From Barthelona sp. PCE (lineage: Eukaryota), in assembly GCA_040285745.1 (NCBI GenBank), contig JAUFOR010000008.1, positions 1,798,001 through 1,862,000 of the forward strand: a DNA stretch of 64,000 nucleotides, in the 5' to 3' direction. The position numbers and the translations under genes were made by a program. Numbering within the stretch: the stretch's first letter is position 1; the number at the start of each line of letters is the position of its first letter. This document shows, in pieces, positions 1-64,000 of the stretch. Below the pieces are notes generated by a model. It was not told the origin of the DNA, did not search any database, and was given only the letters and a program-made list of their open reading frames with translations.

Positions 1-59
1 AACACTTTCAACAGTTTCTGTCCTCTAAAACTCTTGATAGATAATATGTACCGTTAGGA

Positions 60-1076
60 ATGGCTCTAAATCTTAAAAAGATTGACTCTCCTTTATTGTT
101 AGTATCACTTACCGTGTTATGTACGGTTGTGATGTTGTTTATACGTCTAGCAAACTGGATCCAGATTAGCTGGTGGGTGATATTCCTCCCATTGTATGTA
201 TGTGACATCATCACCCTTTTTACCGCATCTTCAGCAGTATTGCATTATTTCAATTCGTTGACCAGCTCATACGACGTTGCCGACGTAGACGCGCTTATAG
301 CAACCACTGTATTATATATTCCTCTTATAGTATTTGAGATTTTCTTACCCTGGTTTCTTTCAAGGGTTTCCAGTTCAAATGATATTTGGATTCCTCTAAG
401 CGCGTATTTTGTAGCATTTGTAGCATCAATAATCACATATATCTTCAAATTGAAGAGCAGACGATCGGGACACTTTGATGTAATGATCATGTTTTTGTTG
501 CCATTCTTCCTTTCATTTGGCCTAAAGGTGAACGGCTTTGTTGATTGGAGCTGGACAGCCATGATTTATTCACAGTGCTTTTCTTCACTTATTTGTGGAG
601 GATTACTCATGCTTAGTGGTGAACGATTGAATGGTAGCACTTTTGCAATTTCAAATACATTGGGTTTCTTATTACTCGCTCAGTGGTCTTCTAGTTACAG
701 CAGATCAAGTTTTCTCGTATGGTCTTTTCTCATTTTCTTATGCCAGTTTTTTGTCTATTTTTATGTTGCATGGAATAGACCACCTCAGAATAAGTGGTGG
801 GTGTCATGGAAAACTGGTTCTGAGCTTCCAGAGTATACAGTATCATCAAATTATTTGGAACCCGTTCCCCATGCAGTTGTTCATGAAGGATCAGTGTCAT
901 CCCGATCAAGAAGGGATTCATTAAGTACAATTCGTTCCAGACCATCATCGCGCGGATCAAGAAGCGCTTTGTCAAGAAGTTCATCACGTGGTTCACTCAA
1001 ATCCATCAAATCTTATAAGAGTAGTTCCTCAAAACGTGTAGATGAACTTGCTCAAATAGACATTCAGTTTACTTAA
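60..1076 (+). CDS. Multi-pass membrane protein, TMEM185/TMEM203 (Fragile-X-F associated)-like, with Ser/Arg-rich C-terminal tail
   Basis: 338-aa ORF with about 7 hydrophobic segments. Motifs 'RLANWIQISWWVIFLPLYVCD' and 'LKVNGFVDWSW' resemble the L.LD..i.wsWw.vF.Plw repeat of the TMEM185/203 family. Confidence 0.6.
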   Translation: MALNLKKIDSPLLLVSLTVLCTVVMLFIRLANWIQISWWVIFLPLYVCDIITLFTASSAVLHYFNSLTSSYDVADVDALIATTVLYIPLIVFEIFLPWFLSRVSSSNDIWIPLSAYFVAFVASIITYIFKLKSRRSGHFDVMIMFLLPFFLSFGLKVNGFVDWSWTAMIYSQCFSSLICGGLLMLSGERLNGSTFAISNTLGFLLLAQWSSSYSRSSFLVWSFLIFLCQFFVYFYVAWNRPPQNKWWVSWKTGSELPEYTVSSNYLEPVPHAVVHEGSVSSRSRRDSLSTIRSRPSSRGSRSALSRSSSRGSLKSIKSYKSSSSKRVDELAQIDIQFT

Positions 1077-1401
1077 CTGTTTATTTCGTGATTTCTGCAT
1101 TAATTAGAGTAAAGTATATGTTAAAAATGATTTTGAGGATCAATTAATTGCTGTTTTGTATATTTGTACTTAAAGATCACACATAACCAGTTCCATGGAG
1201 CACCGTTTGAGCACTAATTTCCGTTCTTCAAGTTTCAAAATAATTCTGATGCTGGCATTTCCTGTTCTCGGAAGAACCAACTAAAAACCTTTGAAATTCG
1301 CAGGGTCCGCGATACCATCCCACTTCACACCCATCTAGTAAATGAACAATATTACAACCTCTTGCAAACAGTTTTTAAACTTATACATCTATTTTTCTAA
1401 T

Positions 1402-2247
1402 ATGACAAGCAAAGATTTCTCCAACTCAGAGTTTCCCACAACTGGTGAAGGTCGTGTTTATCATTTAGGAGCCAAAAAAGGTGAAATTTATAACCGTATT
1501 GTTACTTCCGGTGATGTAGGTCGTATTAAGCGTATTAAAACTCATCTTACCGAAATTCACTATGAAATTGAAAGCTCCAGATGCTTTTATATTGTTTCTG
1601 GTGTGTACAAGGGTTTCAACGTAACACTGGTTGCCTCCCTTATGGGTTATCCTAACATGGACTTTGCTGTTCGTGAACTCCGTGCTATCGTTGACGGTCC
1701 CATGGTCATCATCCGCTTAGGAACATGTGGTTCTCCCAGAGCCGACTCTCGCCTTGGTGATATTGCTATTGGCCGTGAGACTCGCGGTATTTACCGTAAC
1801 CCTGATGCTTTCCGTCCCGGTGCCCCCGCTGATATGGAGAAGTATCACATCACCCTTCCTGCCAAGGGTTGTGACCGTCTTTCAGACATTGTTAAGGCCA
1901 AACTAATTGAACAAGAGCTTAACGTTGTTGAAGGAACAACTTTCTCTGGTTGCACTTTTTATTCCGCTCAAGGACGTGTTGGTGTTCACTTTGATGACAA
2001 GAATGAGCACATCCTCGATCGTATTGTTAACGAAGTTCCCGATGCTGTTAACATTGAGATGGAAAGCTTCCACCTCTTTGATCTCGCTGAGAACGCTATG
2101 CCTGGTTATGAAATGTATGTTAGCGCTATTGCTATCATCATCGCCAAGCGTGACAGTGGTGCTTTCATCACAAACGAAGAGAAGTACAAGGCCGAACTTA
2201 TTTGCGGTACTGCTTGTCTTGATACTATTGTTGAATTCGAGTTTTGA
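1402..2247 (+). CDS. Uridine phosphorylase / nucleoside phosphorylase (PNP_UDP_1 family)
   Basis: Motifs GRVYHLG, TSGDVGR, MGYPNMDFAVRE, IIRLGTCG, TFYSAQGR, NIEMES. ATG 1402 is preferred to ATG 1342. Strong C/T-ending codon bias suggests high expression. Confidence 0.9.
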   Translation: MTSKDFSNSEFPTTGEGRVYHLGAKKGEIYNRIVTSGDVGRIKRIKTHLTEIHYEIESSRCFYIVSGVYKGFNVTLVASLMGYPNMDFAVRELRAIVDGPMVIIRLGTCGSPRADSRLGDIAIGRETRGIYRNPDAFRPGAPADMEKYHITLPAKGCDRLSDIVKAKLIEQELNVVEGTTFSGCTFYSAQGRVGVHFDDKNEHILDRIVNEVPDAVNIEMESFHLFDLAENAMPGYEMYVSAIAIIIAKRDSGAFITNEEKYKAELICGTACLDTIVEFEF

Positions 2248-2248
2248 G

Positions 2249-2283
2249 TTTATTGATTGCTAATAAAAGTGTTTGTTTTTACT
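2249..2283. terminator. Convergent, crossing polyadenylation signals of the uridine phosphorylase and Scc2-like genes
   Basis: AATAAA on + at 2262-2267; AATAAA on - at 2249-2254; AGTAAA on - overlapping the stop at 2278-2283. The gap between stops is 31 bp. Confidence 0.5.
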
Positions 2284-5200
2284 TTTTTTTACGCTTACTT
2301 TGCTGAAGACGATCATGCAAAGCAGAGTCCAATACCGTTTCAAAAGTTCTACCAGCAACAAACGCAAAAAGTGGCGCAAAATTGGCACCTTCCGTATTCA
2401 GTTCCGTCACACGCGATCCAAACGCGTCATTCCAAAATGGATCAAGGAACTCTCTACATGAATTCTTGAATGGTTCCCAAAGTTCGACGCAACGCTCCTC
2501 CAACAATCTTTTTGGTTTGCTTCTGCTCTTTGGGGGGTTCATACGGTATTCTGAAATATCATTCGCAGTCACTGAAGAAGTCATGACAATCGTCTCAATC
2601 AAAGCAATCATTATCGCACCCTTCATATAGTTGAGTGGGGTATCATCAACTTGACTTGGCTCATCATCATCTGTCTGCAAAAGTGCCAAGTACGGGTCCT
2701 GTGACGCAGCTCGCTGTGCGATGAGCGAATATGCGTTGAATTCGTGCTCAAGCTCCACAAGCGCACATAATAGAGTACTATTACAATCTGATATGACGTA
2801 ACATATCACAAATGCAAGATTTAGAGCACCACTGAACCCGGAACGAGCCGGAAGAAGCGCGGAGATTAACTTTTTCACAATATTCTTGTATGAATAATCG
2901 CTTAATGATAAAAATTGTAGAGTTTTGAAAAGTCCCGCAATAGACTCGTTGGTTGCAAGCAGAGCCGGAGGAACAGTGCGGCACACCTGTACAATGGTTC
3001 CTGCAATAGTGGAAACCATCATGTCTCTGTATGTAGTCGCAACATGCAGCAGCGGTTTCTCAATGATACGGTAAGTGCAATCCTGCAATGATGCCAAGAG
3101 GAACGGCTCTACAACACTGCTGGGGTTGACGAGGCCGTTCAGCGCCAGCTGTGAGAGAAGAAGCACAGCGTTAACACGAGTTCCTGGTGAGTAAACTAAA
3201 TTCGAAAAAAAGTATCCGATGCCTTCTGGAATAGTGTGTGCAAGCTCTCCCAGCGCTGTCTGGCAGCGCATCACGTCATCCACTGACGTAACACCCGTGA
3301 AAGCCCAATCAAAAAGAGATCCGAGTTCACCCAGATAGTGAGAGAAGCACATATCGTTATCTTTGTGCTTTACCGTTGTAGATGTGTGTAATATGTGTGT
3401 TGCGAGTTCGCGCCATATGAACGAGTCGAACAAAGGTGGGAAACGGCGCAGTAGTCGAAAGAGACAGCTCACAGCAGTAACCTTAACGCTGTTGTGCATA
3501 CATTGCGTAAACTGTTCATGAAGAATAAGGTTAGCGATGCGAAATAACTGGAAAACAACGTTCTCGAGGGACCCGTCCAAGCATGGCACACAGTGATTAT
3601 CCTCAGTAGTATTCCAAGCCATGTTATCAGCCTCAACCACCTCCGTCAAGCCATCAAGCGAAACTTCTCCCTCACAAACACACACAGAAGAGAGCGTGAG
3701 TAGAAGGGGGGTTCCTCTGTCCTGGTTGAATTGGTACGTAACATAAGGGTAGTCAGAAGGAAAAGATGGTTCAGTGTAGTCAGTGTGCACTGAACGTTTC
3801 AACTTGTCTTTTGTTAGTGATGCATAGCACTGCAGGCCGAAACCACATGAGTTTGACGGAGATACAGCAGCAAAAAGATTGGCAAAAGCTATCAGACTCC
3901 GTGGATGTATGGATGGGGCAGCAAAGAGTTTATGGCAGCGCTCTCGTATTGTGCGATCCACGCTCGTTTCCGTGCGACTACTGTGCTTCTTGTAAGAAAA
4001 TGTAAGAAGTTCAGCAATGTGCATCAGATCTTGCTCGTTGTTCAGCATTCCAAAAGAGCGAATCAGTCCTCCAACTATTGTAGAAACGTCAATGGGGAGT
4101 ACTGTTGCCGTGTAAAAAACAGTCACAAGGCTACATAGTCGCCCAAAACAGTGGTTGATCTCATTGCTATCGCCCAACTTCGGCAACAAACGTTGGACTT
4201 CCGCAACCAAGCACTCTCCCATTCCAACAACCAGGTCTGTTGCACAACGTAGAAAAGTGGTGGCTAATCTTCCTCCTTCGGTTGCTAGTAGGTGAACGCG
4301 GTGCTTCAATTCTAACGATGCGAGTGATGCAGCATAAGCGACTGCACTTTTCTCATCCATATTTACGGCTTCAATGTATTTCTCAATAAGAAGGAGACCA
4401 ACATTGGCGAGCGGCCCGGTTTCAATGAATGCGATACATCCTTGCTTGTCTTCGATTTCTTGCTCTAAAAATGCCTTGTAGCCCCTTGATAAGAGGGCAT
4501 ACGCCTTCTTCTTCACCTTTTGCCCACTTGAAGGATCAGTCAGCAATGTCAGAAAAACAGACATCACCGACGCTGGTACTTGATGGGAATCTGAGATGTT
4601 CAGCTCATCGAAAAGCGTCAGCGACATGGCCTTGACGGACTCATAGCGAGATGTTATACCAAGCTGAACGGTCGTCATGACTTCCATGGTGCTGATGGTG
4701 ATGCAATCCTCAGCGTCTTTTCTGATATGGTCTTCTGCATCCCTGGCTGCACGCAATGCCTGAAGCAGCCGCGTTGCATTGCTGCTTGAAAGACTGTGCA
4801 TGTTACTGATGCCAACGACAAGTAATCCCGCAGAGTATGTAAAGGCGTCGTGTTTAACTGCCATCACAGCACAGTTCTTCTGCAAAAATGACAGAGGCGG
4901 TGCTGTTCCGGGGAAAGTGCCCGTTAAATTCTCAACGAGAGATATTAATTCACATTGGTTTGATTGATGCAGGAAAACCTTGTAACGTGTTGGTAGAGTT
5001 TGCTCAATCGTTCTCCTGAAGAGAGGCGCGTGTATCTCCCACGCACCCTCGACGTTCGTTACCTGTGTTTGGTGGAATAACGTCCTGAAATGGCTGGCTG
5101 CAGTGAAGAGGTGTCCCAATCCTGTTGCACTTTTAAATTCCTCCCAGTAGAGGCACGCGTACTTACACATCAGCGAAAGGAGCTCGATCGATCCAAGTAG

Positions 5201-6253
5201 CACAGGGAAACATAATACTTCAGATAGATTTTTGCAGACAGTTACAAGAAGGTGGTCGTTGTGAAACAAGTTTTGGCAGATGCGGTGCTTTAGAAATGCA
5301 CCGCGCATATTTTGAACATGATCATCTATTAAATCAGAGGGAACTGTGACGGGAACAACCTCAAACATGCGAATAAGAAAAAGAGTTAGTGCGTTGACGG
5401 AGACCGAGTAAGACTTGCGCTTGACTGTGTGTCGCACCCAGACGCTTCCCGTTGTGCGTGCAAGAAAGAGAAATGCAGATGAAAAGAAATCGGCAATGCT
5501 TTCTTGTGAAACACATTTTTCATAGAAGAATATGAGGGAGTGTACTATAGGACCCATTTCAGGGTTTATGCGATGCACGGCGCCAATAAAGCGCATTATT
5601 CCGTCAAGATCGAGTTGGACAAACCTCAAGGCAACCGTTAGCTCAAGGATGGAGAGCCTGCTTTTATGCAGGCTCTTCTCATCTGCTATGAATGCTAGAA
5701 TGCAGTTTCTAACGTTTATGTGGTAGCGTACCTCAAATCCCATGAGTAAAATAAAAAGAACACAAAAATCAAACCTTTCAGCACAAGAAATCTCGTTCTT
5801 GATAGCTGTAAATATTTCGTTCAGTTGTTCAACGATGCTAATGTCATCCGTGAACGTGTGCAAGACCGAGAACAAAGTGCGGTAACGTTCGCTATCAAAA
5901 AGTTCAATCATTGGGTTTCCCAACTCGATGAGACTGTGTAGTGCGTTGTTGAGGTTGTTGAGGCGTGCTTTGGACACGATGACATCGGAAGTGAGACATT
6001 CGACTACGTCCTCAATAAGAACTAGCATCTTTTCTCTCATATCAACAACCCTTGAATCTTCACGCTTCATTGTATTCATAAATGTGTTTATGGGGGCGAC
6101 AGCTGCCTTTTTCGCAGGAAAAGGGCTCAATTGTGGTTCTTGTAAACTGCCCTTCAAACGTTTATGATGGTTGATATTAATCTTTGCAATTTCTACAGTT
6201 TCGTTCATACTCCCATCATTAATGTCGAGCAGACTCTCTTTGGAATCGCTCAT
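2279..6253 (-). CDS. SCC2: HEAT-repeat protein, probable divergent cohesin loader Scc2/NIPBL
   Basis: 1324-aa helical ORF. 'LALNGLVNPSSVVEPFLLASLQD' resembles the Nipped-B C-terminal 'QGLvhP..cvp.LiA..tD' motif. 'ITSRYESVKAMSLTLF' and 'LLTDPSSGQKVKKKAYALL' resemble the consecutive Scc2 HEAT repeats. Confidence 0.55.
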   Translation of the reverse strand: MSDSKESLLDINDGSMNETVEIAKININHHKRLKGSLQEPQLSPFPAKKAAVAPINTFMNTMKREDSRVVDMREKMLVLIEDVVECLTSDVIVSKARLNNLNNALHSLIELGNPMIELFDSERYRTLFSVLHTFTDDISIVEQLNEIFTAIKNEISCAERFDFCVLFILLMGFEVRYHINVRNCILAFIADEKSLHKSRLSILELTVALRFVQLDLDGIMRFIGAVHRINPEMGPIVHSLIFFYEKCVSQESIADFFSSAFLFLARTTGSVWVRHTVKRKSYSVSVNALTLFLIRMFEVVPVTVPSDLIDDHVQNMRGAFLKHRICQNLFHNDHLLVTVCKNLSEVLCFPVLLGSIELLSLMCKYACLYWEEFKSATGLGHLFTAASHFRTLFHQTQVTNVEGAWEIHAPLFRRTIEQTLPTRYKVFLHQSNQCELISLVENLTGTFPGTAPPLSFLQKNCAVMAVKHDAFTYSAGLLVVGISNMHSLSSSNATRLLQALRAARDAEDHIRKDAEDCITISTMEVMTTVQLGITSRYESVKAMSLTLFDELNISDSHQVPASVMSVFLTLLTDPSSGQKVKKKAYALLSRGYKAFLEQEIEDKQGCIAFIETGPLANVGLLLIEKYIEAVNMDEKSAVAYAASLASLELKHRVHLLATEGGRLATTFLRCATDLVVGMGECLVAEVQRLLPKLGDSNEINHCFGRLCSLVTVFYTATVLPIDVSTIVGGLIRSFGMLNNEQDLMHIAELLTFSYKKHSSRTETSVDRTIRERCHKLFAAPSIHPRSLIAFANLFAAVSPSNSCGFGLQCYASLTKDKLKRSVHTDYTEPSFPSDYPYVTYQFNQDRGTPLLLTLSSVCVCEGEVSLDGLTEVVEADNMAWNTTEDNHCVPCLDGSLENVVFQLFRIANLILHEQFTQCMHNSVKVTAVSCLFRLLRRFPPLFDSFIWRELATHILHTSTTVKHKDNDMCFSHYLGELGSLFDWAFTGVTSVDDVMRCQTALGELAHTIPEGIGYFFSNLVYSPGTRVNAVLLLSQLALNGLVNPSSVVEPFLLASLQDCTYRIIEKPLLHVATTYRDMMVSTIAGTIVQVCRTVPPALLATNESIAGLFKTLQFLSLSDYSYKNIVKKLISALLPARSGFSGALNLAFVICYVISDCNSTLLCALVELEHEFNAYSLIAQRAASQDPYLALLQTDDDEPSQVDDTPLNYMKGAIMIALIETIVMTSSVTANDISEYRMNPPKSRSKPKRLLEERCVELWEPFKNSCREFLDPFWNDAFGSRVTELNTEGANFAPLFAFVAGRTFETVLDSALHDRLQQSKRKKK

Positions 6254-6463
6254 TTGAATTATATGCCCAAATGCAGACGAGAAAGGTAAGATATTGAATT
6301 GCGAAACGTTATTTTTTGTGCCTTTCTCTTTGCATTTGAATATTTATGCACTGTAAAAGGGGTCTAACTTGCGATATGTCTGGCGGGGAACGATATTATA
6401 TTCTTCAAAAGTATGCTTTCTACAATATTGCCTCTTTCAGCACTGATCAAAGCAATTAATCAT

Positions 6464-7534
6464 ATGAGGTTTTTTATTGGGGCCGACTGGCACGGGCAAA
6501 TAAGGCAAGCACAAGCTTTTGTTCATATTCTAAATGGCGCCGCAGAATTAATTGCCACACATTTTGGCGCTGAAAACACACAGAGTAACACTCAAACAAT
6601 GGACATTGTTGGTATTGTCAATGGTGATTTCTCACCAAGGCGGCGATTTTACGATGAATATGATCCGGACTATCACACAGCTCTTCCCCAGTTCCAGCTC
6701 AATTTTTTTGTTAATGAATTACTCCCTGTGCTCGCCAAGTGCAAGGTGCCGATCATTATCCAACCAGGAAACACAGAATACGCATGTTTGGAGGAACATT
6801 ATGAGAATGCATGCCTCAACCACAACAATGTTTTTTTCTGCAAAGGAGGTGTTTTTGAAGCTCCATTCCTCCCTGAGCCCATTTTCTTCTTTCCATATGT
6901 ACCAATGTCATCGCATCGGTTGAAGGATTATGAGTTGTTTGACGACGATCGTGTCCACACCATTAAATCACTCAGTGGTATTAGTAGCTGGGGTCGTGAC
7001 GTCTCCGATCTCCCAGGTCTCGTGTATCTCGTGCACAGAGATGAAATGGAGGGTAAAAGGCCTGTGAAATTTGACGGTTTACCACGTGGCAAGGAATTCT
7101 GGCAGTCCCCTCAACATAAATCATATCCATGGTGTGCAGGACCTCGTGTATATCGCCCTCAAGCAATTTCATCATTGTCAGAGCGATTTGACGAGCTGTA
7201 CACAAAGCCGTGTCGAATTTGGTTTTGTCACGCGCCATTGCGTCACTATTTTGATCGTAACTATAAAAATATTACGTGTGGAAGTCCAGGACTGTTGATC
7301 AAATGCGACGAGCACAAACCTCTTGTGGTGACAACAGCACACATTCACGAGGCCATGGGTGAGATGTATCGCGGAAACAGCCTTATTATTGGACAAGGGA
7401 ACGACAATTGGTCAACTTTTACTGGTATTGAGCTTCAATTGATTGGAGACAGACGGATTGTCAACAGGCACGTCGTACCATTCCCCAGTTCACACGCGTT
7501 CAAGAAATCACGTTCGTTAAAGAAACTTACTTGA
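6464..7534 (+). CDS. Calcineurin-like metallophosphoesterase (Icc-related)
   Basis: Motifs in order: ADWHG, NGDF, PGNTE, CHAP, TAHIHE. ATG 6464 places the first motif at the N-terminus (upstream ATG at 6413 is possible). Confidence 0.8.
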   Translation: MRFFIGADWHGQIRQAQAFVHILNGAAELIATHFGAENTQSNTQTMDIVGIVNGDFSPRRRFYDEYDPDYHTALPQFQLNFFVNELLPVLAKCKVPIIIQPGNTEYACLEEHYENACLNHNNVFFCKGGVFEAPFLPEPIFFFPYVPMSSHRLKDYELFDDDRVHTIKSLSGISSWGRDVSDLPGLVYLVHRDEMEGKRPVKFDGLPRGKEFWQSPQHKSYPWCAGPRVYRPQAISSLSERFDELYTKPCRIWFCHAPLRHYFDRNYKNITCGSPGLLIKCDEHKPLVVTTAHIHEAMGEMYRGNSLIIGQGNDNWSTFTGIELQLIGDRRIVNRHVVPFPSSHAFKKSRSLKKLT

Positions 7535-7582
7535 TATTGCAAACACAGAAACACTTAAATATATTGTTTATTTTCAGTAAAA

Positions 7583-10500
7583 CTACCTCGCAAGGAGTGA
7601 AATCCACTGTTGGAGTGCCTGTGACACAACACCTGGGAGTTCACGCATGTCGTTGACGACGACATAGAAGTCAAGCGGAATGGTTGTAAGATAAGGCACC
7701 TTTACGGGCTTGGTCTTACCGTTTCTTGTCTCGAACTTAATTTGCATAAATTCTGTGATGGGGGTGGGGGTGTCTGGCGGATCGATGATGATGAGAGCAA
7801 CCAGAATATTGGATGCGCGGGCAAAGGCAGCCCACTTCTTAATACGCTCCATGTCATTGATTCGACCGTCGCTGATACAAAACAGTAGCTGATTTGTAAC
7901 AACGTCGGGGTTGCTGACACGGTTAGCATGTGCACGGCCGCTCAGTTCAGATAGAGCAACGCGGAACATATCAGCAAAGCTCGTCTTCTCTTCATCGAAA
8001 TTAAAGCTACCGATTAGGCGCTTCAGGCCATGTGATGTGAAAGGTTCACCCAATGAATGAACAAACTCAGCTGTTTCTCCAAATCTCAGAACACCAACGT
8101 TTCCACTGTCGAGGTTTGTAAGAGCTTGGGCAATAACAGCAGTTGTCTGAAGACCCATGCTTGCAACGTCCAGATCAGCCATAGATAAGGAGTTGTCCAT
8201 TGCAAGCACAATGTCGTATTGGCGTTTCTGAGGCTTGGTACGACGTAACCATATCGCATCTTTGCGGAAATTAGAAGCAATATACGCAATGACTTTTCGA
8301 ATGTTGATGCGCTTACCCGTTTTATAATCTCCCTTGAGTTGGGACGTCTGCGTAGGTAACAGAATAAGGCGCAGTTGTTCGGTAAGTCGTGATGCCAGTG
8401 GTGCAATTTCACGCTGAAGTTGGGTGAAAGAGATCGCATCATCAACATCGTTTGACATGACCTGGCGCATCGCGGCATTCACAATCAACTCCTGCTGTGC
8501 GAGTTTTGCTTGTGAGAAGTCAAGATCTACAACGTTACTACCAACAAATGTTTTAATACGCTCAATTGGCTTGATCGCCACCATAGCCTCGTCGTCTTCC
8601 TCCTCTTTCGGTCTGTCCTCGTTTTGTTCGACATCAGTTACAGTGGGTGCTGCCTGAGCCTTATTAGTACGCTCTTCAGCTTCATCATGTTCGACCTCAT
8701 CCTCCGATTCAACAGTTTGCATTTCCATGTCCTGCATTTCATCATACTGTTGTTCAGAGCTGCCAACACCAACGGCAGCTTCTTTCGTTTCGTCCTCTTC
8801 TTCCGCGTACTCTCTATCCTCAGCATCCTCAGCAGCGCCTTCATTGTTGCGCTCAAATGCGTTTTCAACAACTTCATCTTCTTCTTGGGCCTCAGTCTTT
8901 TCCTGGCGACTGCGCTGCAGTGTTTCATCCGACTGTCCAGCACCTTGAGCAGAACCTTCGTTCTCAGCTGACTCACCTGAGCCTTCGGTTGTACCAGCAC
9001 CTTCTTCACCAAAAGTACCCTGCTGGTCTTCATCACACTCTTCCATCTCTTCTTCTCTGTTCTCTTCATCTTCCTGGTTCTCATCCTCTGCAAGACCCTC
9101 ATCGATAGTTGGCATTTCTTCGGCATTCTCATCTTGATCTTCTTCACCTTCACCTTCTTCAATTTCTTCGTCTTCGATCTCATCGATAGCAACGTCCTCA
9201 AGGTCCGGCTCCTCCATTTCCTCGGGACCCTCGTCGTCTTCCGGCGGTACCTCTTCCATATGTGGCTCCTCCGGCTCTTCGACATCACTCATGGCATCAG
9301 CAAACGTGTTGTTCACATCCTCCTTCTCATGATCCTCCTTTTCATTATCAAGATCTTCTTCTTCATGCTCTTCGCCTTCTTCCTCTTCAGCGTCGCGCAT
9401 TTCGGGTTGCTGGTAATCAACAGCATCCTCTTCGACCTCTTCCATATTCTCTTCTTCGTTGTTATCAAAATCAAACTCACCTTCACCCTTAACATCATTG
9501 TCAAAGTCTTCTGGCAGGGAGTTCTGCTCAATGTCATTGTCCCACAGCTCTTCTTCAATATCCTCTTCTCCTTGGGCTTCACCCAACTCATCCTCGACGT
9601 CGAGCTCGTCCATGTTCATTTCGTCCATTTCCTCCTGTTGTTCTTCGGTCAGATCCTCCTGTTCGCCCTCGAAATCGCTTTGAGCGTCGAATCCAGAGCC
9701 ATCGTTCTCGGTCTTAAGAGAGTTATCCTCATTCTCAAGTCCTTCCATCTGCCAATCTTCTTCAATCTCATCAGAAACGTCCTTCTCACCACCCTCGCCT
9801 TCTCCAAGACCAGGGCCCTCGTTTTCATCATACTTATCTGTCTCCTCACTCTCTTGATATTCGACTGTCTCACCAAAACCTTCTCTATGCAGTAAATGCA
9901 GCACTGAGATCACAAACTGACTAACATCAATCATAGCAGTGGATGCCTGCGTTGTTAGGGTGTCGATGAAGCGGGCCATCTTTTGCAAGACGCGAACTAG
10001 CTCGCGGAGGTGGAAGTCACCATCAATAAACACATAGTCTTCACCATCAGCAAAATTGACAGAGCACACGTACTTGACAACCTTGCTACTGTAAAAAACG
10101 TGCTGAAGCGCGACAATATGCTTCATGAACTGTGGAAGAGACAGCTGTAAACCATCTTCTTCCTCAATAATAAAAGTACATAATGTCTCTGTCTTTGATA
10201 GAGCGTGCATTGCTTCGATCATTTTACGCATAAACGCCTCGAACTCGTCCACGTACTCCGAAAGGGAAGCGGTAGGAGCGTTCGGATCGTATCTGATCTC
10301 GTTGAGCAGAGTCAAGAAATCAGTGAAATTGGTGCCAAATTCTGTGAATCCCAGTCCTCCCAGCGTGGTCGCAGCATCCTCATCGGCCAATGTTGGTAGG
10401 TGGGATGCGCACATGACGCGGTCGCTCTGGTGAAGTGCTGTTTCCTTATCGAAAGGAATAGTTGCTGGTTTAAGTGACGCTACTACTTGTCGTTCATCAG

Positions 10501-13500
10501 TGCTGATTGCTTCAAACTCTGCAATGGGCTTAAGGAAGTGCAGTCCGACGTTGTAGTTGGCTGCCTTCTCAGCTAACTCGGGCATGATGTCGAGTCCGAC
10601 AAGTGTTTCTTCTTTGTGGTTGAGTAGACCAAGCATAGCATCAAAACGATCAGCAACGCTGGATTCTCCGCGGCGGAGTTGTGCTGCGCTCAAAAGAAGC
10701 TGCTTAATAACAAGAAGAAGGTGATCAAAGACTGTAATCGGGCAAGTCTCATGCGTTTCATTTCTCTGCATTTCAATCTTGTACGTAGCCTGTAACGCGC
10801 GTGAAAACGCTGGTGGCATATCTGATGCAATATTACTGACTTCATATAGAGATGTGAATCCGTTGACAAGCTTGATCTCGTTGGGGCGGCCTGCTACACC
10901 TAGACCTCGTAAATCCTTCATCAGAGAATATGTGAGCTGCTGTCTGTCGAACGGGTGCTCACCCTCGAATGCAACAGCTATCTTGGGTGCATATGAGCCT
11001 AGTAGACCAGAAAGACCATTGCGGACTTCATTATATTGCGTAGCCCAGCCGATAATGTAGTTTGAGAAGTGCGTTGCACACTTTCGTGTTACATCCGACG
11101 CGAACTTCGCATCAAGATCAGCCATAGCAGCGTGCATTGACTTAACAAGACCTGTTACACCAAATATTTCAACGTGGGCGTAGTCCATGGGTACGCGTGC
11201 AAAGATTGAACGGAACTCGTCAATGTGAGTCATGACGTGTATGTTAACGATTCGAATATACTGAGCGTTGATCTTTGAAAGTTTGGCTCTGAATTTTCCA
11301 GTCGCCTGCTTGAACATGTAATGGGTTTTGTAACCCGTGTCCATATCCTCTATGACGTCTTCAGAGCCCTTTGACTTCTTGATTCTTGCTAATGATTGGA
11401 GTTCTGCTATCTTTTCTTTGACACCCGTGGTATCCATTAACGAGTCGTGTTTCTCCTTGACGTGACGTTCGAATACACGATACATAGTAATGAGACCACG
11501 AGTACGTTTAATATACGCTTCGATGATAGGTCTGCAATCAGTAGAGAGAGTGTGCATAATTTGAGAAAGGAACTCCATACAGAAGTCGATGATTGTCAGT
11601 CTATGAGAGAAACAACCAATGGTGGATGACTTAATGAAGTCTTCAAGATCACCACAGATTCCTTCAACCATGACAGAAAACTCTTCTTCGAATATCATAC
11701 TTGTGGCTTGCAAATCAACAACTTGCGATACAAGACTGTTGAAAATGAAAGGGAACATCTCCGCAGCACGTGCCTCACAGTGCTTCCTGGCAGAAGCAAA
11801 CAGATATGGCCATTGCTCGATCTCGCTTTTGCGAACGTGCACTACAAACATCTCTAGGGGCTTGATACACTCCGTGAATTTATACTCGCGTGGTGCAAGA
11901 GCGTTCCACTCCTCACAAACGTTGAGAATAGTTTCAACCGCGGCCGTAAAGTAAGAAAGGGGTTCGCACAGGCGCAGACCCATGACTCGATCACACGCCC
12001 TCATAATGACGGAAAGAACAGTGTGTTCTTCAAACATTGGATCAGCAAGCAAGGTACTGCACTGATCAATGACCGCTTGCACGAGGGGCACAAGCCGCGA
12101 GATCTCCTTGGGATGCGGGTTATCGAAGATGTTAAAGTCTGGGTCCGTCAGACCCTTACTATGAAGCAGACGTGATGTCAGAGTCTCGACAAGCGCAGGC
12201 ACGAGGTTAAGCGATTCTTTGTTGAGAGAAATGAGACCGTTGATGACGTGCACACCGGTGTCAAATCCCTCTTCAGTGACGTTAGAGATGAACGTGAGTG
12301 CAGACGCAAGCACATCAGTGAGCTTGCATTCATCCGAGAGCACATCAACAAAGTTTGAAGGGGCAGACTCCTCGCCCACCATCTCGCCATCTTCATCAAC
12401 GTTTAGCATCGCGTTGAACTGATCAACGTAGTCTTTGATGAAATCATCTTCTTCCTCTATCAGGTTGGATGCTACGTGAATTAGCTTCTCACCCTCCATA
12501 GCTTCTTTGTCGCGGCGCTCCTTCTCCAGGATCATCGCACGGCAGCGCACAGTGAGCATCTCATACATCTCAGATGCAGTCATGCTCTTCTTTGAATAAA
12601 GGAACATAGCTGCGACGAGTGATGCATTGCTCGTTTTCTCATCGATAGCTGTGGATGAGCTCTGCTTTAGATGAAGAGCGCGTTTCAGACAGTACATCTG
12701 TACCAACAGAAGAGATACGCTGACTGTTGCCCCAATACGTTTGCGCTCCAACAACCCCATTCTCTTGAGACGTCTAATGATGTTTCCACACGCGCTCTCA
12801 ATGATGAGCAATTGTTTGATAGTGTCAGTTGTTGATTTTCCGAAAATTGCAGTGATACGATTGATATTAAGTGTGTTAAAAGCAAAATCATGGATGACTT
12901 CCATCAGTTGATAGAAATCACTCTCTTCACCACCTACACGAGCTTTTGCATTCTGGGCTGTCTCAAGGCACGATAGCGCAATTCCAATACTCTCTTCAGC
13001 ACGCTCAAATTGAAGCTTGAAACCAAACACATCAAAGCCACGGACAACGTCGTTAGCATAGTTGACGAGATGTTGTACAGCCTTAAGCGATTTAAACGAG
13101 AAGATGCAGTACTCCTTCGAAACTTCAGCAGACATGGGGTCAACAGCCATGTGAGACAACTGCTGTAGATACTTCACTGCAGTGTTGACACCACCTTCAC
13201 TAGCAATATTCCTGGTCTCCAGTCCCAACAAAGACACACACACATCAATAAGGTGATTGATTGTGAGCTGTAGGTTGAACCCACTTGTGCTTGCACGTTG
13301 GCATGTTGATAATGCCTTCTCCAGCATTCCTATGTTGTTCAGTGAAGAGTTATACACCGAACCAATGAGAGAATTGATGCTATCATTAACAGCGTTGAAT
13401 GTGAGCGGAAGTGCTCTGTTGAACTCAGTAACATGGGTGCTGGACACAAATGGAGTTAATGAAAGAACACTGCGTAATACAACGTTATTTTCATCTTCTC

Positions 13501-16500
13501 CAAGCAAATCACTGTAATGGGACACATCACCACTCATCAATTGCAAAAAGATTAGCATACGGTCAATCTGGCTCTTTGGAAGATCCAAAGTAACGTTTGG
13601 AGTGGGGAAGTGGTTTGCGCAGTGTTCCATCTCAGGTGTAACCAGCTGAAGATACGTCGGCTTGTTATACAAAGGCTGGGTAATGCGCGATGGCAAAACA
13701 CGCTCAAGTTTTGATACGAAATGATGGTAAATTTTGACCATTCGACGTATGACATCATCTGTGTTAATATCTTGATGCTCCTGCTTACGAACTCCAATCA
13801 ACTTCACCAACAGGTTAAAGGCATGTACAGGGGTGATGTTGTTATACATCAACCATCCAAAAACAAACTCTATAACATTGAGAGTCTCTGAACTGTGCTC
13901 ATCAGTCAACACAAACTCCACAAACTCTTCAGGAAGGTTGGCCACTGTCTGTTTGAGCACGTATGTGGACAGATTCTCGTTCCTAAGTAACAATTCCATA
14001 ACACTGTTGGTATGAGAATTGAATTGGGATTTAAACAGCGGTGCTTTAACTTCAGCAGCAAACTTTCCAACTTCTACGGTTTCAGATGAAAGAGAACCCG
14101 TGGAAGCAAGAAGAGCATTTTCAGCAATGTTACGAAGATCAGACTCATCACGTTCTGTTGAGATACCAATAGTTTGTTGAATCTCAAAAGTATCAAATGT
14201 GTGAAGGTTATCGTCAACAAAAGTCTCAATGGAACGGTTACGGAGAGCACGTGAAAGTTCACCTTGTCCAAGTCCTAGATCAAAGAATACGCGGAATTCA
14301 GTATGTGGAGTAATTGTACGAACAACACCATCTTCCAGACCACACTCACTAAGAATAAGCTCACCGTCTGTTTCGAGTAAACCATTGAGGCGATCGAGTA
14401 CAGCTGATGAACAGAGGCCTGCATTTAAAAACACAACCCATTGCCCTTCAGCCGCTGCACGTGTAATAACACCATCTTTCCACACGAAAACTCCGGGTCT
14501 TGGCTCGTTTTCTGTCATCATCTTCAGCATGCGTTCAAGGAAAGTGACCTTAGCCTCGATTGTGCTGTCAATTTCGGACAAATCAGAAGCATGATCAACG
14601 AGAATAGTTACAGCTCTGCTGATGATACCAATGGCACTGCGTTTGTGAGCGAACGCTTCCTTCTGACCCTTACCGTGCATTGCAACAAGGGCTGAAAGTT
14701 TTGACATACAAGAATCAAGAATGGCAAAACATGTAGTGTAGCGTTCGTTATCAGGAGTAATCTTGCGAGAAAGCGCCTTTTGAATGCTACTCATGGTGGT
14801 AATGACATCGGCAATTACCGGAGCAAGGTCAAACTGTTCGAAAGCACCGAGCAAATCGTTGGCGTCAATGGATGAAGATCCGTTGAAGAGAACAAGTTCT
14901 CTACCAAATGAATTTGCTATCTGCCGCAAAACAGAAAGTTTGACTGCAGGGTTTGTACCAGAGACAACAACAGGTCTGTTGATTGTAACTGCAGCCATGA
15001 TACTATGCATATGCGGCAACATAGAGCGAATAGGGAGTATCTTCAGGAAACTTGATGCTGCTGGAGACGCTAGAGATCCGATCTGCATGCGGTTATCGTC
15101 ATAAGATAAGCGATACAAGCTGAAGATGTCATCACTTGGGATTTTGCACCAGTAATCGGTGGCGACATACTTGATCAGTTCAAAAGCACTTCTTTGGTCA
15201 TCTACTGAGCGGAAACGAAGTGGAATTACTGCACAACACGCCTCAATGATGATTTGCAATGACAAGTCACAATCTGGAGAGATGGTTCTTGCAACCGACA
15301 TCACACGTTTCAAATCACGGAGATTGAACTCCCAAGGTCCGCCAACAACACCGAACGACTGTTTCTGACACACCTCTTCGTTGAACGCATAAACTATATC
15401 CAAAACAAGACCAATGAGATCAATAGACACTGTCGGGTACATGTTCATGGCTATGCGGGTCAGATCAGCTGAACGCAGCGGGTTGACATACACGGTTGTG
15501 AACCGGTTAACAAATGACTTGGGTAAACCTTTGCGACCGCCTCCCTCATGGAGAGGGTTTTGTGTTGCGAAAAGTTGGAATCCTTGTTTCGCAGTGACAA
15601 CTTTATCAAGCTCCACGATGTAAAGCGATTGTCGGTGATCTAAAAGGGAGTTGATGCCCTCCAATACAGTCTGTGATGCGAGATTTAATTCATCCAAAAT
15701 AACCCAGTGGCCATTACGGACAGCCTGTAACAGTGGTCCCTCAATGAAATCATAACATTGGTGGCCATCGCGGACTGTTGGGTAAAACGAACCAAGCAGG
15801 TCCATGAGATCTGTCTCACTCGAAAGATTGAGGCGGGTGATCCGTTTGCGCATGACGCTGGCGATTGTCATAACCAGGGATGTCTTACCGACGCCGGGTG
15901 AGCCTTCAAGCAGAATGGGAGCATTCAGTGACAGAGCGCGCAGCAGACCGACTAGGTTATGTTGTACGGTCGGGCAGTTGAGAGTGAATGATTTGAGTCC
16001 ATTGCGGTTGGGACGGCACGAAAAAAGGAATGGCTCTGTACCGAATTTGTATCCATCAAGTGTGATTGATGTTTTGCGTTCAAGTGCAGCGATGAAGGGT
16101 TCCTTCAGTTCACACTCCTCAATTTTTTCAATTTCATCTTTGATGGCGTTGATAGTTGTTTTTGCAATTTCACGACCAGTCTGTGCGTCAAGACCCATTC
16201 TAACAGAAATACCATCCAGAAGAACCATATATATAGCATGTAGAATGCAGACACACAATCTTTCATCGTATGACTTGTAAGACAGGTCAAACTCTAATGT
16301 TTGCATCCATGTGAGGACACCGTTGGCCATACCAAGAATATCACGAAGGGAGGTTACGGCATCAGGGGAGACGCGCTTAAATGTCATCATTGCACAGACA
16401 AGAATATCTGTGGCTGCTTGCTGATATTCTTTAAGGAAACGCATTCTGTGCTTGGCAAACAAACGGAATTCTTCTTCTGTAGTGATCTCTGACACCCAAA

Positions 16501-19500
16501 TCTCAGTGAATCTGTTTCTGAGTGCAGGGCTGAGCTCACGTTTGCCAAAGTCACCACCTGGGTTCATTGTAGCAACTAAACCAAATTTATCATGGCATTT
16601 AATTACGCCGTCAGAGTTATCAGTAGTGACAGCCTCGGGGAGTACCAAGACGCGCTCTCGTTCAAGGACTGGATTCAACCTTTCCAAGACACTGTCGTCA
16701 GCAAGTGATATCTCGTCAATGAGAAAAATTTCTCCATTGATCATTGAGTTTGTGAGGGGTCCGTTCTCCCAAACGAAGAATGCGTTGACCTCCTGCAGTA
16801 ATTCATGTAGTTCACCAGTTTTATCATCTTCAGCGTCTTCGGAACAAGTTATGAGATGATGAACGAAGTCAACCATCGATTCTGATCCCCGTTTGATGCC
16901 GTACTCAACTGCAAGGGTGTCGATCCGATCGTATACTTCGCTTGCAACACGGCGAGGTTTGAGACTTCCCAGAAAGTCGGCACTCTCAGTGTGTTTATGA
17001 CAATTCAGGATGTGCACTGCTTGCTTTTTCAAACTAGCATATAGTTGCACGACACTAGTCTTACCAAGACCCGTCGGGCCAACCAGAAGCACACTCTCGT
17101 TGTTATTTATCGCGCGATTGATAAGTTCGTAAAGACGACTCAAAGTCGCTGTGAGAATCATCTGCCTGCTTGGAGGGATTGTCTCATTGAAAGCAGACAG
17201 AGTGTCCTCAATATCTTCAAGATGCTTGCTTAGAACACGTTCAGAAGTGTAACTTTGTGGAAGATAGAGCAAATCTCTATCAAACTCTTTGCTAAAAACT
17301 TTGCACAGCGCTGCATAAATAACATCCTTTTCCTTATCCGTACGAAGCCGCTCGGCTAGAAGAAGGTATCCATCAATCATTAACTCAACACGTGTTGTAG
17401 CGGTGTGTTTTGCGCGATCCGCCCATCTGAAAAGATCACGCAGTGTGATGAAACCGTGGCGACCCATGAAAAGTGATCCTGTAGATCTTTGGATCTCAAG
17501 CTCAAGCAATACGTTGAGCAGGAGTTCAGCCCAGGATGGAGCGATTACACATCGCTTCTCAATAATTGTCTTTAGCTCGACAGCAGGCAATTCAGGTACA
17601 TGTATTTCAATAAAACGACCACGTAGGGCCCTGGACAGGGTCTTGCGCCCTCCATAGATACCACTTGGGTTCTGTGTTGCAAAGAGCAGAAAAGAAGACT
17701 TTGGTCGAACGATTTCATTTGTTTCAGGAATGAAAAGCTCCCTGTTATCATCCAACAGTCTGTTAAGAGCTTCAAGGACATCGGTGGGTGCGAGATTGAG
17801 TTCATCAAGGATGATCCACCATCCATTTTTCAAAGCTTGAACTAATAGACCGTCCTTCCACACAAGACATCCTTCAGCATCACTTGTGTAGTATCCAAGG
17901 TATTCTTGAATATCGGTGTGCTCATGGTTGTTGATTCTCAGGAGTGTATGTCCAGTCAGTGCGGCAATATAAGTAATTAATGATGTTTTACCCGCAGAAG
18001 TGGGTCCCTCCAGAAGAATTGGGTATGAACTGTTGCCAATGGCCATAGCGACCTTCGTAAGATTGCGGCGGACCGTAGCCGTGCGGATGAACTTGAGCGA
18101 AGAATCTTCCTTCACTGGAAGTTCACCGAGTGGAATAGCACAGCGTTCAACGATCGTTGCAGCGGTGTTAAAGACGCGGTGCGCTTGGGTTACGTTTGGT
18201 GGGGTCTTGATTGCATTCCTTAACTCACTGGTATTGAAAACAATAGAACCAAGCGATGCGTATAGCAAACGGCGAGACTCATCATTGAGTGTGCCAAAAA
18301 ATGTCATTTGAATTCCATCATGCAGAGCGCGGTACTTGCCATACACTCCTGCTAACTTTGAGCAATGACGTAGCGCACGACTCAGAGTTCTGATCGAAAA
18401 AGTAGGAGGCAGACCGTCAGTTGTGAAAAGCGAACCTTCAGTTGCAAGCTTGTGACACTCGATGTAGAAGAGCGCACACTTACGACAAATATTGTTCGAT
18501 ATATTGACGGTACGCAACAGTGCTTGTGCTAATAACTCAAGAGAATCCTGCTGAATGAGGCGCGGAACATATATCTCGTTGAAGAGGTATCTAACAGAAT
18601 CACTCAACGCTCTCTTACCAACGTCGGTGGGCGGGTTCATACATGCGAACACACGGAAATTGGGATGCTTGGGGATTTTCTCAAGAGAACCGGCCTCCCA
18701 CACAGAAACAGCTTGACAGTCTGTATCAATAAATTCGATGAGACGGTTGAGTGTTTCGGTGGTACTTAGATTAATCTCATCCAAAAGTACCCACTCTCCC
18801 TTTTTGATGGCCTCAAGTAACAGACCTTCAACGAATCCAAAGTGCAATGCACTGTTGGCGCTATCACTGCGGAGCTTGGAGGAACTGGCTAGATGTGTGT
18901 TGAATTTCGATGCCATCGTCCTGACCACTGCCAATAAATGCTGTGGGGTTGTGGTGTTGCCTTCAATGTGCATTGAAAATACCTCATTCAAGATAATGCA
19001 TGTTTGATCGATGACTGCAAGTTTCTGCTTAAGTGGAATGTCTGATTTTAGCTGTGATAACGAAAACTGGAACAGCTCATCGCACCCCTCAACATTGGCT
19101 TGCGAACAAATCAATGATCCCTCATCAAGTGTTAGCTTGAATTGCTCAACAAGTGCGACCATTTCATTTTCAATTGATCGAGGCTTAAAACCACCAATAA
19201 ATGTTGAAGAATCACTCTGGAAACTGCAATTTATCACATTTAAGTGCGTGTTGTGGATACCACTCAAATATTGTACGAGTGTGGTCTTACCCTCACCAGT
19301 CTCTCCAACCAGAAGAGCCGGTGTATTCTCCTTAACACAAAAGGAGAGGCGTTCCAGGGTGATCTTTGCACTGTCAGTGAGCGCGATGTCTTCATCGAGC
19401 TCTCCTTTAACTTCACTGATAGTTCGACCGATATGAATGTTATTATTTCTCTCGAACCAATCAATGGATTTTAGCTCTGAACACTCGAGAACAGAGACAT

Positions 19501-21142
19501 CTACCTTGAGTGCCAGGCATAACACATCAAGGAATTGTTCAAAAACTTCACTATCACTGATATGACAGAGGAAAACATCGACTGCAATTAAAAATGCGGT
19601 TTTCTGGAAATCATAAGAATCAATTTGCATGTCTCTATCTTTAATAAGAGCAGCTTTGAGCCTGTCGAGGAAGAGGAAGAAGTCTACTACATGGCTGATT
19701 CGGAAGTTACTGTTGCGCATTTTTTGCAGCTCCTGCTTATCAAGCAGTTCATGATAAGCACCAACTAATAATTCACAAACAGGTTGACTGAGGGAAGAAG
19801 AATAACGTTGAAAAACAATCTGTTTCAGATCGTGTGGTGCAAGTTTTGATACGGAAACGAGGTTCCAGTCATCTCTATGGGACGTTTGGATCTCACCAAA
19901 AAGGGAGCTAGTGCATGTGGCGAACAAACGGAAGTCAGCATGGGCTTCGATCACTTCGCCTTTAACACTATTCAGCAATTTTCTGTTGGCAAGAAGCGGG
20001 TCGAGCAAAGCGAATATTTCGTCAGAGGCCTTGTCTAAGTTCTCAATGATAACCATTGAACCATCTTTCACAGCTCGTACGAATTCACTCTCAACATAAG
20101 TAAATGAAGAATCTTCAGAAATAATGTGCATACCAAGCATATCCTTTAGATCCCCACCATCGCTGATGTGTACTATTGTTTGTTTTGACTCTGTGAGTCT
20201 TACAAAAAAGTCAAAAAGTGTGTGTCGACCAGAACCTGGTGGACCACTTAGAATAACAGCTTTCTTCTCAAGAATAGAAAGAGCCATCTGACGAATAGAA
20301 TCACGTGTATTCTCACTGAATATAATATCGTTGAATGAATAAGATCCGAAATGAGGGAAAGGAATTCCAAAAAGGGATACTGTGTGTAAAGAAATTCGAC
20401 GCACTTCATCATCAGGAAGAGGAAATTCCTGAACGATAAAGTCTGTTTGTGTCTTTAGAATTCGTGAAAGACGTGCCTTGGTAATTTCTACGAGTTCAAA
20501 ATCGAATATCTCCGTCATGATACTATCACTCTTTGATTCTGCCAGATCAGAAATTACATGAACGATGCGCATGAAAACACATCGGATTTCATCATTTTTG
20601 GCCTCGCTCATCATAGAAAACACACGTTGTGGATTGTTAGGGATGAGGTTTACGCCAGCTACCCAAAAAAGAAATAGAGCAGCTAAAAGTAAATGTTGTT
20701 CATCGGATTCACGTTGGGGGAACTGTAGAGTGAGCAAATTGAAACTAGATGTGAGCTGGTTTTCAAAATGCTTAAGGAAAATAGGACACTGTTGGCCAAT
20801 ATATGCTAAAGTATAGAAATATCGAATGAACATAGCATCCTTAACATCTAACTGGACCATTGCGTACTTAAACAAATCAATAAGACAGAAACGAAGGTTT
20901 TGAAGGAATAATTGTGCGTTTTCAGTTGAACTAAGAAAAAAAATGGTGTTGTTTTTGATATATGCACTAAGTTCAGCCGGTTTCACGGCGGAAAGTCCGT
21001 CTTCTACTGATGGTGATTGGTCATCCTGTGATTTTAGCCCTTTAAAAGCTGCAACGCTTTCTTTGATATCGTATGGTGTGTAATTCACTCCATGATCTTT
21101 AAATAATGTGTTCAATCGCACTAAAGTACTGCGTATTGACAT
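7583..21142 (-). CDS. MDN1: Midasin (Rea1/MDN1) AAA+ ATPase for 60S maturation
   Basis: Six AAA modules (GPPGSGRHT, GETGEGKTT, GPTSAGKTS, GPTGLGKTS, GSPGVGKTS, degenerate sixth), a long linker, an Asp/Glu-rich tail and a MIDAS/vWA domain (GDYKTGKRINIRKVIAYIAS..KDAIWLRRTKP; AMDNSLSM; ISDG). First ATG is 21142; the track start 21229 is GTG. Confidence 0.97.
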   Translation of the reverse strand: MSIRSTLVRLNTLFKDHGVNYTPYDIKESVAAFKGLKSQDDQSPSVEDGLSAVKPAELSAYIKNNTIFFLSSTENAQLFLQNLRFCLIDLFKYAMVQLDVKDAMFIRYFYTLAYIGQQCPIFLKHFENQLTSSFNLLTLQFPQRESDEQHLLLAALFLFWVAGVNLIPNNPQRVFSMMSEAKNDEIRCVFMRIVHVISDLAESKSDSIMTEIFDFELVEITKARLSRILKTQTDFIVQEFPLPDDEVRRISLHTVSLFGIPFPHFGSYSFNDIIFSENTRDSIRQMALSILEKKAVILSGPPGSGRHTLFDFFVRLTESKQTIVHISDGGDLKDMLGMHIISEDSSFTYVESEFVRAVKDGSMVIIENLDKASDEIFALLDPLLANRKLLNSVKGEVIEAHADFRLFATCTSSLFGEIQTSHRDDWNLVSVSKLAPHDLKQIVFQRYSSSLSQPVCELLVGAYHELLDKQELQKMRNSNFRISHVVDFFLFLDRLKAALIKDRDMQIDSYDFQKTAFLIAVDVFLCHISDSEVFEQFLDVLCLALKVDVSVLECSELKSIDWFERNNNIHIGRTISEVKGELDEDIALTDSAKITLERLSFCVKENTPALLVGETGEGKTTLVQYLSGIHNTHLNVINCSFQSDSSTFIGGFKPRSIENEMVALVEQFKLTLDEGSLICSQANVEGCDELFQFSLSQLKSDIPLKQKLAVIDQTCIILNEVFSMHIEGNTTTPQHLLAVVRTMASKFNTHLASSSKLRSDSANSALHFGFVEGLLLEAIKKGEWVLLDEINLSTTETLNRLIEFIDTDCQAVSVWEAGSLEKIPKHPNFRVFACMNPPTDVGKRALSDSVRYLFNEIYVPRLIQQDSLELLAQALLRTVNISNNICRKCALFYIECHKLATEGSLFTTDGLPPTFSIRTLSRALRHCSKLAGVYGKYRALHDGIQMTFFGTLNDESRRLLYASLGSIVFNTSELRNAIKTPPNVTQAHRVFNTAATIVERCAIPLGELPVKEDSSLKFIRTATVRRNLTKVAMAIGNSSYPILLEGPTSAGKTSLITYIAALTGHTLLRINNHEHTDIQEYLGYYTSDAEGCLVWKDGLLVQALKNGWWIILDELNLAPTDVLEALNRLLDDNRELFIPETNEIVRPKSSFLLFATQNPSGIYGGRKTLSRALRGRFIEIHVPELPAVELKTIIEKRCVIAPSWAELLLNVLLELEIQRSTGSLFMGRHGFITLRDLFRWADRAKHTATTRVELMIDGYLLLAERLRTDKEKDVIYAALCKVFSKEFDRDLLYLPQSYTSERVLSKHLEDIEDTLSAFNETIPPSRQMILTATLSRLYELINRAINNNESVLLVGPTGLGKTSVVQLYASLKKQAVHILNCHKHTESADFLGSLKPRRVASEVYDRIDTLAVEYGIKRGSESMVDFVHHLITCSEDAEDDKTGELHELLQEVNAFFVWENGPLTNSMINGEIFLIDEISLADDSVLERLNPVLERERVLVLPEAVTTDNSDGVIKCHDKFGLVATMNPGGDFGKRELSPALRNRFTEIWVSEITTEEEFRLFAKHRMRFLKEYQQAATDILVCAMMTFKRVSPDAVTSLRDILGMANGVLTWMQTLEFDLSYKSYDERLCVCILHAIYMVLLDGISVRMGLDAQTGREIAKTTINAIKDEIEKIEECELKEPFIAALERKTSITLDGYKFGTEPFLFSCRPNRNGLKSFTLNCPTVQHNLVGLLRALSLNAPILLEGSPGVGKTSLVMTIASVMRKRITRLNLSSETDLMDLLGSFYPTVRDGHQCYDFIEGPLLQAVRNGHWVILDELNLASQTVLEGINSLLDHRQSLYIVELDKVVTAKQGFQLFATQNPLHEGGGRKGLPKSFVNRFTTVYVNPLRSADLTRIAMNMYPTVSIDLIGLVLDIVYAFNEEVCQKQSFGVVGGPWEFNLRDLKRVMSVARTISPDCDLSLQIIIEACCAVIPLRFRSVDDQRSAFELIKYVATDYWCKIPSDDIFSLYRLSYDDNRMQIGSLASPAASSFLKILPIRSMLPHMHSIMAAVTINRPVVVSGTNPAVKLSVLRQIANSFGRELVLFNGSSSIDANDLLGAFEQFDLAPVIADVITTMSSIQKALSRKITPDNERYTTCFAILDSCMSKLSALVAMHGKGQKEAFAHKRSAIGIISRAVTILVDHASDLSEIDSTIEAKVTFLERMLKMMTENEPRPGVFVWKDGVITRAAAEGQWVVFLNAGLCSSAVLDRLNGLLETDGELILSECGLEDGVVRTITPHTEFRVFFDLGLGQGELSRALRNRSIETFVDDNLHTFDTFEIQQTIGISTERDESDLRNIAENALLASTGSLSSETVEVGKFAAEVKAPLFKSQFNSHTNSVMELLLRNENLSTYVLKQTVANLPEEFVEFVLTDEHSSETLNVIEFVFGWLMYNNITPVHAFNLLVKLIGVRKQEHQDINTDDVIRRMVKIYHHFVSKLERVLPSRITQPLYNKPTYLQLVTPEMEHCANHFPTPNVTLDLPKSQIDRMLIFLQLMSGDVSHYSDLLGEDENNVVLRSVLSLTPFVSSTHVTEFNRALPLTFNAVNDSINSLIGSVYNSSLNNIGMLEKALSTCQRASTSGFNLQLTINHLIDVCVSLLGLETRNIASEGGVNTAVKYLQQLSHMAVDPMSAEVSKEYCIFSFKSLKAVQHLVNYANDVVRGFDVFGFKLQFERAEESIGIALSCLETAQNAKARVGGEESDFYQLMEVIHDFAFNTLNINRITAIFGKSTTDTIKQLLIIESACGNIIRRLKRMGLLERKRIGATVSVSLLLVQMYCLKRALHLKQSSSTAIDEKTSNASLVAAMFLYSKKSMTASEMYEMLTVRCRAMILEKERRDKEAMEGEKLIHVASNLIEEEDDFIKDYVDQFNAMLNVDEDGEMVGEESAPSNFVDVLSDECKLTDVLASALTFISNVTEEGFDTGVHVINGLISLNKESLNLVPALVETLTSRLLHSKGLTDPDFNIFDNPHPKEISRLVPLVQAVIDQCSTLLADPMFEEHTVLSVIMRACDRVMGLRLCEPLSYFTAAVETILNVCEEWNALAPREYKFTECIKPLEMFVVHVRKSEIEQWPYLFASARKHCEARAAEMFPFIFNSLVSQVVDLQATSMIFEEEFSVMVEGICGDLEDFIKSSTIGCFSHRLTIIDFCMEFLSQIMHTLSTDCRPIIEAYIKRTRGLITMYRVFERHVKEKHDSLMDTTGVKEKIAELQSLARIKKSKGSEDVIEDMDTGYKTHYMFKQATGKFRAKLSKINAQYIRIVNIHVMTHIDEFRSIFARVPMDYAHVEIFGVTGLVKSMHAAMADLDAKFASDVTRKCATHFSNYIIGWATQYNEVRNGLSGLLGSYAPKIAVAFEGEHPFDRQQLTYSLMKDLRGLGVAGRPNEIKLVNGFTSLYEVSNIASDMPPAFSRALQATYKIEMQRNETHETCPITVFDHLLLVIKQLLLSAAQLRRGESSVADRFDAMLGLLNHKEETLVGLDIMPELAEKAANYNVGLHFLKPIAEFEAISTDERQVVASLKPATIPFDKETALHQSDRVMCASHLPTLADEDAATTLGGLGFTEFGTNFTDFLTLLNEIRYDPNAPTASLSEYVDEFEAFMRKMIEAMHALSKTETLCTFIIEEEDGLQLSLPQFMKHIVALQHVFYSSKVVKYVCSVNFADGEDYVFIDGDFHLRELVRVLQKMARFIDTLTTQASTAMIDVSQFVISVLHLLHREGFGETVEYQESEETDKYDENEGPGLGEGEGGEKDVSDEIEEDWQMEGLENEDNSLKTENDGSGFDAQSDFEGEQEDLTEEQQEEMDEMNMDELDVEDELGEAQGEEDIEEELWDNDIEQNSLPEDFDNDVKGEGEFDFDNNEEENMEEVEEDAVDYQQPEMRDAEEEEGEEHEEEDLDNEKEDHEKEDVNNTFADAMSDVEEPEEPHMEEVPPEDDEGPEEMEEPDLEDVAIDEIEDEEIEEGEGEEDQDENAEEMPTIDEGLAEDENQEDEENREEEMEECDEDQQGTFGEEGAGTTEGSGESAENEGSAQGAGQSDETLQRSRQEKTEAQEEDEVVENAFERNNEGAAEDAEDREYAEEEDETKEAAVGVGSSEQQYDEMQDMEMQTVESEDEVEHDEAEERTNKAQAAPTVTDVEQNEDRPKEEEDDEAMVAIKPIERIKTFVGSNVVDLDFSQAKLAQQELIVNAAMRQVMSNDVDDAISFTQLQREIAPLASRLTEQLRLILLPTQTSQLKGDYKTGKRINIRKVIAYIASNFRKDAIWLRRTKPQKRQYDIVLAMDNSLSMADLDVASMGLQTTAVIAQALTNLDSGNVGVLRFGETAEFVHSLGEPFTSHGLKRLIGSFNFDEEKTSFADMFRVALSELSGRAHANRVSNPDVVTNQLLFCISDGRINDMERIKKWAAFARASNILVALIIIDPPDTPTPITEFMQIKFETRNGKTKPVKVPYLTTIPLDFYVVVNDMRELPGVVSQALQQWISLLAR
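8640..9870 (-). repeat. Asp/Glu-rich low-complexity tail of midasin
   Basis: (TTC/CTC)-rich + strand encoding poly-E/D tracts on the - strand, the expected D/E-rich region before MIDAS. Confidence 0.85.
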
Positions 21143-21292
21143 TGAATTAGTGAAAGGGGTGATAAGTGTAACACAATTCGTTTTCAAGTTTTTGAGCCTT
21201 TTCACACCCTCACTTGCTTTTATTTGCACACTTTACATCCACATTTATCCACATTCACATACTTTACATACTTTTTTTATTACTTACTGCAA

Positions 21293-21667
21293 ATGTCTAA
21301 GAAAGAAAGCAAGCTTAACGATGAAAGAGAAGATATTTTTATGACTGCACCACTTGGTCACGCGCTGCGCCAGACACTGGATCAACTCCTATCCGAAGAG
21401 AAGATTCACAAAGAAACAGCGGACAGTATTAGAAAGTATTTCGTAATGCAGATGGCTCAGCTGTATGATCACGAACTTGCAGAAACCGTGGGCAGCAACG
21501 CAGTTCTCCAGGGTACGTTAGAGTTTCGTAACTGTTCAACGAATGATGCTTGGCTTGGAGCAAATGATGTTAAGTTTAATTTAGGCGGGCACACGCAGCC
21601 TACAATGCCACGTCTGGTATGTGTGACGCAGCGCTCCATGAAAAGACAATCAACAACAAAAAAATAA
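21293..21667 (+). CDS. GTF2A2: Transcription initiation factor IIA gamma (small) subunit
   Basis: The helical 'PLGHALRQTLDQLLSEEKI' and beta 'LQGTLEFRNCSTNDAWLGANDVKF' regions match the TFIIA-gamma pattern (LG.aL.dtLDeLi...I; G.L..YrfcdnvW.f...dv.F). First ATG is 21293. Confidence 0.7.
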   Translation: MSKKESKLNDEREDIFMTAPLGHALRQTLDQLLSEEKIHKETADSIRKYFVMQMAQLYDHELAETVGSNAVLQGTLEFRNCSTNDAWLGANDVKFNLGGHTQPTMPRLVCVTQRSMKRQSTTKK

Positions 21668-21811
21668 TTGTGTATTGAGTATTGCGAATTTTATACAGTG
21701 ATGTTTGTCTGTTTCCAAATTATTTAAACAGCAAAATATTCCACGCGATGATGGCTCAGATATTCAAAGATCAGAATTGTGATAATAACAACTGTAGCAA
21801 TAAAAATTGTT

Positions 21812-23475
21812 TTACTGTTCAAACATGGAGAACTTATCTCTTGTGATTGTACTTTCAAAATTGAACAACGGGACATGTTTCTTTTGTGTCTTATTAAACG
21901 AACTAACATGCTCATAAGTAAGATCGTGTGTAATGTTATTCTTACCAACAAATGGTTTGTTTTGCTTCTTAAACATTACTGTATGAACTTTCTTACGTAC
22001 TGCCTTATCTACATCACGACCAGGCAAGAAATCTGCAGATTTGGGATTGAACATTGGCTTTCTTTTTGGTTGCAGAGCAAAGCTTGAAGCTCTTTTTTCT
22101 AAAAATGTATTTGAATGCTTTAATACATCAGAGTAATCTATAGAATTATCCTTAACACTGACCTCCATTGACTTGCGTGAAAGACTTTTTTTAAAGTCAA
22201 ATGTTGCAGTATGTGGTCGCTGAAGTTCTTCCTTTGTATCTCTAATTTCCCACAAACTGTCTTCTTCACCTGGAATCTTCCGTTTCACCATTCGTGTAAA
22301 GTCGACGGCATGGGATGTGCGTGGTCGGACCAAATCTGTTGCTCTATCAACATCCAGTGCGGGCCTGTGATCTGCTGTATGCTTTTTATCAGCGTCAGTT
22401 TTGATATTATCAAACTCTAGTACATATTTGGACGGTTTCAAATAATTATGTGCCTTATCTGTGTCATAGAATGCATCAACAACAGAAGATGGATTCAATG
22501 AGGTTGAAGGTTTATGCTGTTTTTTTAGTACTGGAGATGAGATATTCTTTCGCAGGACGTCATAGTTGACATTGTACATTACATTTGAACCTTCCGTTTT
22601 CTCAACCATATCGGTACGATCTACATGCTTGTTGAAGGGAATTCCAGTCTTGGGACGCTTATCAACAGCATCATAGTTAACATCATAAACACAGTCGACG
22701 CTATACATTCTAAACTGATCCGATCTGTTTGCGCGTCCGAATGTGGATAAAGGTTTAACCTTCTGGGCTTTCTTAGTCTTTGATTTTGACATTCTCCTCG
22801 ATGATACAGTGTGAGGTCTGTCTGGTAATTCGTTCTTTAGAGGAAGCTCCTCATCATAACTATTGTGTGTCTGAGAGTAGCTCGTAGATGGTCTGATCGC
22901 GTATGAATTAACATGCTTGTCTACATGCTTGAAGGATGGTGATACATATCCAACTGGCGGACCACAAGTGGTGTTAAGTAATGGTTTACGTGGCGGTGTT
23001 TTAAAGGAAGCAGTGCCATCTTTTAATGGGCTTGCTTTGCTCTTGATATGACTCAAACGAGCTTTGTTGTGAGTTTTAATAGCATCTTCTACAACTGTAC
23101 CCTGTGTATATTTCTTTGTTGCAGCTAATGAGTTGCTATTATCGTCAAGAGACAAGGGAGACTTGGAATCAGGTACATTTGTAGCTGTAAGGGAGACACG
23201 TTGAAATGTTGATCGAACTTGCTTCTTAAGCTCTTTTTCAATCTCCTTTTTACGTCGGGTGCGTACTAAGCGCTCGCGCTGTGTCGATTTACCTAATCTA
23301 CTAAAAGTTAGCTTCTTCAATTGTGAGATAATTCTAAAGCTCTTGTGAATATGAAACTTGGACACATTAGAATTGTGTAAACATACCTGAAAAAAGGTTT
23401 GTGCAGCAGATGGAACGACATGAACCCCGAAAAAGCGAAGTGAATATCAGAAAAGGGAAAAAGTACGTTAAACAT
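21812..23475 (-). CDS. Basic repeat protein, SHIPPO/ODF3-like putative axonemal microtubule-associated protein; 5' end probably spliced
   Basis: 517-codon ORF with no 5' ATG in frame. About 8 imperfect 35-40 aa repeats (YDVNYDAVDKRPKTGIPF; YNVNYDVLRKNISSPVL; YDTDKAHNYLKPSKYVLEF...). The start needs an intron (ATG 23475 or 23421). Confidence 0.5.
23334..23466 (-). other. Candidate spliceosomal intron (two alternative models) at the 5' end of the repeat-protein gene
   Basis: Model A: ATG 23475 (MFN) | GTACTT...TTTTTTCAG, 23466-23387, 80 nt, phase 0. Model B: ATG 23421 (MSFHLLHKPFF) | GTATGT...CTAAT...TTTAG, 23386-23334, 53 nt, phase 2. Both restore the long frame. Confidence 0.5.
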
Positions 23476-23732
23476 CTTTGATGATATTCATACATCGTTG
23501 ACAACTATTTATTTTTTGAATTTTACTTGGTTTATGCTAAGCATTTTAAATTTACTGTTGGTTAAACTGGTTTAGTGAATTTTTTTTCATTTCACCGTAC
23601 ATTAGGGTCAATATTCCTTCAAAATCATTCATGTGGGTATTTAATTGCGAAAGGTATGAAGGAATAAGATTTCGAGCACACCTTGTTTGTATCATATTTC
23701 TCACCTATTTCTTGAATTTGTGATTTGCGCTG

Positions 23733-24329
23733 ATGACAAACGAAACAGCAATCACGTTGAAGGGCTCCACAGAAATTGTAAGTGAGTTTTTCACTTACTC
23801 AATCAACAGTATTTTATTTTTGCGAGGTATTTATCCTCCAGAGAACTTTAGAGTCTCAAAGCAGTACGGATTGTCTTTATGGTTGACAACAGATACTGGG
23901 CTAGAGACATATCTTACTCAGATTCTGGAACAAATTAAGGATTGGTTAAGTAATGGTGTTATTAAGTCATTAGTAGCTGTTATTTCGAGCTGCGATACAA
24001 CAGAGCCACTCGAACGTTGGGTATTTGAAGTTGAAACCGATCAGTCATATGTTGAGGATCCTTCAAAAGTTGCATACGAAAAAGATGTTAGGCGTTCCAT
24101 TCAGAACATTATGCGTCAAATTTCAGCGTCAACATCTTTTCTTCCATTGCTTGAAGATGCATGTGTGTTTGATTTGTTGGTGTATACTGATAATGATGTT
24201 GAGATTCCAATGAAATGGAATGAAAGTGATCCTTGTTATATTTCATCATCTACAGAGGTTAGACTCCGCAGTTTCACCACAAGAGTACATAAGGTTGCGA
24301 CAACCGTGAGTTATAAAAGCGAATTTTGA
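23733..24329 (+). CDS. MAD2: Spindle assembly checkpoint protein Mad2 (HORMA domain)
   Basis: ITLKGSTEIVSEFF..SINSILFLRGIYPPENF; LERWVF; IMRQISASTSFLPLL; FDLLVYTD; EVRLRSFTT..HKVATTVSYK. Confidence 0.97.
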   Translation: MTNETAITLKGSTEIVSEFFTYSINSILFLRGIYPPENFRVSKQYGLSLWLTTDTGLETYLTQILEQIKDWLSNGVIKSLVAVISSCDTTEPLERWVFEVETDQSYVEDPSKVAYEKDVRRSIQNIMRQISASTSFLPLLEDACVFDLLVYTDNDVEIPMKWNESDPCYISSSTEVRLRSFTTRVHKVATTVSYKSEF

Positions 24330-24522
24330 GGATAAACTCTCTTAATCATTTTTCTCCAATGCAATCTGTTATTTAAAGTAAAAAACCTGCAGTAAGACAT
24401 AGTTTTACCATTATCTTTTCAGCTTTTTTTGATTTACAGGCATTTTGCGGCATTGAGTTTTCTAACTTTTTTCTTTAATTTTATTGACTTTAATGTGCCA
24501 TGGTTGCATGTAGAGGTACGTG

Positions 24523-25539
24523 ATGGGGAAGAATAGAACAACACGAGATACTTTGAGAATGTTAGCGCCGTCAACCATAGACGATATGTCTAGGATACTT
24601 CCAGCGCGCCTGTGTGATCTAATCACAAAGTATAACCGCAGCATTGATAAGGTTGAGGCACACGATAAGATTGAAGTGGTCATTATTCCAAGTGATCTCA
24701 ATACTGCCGATTTGGTGTTGCGTTTGGGCATAGTTAGCAAGTCGACGGCGGTTGCACTGGGTGCTTCAGGCCGAACTTCTGATTTTCCGAAGAATTTAAA
24801 TATTCTTTCAGATTTGGATGGTTTAACGCATTCTGAGAAGAAGATGCGTGCTTCTGTGAGGCTAAAGGCCTCAAAAAAGACCCAGATCCGTAAACTAATG
24901 AAGTTTATGCATGACCGGTTGAGCATTAAGCAGGCAAACACTTCATTGTTACAATTAATGAGCATTTCAGATGTATTTCCCTTGCGATTTTGCATATCCC
25001 AAGGTGACACAGGACCATTCTATACATTAAATGATGATTCAAACTTTTCGATTTTACATTTGTGGATCATGTCAGGTTGTTCATCGAAACTAACATTAAA
25101 ATATACGTTTGAGCACTTTTTGCGCGGATTTAACATTGCTGAAGAATTGGATAGATCAGCAAATGCAAGTATGGGATTTTTTGAGGCATTAGAATGTTTG
25201 CTGAAAAGTGATATTGTATCAACAAAAGCAGAACAAGCCACTTCAACGCAAAGAAAAAGGAGAAAGAAACGAAAAGCGAGTGATTTGTTTGATACTATGG
25301 CAAAGATTGAAGATTTTCCACAAAAATCTCAGTCATTGTTAGAATTTACGCCATTGTCTCCTAGATCACCGAGAACACCAAAATCACCAATAGATCCATC
25401 ATATACTGAAGGTACATCAATCAAAAAGTTGACATCTCCAAAAAGTGAATCCGAAACAACAGATACAGCAAGAGATGAAATCTTTTCTCCTTTCTCGCTG
25501 TTTACTACAGGGAATTTTCAATCTCCCTTACTTGAATAA
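24523..25539 (+). CDS. Putative Cramped/CRAMP1/TKI1-like nuclear protein
   Basis: Three blocks in order ('KIEVVIIPSDLNTADLV', 'VRLKASKKTQIRKLMKFMHDRL', 'SILHLWIMSGCSSKLTLKYTF') resemble recalled CRAMP1/TKI1 core blocks. There is an NLS-like RKRRKKRK and a cluster of S/T-P sites. Confidence 0.4.
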   Translation: MGKNRTTRDTLRMLAPSTIDDMSRILPARLCDLITKYNRSIDKVEAHDKIEVVIIPSDLNTADLVLRLGIVSKSTAVALGASGRTSDFPKNLNILSDLDGLTHSEKKMRASVRLKASKKTQIRKLMKFMHDRLSIKQANTSLLQLMSISDVFPLRFCISQGDTGPFYTLNDDSNFSILHLWIMSGCSSKLTLKYTFEHFLRGFNIAEELDRSANASMGFFEALECLLKSDIVSTKAEQATSTQRKRRKKRKASDLFDTMAKIEDFPQKSQSLLEFTPLSPRSPRTPKSPIDPSYTEGTSIKKLTSPKSESETTDTARDEIFSPFSLFTTGNFQSPLLE

Positions 25540-25595
25540 AGATGTATTTGTTTTTTTAACCGTTTTCATTGTTTTTGTGGTATTTCTGGTTGATA

Positions 25596-26573
25596 ATGAT
25601 ATTGAATATCAATCCAGGTATTTCAGTGGGAGATTTCGTATTTGGAGACGATATTAACAGCATTTTGAAGATCATTGATAATTTTGATCATGTTCCTTCA
25701 TTCACAGTCAATTTTAATGAAGCAGAACCAGATAAAATCGTAATTAACCTTGTTGATCTTGGGTTTTGTCTTGTTTTTAAAGCAGCAACACAACAATTTG
25801 AAAGATTTGTTCTTTTGGATACAAGTTCTAGCACGAACATTCGTATTTCAGGGAAGATGATTGCAGGAGTGTCCGCAAACGTATCTGTTTCATCCATAAC
25901 TAACTGTCTCGGTCCTACTTTTCCTCCATCTTTACATGAAATAGAAAATAAGGCGCATATTAAGTATCCAGGTGTGACTATATTTTTTGATAGTACCAAT
26001 CTACCCCTTTCCAATTCTGTTAACGCATGTTTAATGTGGTTTGAGCCATTACAACCTCTCACTCTTCCATCAGTTTCTTTCAAATTTCAAGATGGTGTTC
26101 TATCACACAATGGTGTCGTAATAGAGATGGGAACGAAGACAGACTACATAGTTGGAATCCTTGGTGATCCTAGTCAAGTATTTCGTCCTCCTAAGCAACA
26201 GTATACAGCATTCAATGATGTTTCAGGTACCCATCCATGTAATATGTGGTTAAACTATAATGAAATAGGTGTTGATTTTGGATTTAAAGGAGATCAGCTG
26301 GATAAGGTAGTCTTTCATACTAATTCTCCCGATGATTTACTTTTTGGACGTTATAACCGATGTTTCTTCTCTTTACAGATCGGCAATGCTGTTCTTTATC
26401 CACACACAAGGCCTAATTTACGTAAAGAACCTGTAGAGTATGAAGAATGTGTATTTGATGCTAATATAATTCTAGGAAAGAGATTTTTTTATAATTTTGA
26501 TAGGGTTTCCGTTGAATTGACGCGAGGTGGTAATGTTAGAACAATAATCATATTCAAACAAGGAGCCAAGTAA
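25596..26573 (+). CDS. PHAF1: PHAF1 / UPF0183 (C16orf70) family protein
   Basis: N-terminal 'LNINPGISVGDFVFG', 'LGPTFPP', 'KYPGVTIFF', 'ILGDPSQVF', 'NYNEIGVDFGF..KVVFHTNSPDDLLFGRYNRCFF'. Confidence 0.8.
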   Translation: MILNINPGISVGDFVFGDDINSILKIIDNFDHVPSFTVNFNEAEPDKIVINLVDLGFCLVFKAATQQFERFVLLDTSSSTNIRISGKMIAGVSANVSVSSITNCLGPTFPPSLHEIENKAHIKYPGVTIFFDSTNLPLSNSVNACLMWFEPLQPLTLPSVSFKFQDGVLSHNGVVIEMGTKTDYIVGILGDPSQVFRPPKQQYTAFNDVSGTHPCNMWLNYNEIGVDFGFKGDQLDKVVFHTNSPDDLLFGRYNRCFFSLQIGNAVLYPHTRPNLRKEPVEYEECVFDANIILGKRFFYNFDRVSVELTRGGNVRTIIIFKQGAK

Positions 26574-26850
26574 TATGATTTTTTTGATTTTTTTTTGACT
26601 TTTGTATTTACAATAATGTATTTATAAAGCTATATTCACTCAAGTTATACAGTTAAAAATGCAACTGAGGAGTAGAAAAGCTGAGCTTGTTTTAAGCAGG
26701 GTAGGTTTTATTTTGTTTTTAGTGGAAATATAATACCAAACACTAAAGATAGAGTTTGTATCACAAAAAGTCACAGTAAATATTAGTTAAAATGTGTTTT
26801 AGATAATCTTCCCTATTTCGAAAATTTGGGCAAATATCATGTTATAATAT

Positions 26851-28431
26851 ATGAACAATCGACCGAGAAAATATTCAAAGTTAGCCACAGAGTCCATAGA
26901 TCTTGAAACAGAGGAACTTCAAGATAGTTCTCTTCCAGAAAACATTGATAGCGACAAATTCAGGGATTTTGCAGCCGAAATTGCAAGAGATGCGTCTGTA
27001 GAGCTATCTAGACCACCTTCAAAACTTAGTGCAGACAACCTACGTCGGCCAAGTTGGGTAGTAAGTGTTGGTAAACGTAGGGGTTCATTTCATGCATTAT
27101 TGGATGAGGAAGAAGTGGCAAAGAGCGTACAGAAAAGAAGTGCCACGTACGCTAACAAATTGACGTCAACACAGAAACTGCAGCGAAAGTTTTTTACAAT
27201 TTTAAAAAAATTACCCAATCAACGCAGTGACAAAGATATAGATCTCATCATGAGAGTAGTGTCTAGTCTTCAATTCTTCGATAGCAAGGATCCAATCACG
27301 AAACGAATGCTTTGTCTCTGTGTTCAACATCGTATTTTGAAACAGGGTGAAGTACTTTTTAGAAAGGGTGATGCACCAGATTTTTTTTATGTGGTGTACG
27401 AGGGCACCGTCGCTGTACAGATACCAAAAGAGACAGCTCCAGGCGAGTATGACCATAGTGTATATGATGAAGTTGGCCTAATTCAGACTGGAGGTTCCTT
27501 CGGAGAACTAGCGTTACTAAGAGATGCACCCCGTGCAGCAACGATTGTCGCACACAAGAATAGTGTTTTGTTGAGGATACACAAGAATCAGTATAATGAT
27601 CTGATCTGTGCTTCAAAGATGAACTCTTTCGAGAATCGTGTTAATTTCTTTTCATCACTTTCATGTCTTGAGTCGTTGGATGATAATACAAGGTCTGCAC
27701 TTGCGGAGGTTTCAGAGGAAATTTCTTTTGACGATGCCAAATGTATAATATCACAAGATTCTCCTCCAAACGGTATGTATTTTGTTGCACAGGGAGAGGT
27801 TATATGTGTCTCTTGTGTGCAGGTAATGCACGAGTTGCGCCACTTAGAGGTTGGTAGATTGGTTCCTGGAGAGTTTTATGGACAGTATGAGTGTCGTGAA
27901 GCTGTACCTTTCAAACTTTCACTGGTATGTCATTCTTCTATCACTCTTTTATTTGTTCCGCGTGCAGATCTGCTTCGTCTCGTGCCTATGAAGGTTCTTC
28001 TTAAGATGCAACAGTTTCGTACAGATTTACCACCTTCTGATGATTATCTTCAAAGTTTTGTACAAAATCAATTATATTGGCAGAGTTTTAGGGAACAAGT
28101 CGTCAAGGACAGTGTTAGTAAGATATATAAATATCATGGGTTTGAGAAGAGGAAACGCTATGATGGTGTTCAAAAGAAGGAAGATAAATCGAACAGTTTA
28201 TTAACCGAAATTCTACAAACAATATCAAAGAATAATCAAGAAGAATATGAAAAACGGAGAATCAAACTTGGCAAAGGAAAGAAAAAGAAAAAGAGAACCA
28301 GACCGAATACAGTGCTGGGTTTTGTCAACACAGATAGTAATATGAAGAGTTCAGTTAAGGTAAAAAGACGTACAGTACGCAAGAGTCGAAATTTACAGCA
28401 GAGACGAAGAGCTCACTCTAGTATGCGCTAA
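26851..28431 (+). CDS. Tandem cyclic-nucleotide-binding domain protein (CNBD-type / PKA-R-like)
   Basis: First CNB domain is canonical (LFRKGDAPDFFYVVYEGTV...SFGELALLRDAPRAATI). The second is degenerate (GMYFVAQGEV...GEFYGQ, no PBC Arg). Basic C-terminal tail. Confidence 0.85.
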   Translation: MNNRPRKYSKLATESIDLETEELQDSSLPENIDSDKFRDFAAEIARDASVELSRPPSKLSADNLRRPSWVVSVGKRRGSFHALLDEEEVAKSVQKRSATYANKLTSTQKLQRKFFTILKKLPNQRSDKDIDLIMRVVSSLQFFDSKDPITKRMLCLCVQHRILKQGEVLFRKGDAPDFFYVVYEGTVAVQIPKETAPGEYDHSVYDEVGLIQTGGSFGELALLRDAPRAATIVAHKNSVLLRIHKNQYNDLICASKMNSFENRVNFFSSLSCLESLDDNTRSALAEVSEEISFDDAKCIISQDSPPNGMYFVAQGEVICVSCVQVMHELRHLEVGRLVPGEFYGQYECREAVPFKLSLVCHSSITLLFVPRADLLRLVPMKVLLKMQQFRTDLPPSDDYLQSFVQNQLYWQSFREQVVKDSVSKIYKYHGFEKRKRYDGVQKKEDKSNSLLTEILQTISKNNQEEYEKRRIKLGKGKKKKKRTRPNTVLGFVNTDSNMKSSVKVKRRTVRKSRNLQQRRRAHSSMR

Positions 28432-28468
28432 ACTATTTACATTTAATGTAAAATCTAAATCTAAAAGA

Positions 28469-28858
28469 TTATTCCCAATACAGTTGGAAACCACATGATC
28501 TGACAATCTCTTCCATCACAAATGATTCAGTTTCAGCTGTGGGCCATAGAGTATGTAAAACTTCGGTAGGACACTTATCGCACGTTCTGCCAAAGATTTC
28601 AATCTTTGGATGGTCAATAATACCTCTGCTATAGACGCGTGGGTATTCTTGCATGATTTCATCGAACTCAGCAAGACCAACGAGTCTGTCACGACGACAA
28701 TCTACAGGTTCTGAATAAATAACATATTCATACTCGACATCCTCAAAAGGACTGAACTTTGTGAACTGTTCCGGATTCTTATCAGGTGAGAATGCAGCAA
28801 ATGTGCAGCAAAATGAAAAAACAAGAACTATTAATACGCTTTTCGAAAAAACACTCAT
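28469..28858 (-). CDS. Small secreted thioredoxin-like protein, SelM/Sep15-like (Cys form)
   Basis: Signal peptide. 'DCRRDRLVGLAEF..IMQEYPRV..HPKIEIFGR..MEEIVRSCGF' follows the SelM pattern (xU.LnrL..vk.F; P.l.l.gr; i..lv..lGF). Confidence 0.45.
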   Translation of the reverse strand: MSVFSKSVLIVLVFSFCCTFAAFSPDKNPEQFTKFSPFEDVEYEYVIYSEPVDCRRDRLVGLAEFDEIMQEYPRVYSRGIIDHPKIEIFGRTCDKCPTEVLHTLWPTAETESFVMEEIVRSCGFQLYWE

Positions 28859-28990
28859 GATTCAAACGATATCAATAAAAACAGGTCAACTGCGAAACAA
28901 AAAAAAAACTTAAACCGAAAGAGGCAAGATTTTTAAATACAAGTTCTTGTTTAACTTTTACATCCATTTTCTTTCGTCTGTGTTTCCCCA

Positions 28991-31711
28991 ATGACAACAG
29001 ACTACCTCTTGGAATCTCAAGAGTCAGGGGATGAGAACTATCTATTGCTTGAGAGTGATATGGATTCCAACCAATCAGAGGAGGTTGATGAGATTGTGAA
29101 CGACTACAGTGACTCGTTTACGTGGTCGATATTCCTTTACACAATGGTTCTGCTGTTTTTCCTCATTGTGGTGGTTACAATCAGTTCCGTTGTTCGTACA
29201 CCGGGTACATGGACTTGTTCATATGAAAAGGCAGAAAACTTTGACATAATCTACGACTTTAAGTCACCTAATAGTGATGGCTCATTCTCATATATTAATG
29301 ATTGTGTTTCAGATGCAGTTTTCTTATATCCCAGTCTACTTTGTTACTTTTTATTCCTTGTTTCCTGGCTGATGGGTACCAAGCCTTGGCGGTTTGTTAA
29401 TGTTTCTGCTCTAACTAAACGTTATGGTGTACATCGTTCCCCAGGTCAGACCCTTATTTTTTCTCTGCGTCTTCTATTGTGTATTATTTGTTTGTTCTCA
29501 TCAGACTTCAAGCTCATCTTTTCACTGTTCCAGGGTACTGGATCTAATCAGGACAAGGTTGAATCAACATGGTTCATCATCAGCAGCTATTGTAGATTGT
29601 TTTCGTACATATCACTGTTCTTGGTTTTTGTTTTATGTTTCATGAAGGGTGTCAAGACCCCTAAGTTCACAACCTTCTTCCTGTTTAGCAATCTCTTCTA
29701 TTCTGTAGTTATTGAGGCTAAGTACTTTTTTGTATACACTAATTTCAATGTTTTTGACAGTGAAATGTTTGTATGGCAGATATTCTTTGTTGGAGCATTG
29801 GCTATAGCAGTCGTTTCTTTTATTACAATGAAGAAACCACACTTGGAGAAGGTTGACCTGCCAAATTCGATCGATATTGAGGCACCTATTTCAATGATGA
29901 ATCTTAAAAACATTGCGTTCCTCATCAAGAACTCACACATGGCTGTTATTGTTGGTTGTGCATTGGCATTCTTCCAGGGTATGTCGACTATTTGGTCATA
30001 CAGTCTTCTGGGTCAGTTAATGTCAGGTACTGTTGCTACCGATCGTAGTTCGGTTAATTCAATTGCGATGGAGTTCATCCTCAGTTGTATCGTCACGTCA
30101 TCGCTTATCGGTGCTTCAAAGTACTGTTTCACGTTATCGGGTCTTGCACTTACTGTCAACTTGAAGGAGAAGGTTTTCGAATCGATCTTGAACCAGGATC
30201 CGCAGTTTTTGTTTGATAAGTCGAACTCTGTCTCTCAACTCGCTAACAGACTGGCATGTGTAGATTTCCTTGGAAGGAGTATCTCTACTAACGTGCCAAT
30301 GACAATCACGCCGCTGGTTGAGACAATCACATCAGTCATCACACTCTTCGGGTTGTCATGGCAGCTGTCAACAATCATGTTCGGTATGGTTATCTATGTT
30401 ATTGCGTTTGCATGCCTGCGAGCATTCGTTATTGTAGCTCGATTTTCGCAGAAGTACTTTGCAGCTAAAGAGGCAGAGACATCAAAGACAAGTGAAGTCG
30501 TAGCCTGTCTTGATACCGTGCGGTTATACGGAGAAGAGGGCCGTGAGAAGAAGAAACTTTTCGGGCTCGTTGATAATACCTATCAAGTTGGTTTTTCGTT
30601 TGGATTTTTGGATGGAATTTGTGAGTCTATCGAAAACCTACTCATGTCTTCCATCAACGGTGCTATCATGTGGTACGGTTCTTTGTTGCTTATCGAGTCA
30701 GTATCATCTGATAACACTGACTTCTCTGCAAGTGTAATCTCTCAGTTTGCAATTCTCGCTTCCAACGTTATAGGTTCATTTGCTGCTCTTGTATCACTAT
30801 TCCCGCAACTAGCCGCACTTGCCGGTCCGTTCCAGCTTGTGTTCGAGATGGTGAACATGAAACCGAAGGTGGATGTTTATGAGGGTAGGGAATTGCCCCA
30901 CTTCATGGGACACATCACATTTGACGAGGTTACATTCGCCTATCCATCACTTGACTCTGATGATGAGCTTAAACCAGTACTACGCGATTTGAGTTTGGAT
31001 ATCGCCCCGGGTCTTTCCATTGCTTTCTGTGGATCTTCAGGTTCAGGCAAATCTAGTGCACTGAGTCTCATTCAGAATTTCTATTGGATCGATAAGAAGG
31101 AAGACAGTGGTACACTATTTATTGATGGTGTTGATATTAGGGAGCTAAAACCAGCTTATTTCTACAAAAAGGTTGGTGTAGTCACACAAAAGCCAATTAT
31201 TTTCAATGATACAATCAAATATAACCTTTTGTACGGATGCGAAGACCCAGATGCAGTGTCAGAGGAAGATATTTGGGAAGCTGTCCGTGATGCGGGCTGT
31301 GCAGATTTTATTACTCCAGAGTCAATTGACAACCCTTGCGGTGAAGGTGGCGCGTTCCTCAGTGGTGGTCAGCGCCAGCGTCTGAGCATTGCACGTGTTC
31401 TTCTGCGTAAACCGAAGATTCTTATCTTGGATGAACCTACATCAGCCCTTGATCCTGAAAGTGAAGCAATGGTTACAGAAACATTGCAGGAGATCGACAA
31501 GGATACTAGCAGGACAGTTATTGCTGTGGCTCATCGACTTAATACTATCGCCCATAGTGATCAGCTCTTTGTTTTACATCAGGGTAAATTGATTGAGAAG
31601 GGAACTCACAACCAGCTCGTAAAGAAGGCTGGTTTCTATAATGATCTATTCCAAACACAGGTGAAGGTATTCCGTGAATTTGCGCGTCAAGATAATGAAG
31701 AGGAAGAGTAA
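28991..31711 (+). CDS. ABC transporter subfamily B half-transporter (TAP/ABCB9/MDR-like) with extra N-terminal TM region
   Basis: Walker A GSSGSGKS, Q-loop VTQKP, signature LSGGQRQ, Walker B ILILDEPTSALD, H-loop AHRL. One TMD plus extra N-terminal helices. Confidence 0.93.
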   Translation: MTTDYLLESQESGDENYLLLESDMDSNQSEEVDEIVNDYSDSFTWSIFLYTMVLLFFLIVVVTISSVVRTPGTWTCSYEKAENFDIIYDFKSPNSDGSFSYINDCVSDAVFLYPSLLCYFLFLVSWLMGTKPWRFVNVSALTKRYGVHRSPGQTLIFSLRLLLCIICLFSSDFKLIFSLFQGTGSNQDKVESTWFIISSYCRLFSYISLFLVFVLCFMKGVKTPKFTTFFLFSNLFYSVVIEAKYFFVYTNFNVFDSEMFVWQIFFVGALAIAVVSFITMKKPHLEKVDLPNSIDIEAPISMMNLKNIAFLIKNSHMAVIVGCALAFFQGMSTIWSYSLLGQLMSGTVATDRSSVNSIAMEFILSCIVTSSLIGASKYCFTLSGLALTVNLKEKVFESILNQDPQFLFDKSNSVSQLANRLACVDFLGRSISTNVPMTITPLVETITSVITLFGLSWQLSTIMFGMVIYVIAFACLRAFVIVARFSQKYFAAKEAETSKTSEVVACLDTVRLYGEEGREKKKLFGLVDNTYQVGFSFGFLDGICESIENLLMSSINGAIMWYGSLLLIESVSSDNTDFSASVISQFAILASNVIGSFAALVSLFPQLAALAGPFQLVFEMVNMKPKVDVYEGRELPHFMGHITFDEVTFAYPSLDSDDELKPVLRDLSLDIAPGLSIAFCGSSGSGKSSALSLIQNFYWIDKKEDSGTLFIDGVDIRELKPAYFYKKVGVVTQKPIIFNDTIKYNLLYGCEDPDAVSEEDIWEAVRDAGCADFITPESIDNPCGEGGAFLSGGQRQRLSIARVLLRKPKILILDEPTSALDPESEAMVTETLQEIDKDTSRTVIAVAHRLNTIAHSDQLFVLHQGKLIEKGTHNQLVKKAGFYNDLFQTQVKVFREFARQDNEEEE

Positions 31712-31751
31712 ATGTGTTTAATGTATTTTAGTTTTGACTGTTGCCAATTAA

Positions 31752-32744
31752 TCAACTGCTATCAATGACTTCTAACCCAATGTTTTTGTCAGATAGCTTG
31801 ACTACTGTATATGGAATACTATTTTCATTAAAGACTGCAATAAATACTTCATCAAATGGACATAGCATAACACCACCGTCTCCAGCGCCTGTTACTTTAA
31901 CTGGGATGCCATTTTTCTTACACACACTCATCAGATGGACATTTGTTGAGTGATGAACCCCTAATGAATATAGAATACCGTCACATATCTCAAAAGCTGT
32001 GTCGATTGCAATCTTTCCATCAATGAACTGTGTGATTACCTCATCAATAATGTGATTAAAACCCATGAGCGTTGGGGTATGTCTGATACGTGCCTGAACC
32101 TTTGCAACAATTTCACTTGTGCAATGCTCCTTCTGTGTGTCAATTACAATAAACTTTCCTGACTGTGGTATACCAACTGGTTCGCACGTTCTCCTCACTT
32201 TGTTGTAAACAAACGTACCACCGCGAGCAATGATCTTGTTATCTACACCACTTGGATTGCCATGACATATTCGTTCACCACAGATCGCAACTTCATCCAC
32301 TCTCTCGGTGTTATTCGCAACGTCCACACCACTAAGGTGTAAGAAACAACCAGCTAGACATACAGATAATGCAGCACTACTTCCCATTCCCATTCCCATA
32401 GGTATATGACTTTCTACCATGATTCTACCGCATGGGAATGTCTCATTGCCTACTTCAATGAGGATTGCAATCATGATTTTAGCCATTGTGTGATTGATTG
32501 AAGAATCAACTAAAACTTCGTATTTGATCTCTCCATCGCTTATATAGACGTTAAACACGTGGGTTCCACTTAGAAATATGCCCAATTTATCCATGCAAGG
32601 TTCGTTATTCACATCATAACTACAATATTCAAGATAAACTCTTCGATCTATTGTTGAAACAAGGCAATTGGACCCGCTCACGACTGTGTGCTCCCCGAAT
32701 AAAATGACCTTACCAGGTGCTGAGATGCTCAATTGTACATACAT
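31752..32744 (-). CDS. MVK: Mevalonate kinase (GHMP family)
   Basis: SAPGKVILFGEH, PMGMGMGSSAA, ERICHGNPSGVDN, KVTGAGDGG. Confidence 0.92.
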   Translation of the reverse strand: MYVQLSISAPGKVILFGEHTVVSGSNCLVSTIDRRVYLEYCSYDVNNEPCMDKLGIFLSGTHVFNVYISDGEIKYEVLVDSSINHTMAKIMIAILIEVGNETFPCGRIMVESHIPMGMGMGSSAALSVCLAGCFLHLSGVDVANNTERVDEVAICGERICHGNPSGVDNKIIARGGTFVYNKVRRTCEPVGIPQSGKFIVIDTQKEHCTSEIVAKVQARIRHTPTLMGFNHIIDEVITQFIDGKIAIDTAFEICDGILYSLGVHHSTNVHLMSVCKKNGIPVKVTGAGDGGVMLCPFDEVFIAVFNENSIPYTVVKLSDKNIGLEVIDSS

Positions 32745-32803
32745 TAAGAGACAGGGATGTTATCTGTTAAGCAGAACTTCTCCTTTTTTGAATCAGTTTT
32801 GGG
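32745..32803. promoter_or_regulatory. Putative minimal bidirectional promoter between MVK and COMMD
   Basis: Only 59 bp separate the two divergent ATGs (32744 and 32804). Confidence 0.55.
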
Positions 32804-33352
32804 ATGAACAACAACATAAAAGCAGTGTTTGAGCGGTATTCGAGCACCTTTGATGGTAATACGGGCGAATTTGAAACTTTTCTTCAGAATCTTCCTCAGA
32901 ACTTGCTGAAAGAGGACAGCGACGCACAATATTCGGAGTTTGAGACCTGTACGATTGCATTTCTGTTGAACGCAGCGGGCCAGAGATACAAGCCAAAGAA
33001 ATTTGTTGGCTATCTCAATAATGTATTACACACAGAGCTTCAGGTGCCACTGGCAGATTTTTACAAGCGCCACAGGTCTCTTCTGAGAAATCTCTTACTT
33101 GGAAACCACAAACTTCGCATACCGACACTTATCAACATGGATTGGAGATTATTGCTGAATTTAGGTTCATCCATAGTTGTGCACCAGCCTCAGCTCTCAA
33201 TTGAAATTAAGATGGAGCTTGAGAATGAAGAGAAAATTGTTTTTGATTGCAATTACCCAATGCTTGAACACATGACAAGTGAATTGGTAGGTGCTATTGA
33301 CAATTATAGGAACGATTTCAATAGACACGTTGCTTATGAGCTCCAGGAGTAA
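32804..33352 (+). CDS. COMM-domain protein (COMMD2-like)
   Basis: 182 aa; helical N-domain then 'PTLINMDWRL...GSS' and 'CNYPMLEHMTSELVGAI', typical of the COMM domain. Confidence 0.8.
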   Translation: MNNNIKAVFERYSSTFDGNTGEFETFLQNLPQNLLKEDSDAQYSEFETCTIAFLLNAAGQRYKPKKFVGYLNNVLHTELQVPLADFYKRHRSLLRNLLLGNHKLRIPTLINMDWRLLLNLGSSIVVHQPQLSIEIKMELENEEKIVFDCNYPMLEHMTSELVGAIDNYRNDFNRHVAYELQE

Positions 33353-33439
33353 CCTTATAACTGAGTAAATGTGATAGTTTTGTATTCGCTTACATATCCT
33401 TTTCCATCTTTTTGGGACTTTTTTCACACATATAGAGGG

Positions 33440-34438
33440 ATGCAAGAGGTACTTGGCGAGGCACGGTTGCAGACAAGTTCTGAAATTGCACGCGAAGAAT
33501 ACTTGCGAATTTTTCATACACGATTGCGAGCTCCAACACGTGATATCGTGTTGATGACGCAGTCTTTATGTCATATTGACTTTGCTCCAGAGGTTATTGA
33601 TAGCCTGATTGCATTTTTAAGTGATTCAAAAGTTGTTATGGGACCTAGGTTAGCTGCTTTTTACTTAATAGATGCGTTGGCGGGCAGTTATGTGTTCCGG
33701 ACAGCGATGGAACCTAAATTATTGCAAGTATTATCTCTAGTACAGAAGAAGCAGAACTACAAACATGTACAGAAATTGCTCACGAGTTGGGGTACGCGTA
33801 AGGTATTTTCTGATCAAATTGTACAAACTTTGCAGGTGAGTAGTGATTCTATAGCGAAAAAACATGGTTATTACATAGGTACGAATATGATGCCAATATC
33901 AGCACCTCAAAGTCAAATAGAATCAACCTCTTCTGCTAGAGTGGATGACACTCATCATATGAAGAACTCCAATACATCAAAGTTTCTCGAACGATTTTCT
34001 GGTATATTGTCAATACGGCGAAGTGCTATTAAGTGTCCACAATGTGGAATATCACTTATAAACTCGGAAGCACGAGAAGCCCACATTAAATCACATTCCA
34101 CTTCGAGATATATGCGTGGTTTCAATTTATCTCAACAAACATGGGAAGAATTACGTGTAATTAATGGTATTGAACATTTAAATATTGAAATTGTTAACGA
34201 GACTTTTGAGGAGCAAAAGCAGGACGAGGAAATTGAAATCAAATACGAGGAGCAGTTGAGTAAGATCCCTGTAATGGATGGAGTTTTTTGTGCATCGTGT
34301 GGAGAGGAGTTCGACACAGCGATGAATAATGGGCGTTTCGTATTTGTGAATTGTTACAGCGTAGGAGGTAGATTCTATCATCACGAGTGTCTTCCTGTTG
34401 ATGAGATCCCAGCAAAGAAGCAACAAAAAGTAAACTAA
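33440..34438 (+). CDS. PCF11: Cleavage/polyadenylation factor Pcf11-like (CID plus two Zn fingers)
   Basis: CID-like 'RLAAFYLIDAL..LLTSW..RKVFS'; C2H2 'CPQCG..HIKSH'; C2HC 'CASCGEEF..YHHEC'. First ATG is 33440. Confidence 0.8.
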   Translation: MQEVLGEARLQTSSEIAREEYLRIFHTRLRAPTRDIVLMTQSLCHIDFAPEVIDSLIAFLSDSKVVMGPRLAAFYLIDALAGSYVFRTAMEPKLLQVLSLVQKKQNYKHVQKLLTSWGTRKVFSDQIVQTLQVSSDSIAKKHGYYIGTNMMPISAPQSQIESTSSARVDDTHHMKNSNTSKFLERFSGILSIRRSAIKCPQCGISLINSEAREAHIKSHSTSRYMRGFNLSQQTWEELRVINGIEHLNIEIVNETFEEQKQDEEIEIKYEEQLSKIPVMDGVFCASCGEEFDTAMNNGRFVFVNCYSVGGRFYHHECLPVDEIPAKKQQKVN

Positions 34439-34618
34439 CTTGCCGGTGAACTGTTTGACTTGATATTTAAGTTTTGATGATTTAAACAGCACATATTATA
34501 CGATTCATGTAAATGTAAGATGTATTATAACGTGGAAACATCATTTTGAAAGAGGTTTACTATTATCACCCCCTTTCATTGCCATTTCAAGGCGTTAAAC
34601 ACTGGACGAACGGAACTG

Positions 34619-35560
34619 ATGGTTTTAACACGTGCACAGAGAAGAAAACTAGCAGTACAGGGCAGTTTGAAAGATATTGAAATTATGTCAAAGATCCAAC
34701 AAATATCGGATTTAGACTTTTTCAAGACGCCACCAAGAGTGCGGAAGACGGGAGCAAAGCGGAAAAGGCGGAAAAAGGTTGAGGTTGATGTGCAAAATGA
34801 AGCTACACCAAAAAATGCTTCAACATTAATTTCACAACATCCACTAAGTAAGATGGCACATATGGAGGTTGATTTCGGTACGACCCCACGGAAACATGTT
34901 GAGAATATCGTTAAATCTAATCATACTATACCACTATCAGTAATTAAAGATGCTGTAGTTCAGGGAGGAAATCATCATGGAGATGAAGTTGATGTGGTTG
35001 TATCACTTGAATCGATCATGCGGTCAGCACCGGAATGTCTTCCTATTGCTGATATTAACAATGATTTATTGCCACTTGATGAAGAAATTTCTGGAATAGA
35101 GGTTGAAGAAGAAAAAGCACAAGTACCTTTTGTTGGAGAAGATGAAATTACTGGGATTGAAACTGTTGGAGAAGAAACTGATGAACCAGTTTTTGATGAC
35201 CATACTCCCCATACAGATGAAGAGATTAAAGAAGAGGAAGAGAAAATTGATGCATTCGTATTGCGTTCGCAAGAGACCAATCAGAAGCTTAAGGATGCAT
35301 TTTCTCGTAGGAAGTTCTTGAGAAGGAAGCTTGCTTATACTGAGACATTACCAGAGGTATCTACACCCACCTCAGAGCCAGAAACAACACCCTTAGATTC
35401 TATATTGGACGAAGATGGGTGCATTATTGTAACTGACGAGTATCCAGACTGGGCACAGTTTGATGAGCTGACTGTTCAACTTTTGAAGCAACGCGAAACA
35501 GGATATGAATCTGTGTTCACAAGGGATAGATGTTCACGCCCCCATATTCATGGAGTCTGA
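34619..35560 (+). CDS. INCENP: Short INCENP-like protein with C-terminal IN-box (Aurora-binding)
   Basis: C-terminal 'YPDWAQFDELTVQLLKQRETGYESVF' matches the IN-box pattern P.WA....L...l..Q......iF. Basic N-terminus with CDK-type TP sites; acidic middle. Confidence 0.5.
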   Translation: MVLTRAQRRKLAVQGSLKDIEIMSKIQQISDLDFFKTPPRVRKTGAKRKRRKKVEVDVQNEATPKNASTLISQHPLSKMAHMEVDFGTTPRKHVENIVKSNHTIPLSVIKDAVVQGGNHHGDEVDVVVSLESIMRSAPECLPIADINNDLLPLDEEISGIEVEEEKAQVPFVGEDEITGIETVGEETDEPVFDDHTPHTDEEIKEEEEKIDAFVLRSQETNQKLKDAFSRRKFLRRKLAYTETLPEVSTPTSEPETTPLDSILDEDGCIIVTDEYPDWAQFDELTVQLLKQRETGYESVFTRDRCSRPHIHGV

Positions 35561-35598
35561 TTTTGTAATTAAAATTAGTTGAAATACAAATTGTTTAT

Positions 35599-38500
35599 TT
35601 ATTCGTTTCTATTTTTTAAATATTCGTATTTGAAACATTCCTGTTCCTCAGGTTTTGAACACTTTCCCATGTACAATTGAAGACACATCGGACAAAGACG
35701 CGTATTAGTGTTTGGTAATAGAACGCAAGATTGAATAAAGTTACACATGCTACAAAAGTGAATTTTTTTGTGATTATTATCCTGATAGGGGATTGGATCC
35801 ACACTGTTTAAAGGAAGAAGGAGGCCACAGACTCTTTCCGGAACATTAAAAAAGTTACATTTCGAATAGGAATCCTTTAATGAATGAGTACCACATTCAT
35901 GCTCTTCACATGAACAGTGCTTAAATTTAGCACAGTTTGTGAGAATATTTCTTCCCTCTATAGCTTCAATATACATGTCGATAACATGATCCAACTGAAA
36001 AGCCTCAGAAAAAAGATTATCTTTGATTTTCTGGTTGTGAATTTTTTCAGTTATGTGCAAGCACATGTCACATATATTCAGACGCATGATAGCAGGGTGG
36101 TTGTTATAATTTAAAACAGATTCAGTGCCCACAATAATTACACTGTCATCATCTTTGTATTTCCACCATTCTTTAACTGCTGTCTCAAAAGACATCAGTC
36201 TCATTTTTAATTTTCGCATTGAATCTATTTCTTCAATGGATGTGCACATAAATACACCCAGGTTGGCAAAAAATGTATGTTTTTTGCTTACATCTTTGAG
36301 AGCATCATCCCAAAAGAGTTTTTCGAAATCATAAACATCAAAAACAGCGGGAGAAGGTGTGAATTTACCTTTGCAGCAGTAAAGCATTGCACATAAACCG
36401 TGCTGCACCTTTATATTCATGTCAAAGCAAGCCTTATACAAATACCAAATGTGATTGTCGTTTTTCTCAATTTTATGCGACTTGTAGTACTGTGCCAGAT
36501 TATTTAAGATGTTTCTATAACCGTCAATCGTGTTATTACTTCCAATGATGTCAGTAAGAAGCTTGAGTGTCATGTTTGGATTTATGGATTTCAGTTTCCT
36601 TGCAAAATTTCTGCGTTTCAAAAATTCTTTACGTCTTGGTAGGTACACCAAGAAATAAAAAGTTAATATTATAATGATAAATAGTAAAAAGTACTTTGTT
36701 TCAAAGAAATGTGACATGGTATCAGATTGTATGAGAGAAATTGCAAAATCACTAACTGGTTCGTTATCCACCTTTGATTCACATATAAAGAGCTTGGTTA
36801 CTATGTCGGACGGCTGATAGTCGAGCCCAAGATAGTTAGAAACGTTTCTAAATGCGCGGACACTGACAAACATACTGCTTTCAGTAACAAAAATTCCGTT
36901 GTTCAAAAGTGGTGATTCGGGGGAAACAATACTATTTCTACCTAGCTCATATCTGATGAACGTGTGTAATGTCTTAGAATGAGCAAGGATTGGAGTCTGA
37001 CTCGAAAGAATATTGGAGTAGGGATAGAAAACTGGATTGATAGCCTTAGGAAGAACGACCATGTTCAGCGTTTGGTACTCGGAAAGCACATAATTCGGTG
37101 AAGTGTGACGCAATCTGATGCGTATACGTGCGGAGAACTTGAGGGTGATCTCAAATGAGTCTAGCGGCATATATATTACACGTGAGTACGCCATACTTTC
37201 ATCTATACCTTCAACTAGCGCGATAACGTGTATTTCAGGGGCAGATTTGCCTATTTCGAGTGTGATTCTTGCATGACCAGTATTCGTTATACTTTTCTCA
37301 GACAGAACTACACCATCAACCAAGATATCAGCTGTTGGTAACGTTAAGAAGTCATTACCGCACACTTTATCCTCAAAAAATAGTGAGATGGGGCGAATAG
37401 AGTACTTTGAATTAACAGGAAGTGCAGCTCGACATACGCAATCGAAAATTGAATTGCGTGTGTTTGTGGCACGGTACGTTCCTATTGGGCACGCAGCTGG
37501 GTTTACCTCAACGTGACTCAAAAACGGAAAATCAAAAGAAGTCAGCTCGTTGAAGCGCCATGCAAATAATACAGTTGGTCCATAATTATCCACCAAATTA
37601 AACCAATCTGGTAGATCATACACTGACGAATCCGTATCAAGGTCTTGGTCAAAAAGTAAACGGGTAGGGCGGAGAACGTAATGACTTGTTGTGAATTGAA
37701 AAGTGGTAGAATATAAAATATGTACATAAACATCGTCTAAAGTGGAATTTCCAACATTAACTGCATGTATACCTAGTAAAGATAGCGAAAAAGATTCATC
37801 AATGACTAAAAATATATCATCGCTGGTACTATGCAAAAAATGCAAAGATGATCCTTCGCCAAATAGATCAGCACAGTTAATAACATCACTCATAGCACAT
37901 AATGTTATTCTAGATTCAGAAGTGCCATTGTTTATAACGATCCTACGAATCTCAACATCTTGGAGATTGCTATGTTGTGTACTGAATACTAAACGATAAA
38001 AACCAGACGGCATGACTACATCAGTAAAATTGTTTACGTGCTGCATCTCATCACGAATGGATCCATTACGGACAACACCACCCGTGTATGTTCTTTGCAT
38101 ACTGTTTAGCAACAATGGTTGCTTCAGGGCCTTGAGCGGTTGGGTTATGGTGGATAACATGTTGGATTGAATTTCTACAATTGGATCTAAAAATCCGTTG
38201 TAAGCAAAGAGTTCATTAAAATGACCAGGAAAAGGAAATAGTTGTTGATCATTAATTTGAAAAAAACCACCCAAAAAACTCATCTTCTGAAAGGAAATGC
38301 TAAAAATGACTTTTTCATTGAAAACTAACTCATTCAATGATCCAAAAATCAATCCATTTTTCAATGCTACACTTGTCTTTATACTACATCTTGAATCCGA
38401 ACAAGTGAAACAGAGTACTTTGTCAAAAAAACTTGTTTCAATGCAAAGTTTTCTTTGTGTATGTACTTTTAAACCAAAGTAAACAGATTCATCATGAAAT

Positions 38501-39342
38501 AATCCAATAGTTTTGTCAACTATACTGTCTAAGAACTCACTCAAAATATATCCAGATAACTTAAATGTGAATGAATCTCTTGATTCAAAATTTGAATAAA
38601 TTGAAACATAGGGTTCTTCCATACAACTTTCGACACCTATTCCTGAAGAGTTTGAGTAATGAAATACACTACGAGAACAATTACAGAAAGACTTTAATGT
38701 CAAATTAAAGTACGAACCTACAGGTATGTTCAAACAATCATTTTCAAAGGGAAAAAGATTATTGATACACATAAATGGACAATTAGCCTCATATACACTA
38801 TGATCTGTGTAATATGCAAACTCACTGATTGCATTTTCACACTTATATCTTGCATAATCATGAGGACAATAGTATCCAACAGGACATGATTGACACTTGT
38901 TCTCAAAAAGAATTTGTCCAACATCACAAATAGCATTGCTCTCAGAGTTGAACACTCCCCTGAAAACACTACATCCTTGATGTAAATCAAATGGAAAAGA
39001 AATTTTGGTAGATTCTAAAAGAAAAGCATTTGATGTGAATGACACTAGAGAATCACCTACAAATATTGTTTTAATGTCTACAAAAGAACCAATAAATATG
39101 TTATTTGAAGGTTTAATCCATAATAAAGTATTATCATGCAATTTTGAAAGATTCTTAGATAAATGAATCATACTTTCATCACAAACACTTCGCGTGTAGA
39201 AGCTAAAGATATGTTGCAACACATCATTTTGATCAAATGGCCTGTTAAAACAAGGTTTTGCAAAAAGGTTGTTCAATTCAAAAATTGAACAAAAGCCCAC
39301 CATGAAAAAAATCAATACTAACAGGAAAATATGTTTCATCAT
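35599..39342 (-). CDS. Type I membrane receptor-like protein: Cys-rich (GCC2/GCC3-like) repeats, Fn3-associated/CHB_HEX_C-like domain, TM helix, Cys/His-rich cytoplasmic tail
   Basis: Signal peptide; CQSCPVGYYCP and CPIGTY; 'PVFYP...IRYELG..VSPESPL..IFV..VSVRAF'; TM 'YFLLFIIIILTFYFLVYL' followed by RRK; CxxC clusters at the C-terminus. Confidence 0.7.
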   Translation of the reverse strand: MMKHIFLLVLIFFMVGFCSIFELNNLFAKPCFNRPFDQNDVLQHIFSFYTRSVCDESMIHLSKNLSKLHDNTLLWIKPSNNIFIGSFVDIKTIFVGDSLVSFTSNAFLLESTKISFPFDLHQGCSVFRGVFNSESNAICDVGQILFENKCQSCPVGYYCPHDYARYKCENAISEFAYYTDHSVYEANCPFMCINNLFPFENDCLNIPVGSYFNLTLKSFCNCSRSVFHYSNSSGIGVESCMEEPYVSIYSNFESRDSFTFKLSGYILSEFLDSIVDKTIGLFHDESVYFGLKVHTQRKLCIETSFFDKVLCFTCSDSRCSIKTSVALKNGLIFGSLNELVFNEKVIFSISFQKMSFLGGFFQINDQQLFPFPGHFNELFAYNGFLDPIVEIQSNMLSTITQPLKALKQPLLLNSMQRTYTGGVVRNGSIRDEMQHVNNFTDVVMPSGFYRLVFSTQHSNLQDVEIRRIVINNGTSESRITLCAMSDVINCADLFGEGSSLHFLHSTSDDIFLVIDESFSLSLLGIHAVNVGNSTLDDVYVHILYSTTFQFTTSHYVLRPTRLLFDQDLDTDSSVYDLPDWFNLVDNYGPTVLFAWRFNELTSFDFPFLSHVEVNPAACPIGTYRATNTRNSIFDCVCRAALPVNSKYSIRPISLFFEDKVCGNDFLTLPTADILVDGVVLSEKSITNTGHARITLEIGKSAPEIHVIALVEGIDESMAYSRVIYMPLDSFEITLKFSARIRIRLRHTSPNYVLSEYQTLNMVVLPKAINPVFYPYSNILSSQTPILAHSKTLHTFIRYELGRNSIVSPESPLLNNGIFVTESSMFVSVRAFRNVSNYLGLDYQPSDIVTKLFICESKVDNEPVSDFAISLIQSDTMSHFFETKYFLLFIIIILTFYFLVYLPRRKEFLKRRNFARKLKSINPNMTLKLLTDIIGSNNTIDGYRNILNNLAQYYKSHKIEKNDNHIWYLYKACFDMNIKVQHGLCAMLYCCKGKFTPSPAVFDVYDFEKLFWDDALKDVSKKHTFFANLGVFMCTSIEEIDSMRKLKMRLMSFETAVKEWWKYKDDDSVIIVGTESVLNYNNHPAIMRLNICDMCLHITEKIHNQKIKDNLFSEAFQLDHVIDMYIEAIEGRNILTNCAKFKHCSCEEHECGTHSLKDSYSKCNFFNVPERVCGLLLPLNSVDPIPYQDNNHKKIHFCSMCNFIQSCVLLPNTNTRLCPMCLQLYMGKCSKPEEQECFKYEYLKNRNE

Positions 39343-39422
39343 GTAAGTGAAAGGAAGAATATGTTTAAAACAAGTTTTTCCTTATCTATTCATCTTTCTT
39401 TAAATTTGAACTTAAAATTTCC

Positions 39423-39914
39423 ATGAAACCCAAGATAGGTGTTAGAAAGCGGGTTATTGAACTTTGCAAGCATGATAATCAAGTGAATTTTTTGTTTGAA
39501 TGCATTCTTGGTTTGTTAGAAGTAGACAATGAAGCCAACAGATATTCATCACAGGAGGCAGGTCAAATTTTATCTCAACTATATCCGGGTTTATCATTCA
39601 ATGATGATGCATTTGAAGAAATTTGGAGTATGGTTTGCACTGATTTCGCTATTAATTTGGTGAATGATGTTGAAAATGGATTATCTCAAGTTTTGCAAGA
39701 TATAACTTCAAAGCATACGCCATTTTTATTACCTAAGATCCCAAGATCTATGAGATCTGCTGTGAAAGTGTCTCTACTAGATTGGTATGGACAGAATCCA
39801 GAAGTTACATCGATTCCTGATGAAATGATCCGGAAATTTTGTGTTCAACATGGAGTTTCAGCAAGTGAAGTACAGCGACAGTTCAGTATCCTTAAGAGAT
39901 CGAATTTTTTGTAG
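39423..39914 (+). CDS. Small protein with a degenerate TALE-type homeodomain-like C-terminus; may have further 3' exons
   Basis: 'RSMRSAVKVSLLDWYGQNPEVTSIPDEMIRKFCVQHGVSASEVQRQF' has TALE W-to-F spacing (33 aa) but lacks W48 and N51. Confidence 0.35.
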   Translation: MKPKIGVRKRVIELCKHDNQVNFLFECILGLLEVDNEANRYSSQEAGQILSQLYPGLSFNDDAFEEIWSMVCTDFAINLVNDVENGLSQVLQDITSKHTPFLLPKIPRSMRSAVKVSLLDWYGQNPEVTSIPDEMIRKFCVQHGVSASEVQRQFSILKRSNFL

Positions 39915-39966
39915 CTCTTAACCCCAACCATGAAAATACTGCAATAACAGGAAATTTGAAAAGAAT

Positions 39967-40061
39967 GTAAGTATGCGGGTGTTTTTCAATTTCTCACCAT
40001 TTTAAGGTTTCCTATTTATTTTATTGTATTATTTAGTAATTGAAATACTACTATTTTTCAG
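39967..40061 (+). other. Candidate spliceosomal intron (95 nt)
   Basis: GTAAGT 5' site, T-rich body and TATTTTTCAG 3' site, followed by more GC-rich open sequence to about 40200. Confidence 0.5.
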
Positions 40062-40205
40062 ATGTATGGACTTCCAAACTCTGAAGAAGGTAGCCCGTAT
40101 GCGGCACCATATCCGAACTCAGATCTCTGTAAAGAATCTGATTACTTTCCTTTATTACCCGTTAACATGGATGAGACTCTGGAAGAAAATCAAATAACTC
40201 ATAGT

Positions 40206-42011
40206 TTACAAATTTGATTCTTCAATAATTGAACTGATTTGCCTAATAAAATCAATTTTTTTTCCCTTATCCATCTTTATGATGAAATCAAACAAGTCAC
40301 TGTAATTATATGTCGTAAATGGAATCCAATCATTACATGAAATTTGCCTTAGAAATTCAGAAGCTAATGATACTCTTACTCTCAACAAATTCCAGAAACT
40401 TGTCGAGGTAAAAATACTAAATAGACTTGCAATGAAGTAGCAATTCATCTTTGTTGGAGATTTCAAAGATAATAAAATCAATTTTTGTATCAAAGAATGA
40501 GATAGAATTGTTGAGGTACTTATAAGTTGAGCTGTTGTTGAATTTTTTTCCAATCTCAAAATAAAGTGGATAAATGGTTCAACACATCTAGTTTGTTGCA
40601 AAACCATTTTGCAACTCTCCATAAAAATTTTCTTTTCAAATTCATCTTCTGTGAAATACGGAGCTATTGCAAAAATTAGTTCATAGTACATTTTAAAAAA
40701 ACCTGTTGTCATTTGATTCATGTTAGATTTTATCAACATTGAACTTAATTCTATAAAGTATTCAACTAAATTCAATTTCATGTCAGGATACTTTGAAACA
40801 TACCAAACAACTGAAACTTCGAAGTCGGAAGCTATCAAGCTAAGTAAGCTATAAATACCATCGGATAAAACCGTGTGCTTAACTGGATATTTAGATTGTA
40901 TTTTTTTTGCATTTCTCAACAATGCAACCAAATTTAGAAAAAGTGTAACCTTACTTGAAGAAGCATAATTATTTGAGAAAATATGATTAAATATGAGAAT
41001 AGAACTAGATAATAGGATCAAAATGTGTTCAAAGTCAAAATTTGTAGCGTTTTGAAAAATTTGGCACAAAAAATTTGTGAATTGCAGCTCAAATTCACAA
41101 AACGGAGATAAACCAACATAAAATGATGAAGAAAAGGGTGCAACACTAAGTGCAATACACAATACACAAGTATGATAATTGTTACCTTTCAAAAATTGTT
41201 CTTTTAAGTCTTCCATGCTCATATTAGACAGACTAGAAATCATACTTGATAGTACAGAAATATTACATTGCTCAAATAAAATATCAGAAAAAAACTGTTC
41301 GGGAATAAAATGATTGGAAATTGGTTGTTCTGGTAAAGTATCAACTTCATCCTTAAATTTTTTTAACAATGCATCAATATCATGTTTAGCTACAATGTGT
41401 TCTAGAAAAGGTGCTCCCAATGCTATTGTTCTTGTGATAACAGATCTCAAAGGAGGTTTCCATCCGAATAACGAGTCATTTATAGTTAATAGGTCAGATT
41501 CCATTGTACAATGATTTATGACGTTAATGGTCAAACTTCTCAAACTATTCAACATAGCAGTATTAAATCCGCATTGTTCTTCAACATCATCGAGAAAATC
41601 TGTAATATTCGAAGTTGAAGTATAATTATTTTGTAAAGATATTGGAACTGAATATACAATGTTGCAGTTTTGCATTATAAACTGTTCAGGGAGAGAATGA
41701 GCAACAAAAATTTTCATATGTTCGAAAAAACTTTCAGCCTTAAACTCTCCATGTTCAGCAGGAAAGCCGACAATTTTTGAAAGATAACTTTTTTGCTGTT
41801 GTCCAAGAGGATCAAACAACTCTGAATGATAATATGAATAGTAAAAACCAAGAAAGGAGAAGTTATCAATATCTTGTTGAATAACACAAACACAATCATC
41901 AAACAAAATGTTTAGAGTACAAATAGTTTCAATTATTTTGCTTGAAATGGGTCCGTTACTACATTCTGCACTTACGTATTGACATGATTTTGAGTTAGCT
42001 ATGAACAACAT
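40206..42011 (-). CDS. Hypothetical alpha-helical (ARM/HEAT-like) protein
   Basis: 601-codon ATG-initiated ORF in AT-rich DNA, too long to be chance; Leu/Ile/Phe-rich; no recognised motif. Confidence 0.6.
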   Translation of the reverse strand: MLFIANSKSCQYVSAECSNGPISSKIIETICTLNILFDDCVCVIQQDIDNFSFLGFYYSYYHSELFDPLGQQQKSYLSKIVGFPAEHGEFKAESFFEHMKIFVAHSLPEQFIMQNCNIVYSVPISLQNNYTSTSNITDFLDDVEEQCGFNTAMLNSLRSLTINVINHCTMESDLLTINDSLFGWKPPLRSVITRTIALGAPFLEHIVAKHDIDALLKKFKDEVDTLPEQPISNHFIPEQFFSDILFEQCNISVLSSMISSLSNMSMEDLKEQFLKGNNYHTCVLCIALSVAPFSSSFYVGLSPFCEFELQFTNFLCQIFQNATNFDFEHILILLSSSILIFNHIFSNNYASSSKVTLFLNLVALLRNAKKIQSKYPVKHTVLSDGIYSLLSLIASDFEVSVVWYVSKYPDMKLNLVEYFIELSSMLIKSNMNQMTTGFFKMYYELIFAIAPYFTEDEFEKKIFMESCKMVLQQTRCVEPFIHFILRLEKNSTTAQLISTSTILSHSLIQKLILLSLKSPTKMNCYFIASLFSIFTSTSFWNLLRVRVSLASEFLRQISCNDWIPFTTYNYSDLFDFIIKMDKGKKIDFIRQISSIIEESNL

Positions 42012-42147
42012 TGTAAATAAGTAAAGATATTTGAAAGCATTAGTTTTTCGTTCATTTTACATCATTATAGCATGTATATCTATTATAAACTTTTTTTTTG
42101 GCATTTGAAGGAGAATAATAAGTGCTATATATTTAAAAACCTTTTCT

Positions 42148-45100
42148 ATGTCAAGGTTTAAAGTTTTACTAATATTTTTGTTTGCAATAGGTACATGTAC
42201 TAATATAGCAACATTCGCACTGAGCGATTTATATGTTCCTGTTTTGAAATCAATGAATGGAATTAGTTCATTTGTTTCAATAGGTGAGCTTATGTCTGCA
42301 GTATCAGTGGATCAACATCTCAATGATAGTTTTACTGTACCTCAAGATTTTGTCTATGAAGAATTTTTGTCAGAATTTTTTGGCAATTTTTCTATAGCTC
42401 TTTATACGGAAAATTATGATCATTCATATGCATCATTTGAGAAGGTTGAGGCTATTCTACGTTCATTGGATTCATTTTTTTTGACCAATTTCAATATTTC
42501 GATTGACTGTTCTGACATTAGTTTTTCAACCATTCCCAACATCATTGGAACAAGTAACTGTATTTTAAATCGTGCATTGCAATCACCTTCACAGCCTTTT
42601 GTTAAGGATTTAAACATTGCAATTTCAAATTTTTACAGTGATTTGGGAGATGTTTATCCTGATTGTTTTTTTGATAGTGAGTCGCAAAATGTTTATTTAA
42701 ACACTTCTTCTATTGACTGTGTTGGTTCAGTCGTTACAGATCATGATTTATTTGTTAATACTTCTTGGAATTTGGGAAATTTGTTCACTGATACAGGAAG
42801 ATTTAAAGTTGTCAGTTCAATTAGTTTGTCCAGTGGTGTTCCGTTGGTTGTTTCTGATAGTAATACTAATGTGTGTCCATCACCGAATTGTACAAATCAA
42901 GAAACCAGCTATTACCCATCAAGTTCTCTTTTAGGTAGTTTTTTTTTTGGAATATGTCCTGATACCTCAGCATACAGTGGAATACGAAGAGATGAGAATG
43001 ATCACCCTCTAATACACCTTAGTTGCGTTCCTGATGGAGAAAAAAATGATGGATCTACTTGTGATGCTATAGATAACGCTCATTTTACTTGTTCTTTAAA
43101 TGAATGTTTTGCAATATGTGATAAAGGAGGATGGTATAATTCTGGAACAAATGAATCAGTCGTTTGTAGTGAAGCACCTGTTGGTTACTATTCTCCTGAA
43201 TGTGATCAAAACATTTTTCTATGTGAAGATCTTACTTCTGATGAAATTCTAGTTTTAAAACATGATATTGGCAGCTGTATGGATAATTGCAGTACAGTTA
43301 CTAAAGCATCAGGTGTATTTTCGATGCAGCTTGGTGAACAGGCTATCCTATTCTTGGATGGCATTAGCAATGGTGATACTTTTACTTTATTTACCATTAA
43401 TTCAACGACAATATCAGTGTCTTGTACAACACAATGTTCATTGTTTATTTCTAACGATTCAATATCAAATCATAAGTTGTTTGAATGGGATTTTAAATCC
43501 ACTTCAACGTTTTCCTTATTATACAATGATAAATGGTTTATATGTGTTGACTCGTTAATAATAGGATCTTTTTTTGAAGAATTTAACGATCTAATTGTTT
43601 TTGGTAGTGATGTTGGAACTTCATCTGTTTTTGTGACGGATGCTTTAATTATTCCTTCAGATCATGTAATTCAGGTCGGTGTTTTCCCTTTCAAACATGA
43701 AAGCATAGTAGTTTGTCCTTACGGGAGAGAAGGATCTGAGTGTGCATGTGAGAATGGAATGTTGGATTTGAATATAACATGTTTATCACCATGTTCTGAG
43801 GGATTTGAATTTTCTGAGGAGTTGCAATGCGTATCTGTGTCGCCAGCAATGATTAGAACAAGTAATTTGAGTATCAGTTCCACTGTTTCATTAGTGTTCG
43901 AATTTGTACAATTTTTTGATGAAAATGACGTTGTTTTAGAGGCTCAGGGTGTTGTTTTTGACACTAACAGTATGATTAACTTTGATTTTGGCGATTTAAT
44001 TGATATTTTTTCGATTGTTTTTATTTTGAAAGATGATTCTTTAATATTTAACTTGTCTATTCAGGTTGGATCGGAAGAAATGATCATATCTCATGTTGGA
44101 GGATGGAGTTTATCTGTGTTTACATTTGAATTTACTGATGATATTGCTGTTTTGAGAGATGAATTGGAGTACACTCCTTCTTATGGTCATTTATTGTCAT
44201 ATGGTGATGTTTCTGAACTTAGTACATGGTTTGGTCAAATATATAAGCTTTTTGGGGAAAACATAACTGATTCTTATATAAGGTTTGTTGCTAATGTAAG
44301 TTATAATGATGATGTGTTCCTTGCTTTTGGAAACATTACTCTACCATGTTTGTCCGAGTGTTTACCGCTTCAAATTGATTTTCTTTTCCCGTTTGTCTTA
44401 AGCAAAACTGTTAATGTTTGTGGTTTTCAACCAGAGTTCAATATTTCAGTTTTTCCTGTGTATGATAGTCTTGTTGTAGTGAATGTTAGTCACAATATTG
44501 CTTCATTTTCTTCGGCAATAGATTGGCATATTTCTGGATTTGGTTTCTCGGTCTTTAAAAACGCTATCACAGAATCTATGTCATTTAGTTTGGGATCTTT
44601 TTTCAACTCGGTTGACTATTGTTTAACTTTTACTGAATATACAACAGGAAAGAATTATTCTGTTGAAGAATGTTTCACTGTAACACTGAACTCACACATT
44701 ATAGATTCTATTATATATGGAAATGGTACTGTTTTGTTGAATGAAATAGATCTATACAATTCCAGTTATGTCTGTACGGTCAATAATGTTGAGTTTCCAG
44801 TACTTAATAATGTTTTTGTGATTAACACTACTTTTAATGGATTGTACAACATTTCATGTTATATTCTGTTTAACTCTTCAGTTTCATCGTCAACAGAGTG
44901 GTCAGAATATTTTGTTTCTCCTGCAATTACCCCTTCTTATATTTTGAATGAGTGTTCAAATAGTAGTTACTCTCCATTTTCATTTGATTCAATTCCAAAT
45001 TACATCACAACCAAATGTCTTACTAATAATACTATTCTTTTAAGTGGAAATTCAATTAATTTGACTGTTGGATTGAGTCATACTTGTTGGATTGAAGATG

Positions 45101-46023
45101 AAGGAATTAAAAGTAAGAATGCTTCAGTTTTTATCCCATTTTGTCCTATTGGAAACTTTGATGGGCACATAATTCTTGTGAATGGGTCAGTATTAACTGA
45201 TTTGAACAATGTATTAGTTGAAGCCAGATCATTTTTGCTCTCATGCGACAATATGATTTGTTTGGACAATAGTTGCTTTGATATTTTTAGTTTGGATTCA
45301 ACTATTTCATTAGTTTCAAATTTTAACAATGGAGTTTTCTTTGGCAATTTTTCATGTTTATCATCATCAAATTGGGCAGGAATACATCTCAATTTGGTGA
45401 ATAATATAACAGTTCCTTCTGTTTGTGATGAAGTTTGCCAAATAGTAGTTGATTCTAAACTTCCTTTAGTTTCTCTTTCAGAGAAGAATGTTGTGGTTTC
45501 AAATTCTAACGTAATAGATGTTGAAGTAGAGTTTGGTTTGTCATCTTTAAACATTGAATTATGCTTTGAAAATTCTATTTGTTCCAATGTAACATATAAT
45601 GTGATTAGGTATGGATATGATGTTAGTACACTGATGGAAATGTTCCCATGTGGAAAAACAGTTGACATATTTAGTGCAGATATTCCTGCATACTTGTCGA
45701 ATGTGAGAATATTTGCAGAGCTGACGAACAACTCTGTTATTAGAATATCTTCAGGAAACAGATTGAACGACACTATTCGACGAATTATTCTGTATCATGA
45801 TCATTTACATGAATCTAATCAGCCAGTTACATTAGATTGTGTTTGTATTCCAAAAGCCTTTGCCCCACCATCAGAAGAAATGGTTTCCAATACAGTTGTT
45901 TATGGGTTTTTATTTTTCATTTTGGGTTATGTAACTCGTAATGGTTTCATCATGGGAATCAGAGCTAAAAGACGTCAAAAAGCATTATTAGAATACGAAA
46001 CATTTGACCGAAGTTGGACTTAA
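42148..46023 (+). CDS. Large type I membrane surface glycoprotein with Cys-rich (GCC2/GCC3/EGF-like) and beta-rich domains
   Basis: Signal peptide; 'NAHFTCSLNECFAICDKGGWY...CSEAPVGYYSP'; many N-x-S/T sequons; TM 'VVYGFLFFILGYV' and a short basic tail. Confidence 0.75.
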   Translation: MSRFKVLLIFLFAIGTCTNIATFALSDLYVPVLKSMNGISSFVSIGELMSAVSVDQHLNDSFTVPQDFVYEEFLSEFFGNFSIALYTENYDHSYASFEKVEAILRSLDSFFLTNFNISIDCSDISFSTIPNIIGTSNCILNRALQSPSQPFVKDLNIAISNFYSDLGDVYPDCFFDSESQNVYLNTSSIDCVGSVVTDHDLFVNTSWNLGNLFTDTGRFKVVSSISLSSGVPLVVSDSNTNVCPSPNCTNQETSYYPSSSLLGSFFFGICPDTSAYSGIRRDENDHPLIHLSCVPDGEKNDGSTCDAIDNAHFTCSLNECFAICDKGGWYNSGTNESVVCSEAPVGYYSPECDQNIFLCEDLTSDEILVLKHDIGSCMDNCSTVTKASGVFSMQLGEQAILFLDGISNGDTFTLFTINSTTISVSCTTQCSLFISNDSISNHKLFEWDFKSTSTFSLLYNDKWFICVDSLIIGSFFEEFNDLIVFGSDVGTSSVFVTDALIIPSDHVIQVGVFPFKHESIVVCPYGREGSECACENGMLDLNITCLSPCSEGFEFSEELQCVSVSPAMIRTSNLSISSTVSLVFEFVQFFDENDVVLEAQGVVFDTNSMINFDFGDLIDIFSIVFILKDDSLIFNLSIQVGSEEMIISHVGGWSLSVFTFEFTDDIAVLRDELEYTPSYGHLLSYGDVSELSTWFGQIYKLFGENITDSYIRFVANVSYNDDVFLAFGNITLPCLSECLPLQIDFLFPFVLSKTVNVCGFQPEFNISVFPVYDSLVVVNVSHNIASFSSAIDWHISGFGFSVFKNAITESMSFSLGSFFNSVDYCLTFTEYTTGKNYSVEECFTVTLNSHIIDSIIYGNGTVLLNEIDLYNSSYVCTVNNVEFPVLNNVFVINTTFNGLYNISCYILFNSSVSSSTEWSEYFVSPAITPSYILNECSNSSYSPFSFDSIPNYITTKCLTNNTILLSGNSINLTVGLSHTCWIEDEGIKSKNASVFIPFCPIGNFDGHIILVNGSVLTDLNNVLVEARSFLLSCDNMICLDNSCFDIFSLDSTISLVSNFNNGVFFGNFSCLSSSNWAGIHLNLVNNITVPSVCDEVCQIVVDSKLPLVSLSEKNVVVSNSNVIDVEVEFGLSSLNIELCFENSICSNVTYNVIRYGYDVSTLMEMFPCGKTVDIFSADIPAYLSNVRIFAELTNNSVIRISSGNRLNDTIRRIILYHDHLHESNQPVTLDCVCIPKAFAPPSEEMVSNTVVYGFLFFILGYVTRNGFIMGIRAKRRQKALLEYETFDRSWT

Positions 46024-46097
46024 ATTTTTTGAGTCAGTAAAAAAAAAGATAAAAAAAATTCCAAAAAGGCTACCATTAACACATTTATCAACAACTT

Positions 46098-47267
46098 TTA
46101 TTGAAGTCTTAGAGATGCGGCGGCAGCAGATAATGGGTTATAAACAACTTCTTCTTTCTTTTGATCTTCAAAACTGAGATTAGTAACCTTTGTTTTGTCC
46201 ATTCTAAATGCAGTCATACCAGCTAAGGAAGAACCAGCAGCAGAAATGGCAGTCATTGCAGCACGAGAATATCCTTCACGAGGTTTTTCATATTTTCCTC
46301 TTTGTACTTCTTTATAAAGCCAAATGTAAAGAATAAGTAATCCAATAATTAGAAGAATATCAAGTGTGAGATGAGTTTCACATACCCAAGCGGGTTCAGG
46401 ATTAAATACTTCAATAATCTTGATAATTAATAAGATAAAAGCAATTAAACACATTGCCATTTGACTCATCGAAATTGTACCACGCAGTGGAGGTCTTTCC
46501 CACATTAAGAAAAGAATAAATACAGATGCTAAAAGTATTATTAAAGCATCTAACCATTGAATAGTCCAACAAAAACCTGATAAACCAAATCCATTAAGAT
46601 TATTCACATATCTGCAAGTTTTTTCACTTAAATCACCTAGTAAACTTTCAAGATGTGAATATTCATCAATGAATACTGCATGATCTTTTGATGAAGCAAT
46701 ACGATGGAATGTTGCATTATGACTTTTTGCCTCTGGACCAACACCAATAGTATAAATTTCAACTTTTTTCATTTTTGATGCATAAGCAGCTTCTTCTGCC
46801 GCAGTTGCATTGTTTGGTTGTCCATCGGTCAATACAATCATTACATGATGTGATCCATAACCAGTTCGACCATGAGCATCAAGCTCTAATTGACCTAGTC
46901 GAAGTCCAGCTTCCAAATCTGTCAAACCTTTGATAGGCTCTGTCCTGTCAATGGCCTGCTCAATTACACAAGGTGTTCCAGTTAAACAAACTTCACTACG
47001 TGCTCCAGTACTAAATTGAACAACACTCATATGTGTTGCAAAATCACTAACGCTGAAATTGTACACAGCATTGCGTGTGAAGTCAAGAATCTTGTCCCAT
47101 GCATCGGTAGATCCTGTATCTGTAGGATTAAAAATTGAAAGGGAAGAATCAAGCACCATAATTACATCAATGGGTGCGTTACACACAGGCTGGTTGGTTC
47201 CAGTAGTATCAGCAGCATTAGCAATACCTAAAAGCAAAGTAAACAACAGAAAAATATATACTTTCAT
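46098..47267 (-). CDS. von Willebrand factor A (MIDAS) domain membrane protein with three C-terminal TM helices
   Basis: Signal peptide; DVIMVLDSSLS (DxSxS), VVQFS, GLTDL, IVLTDG, IYTIGVG; then three hydrophobic segments. Confidence 0.85.
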   Translation of the reverse strand: MKVYIFLLFTLLLGIANAADTTGTNQPVCNAPIDVIMVLDSSLSIFNPTDTGSTDAWDKILDFTRNAVYNFSVSDFATHMSVVQFSTGARSEVCLTGTPCVIEQAIDRTEPIKGLTDLEAGLRLGQLELDAHGRTGYGSHHVMIVLTDGQPNNATAAEEAAYASKMKKVEIYTIGVGPEAKSHNATFHRIASSKDHAVFIDEYSHLESLLGDLSEKTCRYVNNLNGFGLSGFCWTIQWLDALIILLASVFILFLMWERPPLRGTISMSQMAMCLIAFILLIIKIIEVFNPEPAWVCETHLTLDILLIIGLLILYIWLYKEVQRGKYEKPREGYSRAAMTAISAAGSSLAGMTAFRMDKTKVTNLSFEDQKKEEVVYNPLSAAAASLRLQ

Positions 47268-47600
47268 TATTCGGTTAATAGAGTAACAAGAAACTAATAC
47301 AAGAACCTGAAATCACAGGCAAAGAATTTGCTAACTCTTGAAAAGGAAGTAATACAAGAAAACAAGACACTGATGTTTTAGAAATCGAAATTATTGTTTT
47401 TTGGTGTAAATCATTATTCACCTGATGATATAAGTGCATTATAGGGACATTCATTATGTATAAAAGCTGTAAAATGAAACTTCCTATGAGATTTTTTTTA
47501 TTTTTCATTCTTTCATATTTTAAGGTTCTACATTAATTCCTTTGGGATTATTTATTGCTAAGTGTACGATCATGCGCAAAATTACTGTACATTTATTATC

Positions 47601-49217
47601 TTATGTAAGTTTCTGATGTAGTTTAATAATCTCTTCATCCTCTGGGAAATCAGTAATAGCTTCTGTAACAATATCAATGGCCTCCTTCCTCTGGTTATTC
47701 CTGAGTAAACATTTAATCTGCATCACACGCCATTGACTCTCACGACGACGTACAAAAGCACAATCACTGAATATTTTCGCTGCACCTGTATATTCCTTAG
47801 TGTTCAATAACTTCTTACCTAACCACAATACTGCATCAAGATCCTCCGGTTTATGACGAATAACTTCAGCATAAAAATGCTTTGCTTGATCGATATCTGT
47901 TTGGTTATTGGCAACAGCCTTTAACAAAGTGATATCAGTTGGTACCAGAGCTAAACCAACCTCCTCTTCATCAACCAGAGTGTACAAAGTGCTACACAGA
48001 GGACATTGTTTCAATAATTCACGAGCTATATCAGAATTTTTAGTTTTAAAAGCATAATTATACAAATAATGAAAGTGCGATCCAAGAATATCTTCTGAAT
48101 TTGAATCTAAATGTTGATTCATCACACTGAGATTGTTCAATACATCTTTATCCCACTTGTTTTGTTTATGTAAATCATTGAACATCTCTAGAGCACGATC
48201 CTTCTCATTCTCCAACAGAGCAATGACTGCTAGATCATTACGGCGACCAAGTTGCTGATATTTACGCTTTGCATCATCGATACGACCTTGTTTCAGTAAT
48301 TCAAGAGCATGCATATGTTCAAATCTACTTTCAACATCAGTACCCTTTGTATAGGAACGAAGTTCATCGAGTGTAACTCCACTCTTACGCAGGATAGTCA
48401 ACACAGTGATCTTAAATCCACGAATTTTATCAGGATTGCTGACAAACTCAGTTTCTAAATTGAGCAATGTCTCCAGAATATCTGTCCAATCAAGGCCAAT
48501 GATAAATCGACATAGAAACAAGTTATAGAGCACACTGCCTGACACAAATTGACTGTTTAACTCCATGATTGTTTCAAATGCTTCAAGAGCAGCCTGGAAA
48601 TTGTTTAACTTCAGTTGACAAATTCCAATGTTCTTCAATACAGCAGAGCGCGCCATGATTGCAGATGGGGGAACGTTATCCAACGCCATTGTATACATCT
48701 TTAAACTGTTCTTATATTGTTTTTGCTTGAAGTAAATATTTCCAATGTTCAATCTTAAGCGCGCAGAATGAGCAAACTCTCGATTGCGGGCCAAGATACT
48801 GTATGTTTCAATGGCTTCTGAATAAATTTCATTTAATTCAAGTGCGTTGGCTAATTGAAGGGTTGTTGTAAAAAATACATCAATATTTTGAGGTTCTGAT
48901 AAGCCTGCAGCACGGCGCATTGACGAGGCCTGTCGTTCAGCGTAAGATGCTTTCCGAGCAAGACTTAAGGCTTCTTCATAATTTCCTTCTGCTGCTTCGC
49001 ATGCAGACTGCTGAACATCCTTTTCTATCTGAAGCTCTAGCTCTCTGACTTTGTATTCTGGTGATTCATCCTTTGCCTTCTCCAAAGATATTCCAGAAAT
49101 TCCCCGTTTCTTTATGTTATTTGATGATGTGTATCCAGCAGACCGATTAGAAGTCATGGGCCTTACTCCATCGGCCACCGCGGTTCTTCCCCTTGACGTA
49201 AATGGTAAGTTTGACAT
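47601..49217 (-). CDS. IFT88: Intraflagellar transport protein 88 (compact, divergent)
   Basis: RPMTSNRSAGYTS; ESPEYKVRELE; RLRLNIGNIYFKQKQYKNSLKMYTMALD; C-terminal QWRVMQIKCLLR..DFPEDEE; TPRs. First ATG is 49217. Confidence 0.85.
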   Translation of the reverse strand: MSNLPFTSRGRTAVADGVRPMTSNRSAGYTSSNNIKKRGISGISLEKAKDESPEYKVRELELQIEKDVQQSACEAAEGNYEEALSLARKASYAERQASSMRRAAGLSEPQNIDVFFTTTLQLANALELNEIYSEAIETYSILARNREFAHSARLRLNIGNIYFKQKQYKNSLKMYTMALDNVPPSAIMARSAVLKNIGICQLKLNNFQAALEAFETIMELNSQFVSGSVLYNLFLCRFIIGLDWTDILETLLNLETEFVSNPDKIRGFKITVLTILRKSGVTLDELRSYTKGTDVESRFEHMHALELLKQGRIDDAKRKYQQLGRRNDLAVIALLENEKDRALEMFNDLHKQNKWDKDVLNNLSVMNQHLDSNSEDILGSHFHYLYNYAFKTKNSDIARELLKQCPLCSTLYTLVDEEEVGLALVPTDITLLKAVANNQTDIDQAKHFYAEVIRHKPEDLDAVLWLGKKLLNTKEYTGAAKIFSDCAFVRRRESQWRVMQIKCLLRNNQRKEAIDIVTEAITDFPEDEEIIKLHQKLT

Positions 49218-50068
49218 ATTTGAAAAGGAAATATTTGCTATAACAAGTTTTTGCGACACATATAATAGAATGACATGTTGATCTGTGTTTCAACTGCTTA
49301 CAGCAATTTGATATTCTCAAATGGAAAAGTAGTGAGCACCGGCAGAATAAAAGTATCACGTTCTGCTATTTTGAGTAATTTTATCCTCCAAATACTTATT
49401 CAAAACAAAGTGTTGCCTTCTTTAGTTGTAGTTATCCAGAAATTGAAGTGCATTAATCAGCTTATTGAAAATACATTTCAATTTTCTCAATGTGGCTTTA
49501 CCATATATTTGAGCATCCTGTTAATAGTAAAACATTGATATGTTAAAAATTGAAAAAATTTTAGATAGATCATTTTCTTGCTTAGACATTATAAATACTT
49601 CAGCATCAAAGTATGAGCTGAAAAGTGAGCGTACGACTAAAATCACCTTATTTATTCTACAAAAATATGATTGTAAATAATACAAAAATGGTTTGTTACT
49701 TTACACCATATAAAAAACAGAACTTGCCGATTAACTCCAGCTAATCAACGCGGTTATCAGAAGGATCATGTGAGAAATTTGCAATTCTAAACTTTAACTT
49801 GTTTTTGCAAATTTTTGCCTTCTCATCAGTAGCAACTTTTATTGCTATTTAACGAGTTTAAAAACAGACAGTTAATCCTTCATAACGCAAACAAAGACGA
49901 GTTATACAACTTTTACATTCTAAATTTGTTTAACTATTTTCGCGTCTTTTATACAACAAATATATTTGTATTACAGAAAGATTTACAATAATTTATCCAC
50001 TGTACATTTTGGAATTTGTCAATTTATATAAACTGCGTCAAACAAATTTTATTACACATTAACTAGAA

Positions 50069-53000
50069 ATGCAAACCAGTCATCTTATATCAGAGATATG
50101 TGCTGGGAAATTGGCCGAACATTTTAACCATTCGAACTCAAAGAATTACGTTCAATCATATTTTAATCTAAAAGAATTTCGATTGGCTTTCAATACACTT
50201 GCAGCTGGACCGGTGGGATCATGTATTAACATTTTTGTGCTGGATATTCCCTCTTATTTAAGGAATAATACCGTTACAATGTCAACAAATGATTTTGGTT
50301 CACGTGCTCCATCTGCTCTCAGTTTTATGAGCAATGAACTACTTGAAGGTCCTGACACCGAGTCAGAGGCATCTGGATCAGAAGATGAATACCCAGATAA
50401 ACTTGGAGGAATCATTGAGGAAGGCCATGTTAGTGAAGAAGATATCAAAGAAGGGACTTCAACATTCCTTACGGCTGTTGATGAAACTGTAGCTAAGGCT
50501 GAGATGGGAGAAAGAGTCCCATCGAAACCGAAAATTGATGTCTCCGACACGGATTCAATTAAAAGTGATAGTATGATCCCTTTTACGCTAACACTTGAAC
50601 CACATGAGTGTCCAGTTTTTTATGTTATCAAGCGTAGTGCGCTGTTCATCGAGTCAGAGCCGCACAAATCGTTGCAATTCGGTTTTATTGATGGGAATTT
50701 TTATGATTTTGTACGTTTCAGTGCTGAACACGTTTTTAACCCAATGGTAACTAGTGTTGCTAAACATCAACTGAGCAACATCAACCCAACACATATGAAT
50801 CAATTCAAAGAAGCAGGTACGGAGTTTAGTCAATCTATTGATGAGGTGGAGCAGACTGCTAACACTTCGTTTAGACTTGCTCAACCTGCACCAACATTGG
50901 AGGGATCCTTAAAGAACGCCGTCACAGCAGCGGCAAACGATGCTGTCGTTGACCAATGCGTTGAATTGGTAGAAGAATGGTGCGAACAAATTGATGCATG
51001 GCTTGAGCTAGATGCCAATATTTTTGAAGCACGTGCTCGATTCAGACCCATGTATATCGGAGCTGAGCTTAAATTCTGGAAAGAGAGACAGATGACATGT
51101 CAAGTCATCTTTGATCAGTTGAAGGAGAAGACGTCTCGAAGTTGTATTAGTGTTCTTGTAGCTGCCCGAAGCAGCAGCATCAAGCATTGGCGTGAGTACG
51201 AGCAAACATTACAAGATGCCATGATCATCGCTAAAGAAAATGTTCGTGCACTTCAGCCAATCAGTCGTATTATTAGTGAGATGCAAGACTGGAAGCATTT
51301 TTCCAAAAAGAGGAGTTATTTGGAGCGTCTCTGGGAGAGCGTCGTTAGTTTAGGTCATTCGACACGAAAATACGCTGATCGCAAACAATTTCATTGGATC
51401 TTGGGTTCAGTGTTCGATGCAATCATTCGTAACATCTGTGATATAATCTTTAAATCCCCTGCAAGGTCAGTTCGCGGGTTATGGGAGTGCAGGGAAGTTA
51501 AAATCACAGTTTCTTTAATGGAGCAAGCTTATGATTATATGCTCCTCATAAAAAATTCTTTTGCTGATTTGAGGAAAGATGTACGATCTAAAGTTCATAT
51601 TCCTGAAAGATCAATTGTGCCATTTACAGTGTTCTTTGATCATTTTTCTCGTTTTCAACGGGTGATGACTTTTGCTTACATTTATTCTGATGTTTTCAAG
51701 GTTTTGAAACTTATGTTCCCCAATCGAATTTTTTCAACCGTATTTGATGATTTTATTAAGTCGCGTTTTGATCCACTCTTTGGCTACGACGAATCAGCTC
51801 AGGAAGTATTCAATTCTGTAGAGAATCATGTTGAAGAATTCGAAGTGGAATTGCCAGATCTCCTATTTAAATCATTCGAATTGGTTTCAAAATCAGTACC
51901 AGTTAAAATGAAGTATCTTCTTAGTTTCTCCTCGCTCGTTTCTCGTCCTGCTCTTATCGAATGTTTGCGTACTCTCGCTATACGCTGTAAGCAGGGGTTT
52001 TACACATGGATGAATTCAGTAGAAAACGAGATATCACATCTTGTCCATGATGTACGTAATTTTAGTGATAAGCGCACAACTGTTTATGCATATAACATGC
52101 ATTTGCAGAAGTTATCAAACCCTTTCAAATCTTTCACGAAGTTGAAGGAGTGTGGCATGTTGTTGCATGAAGACTTCACAAAGGTTGCTGATAAGTATAA
52201 CATCCTCATTGATCGACTGAGTGAATTCGTTGACGATATGCTTAAGACTTGGATTCACACCACTTCCTTTCACACATCCATGTTATCACAACCACTGTTG
52301 ATGTATGATAAGGCCAAGCGTAAGTTATATATTAACAATGAACGTGAACTCTTGACGTTTTACAAGGAGTTTCAAGGATTTTTCACACTCAGTTCATCAG
52401 AGTTTGTTAATTTGCCAAAGAATCGGGAGATTTCATTGTTTTTACGTAATATATCAACATTTTCGAACTATCACTCAAAAATGGAGGAATTACTGAAAAT
52501 CAGACATATTGTAACAAACAGTATACCTGATCAGGCACGTGATGTGTTCCTCCCTCTTCTTAGCCATGCTGAAATTGCACTTCGAAAGGCGACCAAGAAC
52601 TTGAACTGGGTATCAGTTTCTATTGATAGTTATTTTGAGAATTGTTTCAATCTTTTTAATGAATTGAACGAGAAAATCATTAACTTTAATTTACGCATTG
52701 CAGAACTTTATGACATTGGTCGTTCTTTATGCAGAATGGTGCTTTTAAAGGCACCTTCAACTTCATTGAAAATTGATCCAACAGTTACAATTGATGATTG
52801 GGTTGATTCACAGTGTAATTTTCATGATTCAATTGAGCCTCGCATACATGATGTATTCAAAGGTTTTGATAAAATGTACTTCAGTATGCTTGAGTGTTAT
52901 AACCCTGAATTTTCTGGAACTGAACATGCTAATCCTGAGACGGTAAAGGCTTACATTAAGAACTTTGTTGTAACCGTTGCCAAAGTCAGTATGCTCACTT

Positions 53001-56000
53001 GTATTGACAGAAACATGAGAAAGATTGAGAAATTGTTCTTCGGATCTGACCTGGAACAGAGCATGAATGCAAACTTTTCAAATGTTTCTGAATTCTTCCC
53101 TCAATTCTCGGTTGAGCTCATACTTGAGATCCCAAGAATTATTCCTAACATCAGTGCGTTGTATCTCCATCACGAATGCGTCCGTGTGGTTAAGTCAATG
53201 ATCAACGTCTTCCGATCTCTGCCAAAATTGACAATTGCTGGTGTTCAGGAATACTGCGAACAGGCTGCCTATCAGGACGATACGTTTAAGCATGTTGATT
53301 CAAACGAACAGTCGATCAAGTCCATCACTGAAGAAATTGAGTTTCTTGATAGTACACTCAATTCTCGAGTCCAATCTCCATCATTGGAAGATTCAATGAA
53401 GATAGCAGAAGAATTCAAGAGACAAGAGCTGTCAAAGGAAATGGTAAACTCAGGCGAGTTTAATACAGTTGGGACAAATGATGAAAATAATAATGAGGAA
53501 AATGTTGAAGAAGAAGCTGGTCCACTTGCTGGTGGTCTTAGCATCCCCTCTAATGCTTTCGTCAATAATGAAGTGCACCTCAGATCGCTCAATGAGCTTT
53601 CTTTCATGACTAACGTTCTTGAAACTGTTGGACCTGAGCAGTTCGAATCAACAGTTTCTATGGTTTCTGATTTCTACATCATTATTCTGGAATCGGACGA
53701 ACTATTATTCCACGGTTTGCGTTTCCGTCACCTACTGAAGGTTTTAGATCGTGTTCAAGATTTTATTGATGATTTCGTCAGCAAGGTAAGTTGGATTTAT
53801 GTCAAAGATCGTGATGAATTTTTCAAAACTTCAAAAATGATTCGCTGGTCATTATTTGATTTTGAAGTACACTTTGGTGAGCTACTTGAGGTGGAACGTC
53901 TCATTTCTTCATGGGATGATATACTTCATGTGAATTTTACTTCTTTCCAGTTCAATCTGGAAGTATTGAAAGCTTGTTTGATAAGTGAGCTTCACTCTTG
54001 GTCCGCACTTTATGCCTCTGTGTTGCGCAACCGTATCTATGAGAAGCTTTATTACTTAGTTGTCGATTGTTCTTCTTATCTTAAGAAGTTTGAGATGGAT
54101 ATCGAAACCCTTAATGATTTCAAAGATATTTCTATTATCCTTGATCGTTTGAATACTTCAGAAGTCGAGAGGGAACTTAGTATCGTTGATATTAGACAAG
54201 GTTATCGTTTGTTAGGTGATTATAACTATGGTATTCCACTTGAAGCCACTCAGGTTGCAGAGGACATTGCTGCAGATTACCGCCAAGCAATTCGCGATCA
54301 TTTCATTCCACTGAACGAATACTTTTATCAGTTTTGTTTTAAGTTGGTGGAACAAAAAGCTATGAAAGAACAAGTTGATATCGAAGATTCAGACCTTGAA
54401 AGTTTTGATGATAACCGCAGTCAGTTTTCTGTCGCATTATCTCATGTATCTAGTTCACAACGCTCTCTTCGTAGCCTTAAGCCCAATAGTTCCAGTTTCA
54501 TGAAGAAGAAGTTCTTTGGTTCAGGTACTGTACATGACGACAAAAATATGGCAATTCAAAACGCTGCTGCTCTTACAATTCAGAGAGTGTGGCGTGGCTA
54601 TGTTGTTCGTCGTAATCTTTCTGAAACTGCTGGTTTCATTATAGATATCAGTTCAGAAGAAGAGGAGGAAGTTGTACTCCCTAATCAGGAAGGTGTAACT
54701 CCTGCTGCAGCTGCTATGCATCTTCCCTTGGAAGAGATGGCCTCATTGACCGAGTTGAATGTTAACGTTGAGAATATCGAACACTCGTTCGATGACATCT
54801 TTGAGGATTTCAATCATTTGCCTCTTTTTCCTGGTTGTACTATTGATGTAGTCAGCGAGGCCCTACTTCTATCGACCGTTATACAACTCGTTGGATGGAC
54901 CAAAAAGCGTGAGATCAAGGTGAAGAAGACCCTAACCAATCATTCAGATCAACATCTCGCAGCTCTGTTGGCCATCTCCCGTACTGTTAAAGTTGACTCT
55001 GTGAAGCTCAAGAGTGCACTTGACTCGTCAGGTCCCCTGGTGCAGGGTATCAGCGTTCAGGAATCCATTCAAAGATTTAAGGATTTTGCCAAGACTCTTA
55101 AGACCATCAAAAAGCAAGTTGATGAGTATCAGTCATCTGCAAAGTTCTTTAACCTCTCCAAATTGGACCTTCCTGAGCTGGACCAGCTTGAAGTTGACAA
55201 CAAAGTGTTTGTAACCATTTTTAGTTTGCATCAACAAATTGATGGACTTGATGAACGTTTCCGCAGGAGTCTTGTAAGTGGAATAGATTTATATTCATTC
55301 AACCACTCATTTGAGCGATTGAGAACAGCTTTCAACAAGCTTGATCTTGGATTTTACCGTGATGTTGCGGTTGTCAATCGTATTACAAATTCTTTGCGTG
55401 TCAGTGGCCAGATTATTCCCATCATTCAGATCATCAACGATGCTGAACTCAACGTTATTCATTGGAAGAAGCTATTAGAGCTCTTGTGGAAACTAGCTGA
55501 GAAACCTAATAATTCAGAAAGCTACAATCTCAGCGCTCTCTGTGTTGAAGAGCTTGTTTATCTTGAGGTATGGAACTTCCGTGATTTCGTAGAACGATTT
55601 TTGCTTGCAACAGCTCGTGAGAATGAGATGGAAAAGAATTTGAGCGATATACTTGAGAATAACAGAGCCAAATGTTTTTTCTTTTTTAAAAACTGTTACA
55701 ACACTGAATTCTTTAACAGTGATCGTTTGGAAAAAGAAATATCTGGATTCAAGACTGATGCAATTCTTTTACAAGATTTTGATGTCACAAATAACAAAAT
55801 TATTCAAATGGAGAATAATGATAGCTCAAAGGTTCTTCCTTCTCTTAAGATGCGTGTTAATTTGTGGTGCAAAATTTTCACTACAGTTAGCACTCTCATT
55901 GAGGATCTGCTTTCAATTCAAAAGCGTGTCATCAGCTTCTCAGAGCTTTGGCATGGTATCATGCATGAGACAGCTACTTCTGAGGAATATTCAATTACAT

Positions 56001-59000
56001 CAAAGGTTATGCAATACTGGAACCAGCTCATATCACTGAGTTATAAGCGTCAAAAGCTTATGCTTGACTTCTTAATTGATGTTCATTCGTTGAGTTTCCA
56101 GCTCAGTAACGCAACAGAGGTTGTATTCCCTCAACTAAGGGATATTTTAGTCGATGCCGAAAAAATGGTTGCGGTTTATCTGCAGCGAGTCGTGAAGCAT
56201 GTTCCCCGTTTAAGTTTCCTACCTCCTGATCTCCGTCAGCGTTTTCTATGTGATATTCCTCGTTATCTTGATGAACGCTTCTTGCACCGTGATGTTCTAT
56301 CCCTTTTGTTCCCAAGTGTTATTGGATTAATTTTTTCCGATAAGGAAGAAGAAGATGAGGGTATAGTCACCGGTCTCATTGGTAACAACGGTGAGACAAT
56401 TAACTTACCTATGAAAATTGTTCTCATGCCTGATTTAGATCTGGAAGAGCTATCACCTTCGATTAAGCACTTTATGCTTCTTAAACTCAACCAAACACTT
56501 AATCAATTCACACAGGCGATTGAACTTTATGTTAAGTCATCTATTTTTAATCTGTTACAGAATTTTGAGACTGATTCGGATAATAGCCTCATCAATGTTG
56601 ATGATATTAGTGGTTCATCATCGCAGACAGTCATCATTGCAACTTGCATTGTTGTCTGGAAACACACAATCAGTTGTTTCAATACAAATGGGGATTCGGT
56701 CAAGTTTAACAAGCAGCAACTGGGTAGAATCATTACAAAGCTTAATCATGACATTGCATTATGTTGTGTACATTTCCATGAGTTCCATGCAGGTGCTAAT
56801 AGCCAAGTTCGTAACTTAAAGTCAGCAGATGAGTTGATTCGTAAACAACTTGGTTCGGTTCTTTACTTCTGGAGAACCAGTCTTATTCAAGTTGTCAAAG
56901 GAAAGATGAACGCTGATGAATTTTTCAAACATCATCTTCGCTTTAGAATGATCTATTACGACAAAATGGATAAAGAACGTTACTATGGGAATTTTGAGGA
57001 TTGTCCCTCTGGTATTGTTTCAAACTATAAGATACAATACAATCTTAGTGCAAGCGAGGAGGACTGGACCGACTACGGATACAATTATGTATCTGTCATT
57101 AATGAATTCCCTCTCTGTCGTGAAAATAAGAAGACGGTTGATAATACATTACGTTTGTTTAAGTTACCAACTTGTCCGTTGTTTAACAGTTGGATGGGTT
57201 CCAACCCTCTTGTCAGCAACATTGAATTGTTGACCGGTCATAAGTTCTTCAAACTTAACTGTGTACTTGACCCTGATGTTATTATCATTGAACGTGCTCT
57301 CAGAGCTGCAGTCACACAAGGTTATTGGATTTGGTTGGCAAACGTTCATCATCTTAACGTGGACACTCTCCGTTCTCTCTCAGTCGATATTCGCTCATCC
57401 CTTAAGATGAAGGGGAAGGAAGTTTTGTTCGACAAGGTTTTACACAAGGTCAGTGAAAAATTCTGTGTTGTATTTTCAGCACATGGTCGATTAGGACCAA
57501 AATTTTCTGCTATCCGACCTGTTGTTACTCCAATTGCTATTCGTAGGCTTGATTTATCAGTTCGTCTCCCCCTTACACTTTTCTTTAGCGGGTTCATTTT
57601 CGCTTTTGACATAGCAAAGCGTATTCTTGAATTTAGACGTATTTATGAGGCTTTATTCCATCGTAGAATCTCACAGCCTGAGCTTAACGTTGTAACATCT
57701 GTATGTATATATCAGCTTATGGTTAATGCTCCCTCTGTTCCCAAACTGTTCCATCTTTTGAGCACAGTAGAAAACATTACTATATCTAATGAAGAAATAC
57801 GCAATAATTTGTTCCGTCATGAACTCACTGCTATTGCCGCTTCATTCAGACATACGCTGTTCCGCCATACTCCCCCTTCTAGGGATTTCACAAATGATTT
57901 CCGAGTGTTGCAACCCAAAACTCCAGAACCAAAAGAAGAGGAAGTTGCCCAAAGAAGAAAACCAAAACCCACACAAAAGAACCGTAAGAAGAATCAACGT
58001 GTCGAGAAGAAGCGTGGTTTTTCTGTTGAAGTATTTGAAGGCGAACACTCAATTTTAGATTTAGCAATATGCAACAGTTTCCAAATGAGTGAGATTAAAG
58101 ATCTTCTTACAATTCCTCATCCTTTCTTTTTGGAATCCGAAGATAGCAATAACGTTTTCTCAGAAAACTTGCAGAAGGTTTGCAAAAAGTCTGATTTACC
58201 TGCTCCTTCTGACTCTTTTATTGAAGTTTGCGGTAACATATACAGAGATTTGGTATCTTATAAAGTTCTTGTTGTCGGTGGAGAGGCTCAGACAGGCAAA
58301 ACAACAATTACACGTTGCGCTATAAACACTGCACGTGAACTTGGTGAAGATTGGTTGTATGATTATATCCCAGCAGATCCGAAGAGTTTTAGCAGTATAC
58401 TGAAGTGTTTAGAACGAGCAAATCATACTGATAAGCCTATTCTCTGTCACTTAAATACATTTTCATCTCGTACAAATATGGATCTTGTGAATTTCGCTCA
58501 TCTTGTTCGTCTTGGTGATCCTTCAGCGTTTTTGAGTAACGGCAATGCATTGAGCATTCCTCCCAACTTCCATCTACTCATTGAGTGTTTGGATGTTAAA
58601 GGATGGCAACGTCTTGAACTTTTTTGTATCACAATCCCCAACCATGCTTTGGATTGGCGAAAACTTGTTGATCATTTCATCGATAAGATCCGTATTGAAG
58701 AAAAAACTGCTCTTGACAATCTAGCTATGGAGGGTATATACCCTGAATCATCTGTTGAGATGTTAGAGGAAAATTATAATCAGTGGGTTCAAACCCGCAA
58801 AGCTCCAAATTCATTTGCAACAAACACTGCCTACTTAATGGCATCAGGTGTTGATCCCAGTGAAGATGTTGAGCCTGAGAGTGTTGAGCCAACTTCAGCT
58901 CATACTGATGAAAGTGATGATGATGGTATCAACGTATCGACCGCTGAATCCTTAGAGAGACATCCTCCAAGTGGGCATCCCAGTGGCATCCCACGAGGAC

Positions 59001-62000
59001 ATCCTGGAGGTCACCCCAGTGGTATTCCAATGGGTGTTCCTCTTGACATGCCAATAGGGCATCCTGGACATATAACCATTGGAAATACCCCAATAGCATT
59101 ACGTTCTCCTTCTGGCTCTCGTCCTTCAAGTGGTATATCATTATCTAGAAAGAATAGCGCAGCTTCTTTCATGTCAACTGTTGATGATAAAGATGGTAAA
59201 TGTGAATCCAGCGCGGATGTTCTTCATTGGCTGATCAACAAGTTTTTTGAACCTCTTTATGTGCATATTTTCAGTGATCTTAGTGATGGTGATGTGAATT
59301 CAAATAATCCACCCAGTATTAGAGTTACATGTAGAGCTTTATTATCTATTCTTGCTGGTGTTTTCCATTGTATTCACACAAATACATGCCCTTTATCATA
59401 TCCATTAAATTCTACTCACATTCGTCGTCTATTCTTCTTCGCACTTCAATGGGCGGTTGGTTCATCAACTGCTACTTCTGATCGTATCAAGATTTTCTGT
59501 TACATGGTGGATGTTCTAAAGATTCCGGGTTCACCGAACTTCTATCCAATGACCGAAGGATACAAAGGCCGTGTTTCAATGAGTGTTGTTCGTCGCGATC
59601 CATACTTCTTCAGCTTTGATGTCATGAGTGGTGAATGGTCTCCACCTTTCAGACTATTCGAGAGTCGTCGTCTTACAGATGTTTACAAACTTGGTGTCCG
59701 AATGAAGGAGCGTATGCTCGAATTCTCAGAAGTAAGTTTCCCACGATTAGTTCGAAATGAATACGTGACTCAGTTTTTGTACCTTGGTGCTATCTCAAGC
59801 GTTGGTGTTGGTGCATTACCAGTCACATTCCTTGGTAATGCTGGTGTAGGTAAGACTGCTATGCTTAATGGATTGTTTGACAAAGATCGAACTTCAATAT
59901 TTATGTCAAGTATGCACTCCATCGATCTTAGTTCATTTACTTCCAATTCTCAACTCAAATCTCACCTACTAGAGTACTGCAGTTTCGTCAAGCCTGGTGA
60001 ATATGAGGTGTCTAAACCTGATTTGAGATTTGGATCACATCTGGTAAAACTGGATCGAGCTAATTTCTCAAGAGTTCAGGCTGTTTTATATGAACTTGCT
60101 CAGAACAAATCAATGATCTTGGATGAGGATCTTTCTACAATCACTGTGAATAACTTCTTATGGATGTGCTCATTCGATTCATCTAAGCTTTTCAATCCAC
60201 GTACTAAAGCAATGTTTTTCTCAATTCAACTCGACTACATTAATCAAAACGCTTTCGAACATCTCGCTTTTGAATGGCTTAATACTCACTTTACATTGTC
60301 ACGTGGCTTCAGCTCTGATATTTGTGAAACTTTACCAAAACAAATTTCTTATTGCTTCAGTGTTGCAGCTAATATTTTTATGGGTTTGAGCAAAACGCGT
60401 GTAGGTTTCACTCTCTCTTTTGATGCTTTCGTGCAAGTTATCCGTGGCCTTTTAAGTTATCCAGTTCACAAGAATTCAAACATCAATGAGATTCTTCGTA
60501 TTTATTACAGTGGTTTTATTGTTTGTATCTCACAGTTTGAAGATGAACATATTGAAAAAATTACTAGTTACATCAAGACTTTCTACGCTCAGAACTTTAA
60601 CTGCACAGAAGAGTTTATTGATTCCCTTGACAAAAACATAGTCATGCCACTGGGTTTTTACGGAAAAGACGGTAAGTGGGAGATGAAAATGGTAACGGTG
60701 GATGAAATTTTTGAAGTTGTTAAAAAGGAAATCCGTGTATTCACTTACAGTAATGACTGGAGAATTAAACTAGATGTATTTAGGATTGCTTTCCTATTAC
60801 AATCACGTCACTCTTCTTTGATTGTTTGTCTTCTTGATCGAAAATACTGTAATTCAGAGCTAGAAAATGTCATTCCTGGTCTTGTACATGATATCTTAAT
60901 GTGTTTACTTAAGCACTTTGGTTTCAATCATATTGAATTCCATCGTCGTCTTAACTACAGGGAATTGAGTAAGTTGGGTAAGAAGAAACCCACATATTGT
61001 ATAGTTGATGCCAGTATTTTGCGTACAAACTTCCGCACCATTTCTAAGCTAATCAATTCAATTGATTACAAAGATACTGATATCAAGCTCATCTTCCATA
61101 TGTCAATGGAGGACAGTCAACTCATGCCTTTGTATCGATCTGATTCGCGTTTCGCTTCAAAATCTCTGTTTACTAAACTCAATCTACCAACACTGACAGA
61201 CTACTACCCTAATTGCATTGACTGTATTCATGAGACTATCGATAAGGATGCTATGTTCTTGCGTTGTTATGAGCAGTTTAAGGAAACAATGCCAGAACTC
61301 CAATTTAACAGTCTTGAAACATGGCTGCGTTACTTTGTTGAATTTGCGGTATTTTCTTTCGGTCAGGATATGTTCCCCATTGTGCATTTGGACGAAGTAG
61401 CGAGCAAATTCAGAGCTAAACAGTTACCGATGCAGAATTTCCTTGTTAATGATGTTCTACCAGAGTTCGAATCTTGGAACCGAGCTCTAAATGTGTTACA
61501 AACCAACAGTAATGAGATCCGCACCGCTTTCAATATGAACGATCCTCCTCAGAAGAAGGGGAAACAAAAACAGGCAGTAGATCCATTTACTGAGCAATAC
61601 CCACTATTTGTTAATTATGTTGATGAACTTGTGGATAAACAAGTAGCATTTGATTTGATCAATGATGTATTCCCTAAACGCATTCCAGAAGACCGTACAG
61701 CATTCCAAAATTTCCTTTCATTGGATCAAATAGATATCTTCATGAACGGTTTACAAATCGAATTCTTGCATGTTCTCAAGAAGCATAATATGTATATTGG
61801 GTTCCTGGAGGATACTCAATCTATTGTTACATCGCTTGAATCCTTTATTGAAGATATTGAATTGCTTAGAGAAGGCTCGAATGATTTCATTAATGAGCTG
61901 GAGAGTCAATCCAAGAATGAGATGAGTAGACTAACTGATGTTAGTACTAAACTCGCTACTTGTCACAACAAGGTCGATGAATATAACGAAGAACAACATC

Positions 62001-64000
62001 TCAGTGGTAAAAACGTTAAGAAACAGGAAATGGTTGTCAGTCAAACGTTGATGGAGCTTGAAGAACAGTTGAGCTTCTTAGACAGTGGTTTTTCAGCTTA
62101 CATTACCACAATCTCCGCATTGGTGCCTCTTTTGCAGGAATATGTAATCAAAGATAACTCTTCAACATGTTTGATCATGTTGAAAACACTCCACCTAATC
62201 CTAGGCGGTAGAATTGAGGATGTAGATTCAACAAATTATAAGGAAGATGTTTCTTTCTTCCAGTATGCACTGGACTTTGAAGAGAGTGATACCGTAAAGA
62301 AATCTCCACTCATTATTAACTCAAACCAGTTTTTGTTTAACATGGACATGTTCAAGCATTTTGATGACACTGAATTGACGGAGATATTGAATCTGTCTTC
62401 ATCCCCCGCTGTAGGCATCTCTAAGGTGGCTGCTCTTCTTAGTAGCGCAACCCCAATCGCCGAATTTATCAAAAATTTCGGTGTAAGTGTCCACTTCTAC
62501 TACAATCATCGAAACGAGGCAGAGCGTCTGAATCACATGGGTGAAGAACGTAATTCTAGTTCAATTGATGAGACTTTGGAGCGAATCAAGGAATTAGAAA
62601 AGGAACGTGACGGTATCCGTCGTGTATTCGAGGGTTGTTTGTTCCAACAGCACAATGAGCATGTACAAATACGCCAGTATGAGACAATTATTAAACATAA
62701 CAAGAAACTTATTGCTGATATACATAATGTTGAAGAGAAGCTTCGTAATTCATCAATTCTGTTTAAATCCCCCAAGTACCTTTTCCTCGCAATCATGTAC
62801 AGTCTCACCATCATGGTCACAACGTCGTGTGTTAACTTACACAAAGCTAAGGATATGATATTCGAGATCCAAGCATTCTTTAAAGATCGATGTGGTGTTG
62901 ATTTCACAGATTTTGATCTGGAACGTTTCTGTTTGGAAACGGACTGTATGTTCCACAACCACAGCTTCATCAAGGCACCGCTGGAAGTACAAGAGTATTC
63001 TGTCGACGTCAAGGCTCGTCTCATGGGTGCTGCTGTTCTTTCAAAGTATGCACCAGTTGTTTTGGTTGTTGAGAACCGCAGTGCTTTTGATCAATTTGCA
63101 CGCACTTATGGATCGCTGAGTGTTGAGCGCAATCCTGATACTTTCGATGTAGGTGATCTCAGTACTCAACCCATACTTATAATGAACTTGAGGAGCGAGA
63201 AAGATTTCTATATCATTGATCGTATTCAAAGTATTATAAATAAGGCCAAGGAAGCAGAAGAAGGATTCATTGAATATCTTCAACACGATAAAGTATTCCG
63301 TATATACTCCACACAACGAGTTATATACATTATTCCCAATGGTAATTTTATTCTAAAGCTTCCAAAGTGGCTCAAGTTTTGGACATTCATATTTAAGGAA
63401 AACGAAGAACTGCTTTCTATTCGTTTGCAAACTGATTTGCTTCGATTTGAGAACGGCCCATTCTTACAACAGCTATTGGCCGTTTCACAAACAACTTGCG
63501 ATCGACAAACACGTGTTTACAGACTATATGATGACTATGTTGAATTTATTTCTAATAAGAGTATGGAAATTGAAAATTTCAGACTGATGGAATCTTCAGG
63601 TCGAAAATTCATGCGGGAATTCCTCAATAGAATTGAGCGAACGGAAAAACAATACGAAACAACAAAGAAATCATTGGATCGTATCAATATCTACTTTTTC
63701 CCTTATCATGAATTTTCTGTCAAGATTGCAAAGATGTACACTGTGTTCCAAAAAACAATTCGTCTTTTTGCAAGCTCTGATATCATTCCTTCAATTGATC
63801 TCGCCAGATGGATGAGCTACATTCTTCACATTTCAGAGCCTGGTCCTGTCGCTTCAGAGAGCCGTATCAATTCACTCATTACAGGATCAAAAACTTTCCT
63901 TGAATTCCTAGTTGATCTTCTACCCTCTGAAACTCTCATGTTTGCTGGTTTATTTGTTATCATTCGCTTCCTTGCGTACGAGCTTTGTGCTGAAAAGATG
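50069..64000 (+). CDS. Highly divergent dynein heavy chain, outer-arm gamma (DNAH5/DNAH8)-like, catalytic AAA1 degenerate; 3'-partial (at least 4644 aa)
   Basis: Starts at ATG 50069 after an in-frame TAA. No ORF in this frame appears in the track and translated samples are open to the last base, so no stop is inferred. DHC_N1 block 'EEWCEQI..ELKFWKER..FDQLK..VLVAARSSSIKHW..AKENVRAL'; 'SGPLVQGISVQESIQRF'; linker 'HWKKL..ARENEMEKNL' and 'YLQRVVKHVPRLSFL'; P-loops GEAQTGKTT (58280) and GNAGVGKT (59834); stalk coiled coils at about 61800-62750. Confidence 0.88.
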   Translation, partial: MQTSHLISEICAGKLAEHFNHSNSKNYVQSYFNLKEFRLAFNTLAAGPVGSCINIFVLDIPSYLRNNTVTMSTNDFGSRAPSALSFMSNELLEGPDTESEASGSEDEYPDKLGGIIEEGHVSEEDIKEGTSTFLTAVDETVAKAEMGERVPSKPKIDVSDTDSIKSDSMIPFTLTLEPHECPVFYVIKRSALFIESEPHKSLQFGFIDGNFYDFVRFSAEHVFNPMVTSVAKHQLSNINPTHMNQFKEAGTEFSQSIDEVEQTANTSFRLAQPAPTLEGSLKNAVTAAANDAVVDQCVELVEEWCEQIDAWLELDANIFEARARFRPMYIGAELKFWKERQMTCQVIFDQLKEKTSRSCISVLVAARSSSIKHWREYEQTLQDAMIIAKENVRALQPISRIISEMQDWKHFSKKRSYLERLWESVVSLGHSTRKYADRKQFHWILGSVFDAIIRNICDIIFKSPARSVRGLWECREVKITVSLMEQAYDYMLLIKNSFADLRKDVRSKVHIPERSIVPFTVFFDHFSRFQRVMTFAYIYSDVFKVLKLMFPNRIFSTVFDDFIKSRFDPLFGYDESAQEVFNSVENHVEEFEVELPDLLFKSFELVSKSVPVKMKYLLSFSSLVSRPALIECLRTLAIRCKQGFYTWMNSVENEISHLVHDVRNFSDKRTTVYAYNMHLQKLSNPFKSFTKLKECGMLLHEDFTKVADKYNILIDRLSEFVDDMLKTWIHTTSFHTSMLSQPLLMYDKAKRKLYINNERELLTFYKEFQGFFTLSSSEFVNLPKNREISLFLRNISTFSNYHSKMEELLKIRHIVTNSIPDQARDVFLPLLSHAEIALRKATKNLNWVSVSIDSYFENCFNLFNELNEKIINFNLRIAELYDIGRSLCRMVLLKAPSTSLKIDPTVTIDDWVDSQCNFHDSIEPRIHDVFKGFDKMYFSMLECYNPEFSGTEHANPETVKAYIKNFVVTVAKVSMLTCIDRNMRKIEKLFFGSDLEQSMNANFSNVSEFFPQFSVELILEIPRIIPNISALYLHHECVRVVKSMINVFRSLPKLTIAGVQEYCEQAAYQDDTFKHVDSNEQSIKSITEEIEFLDSTLNSRVQSPSLEDSMKIAEEFKRQELSKEMVNSGEFNTVGTNDENNNEENVEEEAGPLAGGLSIPSNAFVNNEVHLRSLNELSFMTNVLETVGPEQFESTVSMVSDFYIIILESDELLFHGLRFRHLLKVLDRVQDFIDDFVSKVSWIYVKDRDEFFKTSKMIRWSLFDFEVHFGELLEVERLISSWDDILHVNFTSFQFNLEVLKACLISELHSWSALYASVLRNRIYEKLYYLVVDCSSYLKKFEMDIETLNDFKDISIILDRLNTSEVERELSIVDIRQGYRLLGDYNYGIPLEATQVAEDIAADYRQAIRDHFIPLNEYFYQFCFKLVEQKAMKEQVDIEDSDLESFDDNRSQFSVALSHVSSSQRSLRSLKPNSSSFMKKKFFGSGTVHDDKNMAIQNAAALTIQRVWRGYVVRRNLSETAGFIIDISSEEEEEVVLPNQEGVTPAAAAMHLPLEEMASLTELNVNVENIEHSFDDIFEDFNHLPLFPGCTIDVVSEALLLSTVIQLVGWTKKREIKVKKTLTNHSDQHLAALLAISRTVKVDSVKLKSALDSSGPLVQGISVQESIQRFKDFAKTLKTIKKQVDEYQSSAKFFNLSKLDLPELDQLEVDNKVFVTIFSLHQQIDGLDERFRRSLVSGIDLYSFNHSFERLRTAFNKLDLGFYRDVAVVNRITNSLRVSGQIIPIIQIINDAELNVIHWKKLLELLWKLAEKPNNSESYNLSALCVEELVYLEVWNFRDFVERFLLATARENEMEKNLSDILENNRAKCFFFFKNCYNTEFFNSDRLEKEISGFKTDAILLQDFDVTNNKIIQMENNDSSKVLPSLKMRVNLWCKIFTTVSTLIEDLLSIQKRVISFSELWHGIMHETATSEEYSITSKVMQYWNQLISLSYKRQKLMLDFLIDVHSLSFQLSNATEVVFPQLRDILVDAEKMVAVYLQRVVKHVPRLSFLPPDLRQRFLCDIPRYLDERFLHRDVLSLLFPSVIGLIFSDKEEEDEGIVTGLIGNNGETINLPMKIVLMPDLDLEELSPSIKHFMLLKLNQTLNQFTQAIELYVKSSIFNLLQNFETDSDNSLINVDDISGSSSQTVIIATCIVVWKHTISCFNTNGDSVKFNKQQLGRIITKLNHDIALCCVHFHEFHAGANSQVRNLKSADELIRKQLGSVLYFWRTSLIQVVKGKMNADEFFKHHLRFRMIYYDKMDKERYYGNFEDCPSGIVSNYKIQYNLSASEEDWTDYGYNYVSVINEFPLCRENKKTVDNTLRLFKLPTCPLFNSWMGSNPLVSNIELLTGHKFFKLNCVLDPDVIIIERALRAAVTQGYWIWLANVHHLNVDTLRSLSVDIRSSLKMKGKEVLFDKVLHKVSEKFCVVFSAHGRLGPKFSAIRPVVTPIAIRRLDLSVRLPLTLFFSGFIFAFDIAKRILEFRRIYEALFHRRISQPELNVVTSVCIYQLMVNAPSVPKLFHLLSTVENITISNEEIRNNLFRHELTAIAASFRHTLFRHTPPSRDFTNDFRVLQPKTPEPKEEEVAQRRKPKPTQKNRKKNQRVEKKRGFSVEVFEGEHSILDLAICNSFQMSEIKDLLTIPHPFFLESEDSNNVFSENLQKVCKKSDLPAPSDSFIEVCGNIYRDLVSYKVLVVGGEAQTGKTTITRCAINTARELGEDWLYDYIPADPKSFSSILKCLERANHTDKPILCHLNTFSSRTNMDLVNFAHLVRLGDPSAFLSNGNALSIPPNFHLLIECLDVKGWQRLELFCITIPNHALDWRKLVDHFIDKIRIEEKTALDNLAMEGIYPESSVEMLEENYNQWVQTRKAPNSFATNTAYLMASGVDPSEDVEPESVEPTSAHTDESDDDGINVSTAESLERHPPSGHPSGIPRGHPGGHPSGIPMGVPLDMPIGHPGHITIGNTPIALRSPSGSRPSSGISLSRKNSAASFMSTVDDKDGKCESSADVLHWLINKFFEPLYVHIFSDLSDGDVNSNNPPSIRVTCRALLSILAGVFHCIHTNTCPLSYPLNSTHIRRLFFFALQWAVGSSTATSDRIKIFCYMVDVLKIPGSPNFYPMTEGYKGRVSMSVVRRDPYFFSFDVMSGEWSPPFRLFESRRLTDVYKLGVRMKERMLEFSEVSFPRLVRNEYVTQFLYLGAISSVGVGALPVTFLGNAGVGKTAMLNGLFDKDRTSIFMSSMHSIDLSSFTSNSQLKSHLLEYCSFVKPGEYEVSKPDLRFGSHLVKLDRANFSRVQAVLYELAQNKSMILDEDLSTITVNNFLWMCSFDSSKLFNPRTKAMFFSIQLDYINQNAFEHLAFEWLNTHFTLSRGFSSDICETLPKQISYCFSVAANIFMGLSKTRVGFTLSFDAFVQVIRGLLSYPVHKNSNINEILRIYYSGFIVCISQFEDEHIEKITSYIKTFYAQNFNCTEEFIDSLDKNIVMPLGFYGKDGKWEMKMVTVDEIFEVVKKEIRVFTYSNDWRIKLDVFRIAFLLQSRHSSLIVCLLDRKYCNSELENVIPGLVHDILMCLLKHFGFNHIEFHRRLNYRELSKLGKKKPTYCIVDASILRTNFRTISKLINSIDYKDTDIKLIFHMSMEDSQLMPLYRSDSRFASKSLFTKLNLPTLTDYYPNCIDCIHETIDKDAMFLRCYEQFKETMPELQFNSLETWLRYFVEFAVFSFGQDMFPIVHLDEVASKFRAKQLPMQNFLVNDVLPEFESWNRALNVLQTNSNEIRTAFNMNDPPQKKGKQKQAVDPFTEQYPLFVNYVDELVDKQVAFDLINDVFPKRIPEDRTAFQNFLSLDQIDIFMNGLQIEFLHVLKKHNMYIGFLEDTQSIVTSLESFIEDIELLREGSNDFINELESQSKNEMSRLTDVSTKLATCHNKVDEYNEEQHLSGKNVKKQEMVVSQTLMELEEQLSFLDSGFSAYITTISALVPLLQEYVIKDNSSTCLIMLKTLHLILGGRIEDVDSTNYKEDVSFFQYALDFEESDTVKKSPLIINSNQFLFNMDMFKHFDDTELTEILNLSSSPAVGISKVAALLSSATPIAEFIKNFGVSVHFYYNHRNEAERLNHMGEERNSSSIDETLERIKELEKERDGIRRVFEGCLFQQHNEHVQIRQYETIIKHNKKLIADIHNVEEKLRNSSILFKSPKYLFLAIMYSLTIMVTTSCVNLHKAKDMIFEIQAFFKDRCGVDFTDFDLERFCLETDCMFHNHSFIKAPLEVQEYSVDVKARLMGAAVLSKYAPVVLVVENRSAFDQFARTYGSLSVERNPDTFDVGDLSTQPILIMNLRSEKDFYIIDRIQSIINKAKEAEEGFIEYLQHDKVFRIYSTQRVIYIIPNGNFILKLPKWLKFWTFIFKENEELLSIRLQTDLLRFENGPFLQQLLAVSQTTCDRQTRVYRLYDDYVEFISNKSMEIENFRLMESSGRKFMREFLNRIERTEKQYETTKKSLDRINIYFFPYHEFSVKIAKMYTVFQKTIRLFASSDIIPSIDLARWMSYILHISEPGPVASESRINSLITGSKTFLEFLVDLLPSETLMFAGLFVIIRFLAYELCAEKM
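54563..54613 (+). other. IQ calmodulin/EF-hand light-chain-binding motif inside the dynein-like ORF
   Basis: Translates AAALTIQRVWRGYVVRR, matching IQxxxRGxxxR. Confidence 0.85.
58961..59070 (+). repeat. 12-bp/tetrapeptide G-[H/I/V]-P-x repeat inside the dynein-like ORF
   Basis: HPPSGHPSGIPRGHPGGHPSGIPMGVPLDMPIGHPGH; the DNA shows imperfect 12-nt periodicity (agtgggcatccc agtggcatccca). Confidence 0.8.

Follow-up and report, generated by a model that had tools for sequence, protein, structure and literature searches.

Chai et al. (bioRxiv 10.1101/2025.01.18.633724) described DNAHX, a non-motile heavy chain of the sea-urchin sperm 'dynein-X'. According to that preprint, DNAHX reaches 5,272 aa by way of many insertions, branches from a DNAH5/8-type outer-arm chain and has been reported from animals only. 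The protein is DNAH8-like, and its signature insertions lie in the stalk with the microtubule-binding domain (MTBD) and in the AAA4 small domain. The AAA1 motifs of DNAHX are not conserved, yet ATP is held at AAA1 and a Walker B motif is present. The preprint also presents DNHD1 as an animal 'orphan' heavy chain that is devoid of the catalytic Walker B residues. In active dyneins AAA1 is the main hydrolytic site, as stated in the abstract of PMC2533788. Non-motile dyneins such as DNAHX and DNHD1 have been recognised only recently, and their possible roles lie in assembling, transporting or inhibiting other dyneins.

The gene considered here lies in Barthelona sp. PCE, on contig JAUFOR010000008.1, at the 3' end of the 64,000-nucleotide stretch that was analysed as a whole (the window); its deposited protein is referred to below as P0002. 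The original prediction had pointed to an open frame of at least 4644 codons overlooked by the ORF track. Translation of frame +2 from position 50069, which had been proposed as a check, turned out to be open throughout, with neither a stop nor a frameshift, whereas the other five frames contain 185 to 531 stops over the same interval. The frame runs off the 3' end of the window and is for this reason absent from the track of complete ORFs. It is continued in P0002, which has a length of 5,342 aa, 719 of them past the window end, so that about 2.2 kb of the gene fall outside the window. The sequence blocks quoted in the prediction were each found once, exactly where it had placed them. The coordinates of all features are collected in the table. 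The window itself is gene-dense and intron-poor.

Could the gene be a pseudogene in decay or an artefact of annotation? Such an explanation could draw on the lack of any orthologue of P0002 in the collections searched and on the fact that half of the large ORFs of the window are orphans. It is opposed by the 5,342 stop-free codons of the deposited protein, since the probability of zero stops in the 4,644 codons of the window alone is about 1e-134, as calculated from base composition. Codon usage also argues against it: the RSCU correlation of the P0002 frame is 0.83 with midasin and 0.82 with an ABC transporter, both encoded in the same window, as compared to 0.02 and 0.45 between the off-frames and these conserved neighbours. 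A 16-kb open frame bearing the codon bias of the genome despite about 82% divergence from canonical chains favours selection, in agreement with the earlier view of a selected gene. Moreover, divergence that is close to saturation, together with the preservation of the frame and of all domain lengths, requires long-term selection. The gene is real and intact, and the pseudogene or artefact reading is extremely unlikely. The deposited gene model contains a 63-nt intron which is in frame and free of stops, and the residues encoded by it align without gaps to canonical AAA3 in hhalign; judging from this alignment, the intron is probably not real.

On sequence comparison, P0002 is a dynein heavy chain. 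The dynein Pfam models, the use of which had been suggested, detect the tail domain DHC_N1 with E of 2.1e-39 and the linker domain DHC_N2 with E of 1.3e-14. The linker directly precedes AAA1, and the two are colinear with the canonical chain in hhalign. The hhalign comparison matches aa 204-2872 of P0002 to canonical residues 121-2292 (probability 99.9, E 2.5e-31, colinear), with identity in 368 of the 2,091 aligned columns (~18%). A second match connects aa 3074-3665 to canonical residues 2323-2889 (probability 96.4, E 1.1e-9). Thus, the modules from AAA1 to AAA4 follow each other in canonical order up to canonical residue 2889. A dynein AAA lid (PF17852) within the second match scores 22.9-23.0 bits, slightly below the cut-off of 23.1. 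The precomputed Pfam list of the deposited protein names the tail domain alone, which should serve as a warning for annotation. When the motor region (aa 2120-3700) was searched against the PDB with E up to 10, there were no dynein chains among the matches. A weak match of VDAC1 to the AAA1 region in a PDB search (E ~1e-3) is regarded as due to chance.

The prediction had extended the canonical block order beyond the stalk. From the tail to AAA4 this order is borne out by Pfam and hhalign, while past AAA4 it is the shuffle test and language-model look-alikes that speak for it. Pfam, hhalign with four or five chains and hmmsearch gave nothing significant past AAA4. When the C-terminal 1,699 aa of P0002 were aligned to a five-sequence profile, the global score had z of 8.1 against window shuffles and 6.8 against block permutation, and none of the 60 shuffles in either control reached the real score. 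The four cognate blocks gave z of 3.8 to 5.9, and in each case not one shuffle out of 100 scored as high. Three mismatched blocks gave z of 0.1, -0.4 and 1.6, with the real score reached by 35, 61 and 4 of 100 shuffles, respectively. Since the block boundaries were set by aligning the real sequence, the block test is slightly biased towards it. In the protein language-model search (Atlas) with aa 3300-4644, all 10 best matches are dynein AAA_7/AAA_8/MT/AAA_9 clusters, with a score of 0.91. Other comparisons of the C-terminal half were less informative. With hmmsearch, the real sequence scored -1.4 bits (shuffle mean -3.5, maximum 2.0, 41 of 100 shuffles reported), hhalign -glob aligned 58 columns only, and pairwise global alignment with penalised ends gave z from 0.9 to 5.0 over five targets, turning degenerate when end gaps were free. 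The stalk region has weak coiled-coil Pfam matches. An AF2 model of this region (481 aa, no alignment) shows long helices on either side of a globular part at low confidence (pLDDT 37.1), and that of the C-terminal 719 aa, also made with no alignment, is too poor for a fold search (pLDDT 36.4). Taken together, the shuffle-controlled profile scores and the look-alikes suggest that colinearity may reach through the stalk, AAA5 and AAA6 into the C-terminal domain.

Features of the P0002 gene in the window (aa numbering of the stalk block follows the read-through translation)
Feature	Position	Strand	aa	Details
Heavy-chain gene, first 4,644 codons	50069..64000	+		frame +2 open up to window end
Tail, Pfam DHC_N1	50960..52633	+	298-855	136 bits; profile 5-562 of 562
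Acidic tail insertion	53321..53704	+	1085-1212	128 aa; net charge -21
Tail-linker neck insertion	54239..54727	+	1391-1553	163 aa
IQ motif IQRVWRGYVVRR	54578..54613	+	1504-1515	within neck insertion; Pfam IQ E 1.6e-5
SGPLVQGISVQES block	55028-55066	+		
Linker, Pfam DHC_N2	55187..56413	+	1707-2115	54.3 bits; block test z 18.4
AAA1 module, catalytically degenerate	57041..57739	+	2325-2557	hhalign; MAFFT gives same register
YGYNY	57074-57088	+		YGYEY given as canonical in the original prediction
PTCPLFNSWMGSNPL	57167-57211	+		spans AAA1 Walker A position
AAA1 Walker A position	57182..57205	+		FNSWMGSN vs canonical GPAGTGKT (Lys->Ser, Thr->Asn)
GYWIWLANVHH	57320-57352	+		spans AAA1 Walker B position
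AAA1 Walker B position	57329..57352	+		IWLANVHH vs canonical GCFDEFNR (Asp->Ala, Glu->Asn)
AAA1 small-domain insertion	57740..57922	+	2558-2618	61 aa
AAA2 Walker A	58280..58303	+		GEAQTGKT, kept
AAA2 insertion	58685..59275	+	2873-3069	~190 aa; gap between two hhalign matches
Dynein AAA lid	59333..59638	+	3089-3190	Pfam PF17852, E 8.7e-5 to 9.9e-5
AAA3 Walker A	59834..59857	+		GNAGVGKT, kept
Intron of deposited model	59910..59972	+		63 nt (GTATGC...CTACTAG); in frame, stop-free
AAA3 Walker B position	60044..60067	+		VKLDRANF vs canonical FFDDMNMP; second acidic residue is Arg
HFTLSRGFSSDI block	60287-60322	+		
AAA4 Walker A position	60830..60856	+		LLDRKYCNS vs canonical GVGGSGKQS; motif lost
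Block pairing with canonical stalk and microtubule-binding domain	61889..63151	+	3941-4361	block test z 4.9; 0/100 shuffles
Start of block pairing with canonical AAA5	63152..64000	+		AAA5-AAA6 and C-terminal domain continue past window; block tests z 3.8, 5.9; 0/100 each

The AAA1 module is itself well placed by the block test (z 6.3, reached by none of 100 shuffles). As had been claimed, its Walker A and Walker B motifs are replaced, and hhalign and MAFFT agree on the register. The pair that characterises an active motor, GxxGxGK[ST] and hhhhDE, does not align to AAA1 in intact form, and P0002 as aligned has neither member of it there. AAA1 also has other residues in place of the Asn of sensor I and the Arg of sensor II. 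In all 5,342 aa of the protein there are two GK[ST] motifs, one at AAA2 and one at AAA3, as compared to three or four GxxxxGK[STQ] P-loops at AAA1-AAA4 in five canonical-type chains. None of the AAA modules of P0002 has both Walker motifs, these assignments being based on an alignment of ~18% identity. It could be argued that P0002 still works as a motor, through AAA3 or through unconventional residues, and the GxxGxGKT sequences kept at AAA2 and AAA3 would fit this idea. Nevertheless, the main hydrolytic site is AAA1 according to the abstract of PMC2533788, the Walker B position of AAA3 reads LDRAN, the AAA4 P-loop is gone and no module combines the two motifs; a working motor is thus very unlikely.

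When the tail and linker of P0002 were compared with the PDB at E up to 10, all five matched sequences were of the gamma/DNAH5 type, with no beta, inner-arm or cytoplasmic chain among them; the class of these matches was read from the PDB rankings of the compared chains. Six proteins of the sequence collections match P0002. Five of them (all but P0004) could be classified by PDB ranking, and over the part that matches, four of the five belong to the gamma type; the exception is P0128, the sole beta-type match and also the weakest one. These best matches of the tail and linker support a tail of the gamma/DNAH5 type, in line with the gamma-chain origin put forward earlier; the motor has diverged too far to be assigned to a class. 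A phmmer search with aa 2250-3449 against 1.84 billion representatives gave one non-self match, the AAA1 of the gamma-type chain P0006, with E of 8.5e-4. Word-index searches yielded three non-self matches for the whole length and two for the tail, all distant. None of the collections searched yielded an orthologue, and a scan of metagenome contigs for relatives produced 46 pattern matches, none of which was confirmed. An Rfam search of the window gave no match. A search with the ABC transporter of the window, in which the 8,000 candidates with the largest numbers of shared words were scored, gave no close relative, the best identity being ~32-36%.

Midasin is also encoded in this window; its score against yeast Rea1 is 1,287 bits, and it matches AAA_5 with E of 2e-98. 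Such good conservation of a neighbour indicates that the strong divergence is peculiar to the P0002 gene. This divergence would also fit the idea that P0002 is no extra paralogue but the sole gamma-type chain of the organism, a relic of lost ciliary motility kept for another use, which we regard as a rather unlikely scenario. P0002 would be a pseudo-ATPase on this view too, and the difference lies in history alone.

Insertions account for ~700 aa of P0002 and are located in its tail, its neck, the small domain of AAA1 and AAA2. The one in AAA2 has a high content of Ser, Pro and Gly, along with repeats of the GHPSGIP type. The neck insertion carries an IQ motif, for which the Pfam match is 24.7 bits with a cut-off of 20.3. 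Among seven heavy chains compared, a strict IQ motif is present in P0002 and in none of the six others. The motif is predicted to bind calmodulin or a light chain resembling it, and suggests control by such a protein.

We consider it probable that P0002 is an intact dynein heavy chain that descended from an outer-arm gamma/DNAH5-type chain and turned into a pseudo-ATPase. The protein would retain the tail, linker, six AAA modules, stalk region and C-terminal domain in canonical order and at near-canonical lengths. At AAA1, the Lys and Thr of Walker A, the Asp and Glu of Walker B, the Asn of sensor I and the Arg of sensor II are lost, and so is the P-loop of AAA4; AAA3 keeps its P-loop with the second acidic Walker B residue gone, and AAA2 keeps its P-loop. 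An ATP-driven cycle should be impossible, and nucleotide would play at most a structural role at AAA2 and AAA3. P0002 most likely acts as a non-motile structural or regulatory subunit. The conserved tail may mediate docking or pairing with other dynein chains or microtubule-associated partners, the locked ring may function as a scaffold, spacer or inhibitor, and a light chain may bind at the IQ motif.

In more specific and rather tentative terms, P0002 could be a third, independent 'pseudo-dynein': a gamma-type chain whose AAA1 pocket was emptied altogether and which became a static, full-length scaffold of ring and stalk, binding a calmodulin-type light chain at a newly gained neck IQ motif. 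Its host would be a gene-dense and intron-poor eukaryote, without close relatives among the sequenced ones, that may no longer beat cilia. A whole 5,300-residue architecture kept under selection with no nucleotide-binding motif at AAA1 is a natural experiment on a ring, linker and stalk that do not cycle. If the origin is independent, the loss of the motor with retention of the scaffold is recurrent, which would imply that inactive dyneins fill a structural or regulatory niche of a general kind.

The idea of a non-motile dynein is not new, DNAHX and DNHD1 being known, and the novelty of P0002 is lowered by DNAHX in particular, since a chain with the same class of origin has already been described. 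Literature searches on inactive or divergent dynein heavy chains revealed no protist example. It is conceivable that P0002 is a fast-evolving orthologue of one of these two families and no independent invention. P0002 too resembles the DNAH5/8 (Chlamydomonas gamma) type, attains ~5,300 aa through insertions and has non-conserved AAA1 motifs, read as non-motile in both proteins, which corresponds to the branch, the length and the AAA1 that the preprint reports for DNAHX; the absence of catalytic Walker B residues from DNHD1 in the same source points the same way. In addition, the nearest Atlas clusters of a neighbouring VWA protein are of the animal matrilin or collagen type, although scores of 0.81-0.86 make this no more than a hint at the taxon. 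However, as compared with that description of DNAHX, which retains ATP binding and a Walker B motif at AAA1, P0002 has neither Walker motif at AAA1, and both sensors are replaced there too. Its insertions occupy the tail, the neck, the small domain of AAA1 and AAA2, those described for DNAHX the stalk-MTBD and the AAA4 small domain; from the stalk to the C-terminus of P0002 they measure only 14, 32 and 19 aa by a global alignment that is weak there. DNAHX is recognisable as DNAH8-like, while the motor of P0002 is unrecognisable by sequence search, its one distant non-self match aside. The gene-dense, intron-poor layout of the window is unlike most animal genomes. In contrast to DNHD1 as described, P0002 has a clear gamma-type DHC_N1 tail, and no DNHD1-named protein is among the matches in any search with P0002. 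An orthologue of either family is therefore unlikely, and the origin of P0002 may be independent of the known non-motile dyneins.

Two environmental proteins from ENA contigs share single traits with P0002. P0006 has an altered AAA1 with CFDNLHS at Walker B, but is otherwise a well-conserved gamma-type chain with 2,391 bits to 7kzm_C; P0004 has lost the P-loops of AAA1, AAA3 and AAA4. Neither is nearer to P0002 than the canonical chains are. With the outer-arm gamma/DNAH5 chains (7kzm_C, 8j07_n0) P0002 has in common the domain order and the C-terminal lengths. It differs from them by the missing AAA1 and AAA4 P-loops, by identity of only ~18%, by ~850 extra residues and by the IQ motif in the neck insertion, which is its own. 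Compared with DNAHX and DNHD1, P0002 is the more degenerate dynein.

The pseudo-dynein candidate of Barthelona sp. PCE occupies 50069..64000 (+) of the window: its frame begins with ATG, translates through 4,644 codons without a stop and is open at the window's 3' end, so that a listing of complete ORFs would omit it. The giant ORF of the original prediction is thus borne out, and each motif quoted there occurs once, where it had been placed. Over these 13,932 bases, each of the five other frames contains 185 to 531 stops, and the chance of 4,644 codons without a stop, calculated from base composition, is ~1e-134. A TAA lies in frame 9 bases upstream of the ATG. The RSCU of the gene correlates with that of the midasin (0.83) and ABC transporter (0.82) genes of the window and of three unnamed ORFs (0.77, 0.65 and 0.51), while two off-frames of the same region gave 0.02 and 0.45 against midasin. 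A word-index search retrieved the full protein (P0002, an NCBI record of 5,342 aa, in a single-member cluster); the gene therefore extends 719 residues past the window, as had been suspected. The deposited model splices out 59910-59972 (+), a 63-nt segment (GTATGC...CTACTAG) that is in frame and stop-free. This intron is probably an annotation artefact, since the encoded residues align gap-free with the canonical AAA3 segment after the P-loop. Residue numbers here follow the uninterrupted translation (P0001); those of P0002 are 21 lower after aa 3281-3302, where 22 residues become one Lys.

Features of the candidate pseudo-dynein and of the midasin gene used as control (residues of the uninterrupted translation unless marked as window positions)
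Feature	Position	Canonical chains	Observation
DHC_N1 (tail)	aa 298-855		Pfam, whole translation, E 2.1e-39
Tail insertion, acidic	aa 1085-1212		128 aa vs canonical chains
Neck insertion	aa 1391-1553		163 aa vs canonical chains
IQ motif	aa 1499-1516		Pfam, whole translation
Insertion	aa 1567-1607		41 aa vs canonical chains
DHC_N2 (linker)	aa 1707-2115		Pfam, translation scanned piecewise, E 1.3e-14
Three insertions before AAA1			17, 16, 21 aa vs canonical chains
Pre-AAA1 motif	aa 2336-2340	YSYEY	YGYNY
AAA1 Walker A	aa 2372-2381	GPAGTGKTET	FNSWMGSNPL
AAA1 Walker B	aa 2421-2428	GCFDEFNR	IWLANVHH
AAA1 sensor I		FITMNPGY	FSAHG.. (Gly in Asn column)
AAA1 sensor II		HYDWKLRAIK	SQPELNVVTS (Val in Arg column)
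AAA1 small-domain insertion	aa 2558-2618		61 aa
AAA2 insertion	aa 2873-3069		about 190 aa; Ser/Pro/Gly-rich, GHPSGIP-type repeats
Dynein AAA lid	aa 3089-3190		Pfam, slightly below cut-off
AAA4 remainder block			z 4.1; 0/100 shuffles reach real score
Stalk/MTBD block			z 4.9; 0/100 shuffles reach real score
AAA5 to early AAA6 block			z 3.8; 0/100 shuffles reach real score
Late AAA6 + C-terminal domain block			z 5.9; 0/100 shuffles reach real score
Midasin (Rea1/MDN1) gene	window 7583-21229 (-)		4,548 aa; six AAA_5-type modules, C-terminal VWA/MIDAS domain

The dynein blocks had been predicted to follow the canonical order, and from the tail to early AAA4 they do. Run with hhalign against four heavy chains that the searches had retrieved, the protein gave one colinear match, in which aa 204-2872 pair with residues 121-2292 of a chain of 4,501 aa (probability 99.9; single-comparison E 2.5e-31; 368/2,091 aligned columns identical). 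A second match, against five chains, joins aa 3074-3665 to residues 2323-2889 (probability 96.4, E 1.1e-9). The similarity therefore runs unrearranged through tail, linker, AAA1, AAA2, lid, AAA3 and early AAA4. Pfam recovers only part of this: beyond DHC_N1 and DHC_N2, the piecewise scan gave a weak AAA_7 match around the AAA3 P-loop (E 0.019) and, at E up to 10, none to AAA_6, AAA_8, MT, AAA_9 or Dynein_C.

In a search of the whole PDB with the tail and linker (aa 151-2100), exactly five sequences matched at E up to 10: 7kzm_C (Chlamydomonas outer-arm gamma), 9fqr_I3, 9e5c_7a, 9y6s_5X and 8j07_n0 (human DNAH5). The table label of 9fqr_I3 is that of another protein of the entry; its length (4,730) and alignments identify it as a heavy chain. 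The same five head the PDB rankings of the gamma-type environmental chain P0006 and of P0127, and follow Tetrahymena gamma-type chains in that of P0005; all three rankings give much lower scores to beta-type, inner-arm and other chains. Among the six distinct heavy chains returned by collection searches, four are gamma-type in the matching part (P0005, P0006, P0127 and the N-terminus of P0003), the weakest match, P0128, is beta-type, and no class was assigned to P0004. By these matches the tail is of the gamma/DNAH5 type; the proposed gamma-chain derivation is thus supported by the best matches of tail and linker (5/5 in the PDB), the motor being too diverged to assign. The outer-arm alpha chain (DNAH5/8 type) of the nomenclature used for DNAHX, a non-motile animal dynein, corresponds to the Chlamydomonas gamma chain, which fits the ranking of P0006. 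P0003 (UniRef, a Micromonas pusilla MMETSP transcript) looks chimeric: outer-arm beta is the best match of its residues 700-4501 (4,852 bits), and gamma 7kzm_C is the one top-ranked chain whose alignment begins at residue 3.

The AAA1 register was taken from hhalign and reproduced independently by MAFFT. At the aligned positions, FNSWMGSN and IWLANVHH stand for Walker A and Walker B, which confirms the claimed loss of both motifs. Canonical residues fill all AAA1 columns in four of the five reference chains, the exception being P0006 with Walker B CFDNLHS. A search of the motor region against 1.84 billion representatives gave P0006 as the sole non-self match (aa 2356-2525, E 8.5e-4), and the match falls in AAA1 of P0006, which supports the register. 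A GK[ST] motif, looked for as a possible intact AAA1 site, occurs only twice in the whole 5,342-aa protein, in GEAQTGKT (2738, AAA2-aligned) and GNAGVGKT (3256, AAA3-aligned), against three or four P-loops in canonical-type chains. The AAA3 Walker B position reads VKLDRANF (canonical FFDDMNMP) and the AAA4 P-loop position LLDRKYCNS (canonical GVGGSGKQS), and no AAA module combines both Walker motifs. AAA1 is described as the main hydrolytic site of dynein (PMC2533788); with its motifs replaced, a normal mechanochemical cycle would be impossible for this protein. A weak VDAC1 likeness of window 56903-57382 (aa 2279-2438, in the AAA1 region; phmmer E about 1e-3) was taken as chance.

A stalk and a region after it had also been claimed. 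Pfam, hhalign and hmmsearch found nothing significant in the C-terminal 1,700 residues, but a signal did appear when they were force-aligned, end to end, with the corresponding stretch of a profile of five sequences. The whole part scored -590, against -789 +/- 25 for 20-residue-window shuffles (z 8.1, 0/60 reaching the real score) and -786 +/- 29 for 100-residue-block permutations (z 6.8, 0/60). Positive-control blocks gave z 18.4 (linker), 6.3 (AAA1) and 7.7 (AAA3 to AAA4). The blocks were delimited on the real sequence's own alignment, which favours that sequence slightly. Three pairs mismatched on purpose gave z 0.1, -0.4 and 1.6, their real scores being reached by 35, 61 and 4 of 100 shuffles, and this speaks against such a bias as the cause of the signal. 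Indels of at least 10 residues are so few (insertions of 14, 32 and 19, deletions of 14 and 11) that the C-terminal half seems to retain canonical lengths. In a protein-language-model search, all of the best 10 matches of aa 3300-4644 were dynein motor clusters (AAA_7, AAA_8, MT, AAA_9; top score 0.91, 197/256 features shared), a lead rather than proof, since this segment takes in the detectable part of AAA3. Single-sequence AlphaFold2 models failed, with a mean pLDDT of 36.4 for the last 719 residues and 37.1 for the presumed stalk.

The window is eukaryotic, gene-dense and, on ORF evidence, nearly without introns. Its strands alternate, intergenic gaps span 30-1,150 bp, GC is 0.30-0.35 at 38-50 kb vs 0.43-0.48 at 2-20 kb, and Rfam has no match anywhere in it. 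Besides the pseudo-dynein the window has 21 ORFs of at least 200 aa, 18 of which were scanned with Pfam (the omitted three overlap or sit within larger ORFs). These include midasin, a purine/uridine phosphorylase, PHAF1, a cyclic-nucleotide-binding protein, an ABC half-transporter and a TPR protein; 9/18 have no Pfam family. Smaller ORFs include HORMA (Mad2-like), COMM-domain and TFIIA-gamma-like proteins. The nearest Atlas clusters of a 389-aa VWA-domain protein (46098-47267, -) are of the animal matrilin-/collagen-type VWA, with scores of 0.81-0.86 and a TM of about 0.48, no more than a weak pointer to the taxon. Midasin, the other giant AAA+ protein of the window, served as within-genome control and is well conserved (yeast Rea1 chains, 1,287 bits; AAA_5 E 2e-98). 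The AAA1 blocks of five reference dyneins share 36-62% mutual identity (ten pairs), against about 18% overall between these dyneins and the pseudo-dynein. By these comparisons, the motor decay belongs to this gene and is not genome-wide. No orthologue was found in any collection searched, including the 1.84 billion representatives (motor region), so constraint is argued only from the open frame, codon bias and retained architecture.

A complete IQ consensus, IQRVWRGYVVRR, lies in the 163-aa neck insertion (Pfam IQ, 24.7 bits; cut-off 20.3) and is present in 0/6 of the other heavy chains compared. The AAA2 insertion contains the Pro/His/Gly repeat HPSGIPRGHPGGHPSGIPMG at window 58976-59035 (+). 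From its anatomy and two known precedents, the pseudo-dynein is most likely a selected, full-length, ATPase-dead heavy chain. The gamma-type tail is expected to have kept the usual tail partners, the ring would hold nucleotide at most at AAA2 and AAA3, and the neck would have gained a predicted site for a calmodulin-type light chain. The earlier interpretation as a selected non-motile heavy chain is supported by the stop-free frame, codon bias, retained architecture and loss of the AAA1 motifs.

The precedents are the animal non-motile dyneins DNAHX and DNHD1. DNAHX is described as a 5,272-aa protein of sea-urchin sperm, annotated DNAH8-like, with many insertions, a pre-power-stroke lock and non-conserved AAA1 motifs. 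It branches beside the chain called outer-arm alpha in its nomenclature (DNAH5/8 type), has a second heavy chain as its partner, and its reported occurrence is limited to some animals (bioRxiv 10.1101/2025.01.18.633724). Judged by these descriptions, the pseudo-dynein has the non-motile theme in common with its precedents and probably derives from the same class as DNAHX. What sets it apart is the loss of Walker A along with Walker B, the different insertion sites, the IQ motif and a motor that sequence searches do not recognise. The candidate origins are a runaway member of the DNAHX or DNHD1 family and a separate origin, the families being compared by description. In the main texts searched, no paper uses the term pseudo-dynein, inactive dynein heavy chain or divergent dynein heavy chain. 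Two ENA contigs encode further altered environmental chains, both intron-less: the gamma-type P0006 (19 kb) has CFDNLHS as Walker B at AAA1 and no AAA4 P-loop, and P0004 (21 kb) has altered AAA1 motifs and retains the AAA2 P-loop alone. Degenerate dyneins may therefore be commoner in uncultured eukaryotes than the literature implies. The theme itself is already known, and the pseudo-dynein joins the known non-motile heavy chains as a variant.
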